DNA of 64,000 nucleotides from a candidate division FCPU426 bacterium (GTDB taxonomy: Bacteria; Oederibacteriota; Muellerivitia; Muellerivitales; Muellerivitaceae). A model generated the notes under the pieces. The model did no database searches. It saw nothing but the letters and a program-made list of their open reading frames with translations, and was not told the DNA's origin. Where the stretch lies: contig CAVYSE010000020.1 of assembly GCA_963771075.1 (NCBI GenBank), positions 32,001 to 96,000 on the forward strand, read 5' to 3'. A program made the translations under genes and the position numbers. Positions 1 through 64,000 of this stretch are shown in pieces; positions within the stretch are counted from its first letter, which is position 1; the number at the start of each line of letters is the position of its first letter.

Positions 1-2
1 TG

Positions 3-1358
3 ATCACGGTCGCGCAGTCGACCTTGGTCCCGACCAATAGCCCGACCAATAGCTTCACCTTCACTCCAACCTATACGGGAACCATCACCCCGACGATCAC
101 CATGACCCCTCCCTTTACGGCGACTCCCACCCCGACTTCGACCCCCTACCTTTTGTCGGTGGCGACCCTCGCGGGTACGCCCTCGGCTTCGTTACAGATT
201 CCCGGGGTGCAGAACGTGGCGGTGATGCAGTTGAGTGTGAACAACGCTGGATCAGCCCCAGTTACCTTATACGGATTGGTATTACAGGCGGTCGATTCCA
301 CCTATGGGTCACAGATCGAGGCGGTGGATCTTTTAAACGCCCAAGGCGCCTTATTGGATAGCAAGCCGTTTGGCAATTCGGGTTATGTGACCTTGGGAGG
401 CGCACCCCTGACAGTGCCGGGGTCTGGCGCGGTGACCTTCGGGGTGAATTATGACTTTCAGGCGTCGGCCGGGAATGGAACCTACACGGTGGGTTTGACG
501 GGTTTGCGGGGAGTCGATGACACCGGCCAACCGGTACAGGTATCGGGGATTCCGGTGACGGGCGCGGCCATCTCGATCGCCCAACCAACGGTGACTCAAA
601 CGGTCACCCCGACCAGCAGTCCCACCATCACCTTTACGCCCGCCAATACCTCCACGCCTTCTTGTCCAAGTGGGGAGTACAATTGCGGGGGCCAGTGCGT
701 CAATTTTCAAACCGACAACAATAATTGCGGGGCCTGTGGGTTTGCCTGCGCCGCTGGACAAGTTTGTTCGGGCGGTTCTTGCCAATTAAGCTGTGAGACC
801 GGCGAGACGAATTGTTCCGGGCAGTGCGTCAACCTTCAAACGAGCGACCAAAACTGCGGGACCTGTGGACATGCCTGCGCCGCTGGACAAGTATGTTCGG
901 GTGGTACTTGCGCCATTAGTTGTCAAAGTGGCTTAACGAATTGTTCGGGGGAGTGCACCAACCTGCAAACCGACAACAGCAACTGCGGAGCCTGCGCTCA
1001 CCCATGCGCGGCCGGGCAAATATGTTCGGGCGGTTCTTGCCAATTAAGTTGCGAGAACGGAGAAACCGCTTGTTCCGGGCAGTGCGTCAACCTTCAAACG
1101 AGCAACCAAAACTGCGGGGCGTGTGGGGTTGCCTGCGCCTCTGGACAAGTATGTTCGAGCGGGAAATGCACAATTACCTGTCCTTCGGGCGAAACCGCAT
1201 GCCCTTCTTCTAGCCCGACCGGTTGTTTCAATCTCTCCAATGATGTCAACAACTGCGGGTCGTGCGGGCATGTGTGCGCTCCCGGCCTGGATTGTGTTGG
1301 CAGTAGTTGCGTCAATACGGTGCCAACCGTAACACCGACCCCGACCGCCACGCCCTGA
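3..1358 (+). CDS. 5'-truncated secreted/surface protein: Thr/Pro-rich linkers, Ig-like domain and five Cys-rich Stig1/MXAN_6577-like repeats
   Basis: Frame is open from the window start. TPT-rich tracts flank a beta-rich domain. Repeats C-x-NLQTD-xx-NCGACG-x-ACAAGQVCSGG-x-C of ~43 aa. Confidence 0.8.
   Translation: MTVAQSTLVPTNSPTNSFTFTPTYTGTITPTITMTPPFTATPTPTSTPYLLSVATLAGTPSASLQIPGVQNVAVMQLSVNNAGSAPVTLYGLVLQAVDSTYGSQIEAVDLLNAQGALLDSKPFGNSGYVTLGGAPLTVPGSGAVTFGVNYDFQASAGNGTYTVGLTGLRGVDDTGQPVQVSGIPVTGAAISIAQPTVTQTVTPTSSPTITFTPANTSTPSCPSGEYNCGGQCVNFQTDNNNCGACGFACAAGQVCSGGSCQLSCETGETNCSGQCVNLQTSDQNCGTCGHACAAGQVCSGGTCAISCQSGLTNCSGECTNLQTDNSNCGACAHPCAAGQICSGGSCQLSCENGETACSGQCVNLQTSNQNCGACGVACASGQVCSSGKCTITCPSGETACPSSSPTGCFNLSNDVNNCGSCGHVCAPGLDCVGSSCVNTVPTVTPTPTATP
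661..1312 (+). repeat. Intragenic tandem repeats, ~129 bp/43 aa x5 (Cys-rich)
   Basis: GGGCAGTGCGTCAACCTTCAAACGAGC recurs 258 bp (two units) apart; the peptide repeats are visible in the translation. Confidence 0.85.
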
Positions 1359-1380
1359 CGGGAACTACGTCCAGAGTAAG

Positions 1381-1401
1381 CCCTCCCCCGACGGGGGAGG
1401 G
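1381..1401. repeat. GC-rich palindrome (REP-like/terminator-like hairpin)
   Basis: CCCTCCCCC-GAC-GGGGGAGGG just downstream of the stop codon. Confidence 0.5.
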
Positions 1402-1653
1402 AAGTGCCGGTTATCCAATCATCCACCGGTGTGAGACGGCTAAAACCATGGTGGAAAAAGGTTACCAGGAACATATCCAAATCCTTTACGCCTTGGGTGT
1501 CATGGATCGTCGCGGCTGAAAATTAAAATCAATCGGTGAATTAATTTGAAATTTACATTCCCGCCTCTACAAGATTGATAGTATCATTCATGAAGTTCGA
1601 CGCCCCCTTTTTGAAATTGAGGGGAATGTAAATAAAAAATTAGGGGAGCCGCG

Positions 1654-3291
1654 ATGAAGCATCAAGGGTGGACTTTATTTCTCGTGTTGGTATTAGGCCA
1701 AGCCTTGGTCCTGTCCCACCTGGCCTGCGGGGGCGGAAACAACAACCCGACGACTCCTGGCGGCAATAATAACGGGTCCAACCCAACCTCAACCTTTACC
1801 ACGACCGCCCAAGCGACCAACACCCAGACTTCCAGCCCTACCTTCACGAAAACCCTTGTCAATTCGCCCAGCCCCACCTTGACCCTCACGAACACCCCGA
1901 CCAACTCGCCCACGGGCACTCCCACTGTTACCTCCACCCCGACCTTGACGGGAACCATCACGAACACGCCAGTCTTCACCGCTACCGGCACCATCACCGG
2001 CACGCCGACCTCCAGCTCGACTGAAACGGCCACCGATGTTCCTAGCGGCACCCCCACAACCACGTCCACTACCACGTCCACCCCCATCATGACCGGAACC
2101 CTCACCTTTACCGCGACCGCTGACCCTTCCGATACGCCTACCGCCAGTGGGACCCCAACCGCGACCTTAACCCAAACGGATACACCCACGGACTTGCCCA
2201 CAAGCACGCCGACCGACCTGCCCTCCGCCACGCCCACCCAAACCTCGACCTCGACGGTGGGAATTGGTTCCGCTTGCTCGTACGACAGTGACTGCGCCAC
2301 CGGGGATTATTGCTCGGGCGTGACCTGCGCGGCGAAATTGAACCAAGGCAATGTTTGCTCGGCGGCCGATCAATGTATAACCGGTAATTGTGTGGATGGT
2401 TATTGTTGTAATACCGCTTGCGGAAGTGGTGTTTGTTCGGCGGTCCTAAAGGGCGGAGGATCGAATGGGGTTTGTGGTTGTATAGCGATTGGCCTTCCAT
2501 ACCCCTTGAGTCCCAATCAATGCTGTACCAGTTACGGGGCAGGCGGGGTTTGCCAAAACGCGCCAACACTCACGCCCACCGTTACCCCGACCTCCACGCC
2601 GTCCGCGACCCCCACCTCCACACCCACCGCCAGCCCCACCGTTACCTTAACCGGCACTTTCACTCCCACGCCTGGGTCGAACGGTGTGACCTGGACTTTC
2701 TCGGATTGCGGGTCGGGCAGTTCCGGCCCCACGGACGGATGGATTCAGGCCTCCCCGACATCCCCTTCAACTTTGGTTTCCATTCAAACCATCACGGGTT
2801 TGGGTAGTGGGCTTGTTGGTTCAAGCACTTGCGGATTGGCTTTCTATCTCCCCGGAGGCGCCATGTCGAATGGTATGTGTAGCTGGCAGTCAACGGGGAC
2901 GGACATCGAGACAGTTTCGGCCTACGCTAACTTATCTGTACCCATCAACTGGACCCAAAACGGGTTAACCACGATATCCCTTCAATTTACCTATAATGGT
3001 TATGGAGCCGGTATCCAACCGATCATCGTGGCGGGTTCCGGTCCGACGACTTACAGTGGAACCGTCGTTAATGACAACCAAAGTTCACCCAGTTGGTTGA
3101 CGGCCATCTTTAGTCCATCCTTCAACGGTTCTGATGGAACCCAAGTTTTGGCGGCCGGTTTAGTTGTGAACGAAATGGCTCCACCCCTCTCCATGCCCAA
3201 TCCACATCCCCCCCCCGCTACTATTTGCGCGCCGTCCGGTGAAGAATTGGGCCCTGAAACCATATACGTTGATAACATTGAATTTTATTGA
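1654..3291 (+). CDS. Lipoprotein with long Thr/Pro stalk, Cys-rich domain and C-terminal beta-sandwich (CBM-like) domain
   Basis: SD GGGGAG. Hydrophobic signal ending in lipobox LAC-GGG. ~170-aa T/P tract, Cys-rich block, and C-terminal ...IYVDNIEFY typical of CBM-like jelly-rolls. Confidence 0.75.
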   Translation: MKHQGWTLFLVLVLGQALVLSHLACGGGNNNPTTPGGNNNGSNPTSTFTTTAQATNTQTSSPTFTKTLVNSPSPTLTLTNTPTNSPTGTPTVTSTPTLTGTITNTPVFTATGTITGTPTSSSTETATDVPSGTPTTTSTTTSTPIMTGTLTFTATADPSDTPTASGTPTATLTQTDTPTDLPTSTPTDLPSATPTQTSTSTVGIGSACSYDSDCATGDYCSGVTCAAKLNQGNVCSAADQCITGNCVDGYCCNTACGSGVCSAVLKGGGSNGVCGCIAIGLPYPLSPNQCCTSYGAGGVCQNAPTLTPTVTPTSTPSATPTSTPTASPTVTLTGTFTPTPGSNGVTWTFSDCGSGSSGPTDGWIQASPTSPSTLVSIQTITGLGSGLVGSSTCGLAFYLPGGAMSNGMCSWQSTGTDIETVSAYANLSVPINWTQNGLTTISLQFTYNGYGAGIQPIIVAGSGPTTYSGTVVNDNQSSPSWLTAIFSPSFNGSDGTQVLAAGLVVNEMAPPLSMPNPHPPPATICAPSGEELGPETIYVDNIEFY

Positions 3292-3829
3292 TCAGCTTCA
3301 CTAAAGCGCGATCCCTGAAAGGATTTGACCTATCAAGCGGTATCGTTCAATCCCCGGGTTCCCGTTAATTGTGTCGGCAATATTTTCACATGCCTGCGGT
3401 ACCAGTGAAAAAAGGGGCAAAACCCCTTTTTCCATCCTGCTACCTCACCCTGAGGCGGCGTGACAAATAACCGGGCCGGAAAAAATTTCAGGTTTTGAAT
3501 TTCTGCTTTCTGCCAAATCACGCCTTCCCATGGCTTCTTTACCAAACACCGACCCACTAGGAGAAACATTTGTTGGCGGCCGAGACCAATGAAAATTAAA
3601 ATCAATCGTACGAAGCCCATCATCTGGGTGGTGTCCACCCAATTGGCCAAAGCCACCCTGTGGGACTCAGTTATCAAATTTAAGGGTTTTTTGAAGATTT
3701 TGGTAAATCAACTCTTTTGCCGTTTGATTTCTTCCCCATCGGAAAGTTCGCTTTCCCTCCTGTCCGGCTTCAGGCCGGTCCCAGGGCCTAAAGCGGCCAG
3801 ATGAGGGACGGCATTCTCAGAAATACCCC

Positions 3830-4090
3830 TAATTCCCTTATTTGAATTCGTGGCTTGGTCACGAATTACCCTCCTTCGGGGCCTACAGCGCCTAATCGTA
3901 CGGCAGAACTCTTCGAAATCCCTTCATTTTGTGTGACCGTAATACGGGCTCGTAAGGCCATCGCTTCGAGGTATGGGAGGGGTAATAGCCGAAGCGCCCG
4001 CCCAACCTTTTCCGAGGCAGACCCTTACCGGTCCGTAATGCGTCTTTGGGTCAGTATCGGGTTGGCGCTTTGCATTGGAATATGCACAAT
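3830..4090 (-). pseudogene. Decayed helix-turn-helix gene remnant, copy 1
   Basis: Minus strand reads ANPILTQRRITDR*GSASEKVGRALRLL; 4035-4066 is 31/32 identical to 4605-4636. Confidence 0.45.
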
Positions 4091-4291
4091 CCGACTGCCC
4101 GAGTCCTCATAAAAGAAAATCCTCAAAAAACCCTTAAAAATGGCATTCGCCCGGCGAATGCGAAAAATAAGGGTTTTTCGCGTGGATGGTTTGGGTACTA
4201 ATAGACCCTTTAAAATAAGGGATTTGCTTGTCCGAGGATCGGACAAGTGGAAATAAGGGAATTGGCCATCTCCTGGGAAAAGCCAGGGCTC

Positions 4292-4330
4292 GTTGCCAAT
4301 TAACGTCAGGGCCTGACGTTAATTGGCAAC
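4292..4330. repeat. Perfect 39-bp palindrome (19-bp arms, 1-nt spacer)
   Basis: GTTGCCAATTAACGTCAGG-G-CCTGACGTTAATTGGCAAC. Confidence 0.95.
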
Positions 4331-4381
4331 AAGAATCACCCCACATCTAAAACAAGGGAGTTCTAATTCGGAGTATCCGAT

Positions 4382-4700
4382 TTATAAAATAAGGGTTTTT
4401 TGAAAACCGAGGGAAGCCTTTTGGCATTGGCCGACCTTTGGGACTAAACCGGCCAAATGGGATAAAGCCAAATCAGAAATACTCAAATTTCCCTTATTTT
4501 TAGTGTTCGTAATACGAACAATCAAATCCCTAGCTTCATGGTTGAGGAGGAGCAGAAGACGATGCGCCCGGGTTACCTTCTCCCGGTCAAACCCTAATCG
4601 GTTTGTAATGCGTCTTTGGGTCAGGATCGGGTTGGCCCGGATCAGGGTTTCGATGGCCTGGTAGTTTGCGAACCAGCCCTTATCACAAACGCCATGGTCA
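4382..4700 (-). pseudogene. Start-less ParB/recombinase-associated HTH-like frame, copy 2
   Basis: Open minus frame: YQAIETLIRANPILTQRRITNRLGFDREKVTRAHRLLLLLNHEARDLI... It resembles the LTQxxIAxxLGxSRxxVTxxLxLL HTH pattern and has no suitable start codon. Confidence 0.45.
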
Positions 4701-4800
4701 ATCGGGGTTTATCAGGACTCCATCGTCAGGGGCTTGGTCGGATCGGGTTGAACTATCGCGGGGTAACAAAGGGCCCGGGCTGGATCTTTTGTTCACGAAA

Positions 4801-4838
4801 ATGAAAAAGCCCGAACAATTTTGCCCAGGCTTATTTCA
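4801..4838 (-). terminator. Intrinsic terminator downstream of the Lys-rich micro-ORF
   Basis: Minus strand: AAGCCTGGGCAA-AA-TTGTTCGGGC-TTTTT. Confidence 0.65.
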
Positions 4839-4856
4839 ACTAAACAATAAAACTAA

Positions 4857-4898
4857 TTACTTCTTTTTCTTCTTGGCGGGTTTCTTCTTCGTGGCCAC
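4857..4898 (-). CDS. 13-aa lysine-rich micropeptide MATKKKPAKKKKK
   Basis: AGGAGG SD 6 nt upstream of GTG, TAA stop, terminator follows; too short for the ORF track. Confidence 0.6.
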   Translation of the reverse strand: MATKKKPAKKKKK

Positions 4899-5424
4899 AG
4901 TGGACCTCCTTAAGTTTTAAAATCATATTGATATTAACATACTTTACCGAGAATTTTATATTTTTAATTTCAAAAAAAGAAATGTACTTCAACCGCATTT
5001 TATATTTTTTCGAAAGCAGTCGGAATGTGCGCAGAACTTGGAACAGGAATTCTTTAGAGCTTATATCCTCGGGGGCGTTAAATAGTCACGGAGTTTGCGA
5101 TTAGCCACGACGGGCCATGTAGCTAAGCGCAAGCGCATGCTACAGGGCGGGGAACCACATTGGACATCTCCCAAAACGCTTTTGAACAATGTTTTCTAAT
5201 AAAATCTTCCGCCCTGTAATACCTCTTCATAATTCATTGATAAAACCAGCCTAAATACCATTCTTTTGGATTTGTCAAAATCTCTTAGTGGTGTAATCAT
5301 TGTTTTTACAGGCTTTTTTGTTGAATCCCTAACTGATTGAAAATAACGTAATTTTTTTGGAATAAACGGTTTCCCTCCGTCCTTTAATAGGTAGAGGAGG
5401 GGTTAGGTTAATGGAGGTATCCAT

Positions 5425-6003
5425 TTGGATGACCGGGCCTTGGTTCAAGGGCTCTTAAGTAAGGAGGGGTCTTCCGAGCGGTTCTTCTTCCATACCTACC
5501 GTCCCAAACTTTACCGCATCGCGACCTTCATCCTGGGATACAACGACCCCGAGGTGGAGGACGTGGTTCAGGAAACTTTCCTGGCCGCGCTCCAGGACCT
5601 CCCCAAATTCAAGTTCCACTGCGATTTTTTCCGCTGGTTGCGCCGCATCTGCGTTTACCGGTGTTACGAACGCATCCGCCGGAGGAAACGCCAGGCCGTC
5701 AGCGCCCACGAGGAGCTGGAAAATCTAACCCACCGGGCCGCAGTGGAAAAGGAAGATTCGAGGGCCAGGGAAGTGGAAGAACACGATCTTTTGAAAGTTC
5801 TCCGGGAAGAGATCGCAGGTTTGGGGAAAAAGTGCCGGGAAATTCTCGAGCTGCGGGACCGGCGTGGAAAAAATTACGCGGAGTTATCCAAACTCCTGAA
5901 AGTTCCCATCGGCACCGTGATGTCCCGCCTGGCCCGGTGCAAGGAAACACTGAAGGAACGGGTGTTCAGGGCGGCCCGAAAAAGGGGGCTCCTCGATGGA
6001 TAA
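5425..6003 (+). CDS. ECF-family RNA polymerase sigma-70 factor
   Basis: Region 2 (EDVVQETFL...FFRWLRRI) and region 4 (YAELSKLLKVPIGTVMSRLAR); SD GGAGG. Confidence 0.92.
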   Translation: MDDRALVQGLLSKEGSSERFFFHTYRPKLYRIATFILGYNDPEVEDVVQETFLAALQDLPKFKFHCDFFRWLRRICVYRCYERIRRRKRQAVSAHEELENLTHRAAVEKEDSRAREVEEHDLLKVLREEIAGLGKKCREILELRDRRGKNYAELSKLLKVPIGTVMSRLARCKETLKERVFRAARKRGLLDG

Positions 6004-6652
6004 ACTGATCGAGAAATTTTTCAAGTCCGAACTGACCGAGGCCGAGGAAAAGGCCCTGGCACGGAGCCTGGAAAAATCCGAGGAGGTCGCTGGGCAGTTC
6101 TCGGATAGGGCTGAGCGGGCCTATTTATCCTACGGCCTGCCCCAACCCCGAGTGCCGGGTCCCTGGACGCATTTCGTCCATTCGGCCTGGGGGAAGCTGA
6201 TGCCCCTGGTTTTGGCGGTTGGCGGAATCACGGTCATATATCTAGGCACGAAGCCGGTGGTCGAACAGACACCCCCGGCGGTCATCTCGGGCGGGGTGGA
6301 GGGGACTATGCATACACCGACGATACCGAAAGTGAAAGCACGGGTGGTCCGGCCCTCGTCCCCGGTGAAATGGCTGGGAGCGCCTCCAAGAGAGGAACTG
6401 GATACCGATTACCACCACTTGAGGGTGGTCGTGAACCAGGAGGGTGACGGAATCGTCACAGTCAGGGTTTTGGGGCCGGAGGGAAACGAGGTTCGGCGGC
6501 TTTATGACGGGCCGCTGGAAGAGGGTTGGTGGGCCTTCATTTGGGACGGCATATTAGAAAACGGTCATCCGGCCTCGCCGGGGGTTTACCGCATCGAGGT
6601 GGGAAGCGCATCCGGTATCAAAAGCCAGGAAGTTGCGGTTAATACGAAATAA
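5996..6652 (+). CDS. Putative membrane anti-sigma factor with C-terminal FlgD Ig-like domain
   Basis: Overlaps the sigma stop. Short N-terminal domain, one TM helix (LMPLVLAVGGITVIYL), C-terminal VRRLYDG...WDG..ENG.PASPGVYRI motif. Confidence 0.7.
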   Translation: MDKLIEKFFKSELTEAEEKALARSLEKSEEVAGQFSDRAERAYLSYGLPQPRVPGPWTHFVHSAWGKLMPLVLAVGGITVIYLGTKPVVEQTPPAVISGGVEGTMHTPTIPKVKARVVRPSSPVKWLGAPPREELDTDYHHLRVVVNQEGDGIVTVRVLGPEGNEVRRLYDGPLEEGWWAFIWDGILENGHPASPGVYRIEVGSASGIKSQEVAVNTK

Positions 6653-6733
6653 AATGCTGTTGGATGGGGCCGGGAGGTGAACCCGGTCGGGGAGCCATCC
6701 TTTTATCGGTTCAAAAGATTGAGGGAGGCTGGT

Positions 6734-9700
6734 ATGAAGTTTAATCCAATGGGCGGGAATGGCTCCACTATAACCCCGGAGGAATCATTTTTGGGTCGTA
6801 AATCCTAAGGATCCCTAGGCGTATTCTGGGCATTCCTTTTAGTCGCCGGAGGGTGGTTGTTGAGCCCGGGCGCCATCGCCCAAACAAATACTCCGACCCT
6901 GACCGTGACGATGACTTCGACCCCGGCTCCCGTCACGGTGGAACTGACGCCGGATGTAGCGCTCTCTAACGCCACCCAAGCCCCGGGAGCGGCCAATGTC
7001 CCGGTCAGCGAGCCCTTTATTATCAACTTGTATGGACAGCAGCCCGTCACTTGGACCGCATTGACCGTGACCGCATCAGGGACGGGAAACACTGCCGGTA
7101 TTACCAGTCTTCAGGTTTATCTGGACAACGATTACAGCGGCACCGTCGATGCGGGGGACACTCTCCTGGGTGCGGGCACTTTCAGCGGTTCGACCGCCAC
7201 TATCCCCCTGAGCTACATTCTTTCCCCCGACGGTTTTGGTTCGTTCCTGGTTGTCGCCAATTTCTCCTCGAGCGCCGTTACTGGCACCTACGCTTTCAAC
7301 ATCACGGGAATGACTGGATCCTCCAATCTGCCCGTGGCCTTTACCGGTTTACCCTTCGCGGGAGTCACCATCACGATCCCCGGCCCCACGCCCACCGTGA
7401 CCAATACCAGAACCATTTCCTCCACGCCGACCTCCACCCTTACTTCGACTATCACCTTGACAGCGACCGTCACCAACACCCCTTCTGGTACCTGGTATGC
7501 CACCCCCTGGACCAACACCCCCATCCCCCCAAATTCCTATACGCCAACCCCTATATTCACTTATACCCCCACGCCGGGATGGTTCAACGTGGCGTTAGGG
7601 CCCAATTCACCGACTTTTAACAATCCCTTATTGGTGGGTACCAGTAATCTCCCGGTGATCCAAGTTGTGTTGAGGAATGATAGCGGCTATTCCGCCACAC
7701 TCACTGGATTGACCTTTACGGATACGGGCTCGGGCACTCCCTCTTCCGGTATTGACAGCTTCCAGCTTTATAACGACCTCAACGGAAACGGAATCGTGGA
7801 CAATGGGGAACCCTTGTTGGGCGCCGCGAGTTTTACCGGTTCGACCGCCACCTTCAGTTTCACCCAGAACCTGGCGGCCGCCACTGGAAGTGTGACCTTG
7901 CTGGCTGTCGCCGAATTCGCGTCAACGGGAAGTACGGGAACCTATACCTTCAGCGTCACGGGAGGCTCCGGATTCAACGGTTTGGGCGGCCCGGAGGGTT
8001 TCAGCAACCTTCCAGCCACCGGTGCGCCTATCACTATCACCTACCCCACGCCCACCCTGACTTCAACCAACAGCTACACACCCACCGCTACCACCTCGGC
8101 CACCCCCAGCCCGACGAGCACCCCGACCAACTTGGGAGGCTTTACCTCCACGCCCACTCCCTGCGTCCCCGTTCTCCAATCCAGCTATACCTTCGACACG
8201 GGAACCGAGTGTTGGAGAACTTGGGGCGGGCCGGTAGGTTCTGTCCTACAGTGGGATTCAGTAGATGGCCATACCAATCCCGGTTCCTTGGAGGCCATCC
8301 TGCCCTATACGTCCGGCAGTGTCAGCCAGGCCCTGATTTTCCTGGACTTGTCCTCCGCGCCCCCGTGACCATTCCGGCGGGAAGCACCCTCAGTTTCTGG
8401 TATAAGGCCTCCACCTCGGTGGGAAACCTGCAAGTTTTCGATGCGAGCGTCACCCAGGGAAGCGGTGGACCCGTTTCCTACGTGTGGAACGATGGCAGCT
8501 GGCAATCCAGCCTGGCCACTTCCTGGACCCCGGTGACCTTTACCATGAACCCGGCGGGCCCCAACGCGGTGGAGGAGTTCGGGTTGCAAGTGCCGGCTGC
8601 GGCTGGCTCCATCACATCGCCGGTGACGGTTTGGGTCGACGATGTGACGATCAACCTGGCCGGATCGTTCACGGCCACACCGACCGTTGGATCTACCTCG
8701 TCCAGTTGCTATCTTTTTGCGACCCAATGGGGAGGTTACGGCACTGGGGACGGTACATTTAGCGAAACCACGGGCGTGGCGGTGGCTCCTTCCGGAAACG
8801 TTTATGTGGTGGACGCCGAGAACTACCTCATCCAGGAATTCACATCGAGCGGGTCTTTCTTGACCCAATGGGGAGGATCGGGTACCGGGTACGGGAAATT
8901 TGCCTTTCCCTGGGGGGTGGCGGTGGCCTCCTCTGGAAACGTTTATGTGACGGATATTGAAGACAACCTGATCCAGGAATTCACCTCGAACGGGACCTTC
9001 TTGACCCAATGGGGAGGCTCGGGAAACGGGTATGGGTTCTTCACGGCTCCCTATGGCGTAGCCGTGGCCCCCTCGGGAAACGTATATGTGGCGGATACCG
9101 AGAACAACCTCATCCAGGAATTCACCTCGAGCGGGTCTTTCTTGGCCCAATGGGGAGGCGCAGGATCCGGAAACGGATTTTTCGACTATTCCTTGGGGGT
9201 GGCGGTGGCTCCCTCGGGAAACGTTTATGTGGCGGATTTCGGGAACAACCTCATCCAGGAGTTCACATCCGGCGGGTCCTTCGTGACCCAATGGGGAGGT
9301 AACGGCACAGGGAACGGGAAGTTTGCCTATCCCTATGGCGTGGCGGTGGCCCTCTCAGGAAACGTATATGTGGCGGATACCGAGAACAACATCATCCAGG
9401 AATTCACATCGAACGGGTCTTTCTTGACCCAATGGGGAGGCTTAGGAGCCGGAAACGGGTTATTCGACTATCCCTTGGGTGTGGCAGTGGCACCTTCGGG
9501 AAATGTATATGTGGCGGATTATGGGAACGATCTTGTCCAGGAGTTCACCTCCTGCCTTTCCCCCACGCCCACGAGCAGCCCGACGGCCACCGTCTCTCCC
9601 ACGCCTACCAGCACCAATCTAGGGGGCCTGACCTCCACCGTGACGAAGACCCCCACGACCACGGTCACCGCGACCATCACGTCCACGCCGGTCTCTTGCT

Positions 9701-12180
9701 CCCCCGCGCTTCTTTCTTCTTATGTTTTCGATACCGGCACCCAATGCTGGACCGCTTGGGGTTCCGTCACGGCCACCGTTTCGCAGGACACGACGAACTA
9801 TTACGCAGGGGGCGGCTCCCTAAAGGTCGTATTGCCCTTCACCAGCAATATCCAACAGGAACAGATCGGCATCCAGTTCCCAGGCTCGGGCGTCGCCATC
9901 CCCGCCGGGAGCACCATCAGCATGGAGGTCATGGCCTCCAACAATGGGAACGCCCTGCAATTGTTTGACCAGAGCGGCGCGAACGCGGTTAGTTGGGACG
10001 CCGGAGGCTGGGTGAACGCGGGAGGCTATGCCGCCGGAACCTGGTTCCCGGTCTCCTACATGGTCAACCCGGGAGCACCCACATCCGTCGTCCAATTCGG
10101 TTTGGAGGTTCCCGCGGGTTCGGGATCGAGCTACGCCAACGGACTTCCGGTCACGGTCTGGATCGACAACGTGACCATCACCCCACCCGTTTATTGCCCG
10201 GTCACGATGGTCGACGCTTTCGCGACTGAGGGCTCGGTCAACCTCTGGGGTGGGACCTGGACGACGATCGGTTCCGCGGACACGATTGGCGTGACCTACG
10301 ACGGCCCCGGGACCAATGGGGATCCCTATTCAGCGGGTGTGACGGGAACCCTGGCCACGGGCGGCTGGGCCAATTGGTACACGTTCCTTTACGCCACCGA
10401 CACGGTCTTCGACGCGGCGGCCAACGGCCTCCAGGGCATCCAGTTTTGGATGAAGGGGGACGGCGGCACCTACCGCATGGTGGTCTTTTCCCAAGCGGTG
10501 ACGGACAACGACTATTACGGTGTGAATGTCACTCCTCCCAACGACGGCAACTGGCATTTTTACCCCGTGCCCTTTTCCTCCATGGTGACCGTGGGATGGG
10601 GAACCCAGACGGGCTTGCCGAGCCACTTCGGGGCCACCGACCTTTTGGGCCTCCAATTTGAGACCGTGACCGCGCCGTCCACCTTCGCATTCTCCGTGGA
10701 TCAGATCGCATTTTATTGTTCCACCACGGCCGTCCCCACCCCGACCTTGACGGTTTCAGCCACGGCTACGAAGAGTCCCACCCCCACCGTGACGCCCACT
10801 CCCACAAGCACCAACCTGGCAGGTTACACCTCCACTGTCACGAAGACCCAGACAGTCACGGCTACATCCACGATGACCCTAACGCCCACCGTCACCTTGT
10901 CTCCCACGGTGACCTTGTCACCCACCGTGACCTTGTCGGTCACTCCCACGAACACCAACCTGGGGGGCCTGACCTCCACCGTGACCCTCACCCCGACCAC
11001 CACCCCCACCTCCGTGGTGGTGGCCGTCAGCTCGGGTTCCACCGGCGCCGTCAATGTCTCGCCCGGAACCAGCAACGTGCCGGCCCTGCAGGGCAACTTG
11101 ATCAACCTCGGCACTGCGCCGGTCACCCTTACCAACCTGACCTTGACCGACTTCGGCACGGGAAACCCCGGGAATATCGTTACCCTCTACGCGGTGATCA
11201 ACGGGTCCTACGTGAGCCCCATCTCGGCCTTTGCCGGAACCACGGCTACGATCAATTTGAACAACTACGTCCTGAATGGTTCCGCGAATCAAACCCTGCA
11301 GATCATGGTGAGTTTCTCCGACAGCGCGTTGGGAACCTACCAATTGTCGATCGGCTATTTTAACGGGATCAGCGGCAATAACGGCCAACCGGCTTCCTTC
11401 ACGGGATTCCCGGTGGAGGGTTATATGGTGAATTGCGAACCGCCCACCTCGACTTTCACATCGACCCCGACGGCTTCCGCGACGGCCACCCCGACGGCGA
11501 CCCTTACGGCCACTTGGAGTGCTACCGTCGTCCCCACGGGAACCATTACGGTGACACCCTCGACCTCGCCGACCGTGACCCGTACGCCCACCATCACCTC
11601 CACCGGCACCTTCACGGCCACCCCGACCTCCACCTACTCGGCGACCCGGACCCCGACATGGACCTTCACCTAGCCCCACCCCTACGTCCACAGCGACTTT
11701 CACGGCCACTTCTACCCCCACACCACAAACACCTCTACGATGACCCCCACGCCCACCTTCTCCGGCACCTGGACGGTCACGTCCACCCCCACGACCACGA
11801 GTTCCCTGACGGTCACCGTCACTCCGACGATCACCGCCACGCCAACAGCGACCTCCACCGAGGTACCCCTGGTGGCCGGGTCTTCCCTGAAAGTATTGCC
11901 TCCACAAGGGGGCGCTTATGTGGCCCCGGACCCGGTCTCGGGGAATACCGCGATGTTGGCCTATTGGATGGCCTCCTCCGGAACGGCCCATATCCGTATT
12001 TTCAACGTCGTCGGCCAGTTAACGGCAAGGCAGGATGAAGAGAAGGCGGCGGGGGCTCAATCCAGCCTGTTGAACCTGGGCGGATACGCCGCGGGCGTGT
12101 ACCTGTACAAGATCGACATGAACTACGACTCGGGCGGGACGGACTCCGTGCCGGTATCGAAGTTTTTGGTGGTGCGCTAA
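6734..12180 (+). pseudogene. Giant (~1800 aa) surface protein, interrupted as assembled: Ig-like domains, T/P stalks, CBM-like domains, NHL beta-propeller, C-terminal T9SS-type sorting-like domain
   Basis: SD plus ATG at 6734, in-frame TAA at 6806, frameshift in the C-run at ~8360-8364, two compensating indels at ~11670 and ~11722. Fragments 6857-8368, ~8365-11673 and 11740-12180 join into one coherent domain series ending PDP...IRIFNVVG...AAGVYLYKI...KFLVVR. Confidence 0.8.
8716..9552 (+). repeat. Six NHL repeats (141 bp/47 aa)
   Basis: FLTQWGG.G.GNG.F..P.GVAVAPSGNVYVAD.ENNLIQEFTS repeated six times. Confidence 0.9.
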
Positions 12181-12203
12181 TGAGGCCGCAGGGAGGTAAG
12201 TCC

Positions 12204-13595
12204 ATGAAAACCACGGCTTATCAGCTCCTGGGGTGGGCACTGCTCCTGGCGTTCGCTTGGGCGGCGGCAGACAGGTGCGGAGCCCAGGCCCTTTCCACCG
12301 CGTCCATCCAGAACCCTTTTGAAAGCTCCGAGGCCTCGGCCCGCTCCATGGGGATGGGCGGCGCCTTCGTGGGGGTGGCGGACGATTCCTCGGCTCTATT
12401 CTTCAATCCCGCCGGATTAGGAAACCTGAGGGGGATCGACCTGGCGGTCGACCACCAGATTGGTTTGGCTGGCATTACCGAGGACCTCTTGATTCTGGGA
12501 CTCCCCCTGGGCCAGGGCTATGGCCTGGGCATCAGCGGCCAATTCGTGAATTACGGCAGTTTCGACGGCAGGACTGCCGATGGAACCCCAACGGCCAGCC
12601 CCACCGCCTACCAGGCGGGTTTCGCCCTGGGAGGGGGAATGGAACTCGTCCCGGGTTTTTTCATGGGGGCGGGCCTCCAGGGAACCGTTCAACAGTTGTC
12701 TTTGAGTAGCTACACCCTGTTCAATGGAAACGCGGGATTGTTATATGTCATTCCAGGCGGTTGGCGATTGGGGGCCTCATACGGCGGATGGGGAACGGCG
12801 GCGGTGAACGCGAACGCCCCCGCGATCCTTCGGGCCGGGGTTTCGAAACTTTTTTCGGGAAAGGGGCCTTTCTCTCTTCTGGCGGCGGCTTCTTACGATT
12901 ACGAGTCCCAATTCGGCAGTGACGCCCTCGTGGGCCTGGAGGGTGCCTACCGGAAGAACTTTTTCGTGCGTGTGGGTTTCCAGGGGAACCTGCAAGATAG
13001 CGGCATAAACGGGTTCCAGGGCCTCACGGCGGGTGCCGGCCTGGCATTCGCGGACTTCAGCCTGGATTACGCTTTCGAGCCCTTCGGCGACGTTGGTACC
13101 ACCAACCGGGTGAGCCTGGCCTACCGCTTTGGGACCGAACCCACTCCGGCGGCTCCTGTCTCCAAGATTCCCACAACCCGGCCGGTCATCCAGACGACAG
13201 CCCCCAACCCAGGCCAGCCCCAGCCGGTCCAAAGCAACCCGGCAGGAACAGGCCAGTCCTTGACCGTTCAGTTTGACCTGGTTTCCCAGGACATGGCCAA
13301 AGCCCAGACCTTGGAACAGGAGGGCCGCTCGAAGGACGCGGTGAGAGCTTATCTTGCGGTCATCAAGGACGATCCCCAGAACGCCAAGGCTTGGTGGCGT
13401 TTGGGCAATCTCTACTACCATATGAACTACAAAGCCTACGCGGTCCAGTGTTTTGAAACCGTCCTCAAGTTGAAGCCTGATATCAAAACCCTGGCGGATT
13501 GGCTGGAAAAATACAAGGCCTCCCCGGAAAACCCGGCTTCAAACGCCTCTGGGGTGCAAACCCCGGTTATTCCCTCGACCCCCGGGCCCCAATAA
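12204..13595 (+). CDS. PorV/PorQ (UPF0164)-like outer-membrane beta-barrel with C-terminal TPR domain
   Basis: SD GGAGGT, signal peptide, SARSMGMGGAFVGVADDSSALFFNPAGL motif, barrel ending RVSLAYRF, Pro linker, TPR (DPQNAKAWWRLGNLYY). Confidence 0.8.
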   Translation: MKTTAYQLLGWALLLAFAWAAADRCGAQALSTASIQNPFESSEASARSMGMGGAFVGVADDSSALFFNPAGLGNLRGIDLAVDHQIGLAGITEDLLILGLPLGQGYGLGISGQFVNYGSFDGRTADGTPTASPTAYQAGFALGGGMELVPGFFMGAGLQGTVQQLSLSSYTLFNGNAGLLYVIPGGWRLGASYGGWGTAAVNANAPAILRAGVSKLFSGKGPFSLLAAASYDYESQFGSDALVGLEGAYRKNFFVRVGFQGNLQDSGINGFQGLTAGAGLAFADFSLDYAFEPFGDVGTTNRVSLAYRFGTEPTPAAPVSKIPTTRPVIQTTAPNPGQPQPVQSNPAGTGQSLTVQFDLVSQDMAKAQTLEQEGRSKDAVRAYLAVIKDDPQNAKAWWRLGNLYYHMNYKAYAVQCFETVLKLKPDIKTLADWLEKYKASPENPASNASGVQTPVIPSTPGPQ

Positions 13596-13885
13596 TTGGG
13601 CCTTTCAGCAGGGAGCTAGTCGAGGCTCGACCCGTTTTTGGATGAAATGATGTTCAAATTGATCGTCTGACCAATGCTTTATACTTGTCGAGTGCGTGTG
13701 GGTGGCAGCTTCATTTGGGAGGCGATTGATCAAAAAGTTGGTATGAATAACGGTCCTCTTCAACTCCATCCTCTTGCGGATACCCCACTTTCCCGGACCC
13801 CTTTTCAGCAAATCCACCGAAACCAGTTTAGGCCACAGTTGTCCGGCCACCGGCTGTCAGCAATTATTTAGAAAAAGGAGCGATT

Positions 13886-16270
13886 ATGGAAACGATGAGA
13901 AGGGTTATAAAGATGGCCGGTTTTTTAGCCTTTATTTTTGGAGGCTTGGGAATCGGTTCGGGGCTATGGGCACAATATTCGAATGAGGATGGGAGCGGCG
14001 ATTTATGGACGGGAACGGGCTCCTCCGCCTCCGGGAATTGGAGCACCGCCACCGGTGAGTACAGCACCGCCACTGGGACAAGCAGCTCGGCATACGGACA
14101 GGCTGCCACGGCCAGCGGGCTGAGCAGCATCGCCATCGGGAATCTGAGTAATGCCGGAGCGAGTTGGACTACCGCCGTTGGATCGGAAAGCAACGCCGCC
14201 GGACTGGGCAGCTCGGCCTACGGGGATGCCGCCACCGCCACAGGAACTAGCAGCACCGCCCTCGGCAATAACAGCACTGCCAGCGGGAATTGGAGCACGG
14301 CCACCGGAGAGGGCAGCAACGCTGGGGGAACTTCCAGCGCTGCTTACGGGCAATCCGCCACCGCCACCGGATCGGGTAGCATAGCCATCGGGAATCAGAG
14401 CAACGCCAGCGGGAATTGGAGCACGGCTACCGGAGAAGACAGCAACGCCCTCGGGATTTCCAGCTCCGCTTACGGGCAAGCCGCCACGGCCAGCGGGAAT
14501 TGGAGTACCGCCGTTGGGAATTTAAGCTCCGCCAGCGCGACTGACAGCACCGCCCTCGGCAATAACAGCACCGCCAGTGGAAACTGGACCACCGCCGTGG
14601 GCGAAAACAGCAGCGCCAGCGGGGTTGCCAGCTCTGCTTATGGGCAAGCCGCCACTGCCAGCGGGCTGAGCAGCATCGCTATCGGGAATCAGAGCAATGC
14701 CGAAGGAAACTGGAGTGTCGTTGTCGGCTCGGACAGCAGCGCCACCGGGACTTCCAGCGCCGCCTATGGTCAATCCGCCACCGCCACCGGATCGGAAAGC
14801 ATTGCTATCGGGAACAAGAGTAACGCCACTGGGAACTGGAGCGCCTCCGTGGGTGGAGACAGTACCGCTAGCGGAACTTCCAGCGACGCTTTCGGGCAGG
14901 GTGCCACGGCGAGTGGGAACTGGAGCACCGCCATCGGGAATTTAAGCTCTGCCAGCGCCACCGACGCTACCGCCATCGGAAATTCCAGCACAGCCAGCGG
15001 AAACTGGAGCACAGCCACCGGCCAGGGCAGCATGGCCAGCGGGGCGAACAGCACTGCGATTGGGGTAGGGAGTTCAGCCTCAAATTATGGAAGCTCAGCT
15101 TTTGGAGCTGGCGCCACCGCCACGGGATCCTACGGCACCGCCACAGGATATGAAAGTAATGCGGTTCAAGCGGGCGATACCGCCTATGGTGTCAGCGCCA
15201 TCGCTAGCGGATATTTAAGCACGGCCACGGGTTTTGCAAGCAATGCCAGCGGTTGGGAAAGTACCGCTACTGGAGTAGCCTGCACGGTCATTGGGGATTA
15301 CAGCACCGCCACGGGGTCTTTCAGTACCGCAAGCGGGACTAATTGCACCGCGAACGGATACGGAAGTAGCGCGAGTATTTATAACAGCACCGCCACGGGA
15401 TATGAAAGCATGGCATCAAATTCCTTCAGCACCGCATATGGGGCGGAAGCCATAGCCAGCGGTGAGAACAGCACTGCCACTGGATTTTTAAGCACCGCCA
15501 GTAATACATACAGCACGGCTACAGGATGTAACAGCAATGCGAGTGGGTTGAATAGTACTGCCGCCGGTTTTAGCAGTAACGCCAGAGGTAGCAACAGTAC
15601 CGCTACTGGCTCTTACAGCCAGGCCACCACAACGAATAGTTCGGCTTATGGCGTCAGCGCAATCGCAAGCGGTATCAACAGTACTGCAACAGGAACAAAC
15701 AGCACCGCCGTCAACCAAGGGGACACGGCTTACGGTGGATTCGCCACCGCAAACGGTTCTTTTAGCACATCCCTGGGGGAATACAGCGCCTCCACGGGCG
15801 TCAATAGCACCGCAGTGGGGTCCGGAAGTATCGCCAGCGGAAATAACAGCACGGCCATCGGGGCTAATAGCGTGGCGAGCGCGAACAATAGCGTCGCCTT
15901 GGGGACGGGGTCCTTGGCGAACCAACAAAATATCGTCTCGGTCGGAAACGCCAACACCGGTTTGACCCGCCGCATCACCAACGTGGCGCCTGGAGTAGCC
16001 AGCACCGACGCGGCCAACGTGGGGCAGTTGACCAGTTCCGCCCAGACGGCCGGGGTCATGGTGGGGGCGGCCGCCAACGCTTCCATGGGATTGATGGGGC
16101 TTCCAGGCGCGACTCGGGTGGCCCTGGGCACGAGCGTCATGGGCAACCAGGTGGGGATGGGCCTGGCCGTACAAAGGAGCTTTGATAGTTGGGCCGCCTC
16201 CCTGAGTACCTCCACCGATGGAAATCTTGATTACATGCAGGTAGGCGGCTCGGTCGGTATCAGCTTTTAA
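13886..16270 (+). CDS. YadA-like trimeric autotransporter adhesin
   Basis: Signal peptide, >40 14-aa head repeats (A.ASG.WSTA.G..), neck SVG...RRITNVAPGV..TDAANVGQL, short C-terminal anchor ending VGISF. Confidence 0.88.
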   Translation: METMRRVIKMAGFLAFIFGGLGIGSGLWAQYSNEDGSGDLWTGTGSSASGNWSTATGEYSTATGTSSSAYGQAATASGLSSIAIGNLSNAGASWTTAVGSESNAAGLGSSAYGDAATATGTSSTALGNNSTASGNWSTATGEGSNAGGTSSAAYGQSATATGSGSIAIGNQSNASGNWSTATGEDSNALGISSSAYGQAATASGNWSTAVGNLSSASATDSTALGNNSTASGNWTTAVGENSSASGVASSAYGQAATASGLSSIAIGNQSNAEGNWSVVVGSDSSATGTSSAAYGQSATATGSESIAIGNKSNATGNWSASVGGDSTASGTSSDAFGQGATASGNWSTAIGNLSSASATDATAIGNSSTASGNWSTATGQGSMASGANSTAIGVGSSASNYGSSAFGAGATATGSYGTATGYESNAVQAGDTAYGVSAIASGYLSTATGFASNASGWESTATGVACTVIGDYSTATGSFSTASGTNCTANGYGSSASIYNSTATGYESMASNSFSTAYGAEAIASGENSTATGFLSTASNTYSTATGCNSNASGLNSTAAGFSSNARGSNSTATGSYSQATTTNSSAYGVSAIASGINSTATGTNSTAVNQGDTAYGGFATANGSFSTSLGEYSASTGVNSTAVGSGSIASGNNSTAIGANSVASANNSVALGTGSLANQQNIVSVGNANTGLTRRITNVAPGVASTDAANVGQLTSSAQTAGVMVGAAANASMGLMGLPGATRVALGTSVMGNQVGMGLAVQRSFDSWAASLSTSTDGNLDYMQVGGSVGISF

Positions 16271-16383
16271 ATTGCGGTTTTATGATCTAAATTTTTCTCC
16301 AAGACCCCCGGTTGACCCGCCGGGTGCCTTGGACGAATAGGCCTGTGAAATGCGGTAATAGATTTAGGGAGAGAAACCAAACC

Positions 16384-17052
16384 ATGAAAAAGATATCTAC
16401 TGATGGCTTTCTAAGATGGGTTTTGCCGACCGTGCTATTCATCGGCACCCCCTGTTTACTGGGGGCTCAACCCGCCGTCGATTTCAGCAACATGGACAAG
16501 GGTTTGAGGGCCGAAAAGGCCGGGGATTATCCCCAGGCCCTGAAATGGTACCGGATGGTTGCCGATGAGGGAGCCTCCGCCGAATGCAACATCGGCACGA
16601 TGTACGCCCAAGGGTATGGGGTGACCCGAAATTACCAGGAAGCCATGAGGTGGTTTCTCATGGCCGCAGGGCAAGGGAACGCGTCGGCCCAGTGCAATAT
16701 CGGAGTGATGTTCGAAAAGGGGCGTGGTGTGACGGTGGACAACCAAAAAGCCATTGATTGGTACCAAAAGGCCGCCGCCCAGGGAAACGCCCTGGCGGAG
16801 TTCAATATTGGAAATTTATACGAATCGCGGGGCAGGCCCCAGGATTACCCGGAGGCCCTGAAGTGGTACCAGAAGGCCGCCGCCCAGGGCTTTCCTCCGG
16901 CGGAATGCGGCATGGGGTCGCTGTTCGCCAAGGGCCGGGGCGTGACCCAGGATTATAAGGAGGCCTTGGAGTGGTACCAGAAAGCCGCCGCGCAAGGCTA
17001 CGAGCCAGCCCAAAAGGTGATCGAAGAAATCAAAAAAATAATGGCTAAGTGA
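16384..17052 (+). CDS. Secreted Sel1-like repeat protein
   Basis: Signal peptide; repeats A.KWYQKAAAQG...A..N.G..Y..G.GV.QDY. Confidence 0.9.
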   Translation: MKKISTDGFLRWVLPTVLFIGTPCLLGAQPAVDFSNMDKGLRAEKAGDYPQALKWYRMVADEGASAECNIGTMYAQGYGVTRNYQEAMRWFLMAAGQGNASAQCNIGVMFEKGRGVTVDNQKAIDWYQKAAAQGNALAEFNIGNLYESRGRPQDYPEALKWYQKAAAQGFPPAECGMGSLFAKGRGVTQDYKEALEWYQKAAAQGYEPAQKVIEEIKKIMAK

Positions 17053-17271
17053 ATAATTTTCTATTTTCCAAGACGGGGAGCCATCTATAAATCTGGGAGA
17101 AAAATGGAGGTCGACTATAAGTCATAAAAATCTTATGCTCCTTGTTGCTGGATATTTTCTTGCTCTAGCCACCTTTCTCCATGCCGGAGTCGTCTCCTTG
17201 ACAGAGACGGAAGTCTTGCGGCTCAAGGCCCTGGTAAAGTCCATCCCGTAAGCCATTAGAAGGAGTCCAAA

Positions 17272-17643
17272 ATGCCGGACGCAAATATTTATATGGAAAG
17301 GCGGGTTGCCCCGAGGATTAAGGTCAATGTCCCTGTTAAGTACCGTTTTCTTGAGGACGAAAAGGAAATAAAAACCGTATTGGAGCATCGGGAAAGGGAA
17401 AAAAGCGCTCTTGCCATGGATATCAGCCTGGGTGGAATGCAAATTACCACGGACCAGGCGATTGAAGAAGGGGACGTTCTGGAATTTGAAATCATATTGC
17501 CGGATCTTTCCGAAAGCTTGTCTGCTATTGCCCGAGTGGTTTGGGCGAATGAGAACACCGGGGGTATTCATTTTTTAAAGTTAAGCGAAGAGGATTTTTT
17601 GGTGCTAAAAGTTTACGTACATAAGGCCACCATGAATCAGTAG
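17272..17643 (+). CDS. PilZ domain protein (c-di-GMP receptor)
   Basis: ERRVAPR (RxxxR) and DISLGG (DxSxGG) motifs; SD AGGAG. Confidence 0.9.
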   Translation: MPDANIYMERRVAPRIKVNVPVKYRFLEDEKEIKTVLEHREREKSALAMDISLGGMQITTDQAIEEGDVLEFEIILPDLSESLSAIARVVWANENTGGIHFLKLSEEDFLVLKVYVHKATMNQ

Positions 17644-17755
17644 CATTATTCAAAAGGACGATGGCGTTGGTATCCACGAAGGGGAACTGGATTAGACAAG
17701 TCTTCCCGATGAGAGAGGCACAAGCCCACAGTTGTATGTCCGATAAGGGGCAAAC

Positions 17756-19687
17756 ATGAAAATAACTTTGCCAGCGGCAGTTGTTTGTTTCCTCCTCCTC
17801 GGCTTCGCAAACCCAGTTGGCGCCCAAGTCCCGGCCAATTACAGCCTGGTTTGGAGCGACGAGTTTTCCGGCCCTCCGGGTAGTTCCCCCAACCCCGCTA
17901 ACTGGGCTTATCAAACCGGCGCGACCGGATTCGGGAACAACGATCTTCAAAATTACACCGCCGACCCGGCAAACTCGCAGATTGTGGCCGACCCCAACGC
18001 CACGGACGGCAGCGCCCTGGCCATCATCGCCCTGGACCCGGGCGGCAACAACGGCCAGCTGGGCGATTACACCTCGGCGATGATCCAAAGCCTCGGCCTG
18101 CAGAGTTTCCAATACGGCTATGTGGAGGCACGCATCCAAATGCCCACCGCGCCGGGCATGCATCCCACCTTTTGGATGATGGGCACCGACTACCCAACCA
18201 TCGGCTGGCCCAAGTGCGGCGAGCTGGACATCATGGAAAACAACGGCCAACCCGCCAACCAATCCCTCAATTTCGGTTCCATCCACGGCCCGAACTATAC
18301 TGGCGCCGAATACGGGACCACCTACACGCTTCCGGCCGGACAGCAGTTCCAAAACGCCTACCACACCTTCTCCATCCTTTGGCAGCAGGATCAGATCGCC
18401 TATGGGGTGGATGGCAACACCTACGAAACCTTCACGCCCTCGAACATCGGGGGCAATAGCTGGGTCTTCAACAACCCCTTCTACTTTCTTTTGAGCCTGG
18501 AAATCGGGGGAAGTTGGCCCGGTCCGCCCACCGCCTCCACCTCTTTTCCCCAGACCTTCCTGGTGGATTACGTGCGGATTTATCAGCCCGATACCCCCAC
18601 TCCGACGGGAGTCTGGTTGACTTCCACCCCCACCCTCACTCCCTCGCAGACTTCCAGCCCAACACCCACATTCACCCCGGGTGGGGTGGATTGTCCGGCC
18701 ACGATGATCGACGACTTTGAGAACCAGGCCCTCAACGGTGTGCCCCCGGCCCGCCCCAACCTCTGGGGAGGCGCCTGGCAAACCTATTTTTCTTCCGCCA
18801 CCATCGGCGTTACCTACAACGGTCCGGGGGCAGACGGCACCAACTATTCGGCGGGGATCACCGGAACCATAACTGCAAACAACGGTTATGCGGGCTGGCA
18901 GACGAAACTTTTTTCAAATTCGGCACCATTCAACGCGCCCGCCAACGGGCTCGACCGGATCCAATTTTGGTTCAGGGGGGACGGTAATGTTTACCGGGCC
19001 AACCTCTTGAACGCGGCCGTGACCGACGGCGATGCATATGGGGTGGATTTCCTTCCCCCCACGGGTGTTTGGACCTTTTACCAGGTTCCGTTCAACACCA
19101 TGGCCCGGCAGGGGTTCGGTACCCAAACGGGCTTGCCCCTGCACCCCTCGGGGGCCGACTCGAAGGGGGTGGGTTTCCAGGTCGTCCAAACCCCCGCAGC
19201 TTTCGCCTACTCGGTGGACCAGGTCGCCTTTGCCTGTGATCTCCCGACCGCGACGCCTTATCTTAGCCCGACGGTCACCAACACCCCCACGGCCAGCCTC
19301 ACACCCACTATCACCCTGACGCCTACGATAACTTCCACCCCTACCATCACCTTGACCCCCACCGTCACGGGCACCCCCACGCCTACGGCGGTGATTACTA
19401 CCCAGTCCATCGGAGTGCCCTATCCAAACCCCGCAAAGGGTTTACCAGGGGTGAACTTCAATGTTCAGTCGCCAGAGGCCGCCACCGTGGCCTGGGATGT
19501 CTTCACGACGGCCTTCAGGAAAATAGGTGGTGGAACTCAATCCATCACCGCTAGCGGCACAGTGACTTGGAACTTGAACGATAACCAGGGCAATCCGGTG
19601 TCCAACGGCCTTTATTACGTCCGGGTGAAGGTCAATGACGGGTCGTCAACCATGACGAAGATTTTGAAGGTTCTGGTTATCCGGTAA
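17756..19687 (+). CDS. Secreted GH16 beta-glucanase with CBM11/CIA30-like domain, T/P linker and FlgD/T9SS-like C-terminal domain
   Basis: LVWSDEF, YGYVEARI, WP.CGELDIME catalytic motif, VDYVRIYQ; C-terminal YPNP...WNLND.QG.PVSNGLYY...KVLVIR. Confidence 0.9.
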   Translation: MKITLPAAVVCFLLLGFANPVGAQVPANYSLVWSDEFSGPPGSSPNPANWAYQTGATGFGNNDLQNYTADPANSQIVADPNATDGSALAIIALDPGGNNGQLGDYTSAMIQSLGLQSFQYGYVEARIQMPTAPGMHPTFWMMGTDYPTIGWPKCGELDIMENNGQPANQSLNFGSIHGPNYTGAEYGTTYTLPAGQQFQNAYHTFSILWQQDQIAYGVDGNTYETFTPSNIGGNSWVFNNPFYFLLSLEIGGSWPGPPTASTSFPQTFLVDYVRIYQPDTPTPTGVWLTSTPTLTPSQTSSPTPTFTPGGVDCPATMIDDFENQALNGVPPARPNLWGGAWQTYFSSATIGVTYNGPGADGTNYSAGITGTITANNGYAGWQTKLFSNSAPFNAPANGLDRIQFWFRGDGNVYRANLLNAAVTDGDAYGVDFLPPTGVWTFYQVPFNTMARQGFGTQTGLPLHPSGADSKGVGFQVVQTPAAFAYSVDQVAFACDLPTATPYLSPTVTNTPTASLTPTITLTPTITSTPTITLTPTVTGTPTPTAVITTQSIGVPYPNPAKGLPGVNFNVQSPEAATVAWDVFTTAFRKIGGGTQSITASGTVTWNLNDNQGNPVSNGLYYVRVKVNDGSSTMTKILKVLVIR

Positions 19688-19960
19688 CGGGAAACTCTTG
19701 TCAAATCCCATAGAATCTGGTCGTTAGATGAGTCAAGCACCCCGAAAATTGTCCAGGTCAGAAATCCGAATTGGACAGAATGATCTTTTGAGATATAGCT
19801 TTCAGGTTAGTTAAAAGGAACTAAAAATCATTTTGGCGAAACCGAGCCGCAAGCGTTGTTTGATGTCAAAGCCATTCGTGGTCGGGGCTCTTCAAGACCT
19901 CTTTGGGCAAGCTGGTTCCCGGTTTTTTTAAAATAGGATTTCCGGGGGAACCGCACCAGC

Positions 19961-21199
19961 TCAATACCGCCGCTGGGGTTTGGGATCCGGCTTACGGTTC
20001 AAGAGATCCTCGATGTAGGACACGAGTTCCTGGGTTTCCATCGCGGCGACTTGATCCGGTGATTTCAAGGGCGGGGTTGGCTCTGCCGGCGCGGCTGGTT
20101 CCGCTGGGGGTGCCGGCTCCAGCGTTATTGGGGGCGGCGGGGTTTCGGCGATCGGGACGGGTTCCGGGTTCTCAACGGGCGCTAATGGCTCCACCGGGGG
20201 AATCGGTTCCACTGCCTTCACCGAAGAGAGTGTTGATTCCGCCTCCGACATTTTTCCTAATTCTTCGAGGCTTGGCAGGGAAGGCATGAGTAAAAGGGGT
20301 TGCTGTGTTTCCGGAAGGGCCACCGCCGGGTCGGGGCCAGACCGCTGGAAATCCGCTATTTTCTCTTTGACCGGTGGTTCGGCCTGATTGACCGCCCCTT
20401 GGGGAACGGGCGGGTTGCCCGGGAAGATAGGCTCCTTGACCGGGATCTTTACCAGATTGGGAGATTCCGAGGAGATCGGCTCGATGGGTGGTTTGGGAGC
20501 AAGGGAAATGGGCGCTTCCTGGGCGGTGGGCAGGTCTTTGGGTGCAGGTTTCGTCTTCATAGCCTCGGCGCTCATTGCCCGAACAGCCTTGGGAGGGTGT
20601 TGGTCGACCGGCAATTGGACATGAAAGGGGGCCAAAAGGGAGTAAAAGTAATATAGAAAGCTCTGGTATTGCCGGGTGGCGAATTGAACCAGGGCATCCT
20701 GAAGCGGTAGGTTGTCGCCCTTGCCCAGCCGGGTCAGCAGGTCCTTGACCGAACGGAAATAGGCCCCCGCGTCCTGGTACTTGACGTCCTTCCAGAGAAA
20801 TTGAAGTGATTCGGCGATGGCCATAATCTCCTGGCACATGCCCATCCGCTCGGTCCCGTCCTGGAAACGGATCCATCCCTGCTCGCGGAGGTTCTCCATG
20901 ACGTAATCTTCCAAGATATCCAGGCGGTCCTCCGGGTCCACCATCCGGTCGAACGATTCCTCCTTCATCGTACGGATCAGGTTGCCCAAGCTGAGGCCCA
21001 ATATCTGCTTGAGCAGAACCTGCTTGGGGATATTCCTCGTGTTCGCACGACTAAACTCGTCCAGGCTTTCCCGCATGCCCGAGACACGGATGAGGTTCTT
21101 GGCGATCTTCAAGCTGGCGCCGTCAAAAAAGATATACATTTCGTTCCTGGTTCGGATGGGAGGATCGTGGGGTAAGGCCATCCCTGACTTCCCTGACAT
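19961..21199 (-). CDS. Hypothetical protein, helical N-terminus and Pro/Glu-rich C-terminus
   Basis: 412-aa ORF with protein-like composition; no family recognised. Confidence 0.65.
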   Translation of the reverse strand: MSGKSGMALPHDPPIRTRNEMYIFFDGASLKIAKNLIRVSGMRESLDEFSRANTRNIPKQVLLKQILGLSLGNLIRTMKEESFDRMVDPEDRLDILEDYVMENLREQGWIRFQDGTERMGMCQEIMAIAESLQFLWKDVKYQDAGAYFRSVKDLLTRLGKGDNLPLQDALVQFATRQYQSFLYYFYSLLAPFHVQLPVDQHPPKAVRAMSAEAMKTKPAPKDLPTAQEAPISLAPKPPIEPISSESPNLVKIPVKEPIFPGNPPVPQGAVNQAEPPVKEKIADFQRSGPDPAVALPETQQPLLLMPSLPSLEELGKMSEAESTLSSVKAVEPIPPVEPLAPVENPEPVPIAETPPPPITLEPAPPAEPAAPAEPTPPLKSPDQVAAMETQELVSYIEDLLNRKPDPKPQRRY

Positions 21200-21295
21200 T
21201 CTACCGCCTGGGACCGCGCGATAAAGTCATTCCATGGGGATTTCGCCCCCGGTCGCAATCTCTTTATACTCTTGGTATTAACTTTATGGAAATGA

Positions 21296-23242
21296 GTGCC
21301 GATGCAAGAACCCTCCCAATCCCACCCCCCCGCTCGATCCCGGATCCTCTGGCGCCTGGTCCTATTCCTTTGCTTGATCCTGGTGGCCATTCTGGGCGCC
21401 CGCAAGATCTCGGCCCATGACATGGGGTTCCATCTCAAGGGAGGGGAATGGATCGCCCAACACCGGCAGGTGCCGCAGGTGGATACCTATACCTACAGCG
21501 CGCAAGGCAACCCCTATATCGATTCCCATTGGCTTTACCAACTCGCCCTTTATGGGCTTTACCAGGCCGGGGGTTATGACGCCCTGACCCTGGCCCATGT
21601 CGTCCTCTTGTTTTGCGGTTTTCTTTTACTGGCTCTTCGGTGCCGTAAACCCCGGGCCCCCGACTGGTTGAACCCCGCCCTCCTCACCCTGGCGGCCTTC
21701 ATTATGGAAAGGAGGTTCGTGGAGAGGCCGGAGATCGTTTCCTGGCTTTTCCTGGGCGCCACCCTGTGGGTTTTAGAAACCTATTCTTCAAAACGGAAAC
21801 CGATCCTATGGCTTTTGCCGCTCCTTCAGCTGGTATGGGTCGATATCGAGGGGCTTTTCGTGCTGGGTTGGATCGCCATGGGAGCCTACTGGTTGGGTTC
21901 CTGGCGGGAGGAAAAAAAACCCGATCCCCGGCTGACTATCTTTTCAGGGTTGGCCATCGCGGCCGATTTCCTGAATCCCTATTTCATAAGGGGAGTCGCC
22001 TATCCTTTTTCCTTCATATCCAAGATGCAAGGCGACATCTACAACCAAACCGTCACGGAACTTCGGTCTCTTCCCGATTTTCTTTCTCCTTCGGTCCTTT
22101 CAGGCGATTCTAAAAGCTTCGCCTATTTCTACTGCCTCTACCTGGTAGCCTATCTCTTGGTCACGGCCTTGACCCTCAAAAGGCGCAAGTGGACCGAACT
22201 ACTGGTCGCCGTTGCATTTGGTTATCTCTCCATCAAGGCTGTTCGAAACATTCCCCTGGGCCTGATCGCCACGCTTCCTTCCGCGACGGCGGGGTTGTCG
22301 GACCTGATCGAAAAGATTAAGGGCGGGTGGACCGGCCCAGCCATGGGGACCGATCGGGCCTGGGGGGCCGACCGGGCCTGGAGGGGCTGGCTACAATATG
22401 GCCTTCCCGTCCTTTTCGCCCTGGGGTTAACGGCCTGGGGAGCGAGGGTGGCCACCAGCGCCTATTACCTCGCGGACCTGAGGCCCGAACGTTTCGGCCT
22501 GGGATTGGACCCGGATATGCTGCCCATGGAGGCGGCCCAATATATGGCCCGGGAGCGGTTGGACGGGAAGATCCTGAACTCCCCCAATTTTGGGGGATGG
22601 CTGGAATGGGGGGGGAGTCCGCCCCTATACATGGACGGGCGGTGGGAGGTGATGGGGGATGACCTTTATCGGCGTTACCTGGACATGACCTTCACCCAGG
22701 GAAGGAGTTGGGGGGGATTAAGCGCCGAATTGATCCGAACGGGGGCGGACATCGTGATCTTCGAGCCCAGGGTCGAGGGGTCCTGGGCCGAACAACTCAG
22801 TTCCTTATCCGACTGGCGGCTGGTTTACCTGGACGGTTGCAGCGCCCTTTATTTAAAGAAGGGGTACCGGGACGATATTCCGGATTTTTCCTGGGACGGG
22901 ATGGTCACATCCCTCGGCCTGAGGCCCCTGGCCGAAGGGGACCTGGAGGAAAGCCTGGGTCGCATGGGCCATTCACGAGTTTCCTACTGGTTGGACGGGT
23001 TTATCCATCCCCGGGCTTTTCCCTGGGGGATCTTTAACCGCCGGATACTGCTGACCCATTATTCGCAGGGCCAGGCCGCTTTAAGCCTGGACCTGGAATT
23101 GGCACGCCAAAGCGGAGGGTTTTACGAACCCTTCCTCGGTTGGCTGGCCCAGGATTGCCTCAAACAAGGAAACCGGGAGGGGGCCCGCCGAGTCTACGCG
23201 CGAATCATGGAGTTAAGATCAGGGGATCAACCCGGCCGGTAG
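21296..23242 (+). CDS. Multi-pass membrane protein, GT-C glycosyltransferase-like, with C-terminal TPR-like end
   Basis: D.GFHL..GEWI.....VP..D.YTY...HWL motif after TM1, ~11 TM segments, YMDGR motif. Confidence 0.6.
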   Translation: MPMQEPSQSHPPARSRILWRLVLFLCLILVAILGARKISAHDMGFHLKGGEWIAQHRQVPQVDTYTYSAQGNPYIDSHWLYQLALYGLYQAGGYDALTLAHVVLLFCGFLLLALRCRKPRAPDWLNPALLTLAAFIMERRFVERPEIVSWLFLGATLWVLETYSSKRKPILWLLPLLQLVWVDIEGLFVLGWIAMGAYWLGSWREEKKPDPRLTIFSGLAIAADFLNPYFIRGVAYPFSFISKMQGDIYNQTVTELRSLPDFLSPSVLSGDSKSFAYFYCLYLVAYLLVTALTLKRRKWTELLVAVAFGYLSIKAVRNIPLGLIATLPSATAGLSDLIEKIKGGWTGPAMGTDRAWGADRAWRGWLQYGLPVLFALGLTAWGARVATSAYYLADLRPERFGLGLDPDMLPMEAAQYMARERLDGKILNSPNFGGWLEWGGSPPLYMDGRWEVMGDDLYRRYLDMTFTQGRSWGGLSAELIRTGADIVIFEPRVEGSWAEQLSSLSDWRLVYLDGCSALYLKKGYRDDIPDFSWDGMVTSLGLRPLAEGDLEESLGRMGHSRVSYWLDGFIHPRAFPWGIFNRRILLTHYSQGQAALSLDLELARQSGGFYEPFLGWLAQDCLKQGNREGARRVYARIMELRSGDQPGR

Positions 23243-23330
23243 GGTGAATAGCCGGTAAAAGAAAGGGTACCGTAGGAAAACTAAAAACCCGCTAGAATGT
23301 GGCTTCCAATCCATCCCCTGGAGTGAACCC

Positions 23331-23684
23331 ATGCCCGAATTTAAAAAAGCCTATGTCACCCTCATGGTGAACGACCTGGACAAGTCGGTTGACTTTTATA
23401 ACGGAACCCTCGGCATGTACGAGGACCTGCGGTTCGGCGACAGCTGGTCCGAAATGACCACGAAGGGCCTCACCCTCGGGTTGCATCCCAAGCGGCCGGG
23501 GACCCATCCCTCCCCCCATGAAAATCACATTTCCATCGGGTTCGAGGTGGCGGACCTGAAAAAAGCCGCCAGGGAACTGGAAGAGAAGGGAGTGGCCCTC
23601 CATTACCAGGAAAACGACGTGAATTTTTTGGCCTTTTTCAAGGACCCGGATGGAACCCCGCTTTATCTTGTGCAGGTCCGATAG
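23331..23684 (+). CDS. VOC/glyoxalase family protein
   Basis: VNDLDKSVDFY...LG, IGFEVADL, FFKDPDG. Confidence 0.9.
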   Translation: MPEFKKAYVTLMVNDLDKSVDFYNGTLGMYEDLRFGDSWSEMTTKGLTLGLHPKRPGTHPSPHENHISIGFEVADLKKAARELEEKGVALHYQENDVNFLAFFKDPDGTPLYLVQVR

Positions 23685-23690
23685 GCGGCT

Positions 23691-25748
23691 TTGGTCTTGA
23701 AACCCATTGGAACTGTCCCACGGGCATTGACCTTGGCGCGATTTAACACCTGGTGGAAAGAGCTTTCGGAGGAGGAAGCGGAAGAACGCCGGTTATTGGA
23801 GCCGGACCGGGTTTTCCTCATTTCGGCCCTCATGTCGCTGGATATCGCCATCAATGCCTTTTACCTGGTGTGGCGGGTTCGGAACCAACAGAGCGACCCC
23901 TATTACAATCTGCTGCCGGGCGGATTAACCCTTCTTCTATTGGGCTTGCTCCGGTGGAAGCCGGACCACTACCGGTGGATTGCCCGTTTCTGCCTCCTCC
24001 AAGTTTTCCTGTTTATCATTGCCGGGCCCGATATCTGGAACCCCGGCTATCTGGCCCCCACGATGGTGTTCCTGCCCCTTCTCCCTTTCTTATCCCTGAT
24101 GCTGGACGGCCCCCGCGCGGGCCTGGTGATGATGGCCCTGGAAAGCCTATTTTTCTTGTTTTACCTCCACCAGGTGCCAGGCCTTGCGCCCCGAGACGGA
24201 CAGATGCGGTTCAACCTCTTGTTGAACATCCTGGGATATTTTTGGGTGGGCTGGGCCGCCTGGCGCCAGTTCCAGCGGCTGAATGGAATCCAAAAGGAAA
24301 ATGCCTCGGTCCTGAGGGAACTCAATGACGAATGCGAGCGCAGCTTGAAAAATGTTTTCGAGAAACTGGAGACCCATGTGAGGCAGATGGGCCTTCTCCT
24401 GAATGGGGAGGGGCCGGTGGACCCAACCCTCCTGACCGACCCTGTCGCGTCCATCCATGGGCTTTTGAGGGGATTCGGGCAAAACCCCGGTCCCGGTGAG
24501 GAAAAGGAATCCATCCCGGGCGGCCTTGAGCAGTTGGGGGAAGCGCGCCTGAGGGTCGCTAAAATTCTGGCGGCCGCGATTTTGATCCTTCAGAGCTTTT
24601 CGGTTTTTAGGATCCTGTATTCCCATCCGCCCTTGAGGTTCTATCCGTTCCTGGCGCCGTACCTATTATTGGTTTTCGTGGCCTTCGTTTTGTTAAGGCA
24701 AACCCGCTGGGAAAAACGGTTGGCTTGGCTGCTGGTGATGACCGTCATCGCCATTTTTTTCACGGGATGTCTTTACTGGGGATACGGTGAACCGGCGCCG
24801 GGCCTCGTCTCCCTGCCCGCCATCCTCATGTTCTCGTCCTTGCTGGAATTAGAGGGCTTTTGGCTCCGGGGAACGGCGATGACGTTTTGCCTGGCGGGTC
24901 TCGGTTTTTATAGCCTTACCCCCGCTCCCTTGCCATCCCCCCAACTCAAGTTGTTGGTCTCGCTGATGTTGATGTTGCTGGTGGCCTTGGCCTCGGGCTG
25001 GGTCTTTTGGCGCCTACGCCGCAGGCTTCTCATGCTTTTGGAGGATCAAAATGAAAGATATCGGGTTTCGCTGAGGGTCCGGCGGCGGCTCCTGGGCACC
25101 CTCCGGCACGATATTATCAACCCCCTTTCGGCCATCAACCTGTTTTTGTCCGTCAACCCACGAACTCCCGATTGGGCGCAGATCCGCGCGCTCACGGCCC
25201 GAATGGCGAATATCCTTCGCAACAGCCGGGACCTGCTCGAGACCGGTCCCCAATCGACCGCCGCCCACCTGGGACGGCTGGATTGGAATTTGCTGGTGGT
25301 ACGGGTTCGGGAGGTGTTTGGGGGTTGGCTGGGGCAAAAGGGACTGACCCTGGAGGTCCAAGGGGATACGTCAACGAATTTCGCCTGCCATCCGGAAGTT
25401 TTGTGCGACTCGGTGCTGGCCAATCTGGTCTCCAACGCCATCAAATTCTCACCGCGGGGAGCCAAGATCGAATTGACCTGCGGGGTGGCGGGAACCCAGG
25501 TGTGGATCCGGGTGGCGGACCGCGGGCCGGGCATACCCGGAGCCTTGTTGGACGAATTCCGCAAAGGACACCGCCTGCCCTCGGGCAAGGGAAGCGAGGG
25601 GGAAAAGGGCACCGGGTTGGGCCTGCTCTTGGCCCACGATTACGCCCGCTTCATGGGGGGAGAGTTGGAATTGGGACCCCGGGAGGGCGGGGGCACCGAG
25701 GCTACCTTGCGATTAAGGAAATACAATCCGTTACCCGCCGAAAATTAG
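23691..25748 (+). CDS. Membrane sensor histidine kinase (two membrane blocks, HisKA, HATPase)
   Basis: HDIINPL H-box, NLVSNAIKFS N-box, DRGPGI, GTGLGL. Confidence 0.9.
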   Translation: MVLKPIGTVPRALTLARFNTWWKELSEEEAEERRLLEPDRVFLISALMSLDIAINAFYLVWRVRNQQSDPYYNLLPGGLTLLLLGLLRWKPDHYRWIARFCLLQVFLFIIAGPDIWNPGYLAPTMVFLPLLPFLSLMLDGPRAGLVMMALESLFFLFYLHQVPGLAPRDGQMRFNLLLNILGYFWVGWAAWRQFQRLNGIQKENASVLRELNDECERSLKNVFEKLETHVRQMGLLLNGEGPVDPTLLTDPVASIHGLLRGFGQNPGPGEEKESIPGGLEQLGEARLRVAKILAAAILILQSFSVFRILYSHPPLRFYPFLAPYLLLVFVAFVLLRQTRWEKRLAWLLVMTVIAIFFTGCLYWGYGEPAPGLVSLPAILMFSSLLELEGFWLRGTAMTFCLAGLGFYSLTPAPLPSPQLKLLVSLMLMLLVALASGWVFWRLRRRLLMLLEDQNERYRVSLRVRRRLLGTLRHDIINPLSAINLFLSVNPRTPDWAQIRALTARMANILRNSRDLLETGPQSTAAHLGRLDWNLLVVRVREVFGGWLGQKGLTLEVQGDTSTNFACHPEVLCDSVLANLVSNAIKFSPRGAKIELTCGVAGTQVWIRVADRGPGIPGALLDEFRKGHRLPSGKGSEGEKGTGLGLLLAHDYARFMGGELELGPREGGGTEATLRLRKYNPLPAEN

Positions 25749-25903
25749 ACCTTGCCTTTATCCTGCCGAATAGAACCCTTTTTCCGGGTAGTTGCATTCT
25801 TCAATTGGGATGCCTGTTAAATGGGGTAAGATAATGAACGCCGCAAATAACGGCGTGTCACGGCGATTCCGCCCCATGCCGGGAATGCCAGGGGAGCAGG
25901 GTT

Positions 25904-27909
25904 TTGAACCTATTTACGGCTTGGTGGAAAAATCTGGGGGAGGGCGAAGAGCTCAACCTCGAAATCCTGGAAGGGGAGCGTTTTAATTTCGTCTCCGCCT
26001 TTTTGATCTCGGATGTTTTGATCAACGGCATTTACGTCTTCTGGCGGGTTTATAACCGCCTTCCTTACGCCTGGTTCCCCCTTGTGGCGGGCCTGGCCAC
26101 CCTGGCCCTCTGGGCTTGGCTCCAATGGAAACCCTACCACCGGACCTGGGTGATCCGGCTTTCACTCGTTGAGATATTGCTGTTCATCGTGACCGAACCC
26201 GGTTTTTGGGACCCCGGTTATTTCCCGCCCACCATGGTTTTTTTGCCGTTGCTGCCCTTTCTCGCCCTCCTTCTGGATGGCCCCCGAACGGGCCTTTGGA
26301 TCATGCTCTTAGAATGCGTCGTTTTTTTCCTGTACGTTGATACCGTCCCCACCCTCGACATTCGTGAAAGCCAAATGCGCCTGAATTTTTTCCTGATGCT
26401 CGTTGGTTTTTTTTGGCTGGGCTGGCTGGCCTGGCGCCAGTTCAACCGGCTGACCGCCCTCCAGAGGGAGAACGCCGGGATTTTAAAAACCCTTAACGAG
26501 GAAAGCGGCCGGAACCTGAAAAATGTCTTTGAGGTCCTGGAGGAGCGGGTGGAGGGGTTGGACCTGCTGCTGGGGGGGAGAGCATCCCGCCCCTTTCCCT
26601 GATCGCGGGAAGAATCCGGGACATGACGGAGGTGTTAACCGGGTTTAAACGGCAATCCCCAGGCATTTACGAAAATCGGCCCATTCCCGCCCGGACGGAT
26701 CTACTGGAGACAACCCGCCTCATCATCGTGAGGGTCTTCACCGATCTTTTGTTGGTCATGTTGGTGATCGCCATTATTCACAATTTGATGGCCTATCACC
26801 GGCCGTGGCGTACCCTCATTTGTTTTTTCATACCCCTGGGTCTCTTCTTTCTTTTCCGGTGCTTCCTGGTCCGGCGCGTTCATTGGAACGATTCCCTCTC
26901 CTGGATTTTCCTGATTCTCTTTTACGCCAATTTCATTTCGGGTTATTTTTATTGGGGTTGGCTCGTCCCGGCGCCCGCGGTCATTTGCCTTCCCGCGGTG
27001 ATCCTCACGGCCACCCTCTTGGAGGTGTCGGGGGGGTGGTTGAGCGCCGTCGGGGTGGGCCTCTGCTGGCTGGTCTACCTGGTTTATTACTTCTCGCCCG
27101 CTCCCCGGACTCTGCTCGAGACCAAGCTCCTTTTAACCCTGATGTTGTTGACGCCGGTCGTCCTGGCCGCAGGCTGGGCCTTTTGGCGCCTGAGGGGAAA
27201 ACTGACCCGGGAACTGGAGACCCAAAACGAGAATTACCGGCGGTCGCTGAATGTCCGGAGGCGCCTTCTGGGCACCCTGCTTCACGACCTCGCCAACCCC
27301 CTCACCGCCTTGCAACTCCATTTGACCCTTCAATCGACCTCGGCGGATGTGAGCCAGGTCCGCGACCTCAACCGGCGCATGCTGAACATCCTCAAGAACA
27401 GCCGCGACCTGTTGGACTCGGAAGACCAGGCCTCGCCCAACCGGCTGGGCCACATGGGTTGGGGCACCTTGGTGGAGAGGATCCGGCAGGTTTTTGGGGG
27501 GCGGCTGGAACAAAAGGGGATGACACTGAGGCTCCAGGGCGACCCTGACTTGAGGTTCATCTGCCTCCCCGATGTGCTTTGCGATTCGGTAATGGCCAAC
27601 CTGGTCTCCAACGCCTTGAAGTTTTCCAACCGGGGCGGAACCATCGAGATCACCTGCGCGGCCGCCGGAGCCCAGGTCCGAATTCGGGTGGCCGACCGGG
27701 GGCCGGGAATACCCGAGGGGCAATTGGATGATTTCCGCAAGGGCCGCCATTTGAAATCGGGCACCGGCAGCGAGGGTGAGCAGGGTACGGGCTTAGGGCT
27801 GCTCCTGGCCCGCGATTACACGCGATTCATGGGAGGGGAACTGGATTTAGGCGTCCGGGAAGGCGGTGGCACGGAGGCGAACCTGCGCTTAAGGAAATAC
27901 GACCCCTAG
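25904..27909 (+). CDS. Paralogous sensor histidine kinase, frameshifted at the G7 run 26572-26578
   Basis: ORFs 25904-26602 and 26623-27909 together align colinearly with 23691-25748; HDLANPL, NLVSNALKFS. Confidence 0.85.
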
Positions 27910-28155
27910 ATCATCGAGTTAAGGTACGGCGCTTTTGGCTTAAGACTCCTGATAAACCGAGGGGGCTGTTCGATCGTAGGCCGATCCCATTGTTCGGTGG
28001 TTTGGCTTTGGATGCGATTTTTCCGCTTCCGCATTTACCGCACCGCGAATCCCTGGCCAGCGAGGCATCCCACCCGGCCATCCGGCTCCCTGAAGGAGAG
28101 GCTATAAGGGATTTCGCCAAGCTTGAACGGCCGTTCATCCGTTATCGGTTTGCCG

Positions 28156-29424
28156 CTAATGATCCTTCGGCACCGACAGGGCTAAGAGGCCCGCGAACAG
28201 CAGGGTCAAGGCCAAGGCCAACATGCCGTATTCGAAACGCTGGGTCGCCTCCTTGATATAACCGATGATATTGGGCCCCACGAAGCCGCCCAGGTTTCCC
28301 ACCGAGTTGATCAGGGCCAAGCCTCCCGCGGCGGAACGCCCGCTCAAGAAGCCCGCCGGCAAACTCCAGAAGGGTCCCAGGGTGCTCCAGATGCCGGTGG
28401 CGGCCGCGCAAAGCGCGAAGAAAGCCAGAAGGGGATGGCCCGCTTGGAAGGCCGCTCCCAACCCCAGGGCCGCTGACGCCCCAAAAGCGCATAGGGCCAG
28501 ATGCCATCTTCTTTCACCGGTTGCGTCCGAGCTACGGGCGACCCACACCATCCCGATGGAGGCGCAAAGGTAGGGCAGGGCGGATATCAGGGCCACCGTT
28601 GCGTTGCCAAGCCCGGAAAAGTTCTTCACGATCTGGGGAAGCCAGAAAGCCACTCCGTAAAAACCGATGACGATGGAAAAATAAAGCCCGCAAAGCCTCC
28701 AGACCCTGGGATGAGTCAGGGTTTCCCACAGCGAATAGGGATGCCTGGTCTCAATCTCTTTTTTCTCTTTCTCCATCATTTCCTGAAGCAGGGTCCTTTC
28801 CTCCGCCGTAAGCCACGGGGCCTTTTCCGGGTTGTCGGCCAGGTAAAAGTAGGTCGTGAAACCCAGCAACAAGGAGGGGACGCCTTCCAAAAGAAAGAGC
28901 CATTGCCAACCCATCAGGGACCCGATTCCCCGCATTTGGAGAAGCGCCGCCGAAAGGGGCCCGCCGACGACTCCGGCTAAGGATGTGGAAGTCAAAAAAA
29001 GGGCGAAGGTTCTTGCCCTTTCCCGGGCGGGAATCCAATAGGTGAGGTACAGCAGGATGCCGGGAAAGAAGCCCGCTTCGGCGATCCCCAAAAGCAGGCG
29101 AAGGGCGTAGAAACTGGCGGGAGTTTTGACGAACATCATGCAGGAGGAAACCAGGCCCCAGGTGACCATGATGCGGGTGATCCAGACCCGGGCACCCAGC
29201 CTTTGCATCATCAGGTTGCTGGGGATCTCAAAGAGGACATAACCGATGAAAAAGATGCCGGCCCCCAGGCTGTAGGCGGTATCGCTGAATTGAAGGTCGG
29301 ATTTCATTTCCAGGGCCGCGAAGCTGATGTTGAACCGGTCCAGGTAATTGAGGATGTAGCAAAGAAAAAGATAGGGGATCAGGCGCCAGGAAACCTTGGC
29401 GACGACGTGTTTTTCCAGGTCCAT
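28156..29424 (-). CDS. MFS transporter, ACS family (TtuB/nicotinate-like organic acid permease)
   Basis: WRLIPYL...NYLDRFNISFA, LFEIPSN, GIAEAGFFPG, GWQWLFLLEG; start may be 29457. Confidence 0.9.
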   Translation of the reverse strand: MDLEKHVVAKVSWRLIPYLFLCYILNYLDRFNISFAALEMKSDLQFSDTAYSLGAGIFFIGYVLFEIPSNLMMQRLGARVWITRIMVTWGLVSSCMMFVKTPASFYALRLLLGIAEAGFFPGILLYLTYWIPARERARTFALFLTSTSLAGVVGGPLSAALLQMRGIGSLMGWQWLFLLEGVPSLLLGFTTYFYLADNPEKAPWLTAEERTLLQEMMEKEKKEIETRHPYSLWETLTHPRVWRLCGLYFSIVIGFYGVAFWLPQIVKNFSGLGNATVALISALPYLCASIGMVWVARSSDATGERRWHLALCAFGASAALGLGAAFQAGHPLLAFFALCAAATGIWSTLGPFWSLPAGFLSGRSAAGGLALINSVGNLGGFVGPNIIGYIKEATQRFEYGMLALALTLLFAGLLALSVPKDH

Positions 29425-29518
29425 GGCCGCTCCCCGTGAAAATGGATGCGCCGACATTGTAGCCTCGGGTTGATCGGGTTGGTATCCTAGCCTGGAAATC
29501 GGAAAGGGTTCCACGCAA

Positions 29519-30697
29519 TTGGAGAATGAATTCCCATCGGGCGTTCGGAAGAATATGGCGGGCCTTTTGATCCTGACCCTTTTGGCGGGTTTGGGCGAAA
29601 GGCTGGGCGAGCGCTTTTTTCCCATTTATCTTTTGGCCCTGGGCGGCGGCGTTTACGCGGTCGGCCTGCTGGGGTTCTTCCAAAACCTGCTTTCGGCCTT
29701 CGCTTCCTATCCGGCGGGCTGGATGGCGGACAAGTGGGGCGGTAGGAAAACACTCCTTTTTTTCACCCTCCTCGCCTCGGCGGGTTATACCTTGGCCGCC
29801 TTCGCCAACCAATGGTTCCTGGCGGTACTGGGTTCTGTCCTTTTTCTTTCCTGGTCCGCCGTTTCCACCCCCGCTGTCCTGGGCGTAGTCTCAAAGGTAC
29901 TTCCTTCGAAGAAAAGGACCCTGGGCGTCGCCCTGCATTCCCTGGTACGCCGGGTGCCCATGGCTCTTGGTCCCGTCATCGCGGGTTTGTTGATGGCGGC
30001 TTATGGCGAAAAAACGGGGCTTCGCCTGTCTTTTTTAATGGCGCTGGTTTGCTGCGGGGCAGGCGGGCTTTTCCTATGGCTTTTATTGAAGTCGGATGAC
30101 CCCCAAGAGGAAAAGGCGGTGGGTAACCCCAAAAGTCTTTTCAAGATGATGGACCCCCGCCTGAAGAACCTTCTTTTATCCGATATCCTGATCCGTTTTT
30201 GCGAGCAGATTCCCTATCCCTTCGTGGTGATCTGGTGCCTGAAAACAATCGCCCATCCCCTTTCGGCCCCTCAATTCGGGGCCTTGACGGCCATCGAGAT
30301 GGCCACAGCCTTCCTGATCTACCTGCCCATTGCCCGATTGGCCGACCAGGCGGGGAAGAGGCCTTTTGTCCTGGTAACCTTCGTGTTTTTTTCGGCTTTC
30401 CCCCTCTTCCTTTACTACAGCCAGTCCTTGGGATGGCTGGTGGCGGCTTTCGTGTTGAGGGGCTTCAAGGAATTCGGGGAACCGGCGCGCAAAGCTTTGA
30501 TCTTGGACCTCTCCCCCTCGGACCAGAAATCGGGAATGTTCGGGTTTTATTACTTGATGAGGGATTCGGTGGTCTCCCTGGCCTCCCTGGGCGGGGCCTT
30601 CTTGTGGAACATCGGCCCTCAATACAACCTCTTCGTCGCCTTTGGGTTCGGGCTTTTAGGTACCCTTTGGTTCGTAATGAAGGGACGGGATGTTTGA
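29519..30697 (+). CDS. MFS transporter
   Basis: GWMADKWGGRK and ARLADQAGKR motif A copies, ~12 TM. Confidence 0.85.
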   Translation: MENEFPSGVRKNMAGLLILTLLAGLGERLGERFFPIYLLALGGGVYAVGLLGFFQNLLSAFASYPAGWMADKWGGRKTLLFFTLLASAGYTLAAFANQWFLAVLGSVLFLSWSAVSTPAVLGVVSKVLPSKKRTLGVALHSLVRRVPMALGPVIAGLLMAAYGEKTGLRLSFLMALVCCGAGGLFLWLLLKSDDPQEEKAVGNPKSLFKMMDPRLKNLLLSDILIRFCEQIPYPFVVIWCLKTIAHPLSAPQFGALTAIEMATAFLIYLPIARLADQAGKRPFVLVTFVFFSAFPLFLYYSQSLGWLVAAFVLRGFKEFGEPARKALILDLSPSDQKSGMFGFYYLMRDSVVSLASLGGAFLWNIGPQYNLFVAFGFGLLGTLWFVMKGRDV

Positions 30698-30793
30698 GAG
30701 GATTGATTGGGGCGCTGAAAGGGGACCAGGAGCTATGGGATGAAGACCCTGGACGATTTGTTCACAACCCATTTTGGAAAAGAGTGAGGCTAA

Positions 30794-31657
30794 ATGAAAG
30801 AAGTTTGGACAACCCACAAGGCGATTCAATGGGCGGTACCGCTTTTAAAACAAAGGCAAGTTTGGAATCCCCGGTTTAGCGCGATCAGCTTGGTCGCTCT
30901 AGGATTGGGGGTCGACCCCATTCATCTCCATCTGCAATTCAACCGGCGATTGAAACCGGTCGAACTGAAACGAATCCGGGGATATATCCGTCGGCGGATG
31001 GGCAATGAACCCCTGGAATATATCCTCGGGGAGACGCATTTTTTCGGGTTTCCCTTCAAGGTAACACCGGCGGTGCTAAGGCCCCGGCCTGAAACCGGTC
31101 GGCTGGTGGAATTGGCACTGGATTACCTGGCGACCCTCCCAGAGGAAAAACGCAAGGTCCTGGATTTGGGAACCGGATGCGGTTGTATCGCGGTTTCCGT
31201 CGCCCGATATATTCCCTGCAAGGTTTGGGCGGTGGATATATCGGGGAAGGCATTGGCGGTCGCAAAAGAGAATGCCGATAAGTTGGGTGTCGGGAAGGCC
31301 GTTCAATGGCGGAAGGGAAGCTGGTTTTCGGCCTTGAAAAATACGGATCCGGCGCAATTTCAGGTCATCCTCTGTAATCCGCCTTATATCGCCGGCTTTG
31401 ATAAAAAGATTTTGAATAGGGAAATTACTTCGTATGAGCCGACGGTAGCCGTCTTTGGGGGCATATCGGGCTTGAAACCCTACCAGGAAATAGCACGGGG
31501 GTTCGAAAAATGGCTGTCCCCTGGAGGAAAAGCCTTCTTGGAACTGGAGCCCATTCGGGCGGGGAAGATCAGGTCATTATTTAAGAATCAAGCCCGTAAA
31601 AGCTCATTTGGCATGGATGATTACGGGGTGAAACGGGTTTTGGTTTTGGAAAATTAG
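30794..31657 (+). CDS. prmC: Release-factor glutamine N5-methyltransferase
   Basis: EPLEYILG, LRPRPET, LDLGTGCGCIA, NPPY motifs. Confidence 0.85.
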   Translation: MKEVWTTHKAIQWAVPLLKQRQVWNPRFSAISLVALGLGVDPIHLHLQFNRRLKPVELKRIRGYIRRRMGNEPLEYILGETHFFGFPFKVTPAVLRPRPETGRLVELALDYLATLPEEKRKVLDLGTGCGCIAVSVARYIPCKVWAVDISGKALAVAKENADKLGVGKAVQWRKGSWFSALKNTDPAQFQVILCNPPYIAGFDKKILNREITSYEPTVAVFGGISGLKPYQEIARGFEKWLSPGGKAFLELEPIRAGKIRSLFKNQARKSSFGMDDYGVKRVLVLEN

Positions 31658-31704
31658 ATTTCGGATGTTGAGGTTACCATCATTCGTTTAGAGAACAGTT
31701 ATTT

Positions 31705-31950
31705 TCAAGAAGGAACGAAAACCTCGAGGGGAACCCTCTTGTCGACCTTTCCGTTCTTGCAACGGTAGGTGATCTCCTTGGTGGCTGGGTCGTAATCCAA
31801 CAATGTGACGATTTTGAGTTCGGTCTTTTCCGCCACACTGACCGAGCCCGATAGACCCCTTAAAGGAACCTGTTGATCCTTGGCGTATTTCACGACAACC
31901 TTTTTACCTAACCGGCACACGACCAGCTCGACGGGGATTAATTTTTCCAT
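31705..31950 (-). CDS. Small hypothetical protein
   Basis: 81-aa ORF with GAGG upstream, downstream of HPr on the same strand. Confidence 0.5.
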   Translation of the reverse strand: MEKLIPVELVVCRLGKKVVVKYAKDQQVPLRGLSGSVSVAEKTELKIVTLLDYDPATKEITYRCKNGKVDKRVPLEVFVPS

Positions 31951-32082
31951 TTTGTTCTTTTCCTCGCTTTCCTTGGCGTTACCCGCCCCAAAAACACCCG
32001 ACGAACTATCCTGCGGTCCTGGCTATATCCAAAGCTTGATAAAAGGAAAAACAAATGAAATAGAACGAATGTTTTATATCGG

Positions 32083-32355
32083 CTAATCCCTTTCCCCGAA
32101 TTTATTCAAAAATAAGGCCTGGATCGCCATGGAGGCCTCCGAGGCGTCATCCCCCTCAAAGACGAGCGTCAGTTCTTGCCCATAGCCGGCGGCAAGGGTC
32201 ATCAAATTGATCAGGCTCTTGGCGTTCAGGCTTCCGCTGTTCCTTCGAATCAAGATGCGGCATTTGTATTGGGAGGTCGCCTTGACGAACGTAGCGGCGG
32301 CGCGGATATGAAGACCGAGGCGGTTTAAGACTTTGACAGTTTTGGTGATTTCCAC
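32083..32355 (-). CDS. ptsH: HPr family phosphocarrier protein
   Basis: VLNRLGLHIRAA (His15) and NAKSLINLMTL (Ser46). Confidence 0.88.
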   Translation of the reverse strand: MEITKTVKVLNRLGLHIRAAATFVKATSQYKCRILIRRNSGSLNAKSLINLMTLAAGYGQELTLVFEGDDASEASMAIQALFLNKFGERD

Positions 32356-32748
32356 GGCGTACCCTCGTTAGAAATGTTTTTGGAATAACGGATTGGATAA
32401 TATTTTGAAAGAAGGTCCTGGCGAGAACAACCGCCAGGAAAGCGAATCGACGGATCAATTATAAATCCATAAGAAGAACCGCCAGAAAAAATATTTTTGA
32501 ACCTGCCATTTTAGTTGCAGTTTTTCCGCAACTTTTTTGGCGCGGCTATTTGTGGTGGAAAATACTTTTTCGTGCCACAGGAGCTGGGGTTGAATAGGAC
32601 GAACGGGAGTTAAGGTTTGGCACAACTTATGTTGTGACGAATTAGTAATCATGCAAAGAGCTGTATCTGCAGTGCGTGTGGATTTATCGAGTTGTTCCGT
32701 GAGGATGGGAAGTCTTTTCGGCCATCCGCCTACCTTGGATTCCAATAA

Positions 32749-32937
32749 AATTACAAATCCAGCGCTCTCACCAACGACCGGGTGATTGGGTTCAACGCGA
32801 ATGACGCTACGGTCACGGTTTACACCTCGGCTTATAGCACGACGATCAGCGATCTCGAGGAAAGGGATGTGAATTCGTTGAACCATCTCTATGTAGTCAA
32901 TTTGGGGAACAACCGGATCGTGAAATACACGCTCTAG
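32749..32937 (+). pseudogene. C-terminal remnant of an NHL-repeat protein
   Basis: Start-less frame ...NDRVIGFNAN...DVNSLNHLYVVNLGNNRIVKYTL*, with stops upstream. Confidence 0.5.
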
Positions 32938-33020
32938 ATTGTTTCGACCGGGCACGATAAACCGAACTGACGCTTTAAAAACCTAGTATTCAACCATATG
33001 AAAATTTTATTTGGTGGGGC

Positions 33021-33050
33021 TTGACATTTATTTGGGAAGGGGAGTAATGT
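33021..33050 (+). promoter_or_regulatory. Sigma70-type promoter of the sulfate operon leader
   Basis: TTGACA-N18-TAATGT, ending 12 nt before the first aptamer. Confidence 0.6.
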
Positions 33051-33062
33051 TCCAACATCAAA

Positions 33063-33191
33063 CGCGAGGCTTTAAGGTCCAACTTGCCCCGGCGTTTCCC
33101 GAAAGGGAAGAACAGGGTGCTAAAGCGGTTAAGAGTTTAAGAGATTCTATCTAAACCCGATCCGCCCAAAGTGGACCGGGTTTTTTGTTTT
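33063..33191 (+). promoter_or_regulatory. SAM-II-like riboswitch 1 with intrinsic terminator
   Basis: CGCGAGGCTTTA..TCCAACTTGCCCCGGCG-[hairpin]-AACAGGGTGCTAAAGCGGT; terminator CCCGATCCGC-CCAAA-GTGGACCGGG-T6. Confidence 0.75.
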
Positions 33192-33269
33192 ACACCGAAA
33201 AACCCTTTAAAAACTAAGTTTTGCCCCACTGGTTCCTTGAACTGCGGGGAAGGCAAACATTGTTTGCCA

Positions 33270-33410
33270 CCGGCGAGGCTTTATTAACCTACTTGCCCCG
33301 GCCGGCTTTCGTTGGATGTTTCAACGGAGGGAACAGGGACTAAAGCGGTGGAAGATTATTGGAACAACCATAATCCCAAACCGCTGAAGCAAACGGTCTG
33401 GGATTTTTTT
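33270..33410 (+). promoter_or_regulatory. SAM-II-like riboswitch 2 with intrinsic terminator
   Basis: CGGCGAGGCTTTA..ACCTACTTGCCCCGGCCG-[hairpin]-AACAGGGACTAAAGCGGT; terminator AATCCCAAACCG...CGGTCTGGGA-T7. Confidence 0.75.
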
Positions 33411-33465
33411 ATTCCTAGAAGTTTCGATGTGGGGAGGATTGAGCAGTAAAAAGTTCAATTTTGTA

Positions 33466-33723
33466 CGGCGGGATTTAACAGGCGGTGAAAAAGCCTTCAA
33501 CCGGCTTTTTCTTTCTAGTGTGCGGGTCGCAGGCGACCCGTCCTAGCCCCTGGCTTTTACGGAACGTTACCAATCGCGGTTTTGGATGGTAACCCCCTGA
33601 AAGCACCAACTTGCCCCGGCCGGATTCGTTCCAGCTTTTGGAATGGACAAACAGGGAGCTAAAGCGGTATCGCGATGAAGACTTTTTCATCCCGGCCCGC
33701 TTAAGCAGTGGGGCCGGGTTTAT
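33466..33723 (+). promoter_or_regulatory. SAM-II-like riboswitch 3 (long-loop variant) with terminator-like hairpin
   Basis: CGGCGGGATTTAAC-[~125 nt, 3 hairpins]-ACCAACTTGCCCCGGCCG-[hairpin]-AACAGGGAGCTAAAGCGGT; hairpin CCCGGCCC...GGGCCGGG-TTTAT. Confidence 0.7.
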
Positions 33724-33783
33724 GGCCCCGGGTGAACTGGACACCTTAAAAACCCATTAAATTTTTTAAAAAAGGGGCTAAAA

Positions 33784-35265
33784 ATGAAAAAGTTATTCGC
33801 TTATTGGTTGGTATTACTGGCGGGTTTATTCCTGACGACCGCCAGGGTTGGCGCGCAGGAACCATCTTCGGTTGGGAATTCGAAGCAGGATGCTCCTTCG
33901 ACGGATACCCCGGCGGCGGTCTCGGCTTCGGATATCGAAGCCCTGAACAACCGGCTCAACGCCCTGGAAAAGGGATCGGTCGTGTTGTCCACCGAGCATA
34001 ATTACCTCGATATTGGCACCCAAAAGGGCGATATCGTCTTTAAGATCGGCGCGGTAGTGCAGGGGGATTACCGGTCCTATTTCTACCCGGCTTCCAGTTA
34101 TGACGACAACCTGCCGATTGGGGCTGCGGGCGGCGGTGTCACGAATTTTGAGGAGGGGGCGACGGCGGCTTCGGTCAACAAATCCAGCAGTACCTTCCTG
34201 GACCGCAAGGTCCGGTTGGACCTGGTTGCCCTCTTTGACCAGACTGTGGGTTTGCGATACCAGGCCGAATTTGGCGCCACGGGTTACGCCATCCAGGACG
34301 CCTACGCCTTCGTAAAGGCGGACCCGGCTTTCCAATTCCAACTGGGAAAGTTCAAGGTGCCTATCGGCCTGGAACGCCTGCAAAACGACACGGATACTCT
34401 TTTTGCCGAGCGCGCCCTGCCCACCGACCTGGTCCCCAACCGTGACCTGGGCGGCCTTATCGGCGGGTCGGTTCATAATTACGCCCTCTACGCGGTGGCC
34501 TTGACCAACGGGACGCCCGACAATTACACGCCCAACAACGCCGACGACCAAAGCCTGACCGGCGGTAAGGAATTATCGGGAAGGGTTTTCCTGACGCCTT
34601 TCCAACCCACCGATTCCTTTCTCAAGAACCTTGGGGTTGGAATCTCGGGGTCCTGGGCCTGGAACGTGAGTTGGAACAGCAACGCCTATCCCAATTATTT
34701 CGTCACCTCCCTGGGCCAACAGCAATTCTTCGCCTATCGGACGGGCGTTTCCCCCCAGGGCGATTTTTACCACCTATCCCCCCAGGGCTACTTTTATAAC
34801 GGTCCCTTCGGATTGTTGGGAGAGTATGTCCAGTCCACCCAGAACGTCGGGACCTCCGCCAAGACTTCCGTGAGCCTCAATAACCAGGCCTTCCTGTTGC
34901 AGGCTTCATGGGTTATTGGCGGGAGGGCTTCCTACCAAGGCGCGGTCGCGGATAATGACTTGGATCTTTCCAAGGGCCGTTGGGGTGCTTTGGAGGTGGG
35001 CTTTCGGGTGCACCAATTGACCATCGACCCGAATGCCTTTAGCGCCACGGAAGCCTCGGATGTGGCGGCCACCAATTCGGCCCAGCAGGCCACGGCTTAC
35101 GGCGCGGGTTTGAACTGGATTTTCGACCCCCATTTCAAGCTGGTCTTCGATTGGGAGGAAACGGATTTCGTGGAAGGGACCCAGGTGACACCGAACATTA
35201 CCGGCACCGTTACGACCCTGCATCCCGAGGATGTTTTCACCATCCGGGCCCAGGCCAACATTTAA
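33784..35265 (+). CDS. OprO/OprP-family anion-selective porin, probably for sulfate
   Basis: Signal peptide, [13 protein letters not shown]...[26 protein letters not shown] motifs; first gene of the sulfate operon. Confidence 0.8.
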
Positions 35266-35282
35266 ATAATAAGGAGAAAAAC

Positions 35283-36311
35283 ATGAAAAAAATAAATCTT
35301 AGTCTCGGATTGCTGATGGGTCTTACCGCCGCTTCCTGGGTTTATGCCCAGGAGGCCCCAGTCGGGAAAACGGGGGGCGCGGTTAGGATTCTCAACGTGT
35401 CCTACGACCCTACGAGGGAATTTTACGCGGATTACGACAAGGTTTTCGCCGGCTACTGGAAAAAGAAAACGGGGCAGGATGTGACCGTGGACCTTTCCAA
35501 CGGGGGATCGGGCAAGCAGGCCCGGGCCATTATTGACGGCCTGGAAGCCGATGTGGCGACTTTGGGGCTTTCGGGCGATATCGACGCCATCGCGGCCAAA
35601 GCCCAGCTGCTTCCCGACGATTGGGAAAGCCGGTTGCCCGACCATAGCGCCCCCTATACCTCCACCATTGTTCTTTTGGTGCGCAAGGGGAACCCCAAGG
35701 CCATTAAGGATTGGGACGACCTGGTGAAACCCGGGGTGGCCGTGATCACTCCGAACCCGAAAACTTCCGGCGGCGGCCGATGGAACTTTCTGGCCGCCTG
35801 GGGATGGGCTCTTTCCAAATATGGAACGGAGGATAAAGCCAGGGAATTTGTAGGCAAGATCTACAAGAATGTCCCGGTGTTGGATTCAGGCGCGCGGGGT
35901 TCCACCACCACTTTTGCTGAAAGGGGCCTGGGAGACGTTTTGATCGCTTGGGAAAACGAGGCCTACCTGGCCGTCAACCAGTTGGGGAAGGACCAATTCG
36001 AGATTGTTTATCCATCCTCCAGCATTTTGGCCGAACCTTCAGTGGCCTGGGTGGACAAGAACGCCGCGAAACACGGTACGACCGAGGTGGCGGAGGCCTA
36101 CCTGAAATATCTCTACAACCCCGTGGGGCAGGACGTCATAGCCCGCAACTACTACCGGCCCCGGTCTAAAAAGGTCGAGGAGAAATACCGCAGCCAGTTT
36201 CCCGTGATCAAGCTCTTTACCGTCAACAAGGTGTTCGGTGGTTGGAAAAAAGCCCAGCCCGCCTATTTCAACGACGGCGGGGTCTTTGACCAAATCTACC
36301 AACCTAAATGA
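35283..36311 (+). CDS. sbp: Sulfate ABC transporter substrate-binding protein
   Basis: [48 protein letters not shown] before ATG 35283. Confidence 0.95.
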
Positions 36312-36454
36312 ACCAGTTGGCAGTCCACAGTTCGCAGTTCGCAGTCAAGCGGGTAACACCCTATTCCCCATGGAGTCTTTATCGAAGGGGTTATTTTCGG
36401 GAAGCCGGTTCATTGGGGGCCGGCTTTTCCCCAAACCAAAAAGGGTTGGAATCC

Positions 36455-36733
36455 ATGGCCATCATCGAATCCATACCGGTATTAAACCGCTTAGGGCTTC
36501 ATCTGCGGGCTGGGGCCGAATTGGTCAGGACTTGTTCCCGGTTCCAATGCCAGGTGAGGGTGGGGCATGGCGGAAGGTCGGCCAACGCGAAAAGCCTGAT
36601 CCAACTCTTAACCCTCGGCGCCCTTTATGGTACGGTACTGGAGTTTTCGGCCCAGGGCGAGGACGCACCGGAGGCCATCAGGGCGATCCAAAAGTTATTG
36701 AAATCTTGGGAGGAGTTGGAAATTGACGAATAA
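36455..36733 (+). CDS. HPr family phosphocarrier protein inside the sulfate operon
   Basis: VLNRLGLHLRAG, NAKSLIQLLTLG, GEDA..A; start reassigned to ATG 36455. Confidence 0.85.
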   Translation: MAIIESIPVLNRLGLHLRAGAELVRTCSRFQCQVRVGHGGRSANAKSLIQLLTLGALYGTVLEFSAQGEDAPEAIRAIQKLLKSWEELEIDE

Positions 36734-36742
36734 CAAATCATC

Positions 36743-37024
36743 TTTCACCACCAAACACTTCGGCCCGCAACCGAAGTGTCGATGACCAAGGCACCAAGAA
36801 CAACAAAGCCAATTAGATTAGGAACAACCGAAACAAAGGAATTGGGTTAGAACCGATAACAAAACTAAGATGTAATATTAACCACTAAGGCTCAAAGACA
36901 CCAAGTAAAGCAAAAGGTTTGGATTTACTTCGTTTTTCTTCTGCCAATCTAACGAAGTTCTTGGTGCCTTGGTGTCTTGGTGGTGAAAAAGAGAGTTAAG
37001 TGACTTGGCGTCTTGGTGGTGAAA
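36743..37024. repeat. Inverted-repeat (MITE/REP-like) element built of CACCAAG 8-mer units
   Basis: Perfect 17-bp IR 36785-36801/36957-36973; TTTCACCACCAA at 36743 vs TTGGTGGTGAAA at 36977 and 37013. Confidence 0.7.
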
Positions 37025-37042
37025 AATTTTAGGTGGTATTAA

Positions 37043-37870
37043 ATGAATTCTAAATCTCCTGGTGTACTCCCGGGGTTCCGTCTCTCCATGGGCTACACCC
37101 TTTTTTACCTGGGCCTCATTGTTTTGATCCCCCTGGGGGCGATGGTATTAAAAACCACCCAGCTCACCTGGGTACAGTTCCTGGCGACGGTCCTGAGTCC
37201 CCGCGTACTGGCTTCTTTTCGGCTGACTTTCGGGTGTTCCATCATTGGGGCGGCCATCAATTCGGTTTTCGGGGCCGTCGTGGCCTGGGTCCTGGTCCGC
37301 TATACCTTTCCCGGGAAACGGCTTTTCGACGCCCTAGTGGACCTTCCTTTCGCCTTGCCCACGGCCGTGGCCGGCATCACCCTGACAGAACTCTATTCCC
37401 CCCAAGGTTGGATCGGCCGTTGGCTGATTCCCCTGGGTATCAAGGTGGCCTATACCCCCCTGGGTGTGGCGGTGGCCTTGACCTTTATAGGCCTTCCTTT
37501 CGTGGTCCGGACCCTTCAACCGGTCCTTGAGACGATGGATAAGGATATGGAGGAAGCGGCGGTCAGTTTAGGGGCGAACCGCTTTACGATCATTACCAAG
37601 GTGATTTTGCCCAGTCTCGTACCTGCCTGGATCACCGGGTTTTCCCTCGCATTCGCCAGGGCGGTGGGGGAGTACGGTTCGGTCGTGTTTATCTCGGGAA
37701 ACATGCCCATGAAGACCGAAATTACGCCCTTACTTATCATCTCAAAACTGGAACAATACGATTACGCCGGGGCCACGGCCCTGGGGGTGGTGATGCTGGT
37801 GATTTCATTTGCCATGCTGTTGACGGTGAATTGGCTTCAGGCCAAAACAGGCAAGCATCGAATCCATTAA
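37043..37870 (+). CDS. cysT: Sulfate ABC transporter permease CysT
   Basis: VLPGF, DLPFALPTAVAGI, EEAA, GEYGSVVFISGNMP. Confidence 0.95.
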   Translation: MNSKSPGVLPGFRLSMGYTLFYLGLIVLIPLGAMVLKTTQLTWVQFLATVLSPRVLASFRLTFGCSIIGAAINSVFGAVVAWVLVRYTFPGKRLFDALVDLPFALPTAVAGITLTELYSPQGWIGRWLIPLGIKVAYTPLGVAVALTFIGLPFVVRTLQPVLETMDKDMEEAAVSLGANRFTIITKVILPSLVPAWITGFSLAFARAVGEYGSVVFISGNMPMKTEITPLLIISKLEQYDYAGATALGVVMLVISFAMLLTVNWLQAKTGKHRIH

Positions 37871-37887
37871 CATTAAAAGAGGAAGAT

Positions 37888-38802
37888 TTGACTCGAGAAA
37901 CGATTATTGTTATTTCTAAAGGAAATCGCGCCTCGCTGGACCCCAATCGGGGTATGACCGAGCCGGGATGGGTGAAGTTTACCCTGATCGGGATCTCCCT
38001 CCTGTTTTTAGGGCTTTTTTTGGTGATACCTTTGGCGGAAGTGTTTGTTTCGGCGCTCCAGAAGGGGATCGGCTTTTATTTCGACGCGATCCGGGACCCG
38101 GCCGCCCTTTCGGCCTTGAGGTTGACTCTCCTCACCGCGTTTTTCTCCGTTTTTTTCAATTTGATCTTCGGGTTGGCTTCAGCCTGGGCCATCACGCGGT
38201 TCGAATTTCCCGGCAAAAACCTGCTTATCACCTTGATCGACTTGCCTTTCACCGTCTCCCCGGTCGTGTCTGGCCTGATCTACGTGCTGCTCTTCGGTTT
38301 ACAAGGCTACCTTGGGCCCTGGGTCTTGTCCCACGGAATCCACATTATCTTCGCAGCGCCCGGTATCATCCTGGCCACGATTTTCGTGACCTTTCCCTTC
38401 GTGTCTAGGGAACTGATTCCCTTGATGCAGGAACTGGGCTCGGAAGAGGAACAAGCGGCTTTGGTTTTGGGTGCGAACGGATGGCAAATTTTTTGGCGGG
38501 TAACCTTGCCCAATATCCAGTGGGGCCTTCTCTATGGGGTCATTCTTTGTAACGCCAGGGCAATGGGGGAATTTGGGGCGGTATCGGTGGTTTCGGGCCA
38601 CATCCGGGGACTGACCAACACCCTGCCCTTGCATGTGGAAATTCTCTATAACGAATACAATTTTACGGCCGCTTTCGCAGTCGCTTCCTTATTGACCTTT
38701 TTGGCGCTGGTGACCCTGGTCGCCAAGGCGATCGTTGGCGCCCGCACCGTGCAAGAGAGGGAAATCCTTCCCATCTCCCATGAAAGCGAGCCTGCCCTAT
38801 GA
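37888..38802 (+). CDS. cysW: Sulfate ABC transporter permease CysW
   Basis: DLPFTVSPVVSG, RELIPLMQ, NARAMGEFGAVSVVSGHIRG; start uncertain (37888 or 37954). Confidence 0.95.
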   Translation: MTRETIIVISKGNRASLDPNRGMTEPGWVKFTLIGISLLFLGLFLVIPLAEVFVSALQKGIGFYFDAIRDPAALSALRLTLLTAFFSVFFNLIFGLASAWAITRFEFPGKNLLITLIDLPFTVSPVVSGLIYVLLFGLQGYLGPWVLSHGIHIIFAAPGIILATIFVTFPFVSRELIPLMQELGSEEEQAALVLGANGWQIFWRVTLPNIQWGLLYGVILCNARAMGEFGAVSVVSGHIRGLTNTLPLHVEILYNEYNFTAAFAVASLLTFLALVTLVAKAIVGARTVQEREILPISHESEPAL

Positions 38803-39842
38803 GTATCGAAGTCCGGGGGATCTCAAAAACCTTTAACGGTTTTCAAGCCGTGCGGGATGTCAGCCTGAAACTGGAAAGCGGGTCCCTGACCGCCCTGCTG
38901 GGCCCCTCGGGCTCGGGGAAAAGCACCCTGCTTCGCATGATCGCCGGGTTGGAAACCCCCAATTCGGGCGAGATCCACTTGACCGGCCGGGAAGCCACCT
39001 ATATTTCAGCTAAGGAACGCAATGTCGGGTTTGTTTTCCAGCATTACGCCCTTTTCAAGCACATGACCATCTTCGAAAACATCGCCTTCGGTTTAAGGGT
39101 CCGTAAATATGCGGAGAAGGACATCAAGGACAGGGTTTTCGAACTCCTCAGTCTTATCCAACTACAGGGCCTGGAAAACCGGTATCCATCCCAGCTTTCG
39201 GGAGGCCAGCGCCAAAGGGTGGCGGTCGCCCGCGCCCTTGCGCCTCGGCCGGAGGTTTTGCTATTGGACGAGCCCTTTGGGGCTTTGGACGCCAAGGTAC
39301 GGGAAGAATTAAGGGAGTGGATTTTAAAGCTCCACGAGGAAACCAACGTGACGACCCTTTTCGTGACTCACGACCAAAATGAGGCGCTGGAAGTGGCGGG
39401 CCGAATTCTGATTATGAACCAGGGAAGGATTGAGCAAGATGGCACTCCGCTTGAAATCTTCGACCAGCCAGCCACCCATTTCATCGCCCAGTTCGTGGGG
39501 GAGACCAACTATATTGACACGAAAATTAGCGAGAAGGGTTTGGCGGTGTGGGGGCCTTTCCGATTCATGGTTACCCCCTTCTTTAAATTGGGGCAGAAAG
39601 TGCGTATTTATTTTCGCCCCAATGACGTTTACATGACCGCTCAATTTGAGACCCTGCAGGTGAAGGCCAAGGTGCTTTCTATCCGTTTCAAGGGAACGAT
39701 GATGGAATACAAACTCGACGTGGGGGAAGAAAAGCAAATTATCGCTCAGGTACCCAAGGGCGTGGCCTTGGCCAGCGGGTTTTCCGAGGGGGCGGAGGTA
39801 TTCGCCGCCATTACCGCCTTCCACGTTTTTCCGCTGGATTAG
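38799..39842 (+). CDS. cysA: Sulfate ABC transporter ATP-binding protein
   Basis: GPSGSGKST, LSGGQRQR, LLLDEPFGALDAKVR, TOBE-like end. Confidence 0.95.
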   Translation: MSIEVRGISKTFNGFQAVRDVSLKLESGSLTALLGPSGSGKSTLLRMIAGLETPNSGEIHLTGREATYISAKERNVGFVFQHYALFKHMTIFENIAFGLRVRKYAEKDIKDRVFELLSLIQLQGLENRYPSQLSGGQRQRVAVARALAPRPEVLLLDEPFGALDAKVREELREWILKLHEETNVTTLFVTHDQNEALEVAGRILIMNQGRIEQDGTPLEIFDQPATHFIAQFVGETNYIDTKISEKGLAVWGPFRFMVTPFFKLGQKVRIYFRPNDVYMTAQFETLQVKAKVLSIRFKGTMMEYKLDVGEEKQIIAQVPKGVALASGFSEGAEVFAAITAFHVFPLD

Positions 39843-39975
39843 GAATTCTTGATAACCCCTCCACTGGGGGTTGTGTTAGTCCTTAAAAATGTGTAATTTC
39901 ATAGGCCTTTAACGTAGAGGCTGGACTTTCCCGGGCGAAAAACCCAGGTTTAACCAAGACTATTATGGGGAGAAT

Positions 39976-40893
39976 TTGTTGAGCCAGCAGGAACCAAAAT
40001 CCTTTTCGCACCTGAAACAACTTGAAGCGGAGAGCCTGTTCATCATCCGGGAAGTCGTTTCGGAATTCAAAAAACCCGTCATGCTCTATTCGGTGGGGAA
40101 AGATTCTTCCGTCATGCTTCGCCTGGCCCAAAAGGCCTTCCACCCGGGCAAGATTCCCTTTCCCCTGATGCACGTGGACACAAGCTACAAGTTCCCCGAG
40201 ATGTACCAGTTCCGGGACAAATTGATCGCCGACCTGGGCGCCAAGCTTCTGGTGGAACGCAACGAGGATGCTATCTCGGCCGGTTCCAGTCCCTTCAAAT
40301 ACGGGGTGGATAAATGCTGCGCGCTGTTGAAGACCCAGGGACTGTTGGACGCCCTCACCAAGCACGGTTTTGACGCTGCCTTCGGCGGGGCGAGGCGGGA
40401 AGAGGAAAAATCCCGGGCGAAGGAAAGGGTTTATTCATTCCGGGATTCCTTCGGCCAGTGGGACCCCAAGAACCAGCGGCCCGAACTTTGGGACCTCTAT
40501 AACTCCAAGATCAACGAGGGGGAATCCATTAGGGTTTTCCCCCTTTCCAATTGGACTGAACTGGATATTTGGCTCTATATCGAGATGGAAAAGATTCCCG
40601 TGGTACCCATTTACTTTACCCACGAACGAAAGATCATCAAACGCAAGCAACTCCTGATTCCTTGGGCCCCCCATATCCCCCTTTTGCCGGGAGACGAAGT
40701 GAAACAGATGAGGGTTAGGTTCCGGTCCCTGGGATGTATGTCCTGCACGGGTGCCATCGAGTCCGAAGCCTCCAGCTTGCGGGATATCATCGAGGACCTG
40801 GTTTTGACCCGAAAGAGCGAGCGGGAAAATCGCATTATCGATCACGGCTCGGACAGTTCCATGGAGCAAAAGAAAAAAGAAGGATACTTCTAA
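39976..40893 (+). CDS. cysD: Sulfate adenylyltransferase subunit 2
   Basis: [47 protein letters not shown]. Confidence 0.97.
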
Positions 40894-40972
40894 AAGCAGT
40901 CGGCAGCCGACATCTCTAAAGACGTGAATGTGAAAAATTGTTTGTTAACGGTTAACTAAATTGGGAGTCGTA

Positions 40973-42242
40973 ATGACTATCGACGAGAAATCGGAAATCA
41001 GCTACGCGAACATGGGCCTCCTGCGGTTTTCCACCGCGGGTTCGGTGGATGACGGCAAGTCCACCTTGATCGGGCGGCTGCTTTTTGACTCCAAAAGCGT
41101 CTTTGAGGACCAATTGGAGGCCATTCGCAAGACCACCTCCAAAAAGGGAGGGGAAGAGATCGACCTGGCTCTCATCACGGACGGCCTTGCCGCCGAACGG
41201 GAGCAGGGTATCACGATCGACGTGGCCTACCGCTATTTCGCGACTCCCAAGCGCAAGTTTATCATCGCCGACACTCCCGGCCACGAACAATACACCCGCA
41301 ACATGGTCACGGGAGCCTCCACCTCCAACCTGGCGATCATCCTGCTGGATGCCCGTAACGGGGTTATGACCCAATCGAGGCGCCACGGTTTTATCGCAAA
41401 CCTTTTGGGCATCCCCCATCTGGTGGTCGCCATCAATAAGATGGACCTAGTGGATTATTCCCAGGAGGTATTCAACCGCATCCGCGCCGAGTTCGGGGCC
41501 TTCACGAAGGAAATTGGCGCGCCCGAGCCTATGATTATTCCCATTTCCGCGCTCAAGGGCGACAATGTGGTGGAAAAGAGCGGCGCCATGCCTTGGTACC
41601 AAGGGCCCGCGCTTTTGCATTATTTGGAAACCGTGGAGATTAACCGCGACCTGAACCAGGAGGATTTCCGCTTCGCGGTGCAGACCGTGATCCGGCCCAA
41701 CCTGGATTACCGGGGTTTCGCTGGCCGGATCGGCTCGGGCCGAATTCGCCGGGGGGATCGGGTGGTCGTTCTGCCCTCGGGGATCGAGACATCCGTCAGG
41801 GCTATCGACACTTTTGAGGGGGAAATCGAGGAAGCTTTCGCGCCCCTTTGCGTGACCCTGCGCTTGAAAGACGAGGTGGATTTGTCCCGAGGGGACATGC
41901 TCGTCCGCCCCGACAACCGGCCCCAAAGCGGGCCCCTCTTTACCGCCGATCTCTGCTGGATGGTGCAAGAGCCCTTGAACCTCAGGAAAAAGTATTCCCT
42001 CAAGCACACCACCCAGACTGTGAAAGCCATGGTGGTGGACATCGAGTATCGGACCAACATCAACACATTGGATAAGGAGAAAAGTGGATGAACTTGGGAT
42101 GAACGATATCGCCCGGGTCAAGGTCCAATCGCTCAAACCCCTCTATTTTGACCCTTACAAGAAGAACCGCAACACGGGCAATTTCATTCTGATCGATGAG
42201 CTGTCTAATAACACGGTGGCGGCAGGCATGATCGTCGGGTGA
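40973..42242 (+). CDS. cysN: Sulfate adenylyltransferase subunit 1; +1 frameshift at the A4 run 42080-42083
   Basis: [33 protein letters not shown]. The conserved tail MNDIARV...[16 protein letters not shown]...NNTVAAGMI continues in another frame to TGA 42242. No APS kinase domain. Confidence 0.93.
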
Positions 42243-42453
42243 AAACGAGCATCCCCTTTTAACAACCTGAAGATCACAAAGTTAAATTTGATGTTTTATT
42301 GAGGATTTTAATGACGTGCTTTATGTTCTTTGTATTCTTTGTGGTGGAAGTTTGGGGTTTTGTTAGAGACTCTAAATCCTATTGCGCATTTTTCATGGTT
42401 TATGGTTAAAATCTACCCTTCACAGCTGATCTTCCGTAAGTAAATGAGGAAAC

Positions 42454-44907
42454 ATGCCTACTGCGCTCATCATTCACGGACATTTTTACCAACCCCCCCG
42501 GGAAAACCCCTGGACGGGGGTCATCGATGACCAACCCAGCGCCCAGCCTTTTTCCAATTGGAATGACCGGGTCTATTATGAGTGCTACCGCCCCAACGCT
42601 TTCGCCCGGGTTTTCGACCTGCGAAGCAACCGCATTGAGAACATCACCAATAATTACGAGTTCCTCAGCTTCAACATGGGCCCCACACTTCTCTCCTGGA
42701 TGGAGGTTTACCATCCCGGTACCTACCGAAAGATCCTATTGGCCGACCAAGAAAGCCAAAAGCACAACAACGGCCATGGCAACGCCATCGCCCAAGGTTA
42801 TAACCATGCCATCCTTCCACTCTGCAATGACGCCGACCGGGTTACCCAGGTCAAGTGGGGGATCGCGGACTTCAAATATCGGTTCGTCCGAGACCCGGAG
42901 TCACTCTGGTGCCCCGAGACCGCCTGCGACGACGCGACCCTGTCGGTATTGATCGACGAAGGCCTGAAGTACGTCATCCTCTCGCCCATTCAGGCCCAGC
43001 GCGTTCGTCCACTTTCCGGGGGCGAGTGGCAGGACGTTTCCAACAGCTCGATTGATCCCAGCCTGGCCTATCGTTATTTTCACCGGGACGGATCGCGTCG
43101 TTCGATCGACATTTTCTTTTATGACATGAACATCGCCAAGTCCATCGCCTTCGAAGGCGCGCTCATCAGCTCCCAAGCCCTGCTTGAAAGAATCGGTCGC
43201 GCAGGCCGAGGCGAGGGACGGGTCATCCAGGCTGCCACCGACGGGGAATCCTATGGCCACCACACCAAATTCGGGGACCGCAGCCTGGCCTATGCCCTTG
43301 AAGTCGAGGCCGCGAACCACGATTACTGGGTCACCAATTATGGGGCTTTCCTGGACAAGAATCCGCCCTCCCAGGAAGTGGAGATCAAGGCCGGGGAGGA
43401 AGGCAAGGGCACTTCCTGGAGTTGCGCCCATGGGGTGGGGCGATGGTACCGGGATTGCGGTTGCGAGACGGGCGGGAGGGAAGGCTGGAACCAGAAATGG
43501 CGGGGCCCCCTGCGCCGGGCATTCGATTACGTGCGGGACACTGTAAATCTCTATTTCGAGGTGGAAAAAGGGAAACTATTCAAGGATCCCTGGGCCGCCC
43601 GCAACGATTACATCCACTTGATCCTTGATCCGAAGGCGTCTCGCGGGGAATTCTTGGAACGCCACGCCGGACGATCCTTGAGGCCAGAGGAAAAGGTGAG
43701 GGCCCTGACCCATTTGGAGATCCAGCGGAACGCCATGCTCATGTATACGAGCTGCGGCTGGTTCTTCAGCGACCTCTCGGGCATTGAGACCACCCAGGTG
43801 ATGAAATACGCCGCCCGGATATTCGACTTCATGTCGGACCTGGGATTGCCTTCCCCCGAAAAGACCTTTTTGGAGATCCTCGCCGAAGCCAAGAGCAATA
43901 TTACCGAGTACGGGTCGGGCGCCGATGTTTACCACCGGTATGCCCAGTCCTGCCGGGTGACTCCCGAGGGCGTGGCCGCCCATCTGGCTATTTCCTATCT
44001 GGTAAACCATCCGCCCGCGAAGGACCGGGTGGGGGGCTATATATATGAGATCAAGGACCAGCGAAAGGAAACCCACGGCCGTTACACCCTGATGACCGGA
44101 AGCGTCATCCTGGAAGAAACTTTTTGCCGGCGCTCAATTCAACTAGCCGTGGCTGGACTGCACCTGGGCGGCATCGACTTTTACGGGGCGGTGAAACCTT
44201 ATCCGGGCGATTCCTCTTTTCTTATGTCCGCCGAGAAGCTCTGGGAAGAGTTTTACGTGGCCTCCCTTCCTAAACTTTTGAGGCTGATCCAGGAACAATT
44301 CGGGCCTCAGGAGTTCGGTGTGGAACAGCTTTTGCCTGAGTCGCGCCAGCGCATCTTCCAGGGCATTTATGGGACCCTGGTGGAGCGTTTTTCGGAGCAA
44401 TATGTGCGCTTGTACGAAGACAATCGGCGCAACCTGGAGATGCTCCAGGCGGTGGGTTTTGAGCTTCCCAAGGAGATTCGGGCTGCCGCGGAGTTCACCT
44501 TCGGGAAAATTTTTGAGGAGGAAATTCAGAAGAAAGAATGGTTCAAGGACGAGGATGCCTACCGGAAAATGCTGGATCTGGCCGATCAGGTGACCCAGCA
44601 CGGCTACCAGGTCGATCGTTTCGTGGCGGAGCACACTTTCCGGAATCTCATCACCGAGATCGTGGAAAAGGCCGTCGCCGAGCCGACCGAGGAAAACCTG
44701 AACGCGGCTTTGGCGGTGGTGCACCTGACCAAAAAACTGGGCCTGCACCATAACCTCTACCTGGGACAGGAAGCGGTTTTTGAGGCGGCGGAAAAACCGA
44801 CTGACTTTGCCAAATTCATCCCCCTATCCGACTTGCTGGACTTGAGGACGGACCTGTTGCTTGCCAAGAACAAGGAACTTTTGAAAATTACTACCCCCAA
44901 GGTTTAA
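42454..44907 (+). CDS. GH57-like / DUF3536 domain protein (glycogen metabolism)
   Basis: IIHGHFYQPPRENPW, YNHAILPL, W.PETA, ATDGESYGHH, SWSCAHGVGRW, MYTSCGWFF. Confidence 0.88.
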   Translation: MPTALIIHGHFYQPPRENPWTGVIDDQPSAQPFSNWNDRVYYECYRPNAFARVFDLRSNRIENITNNYEFLSFNMGPTLLSWMEVYHPGTYRKILLADQESQKHNNGHGNAIAQGYNHAILPLCNDADRVTQVKWGIADFKYRFVRDPESLWCPETACDDATLSVLIDEGLKYVILSPIQAQRVRPLSGGEWQDVSNSSIDPSLAYRYFHRDGSRRSIDIFFYDMNIAKSIAFEGALISSQALLERIGRAGRGEGRVIQAATDGESYGHHTKFGDRSLAYALEVEAANHDYWVTNYGAFLDKNPPSQEVEIKAGEEGKGTSWSCAHGVGRWYRDCGCETGGREGWNQKWRGPLRRAFDYVRDTVNLYFEVEKGKLFKDPWAARNDYIHLILDPKASRGEFLERHAGRSLRPEEKVRALTHLEIQRNAMLMYTSCGWFFSDLSGIETTQVMKYAARIFDFMSDLGLPSPEKTFLEILAEAKSNITEYGSGADVYHRYAQSCRVTPEGVAAHLAISYLVNHPPAKDRVGGYIYEIKDQRKETHGRYTLMTGSVILEETFCRRSIQLAVAGLHLGGIDFYGAVKPYPGDSSFLMSAEKLWEEFYVASLPKLLRLIQEQFGPQEFGVEQLLPESRQRIFQGIYGTLVERFSEQYVRLYEDNRRNLEMLQAVGFELPKEIRAAAEFTFGKIFEEEIQKKEWFKDEDAYRKMLDLADQVTQHGYQVDRFVAEHTFRNLITEIVEKAVAEPTEENLNAALAVVHLTKKLGLHHNLYLGQEAVFEAAEKPTDFAKFIPLSDLLDLRTDLLLAKNKELLKITTPKV

Positions 44908-45194
44908 TGGCGTAAACCCAAACTGGTTTTTAGTCAAGGATACATAGGATTCATTCGGATAAAGAATAGAGAATACAACTAGGAGCCTGTGACAAAATTA
45001 TTTCCATCACGCCACGTTCCGACCTCGAAGATTGTTAATTAAGAGACGGCTTGTGGCAGATTCTTTTCGAAAAGGTTGTTATGTCGTGTTACAGGGACTT
45101 ATTTTACGTGCCTGTAAAGTCCATCGGTTTTTCCCTAACCTCCCTTATGTGTTAATCTGTACACGCTGAAATTATCCATTCTGAGGTGCCTTAA

Positions 45195-47477
45195 GTGCCT
45201 GCCCCGAGAAAAAAAGCCAAAACTGCTCCCAAAGCTCTGAAACCTAAGACGACCGCCCGACCGCCCCAAAGAGGTGTGGGAAAGGCCTCTTCAGACAAGG
45301 AAGCGGTCCTTCCGCCTTCCGCCAAGGCCATCCTTCAGTTCAACCAGCGGGACCCCCATTCCTACCTCGGTATGCATCCGGGGACCGAGGGCGTAACCTT
45401 GCGTGTTTACCGGCCCGAGGCCCTGACGGTCACCGTGTCCGGGCCTGGTTTTAAACCTATTTCCCTAAAGTCCCTGGGTTCCGGTTTTTTCGAGGGGCTG
45501 GTGCCCGGCAAAAAAGAATTAGCCCCTTACTCCCTGACGGTGGTTTACCTCAACGACCGAACTTTTACCTACATGGACCCCTATGCCTTTTGGCCCACCT
45601 TGGGCGAGATGGACCTCTACCTTTTGGGCGAGGGAAACCATGAAAGACTTTTCGAGAGGATGGGCGCCCATGTGATGGAGTGGCAGGGCGTGACCGGCGT
45701 GGCCTTTGCCGTATGGGCTCCCGGCGCCAAGAGTGTCAGCTTGGTGGGGGATTTCAACGGATGGGACGGGCGATTGCATCAGATGCGCTGTTTGGGTTCC
45801 TCAGGTATCTGGGAAATCTTCATGCCCGAGCTGAGGGCGGGGGACAAATACAAGTATGAGATCAGGCCTTCCCAAGGCGGCTACCTATTGAAGGCTGACC
45901 CCTTTGCCTTCGAGGCTGAAAAGCCTCCCAAGACCGCCTCCGTCATCTACCAGAGCCATTACCGGTTCCATGACATGGACTGGATGAGCCACCGGTCGGA
46001 GAACGCCAGCCTCAAACAGGCCGTTTCCGTCTATGAACTGCATTTGGAGTCCTGGAAAAAAGTCCCGGAGGAGAACAATCGCCCCCTCAACTACCGAGAA
46101 ATCGCGGTCGATCTCGCCGATTACCTGAATGAGCTGGGATTCACCCACGTGGAACTGATGCCGGTCATGGAGCATCCTTTTGGCGGTTCCTGGGGTTACC
46201 AGGTCTCGTCCTATTACGCTCCGACCTCTCGTTTCGGTTCGCCGGACGATTTCAAATTCTTCGTGGATCATCTGCACCAAAAGGGCATCGGGGTGATCCT
46301 GGATTGGGTGCCCGCTCATTTCCCGAAGGATGATTTCGCACTGGGCCGTTTCGACGGTTCGGGCCTCTATGAGCATATCGACCCCCGACAGGGGGAGCAT
46401 CCCGATTGGGGGACCTACGTCTTCAACTTCGGGCGGAACGAGGTGCGCAATTTTCTGCTTTCCAACGCCCTCTATTGGCTTTCGGAGTTCCACGTAGATG
46501 GTTTGAGGCTTGACGCGGTGGCTTCCATGCTTTACCTGGACTACAGCCGGGAAGATGGGGAATGGATCCCCAACCAGTTCGGGGGGAATGAAAACCTGGA
46601 GGCGATCGCCTTCCTAAAGAGACTCAACGAGTTGGCCTACGCCAAATTTCCAGGTGTCCTGATGATCGCGGAGGAGTCGACCGCCTGGCCCGGGGTGAGC
46701 AAACCCACCTACACGGGGGGGCTGGGCTTCGGCTACAAGTGGAACATGGGGTGGATGCACGACACGCTCTATTATTTTAGCCGGGACCCCATCCACCGCC
46801 GATATCACCACAATAACCTGACCTTCGGCTTTCTCTACGCCTGGAGCGAGAATTTCATGCTGCCCCTTTCTCACGATGAGGTGGTGCACGGCAAAGGCTC
46901 CATGATCGACAAGATGCCGGGGGACCGCTGGCAGAAGTTCGCCAACCTGCGCTCCCTATACGGCTATATGTGGGCGCATCCAGGCAAAAAGCTATTGTTC
47001 ATGGGCAGCGAATTCGCCCAGTTCAACGAGTGGAATCATAACGCCAGCCTCGATTGGCATCTGACCCAATATGCCGACCATTGGCGTATGCAGGACCTCA
47101 TCCGGGATCTGAATAAAATTTACAAGGAAAATCCGGCCCTCCATGAGGCGGACACGGATCCTGCGGGCTTCCAATGGGTGGACGTGAACAACGCGGATGA
47201 GAACATCGTGGCTTTTTTACGCAAATCCCCCGCGACGGGAAAACAAATCCTTTGTGTGGGCAACTTCTCGCCTGTGATTCGCTACAACTACCGGGTAGGC
47301 CTACCCAAGTGGGGATACTATAAGGAAATCCTCAACACCGATTCTCACATCTATGGGGGAAGCAACTTTGGAAACGCTGGCGGTGTTCATTCCGAGGAAG
47401 TGCCCTACCAGGGCCAGCCCCACTCGGCTGTTGTAAACCTTCCGCCCCTTGCGACCCTTTGGTTCGAGGCGCCTTGA
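45195..47477 (+). CDS. glgB: 1,4-alpha-glucan branching enzyme
   Basis: SWGYQ, LDWVPAHFP, DGLRLDAVASMLY, AEESTAWP, KWNMGWMHD, LSHDEVVHGK. Confidence 0.97.
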   Translation: MPAPRKKAKTAPKALKPKTTARPPQRGVGKASSDKEAVLPPSAKAILQFNQRDPHSYLGMHPGTEGVTLRVYRPEALTVTVSGPGFKPISLKSLGSGFFEGLVPGKKELAPYSLTVVYLNDRTFTYMDPYAFWPTLGEMDLYLLGEGNHERLFERMGAHVMEWQGVTGVAFAVWAPGAKSVSLVGDFNGWDGRLHQMRCLGSSGIWEIFMPELRAGDKYKYEIRPSQGGYLLKADPFAFEAEKPPKTASVIYQSHYRFHDMDWMSHRSENASLKQAVSVYELHLESWKKVPEENNRPLNYREIAVDLADYLNELGFTHVELMPVMEHPFGGSWGYQVSSYYAPTSRFGSPDDFKFFVDHLHQKGIGVILDWVPAHFPKDDFALGRFDGSGLYEHIDPRQGEHPDWGTYVFNFGRNEVRNFLLSNALYWLSEFHVDGLRLDAVASMLYLDYSREDGEWIPNQFGGNENLEAIAFLKRLNELAYAKFPGVLMIAEESTAWPGVSKPTYTGGLGFGYKWNMGWMHDTLYYFSRDPIHRRYHHNNLTFGFLYAWSENFMLPLSHDEVVHGKGSMIDKMPGDRWQKFANLRSLYGYMWAHPGKKLLFMGSEFAQFNEWNHNASLDWHLTQYADHWRMQDLIRDLNKIYKENPALHEADTDPAGFQWVDVNNADENIVAFLRKSPATGKQILCVGNFSPVIRYNYRVGLPKWGYYKEILNTDSHIYGGSNFGNAGGVHSEEVPYQGQPHSAVVNLPPLATLWFEAP

Positions 47478-47576
47478 TTCCATTGGGGAATTGAAGATTG
47501 CGACCCAATAATCCACTCCCTATAATGACCGGGTTTTGGCGGGGGTAACAAAGGATTTGGAAATTGAGAGGCCCGC

Positions 47577-48479
47577 TTGCCCCAAATGAATAAGCCTTCG
47601 AGATTATTAAAGGAAGCCATGAAGACCAAAATCGCCCATAAAAAAACACCCTCCAAAAAGAAACCCAAGTCCAAAAAAGCCACAACGGCCTGGGATCGGG
47701 TCCAACTGGCCCGCCACGCCCAAAGACCTTTCATGATGGACTATATTCCACGTATTTTTCACGAGTTCGTGGAAGTGCATGGAGACCGTGCTTTTGGCGA
47801 CGACCCGGCCATGGTCACGGGCTTCGCCCTGCTGGAGGGCCTGCCGGTAGCGGTAGTGGGCCAGCAAAAGGGGCACGATACCAAGGAAAATATCCGTAGA
47901 AATTTCGGCATGTCCCAGCCGGAGGGCTACCGTAAGGCCTTGCGGGTGATGAAATTGGCCGAGAAATTCCATAAACCCATCATCACCTTTATCGACACGG
48001 CTGGGGCCTATCCTGGATTGGGCGGGGAAGAAAGGGGACAGGCGGAAGCCATCGCCCGAAACCTCCTGGAAATGGCGAAACTGAAAACCCCTATTATCTC
48101 GATCATTCTGGGCGAGGGCGGAAGCGGTGGAGCCATTGGAATCGGCGTGGCCAACAAAGTACTCATGATGGAAAACGCCTGGTATTCGGTGATCTCGCCC
48201 GAGGGTTGCGCGGCCATCCTTTGGAATGACCGGGAAAAGATCCAGCAAGCTTCAGAGGTTTTAAGGCTTTCGGCGCCGGACCTCATGAGATTTAAGGTCA
48301 TCGATGAGATCATCCCAGAACCCGTGGGCGGCGCCCAGTTAGATCACGAGAAAACATCTGCCACACTGAAAACCGCCATCTTGAAACATTTAAGACCACT
48401 CTTGAAATTGAGCCCCAAAGCTCTCGAGGAACAACGCTACAAAAAGTTTCGTGCAATGGGTCAAATTAAAGAAAAGTAA
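47577..48479 (+). CDS. accA: Acetyl-CoA carboxylase carboxyltransferase alpha subunit
   Basis: HGDRAFGDD, PEGYRKALR, GEGGSGGA, YSVISPEGCA. Confidence 0.97.
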   Translation: MPQMNKPSRLLKEAMKTKIAHKKTPSKKKPKSKKATTAWDRVQLARHAQRPFMMDYIPRIFHEFVEVHGDRAFGDDPAMVTGFALLEGLPVAVVGQQKGHDTKENIRRNFGMSQPEGYRKALRVMKLAEKFHKPIITFIDTAGAYPGLGGEERGQAEAIARNLLEMAKLKTPIISIILGEGGSGGAIGIGVANKVLMMENAWYSVISPEGCAAILWNDREKIQQASEVLRLSAPDLMRFKVIDEIIPEPVGGAQLDHEKTSATLKTAILKHLRPLLKLSPKALEEQRYKKFRAMGQIKEK

Positions 48480-48521
48480 CCGTCCCAACATGTTTGTTGC
48501 CCAAAGAAACCAAAATCAAAA

Positions 48522-49325
48522 ATGAACACACTCCGGCAACCAGAAAAACCCATCTTGCTATACAGCCCAATGAAGATTTCTTTTTTTATTCATCTTATCC
48601 TTATTTCAACCGCTTTTTGCCTCATGGCTCCGAATGGGGTTTTAGCAGGTCCACGGATTGTGCTTTATGCGGCGCATGGAGGAGATGACACGGGCGTCAG
48701 CGGCAAGGGACAACTTGAGAAAACATGGAACCTGAAAGTGGCCCAGTCCCTGCAAAAGGCTTTGTCGGCGGACGGGTTTGACGTGGTGATGGTGCGAACC
48801 AAGGATGAATCCATTCCAGACGATCAATGGGTGGCCCAGGCCAATGGATCGGGTGCGGGAGCCGTTTTGGTGATCCACGCCGAACGGGAATGGACAGGCC
48901 AAATGAGCGGTCCCCTTGCCGTAGTGGAACCCCCCACGAGCATGAACACCCCGGAAACCCAAGGAATTCAGCGATGGGGATCCATCCCCGTTTCCCGCTT
49001 CCGACAGAGTTTGCGGCTCGCCAAGGCCCTGACCCAGGCTTGGGGGAAAAACGCCCAGCTTTCCAACCTGTCCGACAGCCGGGCCCTGCCGGGCGAAAGC
49101 ATTTCACCGGACGGGAGGGTCCTAGCCTGCGCCCACCAATCCCTTCGCTACTTGATCCTTCCGGCCGTGGTAATTGAACCCCTCTTTTTGACTTCTTCTC
49201 AGGATCTCAAACGCATGTCGAACGATGAGGGGCTGCAAGATTTCGTATCGAAAACGGCGCTGGGACTTCATTCTTTTTTTTCAGATGTACCCTTGAAAGG
49301 TTTTACGAATGGTTTTAGAGATTAA
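48522..49325 (+). CDS. N-acetylmuramoyl-L-alanine amidase (Amidase_3, divergent)
   Basis: HGGDD.G..E..NL, VIHA, PAVVIE Zn-ligand pattern. Confidence 0.75.
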   Translation: MNTLRQPEKPILLYSPMKISFFIHLILISTAFCLMAPNGVLAGPRIVLYAAHGGDDTGVSGKGQLEKTWNLKVAQSLQKALSADGFDVVMVRTKDESIPDDQWVAQANGSGAGAVLVIHAEREWTGQMSGPLAVVEPPTSMNTPETQGIQRWGSIPVSRFRQSLRLAKALTQAWGKNAQLSNLSDSRALPGESISPDGRVLACAHQSLRYLILPAVVIEPLFLTSSQDLKRMSNDEGLQDFVSKTALGLHSFFSDVPLKGFTNGFRD

Positions 49326-49953
49326 ACCCAAATACGGACCGTCCATCCGACGCGGTTTGATCGCTTGGCTTTTTCTAGGCCTTGGCCTTACCACACTGGT
49401 GGCGTTTAGTTGGTGGAAATGGAAGCACCACGTCGCATCGGCTCCGATCCAACTTGCGGGGCAGCCATTGGAGCAAACCCCGCTCTTTAACCCCCATGAC
49501 AAGCCCATGACGATCGTGCTGAAGGGTTGGGATATCGAATCGGGTCGTGTGGTGGGTTTCAAAACGGTGATTCATCAAAGTAAGAACCGATACAACCAGA
49601 TCAAACAGGCGGTTTTGGCCTTTTTGCATGGTCCCCGGCAAGGAAAGATCCAGGTGCCCGTTCCAGAGGGGATGGAGCTCAACCAGCTTTACCTGACACC
49701 GGAGGGTCTGGCGGCCGTGGACCTCGAAATGGATGGGGTTCAGGATGACGCCTTCGGATTCTTTGAGGAGGTCCTCTTCGTGAGGACTTTGATCGGATCC
49801 CTGTCTAGTAATTTTTTCGAGGTGAAACAGGTGAAAATCCTGGTGGACGGGAAAGACGCCCCTTTAATGGCGGGGCATTACGCCCTGGGCACATCCGAGG
49901 TCAATGTACCACTGGCCGCATCCAAACCAAAAGTTCCCACCAACATTCCCTAA
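49309..49953 (+). CDS. GerMN domain membrane-anchored protein
   Basis: One TM, GP...P, VDL, VKQVKILVDG...GH; follows an amidase, a common pairing. Confidence 0.75.
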   Translation: MVLEIKPKYGPSIRRGLIAWLFLGLGLTTLVAFSWWKWKHHVASAPIQLAGQPLEQTPLFNPHDKPMTIVLKGWDIESGRVVGFKTVIHQSKNRYNQIKQAVLAFLHGPRQGKIQVPVPEGMELNQLYLTPEGLAAVDLEMDGVQDDAFGFFEEVLFVRTLIGSLSSNFFEVKQVKILVDGKDAPLMAGHYALGTSEVNVPLAASKPKVPTNIP

Positions 49954-50033
49954 AAGGGAAGGCTTGTTTAACTTGCAAAGGGCCAAAAACCCCGTTATTT
50001 TCATTGGCTCAACCCCGTTTCCCAGGAATAAAA

Positions 50034-52685
50034 ATGGAAAACCAACCCGAAAACCAATTGCCAAGCGCCTATAACCCCAAAGAAGTGGAAGACCGCTGGT
50101 ATCAGGTATGGGAAAAATCCGGGGACTTTACCGCTGATGCTTCCTCCCTCAAGCCGCACTTCACCATGGTCATTCCCCCGCCGAACGTGACGGGAAGCCT
50201 GCACATGGGCCATGCCCTCAACAATAGCCTTCAAGACCTGGTGGCCCGGTACCGCCGAATGAACGGGTTCGATGTTCTTTGGCTTCCGGGCTGCGACCAC
50301 GCCGGGATCGCCACCCAAAACGTGGTTGAGAAGGAACTGAAAAAAGAGGGCAAGAACCGCAATGACCTGGGCCGGGAAGCCTTTGTGGAACGAACCTGGA
50401 AATGGAAAGAGCAATATGGCGCCACCATTATGCGTCAATTGCGCAAACTGGGTTCTTCCTGCGATTGGAGCCGAGAACGCTTCACGATGGATGAAGGTCT
50501 GTCCAAGGCGGTGCGCCAGGTTTTTGTGACACTCTACAATGAGAAATTGATCCAACAGGATTACTACCTCATCAACTGGTGCCCCCGTTGCCAAACCGCC
50601 CTTTCGGACATCGAGGTGGAACACAAGACACTGGAAGGCGCCTTTTTCCACCTGCGTTACCCCTTCGCGGATGATCCCTCAAATGGACTGGAAGTGGCCA
50701 CAACTAGGCCGGAGACGCTTCTAGGGGACACGGCTGTGGCCGTGCACCCTGAGGATGATCGGTATACGAAACTGGGGGGGAAAAGCGTGATCTTGCCGCT
50801 TTTAAACCGCCCCATCCCCATTGTGGTCGATACCTATGTGGACCGCGCCTTTGGGACGGGCGTTGTGAAGATCACCCCGGCCCACGACTTCAATGATTTC
50901 CAGGTGGGGAACCGCCACAAGCTGGAGCGAATTAACATTCTCAACCCCGACGGGACCCTAAACGAGAACGCGGGGCCTTATAAGGGCATGGACCGTTTCG
51001 AAGCCCGCAAGAAAATCGTGGCCGACCTGGAAGCCCAGGGACTTTTGCTAAAAGTGGAACCCCATGAGCATAACGTGGGCCATTGCTACCGTTGCCAGAC
51101 GGTAGTGGAGCCTTATTTCTCCAAACAATGGTTCATGCGGATGAAGCCCTTGGCGGAGGTAGCTCTTAAGGCGGTAGAAGAAGGGAAAACGAAATTCGTA
51201 CCCGAGATGTGGCGAACGGAATATGAACGTTGGTTGGGCGGCATCCAGGATTGGTGCATCAGCCGGCAGATATGGTGGGGGCACCGCATTCCTGTTTACA
51301 CCTGCGAGAATTGTAATCACCAATTCGCATCGGTTGAGACTCCGACGGCCTGTCCTCAATGTTCCCAAACGAAGTTGGCGCAGGATCCGGATGTTTTGGA
51401 TACCTGGTTTTCCTCCGGCCTTTGGCCCTTTTCCACCCTGGGTTGGCCTGAAAATGCCAAGGACCTGGCCACTTTCTATCCGACCAACCTTTTAGTTACG
51501 AGCTGGGACATCCTTACGTTTTGGGTATCCCGGATGATGATGTTGGGATTGAAATTCATGGGCCAGGTCCCTTTTAAAGAAGTCTACATCCACTCCCTCG
51601 TGGCCGATGAGGAGGGAAAGAAGATGAGCAAATCCAAGGGCAATGTGGTGGATCCCCTGCTCATGATCGAAAAATACGGCACCGACGCCCTGCGATTCAC
51701 CATGATGAGCATTGAGACCCGCCAGCGATATGTGGCATTGACTCCGCAGAGGCTTGAATCTTCCCGCAATTTCGTGAACAAGCTCTACAACGCCACGCGG
51801 TTTGTGTTGATGACTCTGCCCAAGGACCAGCCCGCGCCGACCATAGATTTGAAGAACCTGGCGTTGGAAGACAGATGGATTCTCTCCCGCCTTTCCCAAA
51901 CCATCGCCGAAGTTACCATGGATTACGAGAAATACCGGGTGGCGGAGTTGGCCCAGATCCTTTACCGCTTTTTATGGAACGAAGTCTGCGATTGGTACTT
52001 AGAGGCGGTTAAACACCGTCTATATAACGAGGCGGACCCGGCTGAAAGGGACCGGGCCCAGGGCGTGCTGGTGTCCGTTCTGGACGCTGTGCTGAGGCTT
52101 TTGCATCCGGCCATGCCCTTTGTAACGGAAGAACTTTGGTCCCGCCTTCCAGGCAAAACCCAATCCATCATGAAGGCTCCCTGGCCGAAACCGGGGGACT
52201 ATCCGGTCGATGAGAACGCCATATTGCGATTTGAGTTTTTGAAGGAAGTGGTGACGGCGGTGAGAACCAGCCGAAGCGAGCTGAATATTCCCCCGGCAGG
52301 CCACTTGAAAATTTTCATGAAGGGAGACAAGCTTCAATTCGCCCCCCATTCGCCCGAAACCGCCCTGTTAAAGGCTTTGGCCCGGGTTTCAGAAACCGTT
52401 CCGGCGGCCGAACGCCCGCCTAAAACCGCCCTGGCGGTGGTGAAGGGCGGGGAAATTTACCTGCACCTGGAGGGTCTGATCGACCTGAAGGCGGAGGCGG
52501 CCAAACAGCAGAAGGAACGGGTGAAACTTCAAAACTATGTGAAGTCTATCGAGGGAAAACTCTCCAATGACCAGTTTGTTCGAAACGCCCCCACCCAGTT
52601 GGTCGAGGGCGAAAAGGCCAAACTAATGGAAACCCAGGAAAAAATCGCCCGCATCGAGGGCAACCTGAATTTCCTCGAGAATTGA
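50034..52685 (+). CDS. valS: Valine--tRNA ligase
   Basis: PPPNVTGSLHMGH, DWCISRQIWWGH, KMSKS, C-terminal coiled coil. Confidence 0.98.
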   Translation: MENQPENQLPSAYNPKEVEDRWYQVWEKSGDFTADASSLKPHFTMVIPPPNVTGSLHMGHALNNSLQDLVARYRRMNGFDVLWLPGCDHAGIATQNVVEKELKKEGKNRNDLGREAFVERTWKWKEQYGATIMRQLRKLGSSCDWSRERFTMDEGLSKAVRQVFVTLYNEKLIQQDYYLINWCPRCQTALSDIEVEHKTLEGAFFHLRYPFADDPSNGLEVATTRPETLLGDTAVAVHPEDDRYTKLGGKSVILPLLNRPIPIVVDTYVDRAFGTGVVKITPAHDFNDFQVGNRHKLERINILNPDGTLNENAGPYKGMDRFEARKKIVADLEAQGLLLKVEPHEHNVGHCYRCQTVVEPYFSKQWFMRMKPLAEVALKAVEEGKTKFVPEMWRTEYERWLGGIQDWCISRQIWWGHRIPVYTCENCNHQFASVETPTACPQCSQTKLAQDPDVLDTWFSSGLWPFSTLGWPENAKDLATFYPTNLLVTSWDILTFWVSRMMMLGLKFMGQVPFKEVYIHSLVADEEGKKMSKSKGNVVDPLLMIEKYGTDALRFTMMSIETRQRYVALTPQRLESSRNFVNKLYNATRFVLMTLPKDQPAPTIDLKNLALEDRWILSRLSQTIAEVTMDYEKYRVAELAQILYRFLWNEVCDWYLEAVKHRLYNEADPAERDRAQGVLVSVLDAVLRLLHPAMPFVTEELWSRLPGKTQSIMKAPWPKPGDYPVDENAILRFEFLKEVVTAVRTSRSELNIPPAGHLKIFMKGDKLQFAPHSPETALLKALARVSETVPAAERPPKTALAVVKGGEIYLHLEGLIDLKAEAAKQQKERVKLQNYVKSIEGKLSNDQFVRNAPTQLVEGEKAKLMETQEKIARIEGNLNFLEN

Positions 52686-52692
52686 GCCCGCG

Positions 52693-53544
52693 TTGAAACC
52701 CAACATCACCTGGAATCAAGTTCGTCCGCTCCTTCGCCAGGCTCTGGAGGAAGACGGAGCCTTTGCCGACCGAACCACTTTTTCCACCGTACCAGCAAAT
52801 GTGAAGTCCCGGGGGAAAATTCTTGCCAAGCAGGACGGCGTCCTGGCGGGATTGCCCATCGTCGAAGCGATTTTCAAACTAGTTGATAAGAATTGCCGGG
52901 TCGTCTTTCGGGTGAAAGAGGGCGCCAAGGTGCGATCCGGAGCAAGGATATTGACCTTTTCCGGCCCGGCTCGGGCCTTTCTATCGGGTGAACGGACCGC
53001 TCTTAACTTCTTAAGCCGCCTTTCGGGTATCGCCACGCTGACCCGGCAAATGCGAAATTTGATAGGAACCGACAAGCTTTATGATACACGCAAGACGACG
53101 CCCTTGTTGCGGCCCCTGGAGCGCTACGCGGTAAGGGTGGGCGGGGGTCGAAATCACCGGTATAACCTACGGGGCCACGTCTTGGTTAAGGACAACCATA
53201 TCAAGCTTGGCGGCGGGGTTTACCAATGTGTCATGAACGCCCGGAAGAAATACGGGCCGAAGGAATTCATCGAGGCGGAAGTGGAAACTTTTGAAGAAGC
53301 CGCAGATGCCCTTCGGGCGGGCGCGGACCTGTTGCTGGTGGATAATTCTTCGCCGACCCTGGTGAAGAGGGTCCTGAAGCTGGTGAAGGGGAAGGCCCAA
53401 GTGGAAATTTCCGGCGGGCTCACCCGCTCGACCATTACCCGGTTCAAGGGTCTGAAGGTGGACCGTTTTTCCTCGGGCGCACTGACCCATTCGGCTCCTT
53501 CCATTGATTTTTCACTTGAAATGGAAAACTTTGAACAATTCTAA
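52693..53544 (+). CDS. nadC: Nicotinate-nucleotide diphosphorylase (carboxylating)
   Basis: ERTALNFL, DTRKTTP, NHR, VKDNH, EVE. Confidence 0.95.
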   Translation: MKPNITWNQVRPLLRQALEEDGAFADRTTFSTVPANVKSRGKILAKQDGVLAGLPIVEAIFKLVDKNCRVVFRVKEGAKVRSGARILTFSGPARAFLSGERTALNFLSRLSGIATLTRQMRNLIGTDKLYDTRKTTPLLRPLERYAVRVGGGRNHRYNLRGHVLVKDNHIKLGGGVYQCVMNARKKYGPKEFIEAEVETFEEAADALRAGADLLLVDNSSPTLVKRVLKLVKGKAQVEISGGLTRSTITRFKGLKVDRFSSGALTHSAPSIDFSLEMENFEQF

Positions 53545-54388
53545 AAACTACCCAAAGGCCCTGACGCCTGAAACCTTGCGCAAAGGACTCTCCACCCGTT
53601 TTTTCGGCAAACCTTTCTATTGTTTTAATGAGCTGACTTCAACCAATGATCTGGCCTCCGAGTTGGCCCGGGGCGGAGCTTCCGAGGGAACGACGATCCT
53701 GGCGGAAATCCAAACCAAGGGGAGAGGCCGGCATGGGCGCAAATGGGTATCCCAACCCGGCAAATCCCTGACCTTTTCGATCGTCTTGAGACCCACCCTT
53801 TCCCAGGATCGTTTCGGTGAATTGACCCTAACTGCCGCCGTGGGAGTGGCGAGGGCACTGGAAAAATTCGGATTCCACCCCGCCATCAAATGGCCCAATG
53901 ATGTACTCCTGTCCGGACGCAAGGTCTGTGGCATTTTGACCGAAACCGGCCCTAAAAAAGATAAAATGACATCGGCGATCTTGGGTATCGGCTTGAATCT
54001 TTCCCAGGTCCTGAAGAATTTCCCTCTTGAATTAAGGGAAACCGCGACTAGTTTGAGAATGCAAACGAAAGGAAAGATTCCGCCCCGGGAAGTGCTTCTG
54101 CAACAAATCATGCATCAGTTGGAGGAGTCTTACGAGTGGGTCAAGGAAGGGAAATTCCACCGGGTGTTAACGGAATGGCGGAAACGGTCAAGCCTTACCG
54201 GTAAACAAGTGCGGGTCGTTTTAAGTGGCCGGTCCATCTATGCCCAGGTGTTGGACGTGGACGAGCGGGGGGCCTTATTGGTGCGCACCGATGTGGGCAC
54301 AGTGGAAAAATTGACGGCAGGGGAAGTGGAGACCTTACGGTTGAAACCCTCCGGACCCGTCGCGCGAATGAAAAGCAAGGAATCCTAA
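53531..54388 (+). CDS. birA: Biotin--[acetyl-CoA-carboxylase] ligase
   Basis: STND, QTKGRGR, KWPND, KVCGIL; start uncertain (53504-53531). Confidence 0.93.
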   Translation: MNNSKNYPKALTPETLRKGLSTRFFGKPFYCFNELTSTNDLASELARGGASEGTTILAEIQTKGRGRHGRKWVSQPGKSLTFSIVLRPTLSQDRFGELTLTAAVGVARALEKFGFHPAIKWPNDVLLSGRKVCGILTETGPKKDKMTSAILGIGLNLSQVLKNFPLELRETATSLRMQTKGKIPPREVLLQQIMHQLEESYEWVKEGKFHRVLTEWRKRSSLTGKQVRVVLSGRSIYAQVLDVDERGALLVRTDVGTVEKLTAGEVETLRLKPSGPVARMKSKES

Positions 54389-55141
54389 ATGCTTAGCGCC
54401 GTTGACATCGGCAATAGCCGGGTTGTCACAGGATTGGTAAGGGGCCGAAAGGTCCATCATAAGATCATTCTACCGACCCGGGACCTGCTGATCCCGGGCA
54501 AGGCCCATCGTTGGGCCCAGAGCCTCAAAAGGGCTTGGGGATGGCAGGATTCGGTCGTTTCCAGTGTGGTACCCAGTGTCGACGAAAACGTACGGAAAGC
54601 CCTTACTGAAACATTCCGAAAACCGCCTCTCTTTGTGGACGTTCGGAGAGATCCGGGGCTGCCAGTGCATTATAAAAATCCTTCCGAAATCGGGGCTGAC
54701 CGGGTGATCAACGGTCTCGCCGCGAGGAAACTCTATGGGGCTCCCGTCATCGTGGTGGATTATGGCACGGCCACCACTTTCGACATCGTTGACAGCCGGG
54801 GGGGGTACCATGGGGGGGTGATCCTTCCTGGAGTGGGTATATCCCTCCAAGCCTTGCATGAAAAAACGGCCAAACTCCCCTTGGTTCCCTTTGCAAAAGT
54901 CAAAAATCCCATTGGGTTGACCACACAGGAAGGCATTCGTTCCGGGATCTATTTTGGAACCCTTGGCGCGACCCGTGAAATACTGCGGGGTATCCGCAAG
55001 CAATTGCGGCGACAGGCTCCCGCCGTGGCTACCGGTGGATGGTGCGAGGTGTTTCGTGGGACAAGCCTTTTCCGGCGTATCAACCCGGACCTGACGCTGA
55101 TTGGCCTCTCTCTTTATTGGAATGAACGGAACCATGGCTAA
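54389..55141 (+). CDS. coaX: Type III pantothenate kinase
   Basis: DIGNS, SSVVP, IGADR, VDYGTATTFD, GG.I.PG, ATGG. Confidence 0.95.
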   Translation: MLSAVDIGNSRVVTGLVRGRKVHHKIILPTRDLLIPGKAHRWAQSLKRAWGWQDSVVSSVVPSVDENVRKALTETFRKPPLFVDVRRDPGLPVHYKNPSEIGADRVINGLAARKLYGAPVIVVDYGTATTFDIVDSRGGYHGGVILPGVGISLQALHEKTAKLPLVPFAKVKNPIGLTTQEGIRSGIYFGTLGATREILRGIRKQLRRQAPAVATGGWCEVFRGTSLFRRINPDLTLIGLSLYWNERNHG

Positions 55142-57491
55142 TATCGAACAACTGGCCGCCGAGGAAGAAGCCATTTTCAACATGCGGCGCAGGGAATGGA
55201 CTAGGCGTTTTTTTATCTTTTTTGGATTTGGCGCCTTTTTCGCGGGCTGGGGCCTTTTCGCCGCGGGACGACAGGGCCCAGGTGCGCTGGTGATTCTCCT
55301 CTCGTTCCTGGTTTTTGGCGGCCTCCTTGGGTTATTCGGCCTATGGGGTAAGACGAACGCCTACACACTCCTGGCGGCGCTGTCGGCGGGGTCTGCGGCA
55401 TTTCTGCTTTATCATTTCAGCCATTGTCCTTTTTTCTTTTGGGGGGCGGACCCGAACTTTTGGCTTTCCGTACACGCGGGAGCGGTCACCGATCCGCCCT
55501 GGACTCCCTTGGCCACCCTATTGGGTCAAGCGGCGTGTTATTTGTTTCCCCGTTACCGCTTCAGCCTTCTTCCCGAGCTTTCCTCCATCATGATGGCATT
55601 GGCGGTCATGATGACGCTGTTACAGTTATTCCAACAGCTTCGCAACCAGAACCTTTTAAACGGGCTGGTGGTGTTTTTGCTGACCCTGGTTTTGGCGGTG
55701 AGCAAACCCTGGTGGGACGCGGCCACATTGGGGTCGGGCTTGATTGTATCCCTTGGACTATCCTTGGCCATCTTACAGAGGGGCCTTTTGCGCATGGAGG
55801 AAAAACCATGGGGAGCGTTGCACATGATACTGGGGTTACTTTTTTCCACCCATCCCCTTTGGGGTATATGGGGGGCCTTTGTCCATATCACCCATTTGGA
55901 GACGGCCAACCCCCGTTTTTCCACCACCATCCCACCCTTGACGGCAGGTTTTTCCCCTTACCTATGGGTCCTGTTCCGCACGGGAAAGTATTTTCCTTCC
56001 TGGGGGGGTAATGATCCATTCGGCCAATCCCTCAGGGACTGGCGCAAGATATGGGATCATCATTTTTTAACTGATTGGAACGGGAGGGAGGCCCTTTCCC
56101 AATTGGGGGGAACGGTTGGAGTTCTTTTCCTAATGATGGTTTTCCTCTGGATTTTACATTTCATCGCTTGGACTTCGGGAAGAAGACTTACAACCAGCCC
56201 CGCCGAAGCTTGGTCCCTCGTTCTGGCCTGCGGTTTGGGAATTTTATTTTTCACCCTTTCAGGTCATCAAACCGCATGCCTTGCCGCCTGGGTACCACTG
56301 GGCCTGGGTTCCATGATCCTGACCTACTCCCAAAAAGGTTTGGAAAAAACAACCTCGAGTCTTTTTTCCGGGGGATTCCTAGCGGCGTTGATGGGCGCAT
56401 TGTTCTTGCTGGCGGGCATGATCGCTTTCGGTCAGGGCCAGAATTGCTGGAGACAAAAAAAAGATTTTCCCCTTCAACACGCTTTTAACCTGCTTCGATC
56501 TCTGGAGCAAAGGACGACATTTTTCCTGGAGGACCCCTTCGAGGCGGCCGCCTGCCGGGAAGCCATGCTCATGGAACCCCTTCGTACGCAAGTGGTTTTG
56601 CTGGATGTGAAAGATTTGGACCAACGTTGGTATGCCTCCCAGTGTTTTCAACAGGTTCCGGAACTTCTTTGGTCCTCCCTTTCCTCCTCTCCCTGGGAGG
56701 AGTTGGTTAGCCTCGTCAAGGCCAACTCGGGGGATTGGAGCCTACAGTGGGGACTTTCCCAGATGCCGGTTTCTTGGAGTGGACCCCCCGCCGAACCAAC
56801 AGTCCTCACCCTGCAATTTAAGGGAAATGGAAGCAAAGGAATACAGCCGGAAGAAGCCCAATACCGTCTGGATCTATCCTCCCTGCCCCATGAAGGCGCG
56901 GTGGAACCCCAGGAGGAACCTTATCTACAAAGATACGTCCAGGGTTTTGAGGCCCTGGGCCGATATCTTTTATCTCAAAACCGGTTTTCATTATCGATCA
57001 AGGCATTGGAACGCGCGGCCAATTTGGACCCAAGCTGGGATGAACCCCGTATCCTCCTGAGCCAAATCTACTCCCAAGACAACGTGTTGGAAGCAGCTCG
57101 GTTGGAAATGGAAAAAACCGTGAAAGATCATCCCGCACGGATTCGGATTCTCATGGCGAAGGTGGAGGAAGCACAGAAAAAGGCGGATGAGCCAAAAACT
57201 GTGGCTTTGTTGGATGAAATGATCCACCTCAACTCTGAGTTGTCCGATGCCGAGTACCATTTGTCCCTCATCTACGATAAATTGGGCTATCCGGAAAAGG
57301 CCAAGAACCTTTTAGAAGCCTCAGTTCAACTGAATCCGCAAAAGGTGGATGCCCAGTTGAGTTACGGGAAATGGATGGCCAAACTCGGCAATAGATTGAA
57401 TGCCGAAGAAGCTTTCCGCTCCGTCCTTGCGGTGGACCCGGTCAACAAGGAAGCACAGGTGGAATTGTGGAAGCTCCTGAACCAGCCATAG
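55134..57491 (+). CDS. Multi-pass membrane protein, degenerate DUF2723-like, with C-terminal TPRs
   Basis: Many TM segments; DPPWTPL aligns with HPPGYPL and GFSPYL...P.WG is shared with the next gene; TPR tail. Confidence 0.6.
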   Translation: MANIEQLAAEEEAIFNMRRREWTRRFFIFFGFGAFFAGWGLFAAGRQGPGALVILLSFLVFGGLLGLFGLWGKTNAYTLLAALSAGSAAFLLYHFSHCPFFFWGADPNFWLSVHAGAVTDPPWTPLATLLGQAACYLFPRYRFSLLPELSSIMMALAVMMTLLQLFQQLRNQNLLNGLVVFLLTLVLAVSKPWWDAATLGSGLIVSLGLSLAILQRGLLRMEEKPWGALHMILGLLFSTHPLWGIWGAFVHITHLETANPRFSTTIPPLTAGFSPYLWVLFRTGKYFPSWGGNDPFGQSLRDWRKIWDHHFLTDWNGREALSQLGGTVGVLFLMMVFLWILHFIAWTSGRRLTTSPAEAWSLVLACGLGILFFTLSGHQTACLAAWVPLGLGSMILTYSQKGLEKTTSSLFSGGFLAALMGALFLLAGMIAFGQGQNCWRQKKDFPLQHAFNLLRSLEQRTTFFLEDPFEAAACREAMLMEPLRTQVVLLDVKDLDQRWYASQCFQQVPELLWSSLSSSPWEELVSLVKANSGDWSLQWGLSQMPVSWSGPPAEPTVLTLQFKGNGSKGIQPEEAQYRLDLSSLPHEGAVEPQEEPYLQRYVQGFEALGRYLLSQNRFSLSIKALERAANLDPSWDEPRILLSQIYSQDNVLEAARLEMEKTVKDHPARIRILMAKVEEAQKKADEPKTVALLDEMIHLNSELSDAEYHLSLIYDKLGYPEKAKNLLEASVQLNPQKVDAQLSYGKWMAKLGNRLNAEEAFRSVLAVDPVNKEAQVELWKLLNQP

Positions 57492-59203
57492 GGAAACCCC
57501 GCTATTGCGCCCCGAACCGACCGAGGGGTCAGGGTTGGTTGATCTTTGGCGCATTGTTTCTCATTCTATGGTTTTTCGTCTTACGCCTTCAAAACCCTGG
57601 GATCATGACCGATGACAGCGGGGAATTTTCGGCGGCCAGCTGTCAATTGGGCCTTCCCCATCCCCCCGGCTATCCTCTTTTGTGCCTTCTTGACAGGATT
57701 TTCACCCTACTTCCCATCGGCACCCCCGCATTTCGCCTCAACCTGCTTTCCCAGCTTTTTGGCGTTGGCGCTCTTCTCGTTTCCATAAAGCTTTTGCGGA
57801 GGATCTTGCCCCAAACGGAAAGCTCGCCAGGTTTAACGCTTTTTTTAGCTTGGCTAGGCATGGCCTTCTTGGGATGTCGGGATCTTTTGTCCCAAAGCCT
57901 GACTGCAAAGGGCTGTGTCTATACCTTGACCCTTCTGTTTACCGCTTGGTTGCTGATCTTGTACTGGGATCGGATGGCCGTCAAAAGAGGTCTTAGAATG
58001 ATGCTTCCGTTTTTTGTCTGGGCCCTGGGTATGTCGAACCATTGGCAAACCCATCTGGTATGGCTGCCTTTTTTAGGAGTCTGGTTTTATCAAACCCGCG
58101 CCCAATGGGGCATGAAGGAATTGGCGCGGGGTTTCACCATTGCCCTGATCGGGCTCTCCCCTTATCTTTACCTGTCCTTAAGAGGTAACCTCCATCCCCT
58201 GCCTTGCTGGGGAGATCCCAACCACTGGAGGGGTTTTAATTGGATCGTCACCCGCAAATTGGTGTCGGGCTTGGAACCGTTCACCCGCGACTTGGATTTT
58301 TATCTTTCCTATTTGAGTCAACTCAAGCTTATTTACACGACCCATTGGTTGCCGGGTTTTGTTTTGGGTGTCCTGCCCGGCGTTTATTTTCTCGGGAAGA
58401 AGGAAAGGGACTGGCTGAGAGGCCTTTTGGTCTTGGGGATCTCAGTGTTCCTCGCGGTTGGCGTGATCCATGAAGAGAATAACACCTTCCTGGTTCCCCT
58501 CTATTTGCTTTCCCTTTCCTCACTGGTTTGGCTCGTGGCGGGTTACGGATGGTGGGTCCTGTTCGGGAGGATCCAAAAAGGAAGAATCGGGATCATCCTT
58601 TTGCTATTGGCTATTCAATCATTTTGGACCGCTAAGGCGATGGGCCTGGAGGATAAAAGCCGATATGCCTTGGCAGGGGATTTCGCCGATAACGTACTCC
58701 TAGGACTCCCGCAAAATGCCGTTTTGATCGGGGAGGGGGATCATTACGTTATGGGCATCTGGGATGCCATCTACGCCCGAGGTGAAAGGCCCGACGTGAC
58801 CTTTGAGCCGGGGGTATTCCTGGTGCACGATTGGGGTTGGCGCCAGATCGCACAGCAAGATAGGGATTGGTCTGCCATAAGCCAATCGCCCCTTTTCCAG
58901 GAAAGATTGGAAACCTTGACGTCCCAACCCCTCCGGCATCCCCTTTACTATTCCCTGGATAACAACAAAATGAGACTCGCCCTGGTTGCAGTGCGGGGCC
59001 GCTGGGTCAGGGAAGGTTTAGCCATGCGGTGGATTGAAATTCAGAAGGGGAAACGCGTGGAACCTTCTTCCGCGCAAACACGTCGGCTTTATTCCCTTCA
59101 AAGATTCAGGTGGAAAGCGGGCGATGAAAATGCCTGGGACCCCTCGTCTCAGGTCATCCTGGCTTATTACCGAGGGGAAGGAAGCAAAAACCCCAAAGAA
59201 TAA
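57467..59203 (+). CDS. DUF2723 / TMEM260-like GT-C protein glycosyltransferase
   Basis: DDSGEF....LGLPHPPGYPL, GLSPYLYL.LR...P..WG.P, GEGD, RPDV. Confidence 0.8.
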   Translation: MEAPEPAIGKPRYCAPNRPRGQGWLIFGALFLILWFFVLRLQNPGIMTDDSGEFSAASCQLGLPHPPGYPLLCLLDRIFTLLPIGTPAFRLNLLSQLFGVGALLVSIKLLRRILPQTESSPGLTLFLAWLGMAFLGCRDLLSQSLTAKGCVYTLTLLFTAWLLILYWDRMAVKRGLRMMLPFFVWALGMSNHWQTHLVWLPFLGVWFYQTRAQWGMKELARGFTIALIGLSPYLYLSLRGNLHPLPCWGDPNHWRGFNWIVTRKLVSGLEPFTRDLDFYLSYLSQLKLIYTTHWLPGFVLGVLPGVYFLGKKERDWLRGLLVLGISVFLAVGVIHEENNTFLVPLYLLSLSSLVWLVAGYGWWVLFGRIQKGRIGIILLLLAIQSFWTAKAMGLEDKSRYALAGDFADNVLLGLPQNAVLIGEGDHYVMGIWDAIYARGERPDVTFEPGVFLVHDWGWRQIAQQDRDWSAISQSPLFQERLETLTSQPLRHPLYYSLDNNKMRLALVAVRGRWVREGLAMRWIEIQKGKRVEPSSAQTRRLYSLQRFRWKAGDENAWDPSSQVILAYYRGEGSKNPKE

Positions 59204-59276
59204 GGGGATTTTCCAAAGCATCTATTGTTATAATAACGATGTTTTTTAGGCCATTTAAACGATTCCGGGAGATGGA

Positions 59277-61580
59277 ATGGACCTTCAGCCGATCCTGAAC
59301 TCAATGGTTGAAAAAAAGGCATCCGATGTCCATATGAAGGCCGGGGCCCCTCCCATGTTCCGCATTGACGGCGACCTTCAGCCCCAAAGTGAGACCCCGC
59401 TTACCCCCCAGGAATTGGCCGAAGTGGCCTCCTACCTAATGGATGAAAAACAACAACGCACTTTTTTTGAAGAACACCGGGAAGTGGACTTAGCTTACGC
59501 AGTGGAAGGCCTAGCCCGTTTTCGGACGAACGCCATGTGGCAAAGGGGTCTGCCCGAGATCATCATGCGGGTAATTCCCCAGATCATTCCCCGTATTGAG
59601 GACATCAATATGCCCACTGCCGTTCTAAAACAAATCGCTTCAGAACAACGGGGCTTGATCCTTGTTACGGGTATCACCGGATCAGGCAAAAGCACCACAT
59701 TGGCTTCCTTGATCAATGAGATCAACCTGAACCGATCCGCTCATATAGTTACAATCGAGGACCCGATTGAGTTTGTGCACACGGATAAAAAATCAAGTGT
59801 TTCCCAAAGGGAAGTGGGTCTGGATACCGAAAGCTTCAAGTCGGCACTGAAATATGTGTTGCGCCAGGATCCGGATGTCATCCTGATCGGTGAAATGCGT
59901 GATGTGGAGACGGTTTCAGCCGCTATTTCGGCGGCTGAGACGGGACATTTAGTGTTCTCCACCCTTCATACGATGGATTCCATTCAGACCATTGAGCGTA
60001 TCCTTGATTTTTTCCCTCCGACCCAACAAAACCAGATCCGTGTCCAACTTTCGGGAACCATTCGTGCAATCATTTCCCAGCGACTGGTTGGGAAGGCGGA
60101 TGGGGTTGGAGTGGTTCCAGCTTGCGAGATATTGATCGCCACGCCCACCATCAAGTCGCTGATCGGGGAAGGGAAAATCTCCACCATCCGGGGTTTCATC
60201 GCCGAGGGCCACAGCCAGTATGGCATGCAGACATTTGACCAGTCCCTGATCGAATTGGTCCGAAAAGGCATGATCACCAAGGAAAACGCCATGGAACAGG
60301 CCACTTCCCCCAGTGAAATTGACCTGGGGTTAAAAGGGATTTCCTCTTCCAAAGCCTCAGCCCAATCCCTTATTTCCCAGATGGAAAACAGTCAGCAAAA
60401 AGAGCGTTTGAGTGGATGGCTAAAACGCGCCCAGGAACTTTATGGAAAAAATAGAGAGGATGAGGCACGGGCCGAATTGCGGCGAATCCTACAGGAACAG
60501 CCAGACCATAAGGAAGCCAACGCTCTGATGGCCCGAATCCGGGAAAAGGACGATCAATCCGAAAAGAAAAAGGATGTATCGGGTATCGTTAAAACTGCCC
60601 TTCAAATGTACCGGGAAGGAAAACAACAAGCTTCTATACTGGAGTTTCAAAAAGCCTTGGAATTGGACCCCAGTAATAAACAGGCTGAGGGTTACGTCCG
60701 TTCCATTCGCGCCGAGTTGGAAAATCAAACCAAGGCCAGGGAAATCTTCCAAACAGCACTCCAAGTCCAGCAGTCCGGTGATTTAGCTGCAGCGCTCTCC
60801 CAAGTTGAGCAGGCACTCGCCTTGGATCCAACCCACGAGCAGGCCAAGGTTCTCCAACGTAATTTGAGATTGGCGATTCAAAAGGAACAGGCCAAGGTAA
60901 AAGCGGGTGAATACAGTCAAACGGCGGTGGATTTATATAAAAACGGAGACCTTTTGGGGGCCCTTGTTGCGTGGAACAGGGCTTATGAGTTGAACCCGGA
61001 CTTGGAAGAGGTGGCGCGGTACCTCCATCAGGGTATCCAGAAACTGTTGTCTTTCGGGGTGGAGGGGATCGATTTGAACCCGGAGAAGGAAACTATTTTG
61101 GGCCTTTTTGAACAGGGCGTCCGCAGTTATGTTCGGGGCGATTTCCAAACCGCCATTGAGTTTTTCAAGAAGGCTACGGGGAAGGCCGAAGGTAATACCT
61201 ATCTAGCGGCCTATCTCCAAAAATCAACCCAGATGTTGGAAGACCAGATAAATGATATTTTCCAGGCCGGGTGGCGCGCCCACCAGGCAGGAGAGTGGTT
61301 AAACGCCCAAAAAGAGTATTCCAAGGTTCTCCGCCTTTCTCCTGGGCACCCCGAGGTGGTCCGCCAATTGGGGGAGCTGAAAATTCATATTCAGCAAGAA
61401 TCCGAAAAGCTTTACCAAGAGGGGAAAAAGTCGTTCGAGGCCAACGACACGGATCAAGCCATAAGGGTTTGGGAAAAAATATTGGAATTGGATCCGTCGA
61501 ATGAAAGGGCTTTGAAAAAAATCGAGGAGGCCAAATTGAAAAAAAACACCCTCAGTGGCATCTTCTCGAAGATAGGTTAG
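59277..61580 (+). CDS. pilT: PilT/PilU type IV pilus retraction ATPase fused to a ~400-aa TPR array
   Basis: ASDVH, TGITGSGKST, TIEDPIE, LRQDPDVILIGEMRD, ETGHLVFSTLHT, GMQTFDQ, then multiple TPRs. Confidence 0.9.
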   Translation: MDLQPILNSMVEKKASDVHMKAGAPPMFRIDGDLQPQSETPLTPQELAEVASYLMDEKQQRTFFEEHREVDLAYAVEGLARFRTNAMWQRGLPEIIMRVIPQIIPRIEDINMPTAVLKQIASEQRGLILVTGITGSGKSTTLASLINEINLNRSAHIVTIEDPIEFVHTDKKSSVSQREVGLDTESFKSALKYVLRQDPDVILIGEMRDVETVSAAISAAETGHLVFSTLHTMDSIQTIERILDFFPPTQQNQIRVQLSGTIRAIISQRLVGKADGVGVVPACEILIATPTIKSLIGEGKISTIRGFIAEGHSQYGMQTFDQSLIELVRKGMITKENAMEQATSPSEIDLGLKGISSSKASAQSLISQMENSQQKERLSGWLKRAQELYGKNREDEARAELRRILQEQPDHKEANALMARIREKDDQSEKKKDVSGIVKTALQMYREGKQQASILEFQKALELDPSNKQAEGYVRSIRAELENQTKAREIFQTALQVQQSGDLAAALSQVEQALALDPTHEQAKVLQRNLRLAIQKEQAKVKAGEYSQTAVDLYKNGDLLGALVAWNRAYELNPDLEEVARYLHQGIQKLLSFGVEGIDLNPEKETILGLFEQGVRSYVRGDFQTAIEFFKKATGKAEGNTYLAAYLQKSTQMLEDQINDIFQAGWRAHQAGEWLNAQKEYSKVLRLSPGHPEVVRQLGELKIHIQQESEKLYQEGKKSFEANDTDQAIRVWEKILELDPSNERALKKIEEAKLKKNTLSGIFSKIG

Positions 61581-61593
61581 GAAAGGGAATAAC

Positions 61594-61995
61594 ATGAAAA
61601 CACTTATCGTATTGGGGGGGATCCTCATCCTCGTTTTGGCCGTGTTTTTGAATGCGAAGATGCTCGCCGAACAGGCGGAGCAATGGGTCAAGAACAATCC
61701 GAAAGATCCACACGCGCCAGAGGTTCTTTATTACGCCGCCCGTTATTGCGATATCTTGGGCGATAACGCAAAGGCCCAATCCGTTTATTGGGAAGTTTAC
61801 CAGCAGTACCCGGAAAATTCAGCCTTGTGTGCCGCTTCCCTCTATTATGAAGCCGACAATAAGGTCGAGACGTCCGCCGCTACGAGAAACTACGCGATAC
61901 CCATCCTGGATATCGTGCTTAACCAATATTCAAGTGAGGAGGAATGGGTGCAAAAGGCAAAAGCTCTCAGGGACCAGGTGACTTATGTTCGATAA
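61594..61995 (+). CDS. Small exported TPR-like protein
   Basis: N-terminal hydrophobic helix; APEVLYYAA...YQQYP pattern; SD GGGA. Confidence 0.65.
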   Translation: MKTLIVLGGILILVLAVFLNAKMLAEQAEQWVKNNPKDPHAPEVLYYAARYCDILGDNAKAQSVYWEVYQQYPENSALCAASLYYEADNKVETSAATRNYAIPILDIVLNQYSSEEEWVQKAKALRDQVTYVR

Positions 61996-63178
61996 CATTT
62001 TTAAAAGGGAAGCTTTCGCTTTCGCGCTTTTTCTTTTATTGGCCAATGTCAACTTCGCCATCGCCAAGACCATTGAGGTAGAGGTGGACGGGGATGAATC
62101 GGCGACACCCACCTTGACATCTGAAACTGTGAGCTTCACGCCCACTGTTGCTTTACCGGTTGGCAGGGCCACCGGCGCGGATTCTATCTCTGCCGCGACT
62201 AGCACGGTGACTCCACGGTTTTCCTTATCTTCTCCGACTGGTACGGCTACTATCGCGAGTTCTGTTCCTGCCGCGACAAATACGGCGACTCCAGAACTTT
62301 CCGAACCTTCTGCGACGAATACTCCGACTCAAGAACTTTCGGATGATTCAGCGAATACCGAGGAAACACCTACCCCTACACCAATCCTGGAGCCTTCGCC
62401 CACGGACACTGAGACGGTGGTTCCGAAAAAGGAGCCTGTTCAGGCCCCCGCACGGACAGTGCCTTCGTTAAAGTTAAAAAGGGTTCGTGCAGCGCAGGAC
62501 ATCAGCTTTTATTCTTTCCTTTCTTCCGGGTTCGTGGTTATGGATTCGGAGCCTAGGGAAATTCTGGGATTGGTGTATGCCTTTGAAGGCGACCCCATGA
62601 GCTATAGCCAGCCCTCGGAAGCCCATGTCAAGCTTGATCATCCAACACGCTCCAAGGTGGGCGACCTGCTCACGATTTATCACCTATACAAAAAATCGTT
62701 GGACAATTCCGAGCTTGGTTTTCAGGGGTCATGGGCGGAAATTCAAGCGGTCGTGCAGATCCAGGAAATCATCAAGGATATGGCTCGAGTTAAAATCATC
62801 GAAGGTTTTCAGCCTTTTTCCAATGGGGACATGGCGCGGGATTGCGGTATCGACGTGAAACGCTGGAAAAAAGCCCAAACCAAGAAAAATCTGCCTTTGG
62901 CCGATATTTCCTGCTCCGTGGCGGGCGGCTATCCATTGAACGTCCAATACAAGCAAACGGATACCATCGTGCTAACGGCTGGAAGTGATAAGGGTTTGGT
63001 GGAAGGAATGGTGTTTGAATTAGACCGCAAAACCGATCGGGGATTGGAGGGAAACCCACTATTCAATCCCCTCGGATTCGCCGAGGTTTTTTTCTGCGGA
63101 AATCAATACAGCTTGGCGCGTGTTACGGAGTCCAGGGATGGCATCCAGAAGGGATTCGCGGCCTTCTACCGGCCCTGA
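61985..63178 (+). CDS. Exported hypothetical protein with Thr/Ser/Pro linker and FlgT-C-like beta domains
   Basis: Signal peptide, T/P-rich tract, AGSDKGLVEGMVF motif. Confidence 0.6.
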   Translation: MFDNIFKREAFAFALFLLLANVNFAIAKTIEVEVDGDESATPTLTSETVSFTPTVALPVGRATGADSISAATSTVTPRFSLSSPTGTATIASSVPAATNTATPELSEPSATNTPTQELSDDSANTEETPTPTPILEPSPTDTETVVPKKEPVQAPARTVPSLKLKRVRAAQDISFYSFLSSGFVVMDSEPREILGLVYAFEGDPMSYSQPSEAHVKLDHPTRSKVGDLLTIYHLYKKSLDNSELGFQGSWAEIQAVVQIQEIIKDMARVKIIEGFQPFSNGDMARDCGIDVKRWKKAQTKKNLPLADISCSVAGGYPLNVQYKQTDTIVLTAGSDKGLVEGMVFELDRKTDRGLEGNPLFNPLGFAEVFFCGNQYSLARVTESRDGIQKGFAAFYRP

Positions 63179-63187
63179 AAAAGCCCA

Positions 63188-64000
63188 TTGACCCTCCAAC
63201 CATCGTCCGGCCCGCCCTCGAATCCGGCGCCGGAAGAAGACATGCATCTACAGGGAATTATGAAGCACCTCTTTGCGGCAAAAGGTTTCGACGCTTCCAG
63301 GTACAAACGAAACTACATCAAACGCAGGATCGCCGTCCGGATGAGGGCGACGGGTTCAGGGACTTACGAGGAATACGGCCGCTTCTTGCGGCGCAAGCCA
63401 TCCGAGATGAGTCTTCTGTTGGACCGATTGACCATTCACGTGACCGGTTTTTTCCGCGATCAGGCAGTTTTCCGGGCGTTGCGGGAAAGGGTATTTTCCA
63501 ATCCGACGAAAGGAGATCTTTTCAAGGTGTGGTCAGCCGGATGCAGCACCGGCGAGGAGGCCTATTCAACAGCTATCGCGCTTAAGAATTGGGCCTTGGA
63601 TCATCCTCCCTTCCCGTTTGAAATTTGGGCCACGGATATCGATCCTCAAAGCGTTCAAACGGCCGAAAAAGCTCAATACCCGGTTGAGGCCCTCTCCCAG
63701 GTGGATCGGGCCAGCCTGTCACGATGGTTTTACACCCAACAAGATAAGGCGGGAATCGTGGAGGAACTGAGGAAAAATGTCCGTTTTAGGACTCATGATT
63801 TACTGGGAGGATGGCCATCGGACTTGGATGGGTTTGACCTGGTCCTTTGCCGAAACGTGATGATTTATATGACCGCGTCCCAACAGCAAATTCTTTACCA
63901 CAAATTCGCAAAAGCGCTAGTTCCCGGCGGCTTTTTGGTGTTGGGTCTGACCGAAACGCTCATGGGCAAGGCTCGAGAGTTGTTTCATTGCGTGGACGTG
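63188..64000 (+). CDS. cheR: CheR-type protein-glutamate O-methyltransferase (3'-truncated; missing from the ORF track)
   Basis: Own translation: YK..YIKRRIAVRM, LTIHVTGFFRD, VWSAGCSTGEEAYS, ATDID, FDLVLCRNVMIY, PGGFLVLG; start could be 63242 or 63260. Confidence 0.93.
   Translation, partial: MTLQPSSGPPSNPAPEEDMHLQGIMKHLFAAKGFDASRYKRNYIKRRIAVRMRATGSGTYEEYGRFLRRKPSEMSLLLDRLTIHVTGFFRDQAVFRALRERVFSNPTKGDLFKVWSAGCSTGEEAYSTAIALKNWALDHPPFPFEIWATDIDPQSVQTAEKAQYPVEALSQVDRASLSRWFYTQQDKAGIVEELRKNVRFRTHDLLGGWPSDLDGFDLVLCRNVMIYMTASQQQILYHKFAKALVPGGFLVLGLTETLMGKARELFHCVDV

Follow-up and report, generated by a model that had tools for sequence, protein, structure and literature searches.

The leader of a sulfate uptake and activation operon in the analysed window (the whole stretch of 64,000 nt under study) carries three copies of a compact pseudoknot RNA, and folding models make it probable, in our view, that these act as three SAM-II/SAM-V-type aptamers in series, each an OFF switch, of which units 1 and 2 would terminate transcription and unit 3 would block translation. 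The porin gene heading the operon starts at 33784, and the preceding 763-nt stretch holds three copies of a two-part motif. The elements ACTTGCCCCGGC and CTAAAGCGGT each occur three times in this leader, where the preliminary description had placed them, and the three copies it reported are confirmed as aptamers 1–3 below. With up to one mismatch allowed, the 12-mer ACTTGCCCCGGC has three matches in the window, all of them in the leader, compared with a mean of 0.56 in shuffled sequences, none of which reached three. The 5' consensus CGGCG proposed earlier is not fixed, as copy 1 reads AAACGC and pairs with GCGUUU. The features are as follows, all on the plus strand; bit scores refer to model R1, built from an alignment of 85 distinct copies out of 106 parsed, restricted to those whose 5' end could be parsed and whose turn and hairpin were short.

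33021..33050, +, probable sigma-70 promoter (TTGACA 33021–33026, TAATGT 33045–33050, 18-nt spacer), read from the sequence
33060..33129, +, aptamer 1, SAM-II/SAM-V-type pseudoknot with P3 hairpin (P1 covariation; 84.9 bits, this copy being in the R1 training set)
33153..33191, +, intrinsic terminator 1, whose 5'-arm CCGC can pair with the aptamer GCGG (hairpin-plus-U test)
33270..33349, +, aptamer 2, with A at the SAM-II G42 position (64.6 bits)
33372..33413, +, intrinsic terminator 2 with an ACCGCU antiterminator site (hairpin-plus-U test)
33466..33668, +, aptamer 3, interrupted by a structured insertion (P1 CGGC/GCCG parsed from its two sides; 3' part alone 40.9 bits)
33477..33605, +, self-folding insertion of 129 nt in the turn leading from the UUU strand to P2 (-53.6 kcal/mol)
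33691..33718, +, hairpin 3, a stem resembling a terminator but lacking a proper U-tract; 3' arm GGGGCC at 33710–33715
33719..33729, +, anti-Shine-Dalgarno element, whose predicted alternative partners are the ribosome site and the 3' arm of hairpin 3
33774..33786, +, Shine-Dalgarno-like GGGGCT and porin start codon
33784..35265, +, OprO/OprP-family porin (PF07396), a likely sulfate entry route judging by its context
35283..36311, +, sulfate-binding protein sbp
36452..36733, +, HPr-family protein within the operon
37043..39842, +, cysT, cysW, cysA, sulfate ABC transporter
39976..42091, +, cysD, cysN, sulfate adenylyltransferase

The promoter scanner returned no sites, the probable leader promoter lying below its threshold. 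Among homologous arrays, TAnnnT stands shortly upstream of 48 of 62 first copies and of 5 of 43 inner copies, which is consistent with one transcript per array. A peat metatranscriptome contains one 182-nt contig identical to 33252–33433 at depth 3; as it gives no ends, strand, or level, we draw no conclusion on expression from it, and the lack of contigs on 35300–55200 likewise proves nothing.

Aptamer fold and binding pocket

The four P1 pairs hold in 85, 85, 85, and 83 of the 85 alignment rows, and three of them show two-sided changes (13, 33, and 38 rows), giving variants such as CGC/GCG, GGC/GCC, and GGU/ACC. The covariation score of the whole structure is 0.216, against 0.087 for shuffles and no more than 0.046 for slid partners. 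This strong covariation of P1, together with the kept pocket residues and the Rfam matches of homologs described below, supports the SAM-II-like pseudoknot in triple tandem that had been proposed for this leader. In a wider set of 98 copies, P1 pairs 1–4 hold in 97–98 and pair 5 in only 41. Downstream of the 5' P1 strand, the elements are arranged as G(A)GG-N-UUU, a turn, CC-AAC-UUGC-CCCG, and the 3' P1 strand, followed by a variable hairpin and AACAGGG-N-GC-U-AAA-GC-GG; the region after P1 folds at -2 kcal/mol or below in 101 of 104 copies. We regard it as nearly certain that the RNA is a riboswitch with a fold of the SAM-II/SAM-V type.

The pocket residues named for SAM-II, including a G8 triple, are taken from the available part of PMC3764141. 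Copies 1 and 3 have all of U10–U12, U20, U21, G22, C23, G42, C43, U44, and A45–A47, and copy 2 has A for G42, which breaks the C23–G42 pair. Across copies, the upstream UUU is present in 94/99, G42 in 97/105, and CUAAA in 104/105, a conservation that is partly circular, since the columns are near-invariant and were partly demanded by the search patterns (UUG and CUAAA were needed for parsing, although one AUAAA passed).

The P2 pairs are complementary and nearly invariant, with a few compensated changes (L149, L206, L209). The two Cs after UUGC-C can pair either with the 5' GG, lengthening P1 in the manner of canonical SAM-II, or with the 3' GG, so that P2 would extend to about six pairs under the pocket. 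In canonical SAM-II, P1 reaches G8, the helix under the pocket is short, and L3 is rich in A. Across the alignment, this register is 99.3% paired and never broken, and its two extra pairs never covary. The 3' Gs, in turn, are kept in all 108 copies with the consensus 5' strand. At the next position, 29 copies have U, of which 24 swap one G so as to present A opposite this U, and three drop the spare base; two copies show a C-G to U-A change, and wherever the last G is changed its partner C is changed too (6/6, three of them giving standard pairs). In homologs L153 and L154, the longer P2 would leave a very short P1 or loop. Based on these sequence comparisons, in which the register-shift changes are shared by kin copies, we lean towards a lengthened P2 rather than the canonical SAM-II register.

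The turn of copy 3 measures 129 nt (33477–33605), compared with the usual 5 nt. The insertion was considered as a possible genome-wide repeat and rejected, being single-copy in the genome. Its first 34 nt (33477–33510) resemble the insertions in two other copies from the same genus (L006, L031); the presence of one insertion module in different copies from three genomes of the genus suggests exchange between paralogous riboswitches.

Terminators and a probable translation relay

Terminators 1 and 2, with U-tracts at 33181–33191 and 33404–33410, were identified with our own hairpin-plus-U test, because the scanner missed both full plus-strand terminators. Across the family, a terminator follows 91 of 105 copies, and the antiterminator site lies in its 5' arm in 86; where a C comes after GCGG, a G stands immediately ahead of CCGC in 19 of 24 cases. 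For transcripts of intermediate or short length, folding predicts the antiterminator in each of the three window units. At full length, terminator 1 (-20.2 kcal/mol) wins by about 9 kcal/mol over its antiterminator (about -10.9 kcal/mol), so that read-through at unit 1 must be kinetic; the antiterminator of unit 2 persists at full length in the folding model.

Under the proposed mechanism, in the absence of SAM the 3' tail AAAGCGG would be free and would pair with the emerging CCGC, the hairpin would stay open, and RNA polymerase would read on. With SAM bound, the pseudoknot would lock the tail, the hairpin would close, and transcription would stop in units 1 and 2. In unit 3, when SAM is absent, the 3' arm GGGGCC of the hairpin would capture the anti-Shine-Dalgarno GGCCCC, leaving the ribosome site open; with SAM, this arm would be used in the hairpin, and GGGGCU ahead of the start codon would be paired with the anti-Shine-Dalgarno. 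Stacking three gates would reduce leakage and make sulfate uptake and activation respond more steeply to SAM, which would serve as a measure of sulfur sufficiency. The preliminary description had postulated three sequential transcriptional OFF switches, each unit wired to its own terminator by a GC stem and T-tract. Its OFF logic through antitermination is supported, as the 5' arms of all three hairpins hold CCGC complementary to the 3' GCGG of the aptamer, and so is the link to a sulfur regulon. The stems are present in all three units, and the U-tracts in units 1 and 2 only; unit 3 fails the terminator test and looks like a translational relay, so the transcriptional reading does not extend to it.

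Hairpin 3 is followed by UUUAUGG. The three relay segments are GGGGCC (33710–33715), GGCCCC (33724–33729), and GGGGCU (33774–33779), and opening of the ribosome site is calculated to cost 2.1 kcal/mol with the antiterminator forced and 10.1 kcal/mol with the tail sequestered, a gap reached by only two of 150 spacer shuffles. Among similar last units, chosen beforehand for having a GGGG ribosome site and related to one another, the direction is the same in 21/21 cases and the effect exceeds 2 kcal/mol in 15, while in unselected last units the Shine-Dalgarno opens by more than 0.3 in 19 of 58 and the effect is reversed in 3. Most relays read GGGGUC/GACCCC/GGGGUU, and the window version is hence a three-way compensated change, common only to G001. 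Unconstrained equilibrium folding of unit 3 gives the closed form in both states, and the ON state appears only with the antiterminator enforced or with a short transcript. Given the lack of a proper U-tract and the conserved anti-Shine-Dalgarno relay, the folding models favour a mainly translational unit 3, and we consider this likely.

Alternatively, with the same aptamers and ligand, all three units might terminate transcription, hairpin 3 being a weak terminator and the anti-Shine-Dalgarno pairing incidental. Hairpin 3 is indeed stable and followed by UUUAU, and a run of at least five Us in 12 of the 21 similar last units indicates that the ancestral platform probably terminates too. We nevertheless find this improbable, since the other nine, including the window and the third copy of G003, keep the anti-Shine-Dalgarno without the U run, and the relay effect in the window stands above 148 of the 150 shuffles.

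The proposed translational relay of the window also differs from the classic translational form of SAM-II and SAM-V, in which the Shine-Dalgarno lies within P2. The window copies lack this trait, ending in GCGG followed by hairpins, and few homologs have it. Such direct sequestration in the pseudoknot was observed at L149:1577-1645, L150:1461-1526, L151:1480-1545, and L055:3135-3226, either as single copies before a TPR-containing protein or as a terminator-then-ribosome-site doublet before a porin.

Downstream genes, probable ligand, and distribution

The leader fronts a sulfate operon, as stated earlier: behind it lie the porin, sbp, an HPr paralog, cysT, cysW, cysA, cysD, and cysN, and this gene order recurs in relatives. 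An HPr gene between sbp and cysT is also found in 9 of 18 relative loci, and a second HPr gene of the window is located at 32083–32355 on the minus strand; the operon HPr may link sulfate uptake to PTS signalling. The 309-nt gap between the HPr gene and cysT (36734–37042) contains repeated CACCAAG/CTTGGTG words with the potential for long-range pairing; in G003, the two genes abut and this gap is missing.

The second array of the same genome (L001, G000:C14:71210-71489, minus strand) consists of two tandem copies, each with a terminator and the first with GUU instead of UUU, and precedes metY-cysK-metX-metW. The first genes after 91 arrays, set in 85 cases by a simple ORF rule with some starts wrong, include 25 porins, 15 peroxiredoxins (1-Cys), 12 metY, 5 ExbB, 4 DsrE-like genes, 2 sbp, and one each of cysK-like, family 2A encapsulin, and NMT1-type binding protein genes. 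Several first genes are unrelated or lack an assignment (TPR, DUF3034, NUDIX, and no-Pfam proteins). One homolog precedes cysD, and two precede genes that, from their N-termini, we take to be metH. Both metY and metH, the latter a probable assignment here, are typical SAM-repressed genes. The intact pocket together with downstream genes that mostly belong to sulfur or methionine metabolism points to SAM, which on these sequence grounds is very probably the ligand.

Sulfur islands with many arrays within 10–20 kb were observed at L155, L156, L157, L160, L035, and L032, where the arrays control ExbB/TonB, DsrE-like, family 2A encapsulin, NMT1-type, and FAD-oxidoreductase genes. A canonical SAM-I riboswitch is present in 27 of 31 genomes of the family, with a thrC-like gene behind 14 of the 26 loci for which a gene was found. 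In the genome of the window, it is located at G000:C5:67866-67997 (L168, L195; 72.4 bits) and is followed by a thrC-like gene; around codons 41–47 this gene has a frameshift in the present assembly, but relatives have it intact. The R1 search found no copy of the RNA upstream of metK of this genome. The minus-strand copy at L152:3901-3964 retains the 5' half and AACAGGG but has no GCUAAA; behind it come a terminator and a gene that begins with what we take to be the start of an EAL domain. This copy has either decayed or come to bind another ligand. Two loci of the Gammaproteobacteria-labelled genome G045 (L101, L105) have canonical-looking SAM-II at sub-threshold scores of 29.7 and 27 bits, one of them with a terminator.

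A strict pattern of the motif matches 16 of 41 related genomes, and the reversed control matches none. A scan of GTDB produced 49 loci, many of them overlapping. Seven (L054, L059, L065, L066, L069, L078, L096) were dropped as chance, having no 5' half; with R1, five of these gave no match and two scored 24.6 and 18.2 bits. The remaining loci are in genomes labelled Elusimicrobia/Elusimicrobiota, Ca. Firestonebacteria, Ca. Desantisbacteria, Acidobacteria, and "proteobacterium", and in unclassified MAGs. Model R1 matches 35 of 99 genomes of the phylum of the window, among them 28 of the 30 further members of its family (1 to 12 copies per genome); elsewhere its matches are sparse (6/141 genomes of the phylum of G106; 4/41 relatives of G105). 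In the genome of the window, R1 finds five copies at two sulfur operons and one spurious match (L120, 20.6 bits), rejected as not being a copy. The 63 arrays in the regions retrieved comprise 24 single, 29 double, and 10 triple arrays, the triples coming from 9 genomes; clipped regions may lead to undercounting.

Relation to known SAM riboswitches and alternative explanations

At gathering level, Rfam has no match in the window; relaxing E to 10 brings up only weak, unrelated ones, none from a SAM family. In family-specific searches, none of RF00521, RF01726, and RF01826 matched at the copies; for RF01826 (cut-off 41 bits) the search covered five genomes. The RF00521 search of the genome was without matches, as were its controls, and the best RF01726 score in this genome, 19.1 bits against a cut-off of 44, falls at an unrelated place and is not above noise. 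The best RF00521 score of any homolog is 13.8 bits (cut-off 36). When 4227 Rfam families were scanned against a small region around the hairpin-less homolog L207, the only two matches were SAM_V (21.3 bits) and SAM_alpha (13.6 bits); in the hairpin-less L153, SAM-II long loop (14.8 bits) and SAM_alpha are two of the three Rfam matches, both sub-threshold, and the hairpin-less L089 matches no SAM family in Rfam. Rfam similarity, whose lack the preliminary description had listed as a refuting result, is thus absent from the window copies and present below threshold in L207 and L153, and the assignment is rescued by these matches and by covariation.

With SAM-II (RF00521, SAM_alpha; metX structure 2QWY), the RNA shares the G-x-UUU third strand of an H-type pseudoknot, the CC...UUGC paired with GC-U-AAA..GG, and the coupling to terminators through the 3' tail. 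It differs in being undetected by RF00521, in having only four covarying P1 pairs with G(A)GG between P1 and UUU, in the hairpin that usually follows P1, in the conserved CCCG/CAGGG that probably lengthens P2, and in its occurrence in other phyla. SAM-V (RF01826; structure 6FZ0), the top Rfam match for L207, has the same 4-bp P1, a P3 hairpin directly after it, and a short A stack, and, according to the available part of PMC6061858, which also describes these elements and its SAM contacts, a longer third strand and identical contacts to SAM. That part of the text describes SAM-V as translational, with the Shine-Dalgarno in P2, whereas the window family mostly drives terminators and has the UUGC/GCUAAA core of SAM-II. 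The Bacteroidetes SAM-II long loops (RF01726) have the same extra purines between P1 and GAUUU and the same insertions after P1 and in the turn before P2, as far as the accessible text and supplementary alignment of PMC2864571 go, but an A-rich AAAAAUG before GCUAAA in place of AACAGGG. The RNA is most likely a new variant of the SAM-II/SAM-V kind, not a member by Rfam score; what is new in the aptamer is the extra hairpin and, probably, a longer pseudoknot helix. The open-access literature yielded no description of the variant or of riboswitches of this kind in these lineages, although the supplements of recent motif surveys could hold one.

The contrast drawn earlier with SAM-II switches as mostly single and translational fails, because terminators are their commonest partners in the accessible parts of PMC2258182 (Barrick and Breaker), PMC9373788, and PMC6061858, and the part of PMC9481103 available (Sherlock et al.) counts 44 SAM-II doublets with twin terminators or a terminator plus ribosome-site control. 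The same text lists 149 SAM-II/SAM-V tandems, one triple SAM-I array, and 12 triple c-di-GMP-I arrays; it names SAM-II as doublets only, with no triple. These known tandems are likewise serial switches for one ligand, and the bi-mechanism ones also place the terminator first and ribosome-site control last (PMC9481103, in part). The window family differs from them in having triplets in 9 genomes and, in the window, a last unit that would act through a three-part relay rather than a Shine-Dalgarno in the pseudoknot. Tandem SAM switches before sulfur genes are therefore known already, which caps the surprise; the triplets in 9 genomes and the broad sulfur regulon beside SAM-I are new.

Several other explanations were weighed. 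The triple array need not be a three-gate device: in a SAM-II/SAM-V tandem, the linker is reported to silence the first aptamer (PMC11508383, in part), so three copies need not be three working gates, and here only one or two might work, copy 2 or 3 being a weakened or decaying duplicate. The C-A mismatch of copy 2 falls at a site, C23–G42, whose G is called completely conserved in SAM-II (available text of PMC3764141), and the insertion of copy 3 is missing from its G003 ortholog. Yet the change of G42 to A is found in 8 of 105 copies and recurs in the second copies of the porin arrays of the relatives G003, G005, and G016, self-folding insertions of 38–129 nt occupy the same turn in 13 of 99 parsed copies, and the hairpin with a U run inside the copy 3 insertion (33487–33518) has only three G-C pairs; we therefore hold such decay to be very unlikely. 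That the repeats are protein-binding sites or a mobile repeat rather than a riboswitch is scarcely credible, despite the very high sequence conservation and the lack of Rfam matches in the window, because P1 covaries while its sequence changes, the copies are in sense orientation, with promoter-like sites just ahead of them and terminators after them, and the genome has only five of them, at two sulfur operons.

As to the ligand, a SAM-II-fold variant might sense another sulfur-status molecule (e.g., SAH, a SAM relative, or an activated-sulfate nucleotide) and share labour with SAM-I, which is present in the same genomes and has another gene, a thrC-like one, under its control. The regulon is weighted towards scavenging and storing sulfur, not towards metK, the helix under the pocket is unlike that of SAM-II, G42 is replaced by A in some copies, and a SAM-aptamer variant with a changed ligand has a precedent (PMC10853860, in part). 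We consider such a ligand unlikely, as the positions described as touching the adenine, sulfonium, and amino acid of SAM are kept, the regulon includes metY and probable metH, and different SAM classes are known to co-occur, even in tandem (PMC9481103, in part). A more far-reaching version has a small chance of being right: a separate class on the SAM-II fold, with the lengthened pseudoknot helix and the third strand forming a longer triple helix, would respond to a signal other than SAM, or to SAM in a very different range, and would run a whole sulfur-starvation regulon (sulfate/sulfonate uptake, TonB, peroxiredoxin, encapsulin) with triple gates, leaving another branch to SAM-I.

As a SAM-II/SAM-V-type riboswitch, the RNA represents a family of about 150 distinct sequences from uncultured lineages that is missed by current annotation, and it fills a structural gap between SAM-II and SAM-V. 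Its arrays, which occur naturally as singles, doublets, and triplets, its transcriptional as well as translational versions, and its variant pockets, all based on one small aptamer, offer a ready test set for how stacking relates to the steepness of the response and for how a termination platform turns into a translation relay. Finally, the family points unannotated porin, DUF3034, DsrE-like, TPR, and HPr-like genes towards sulfur metabolism.
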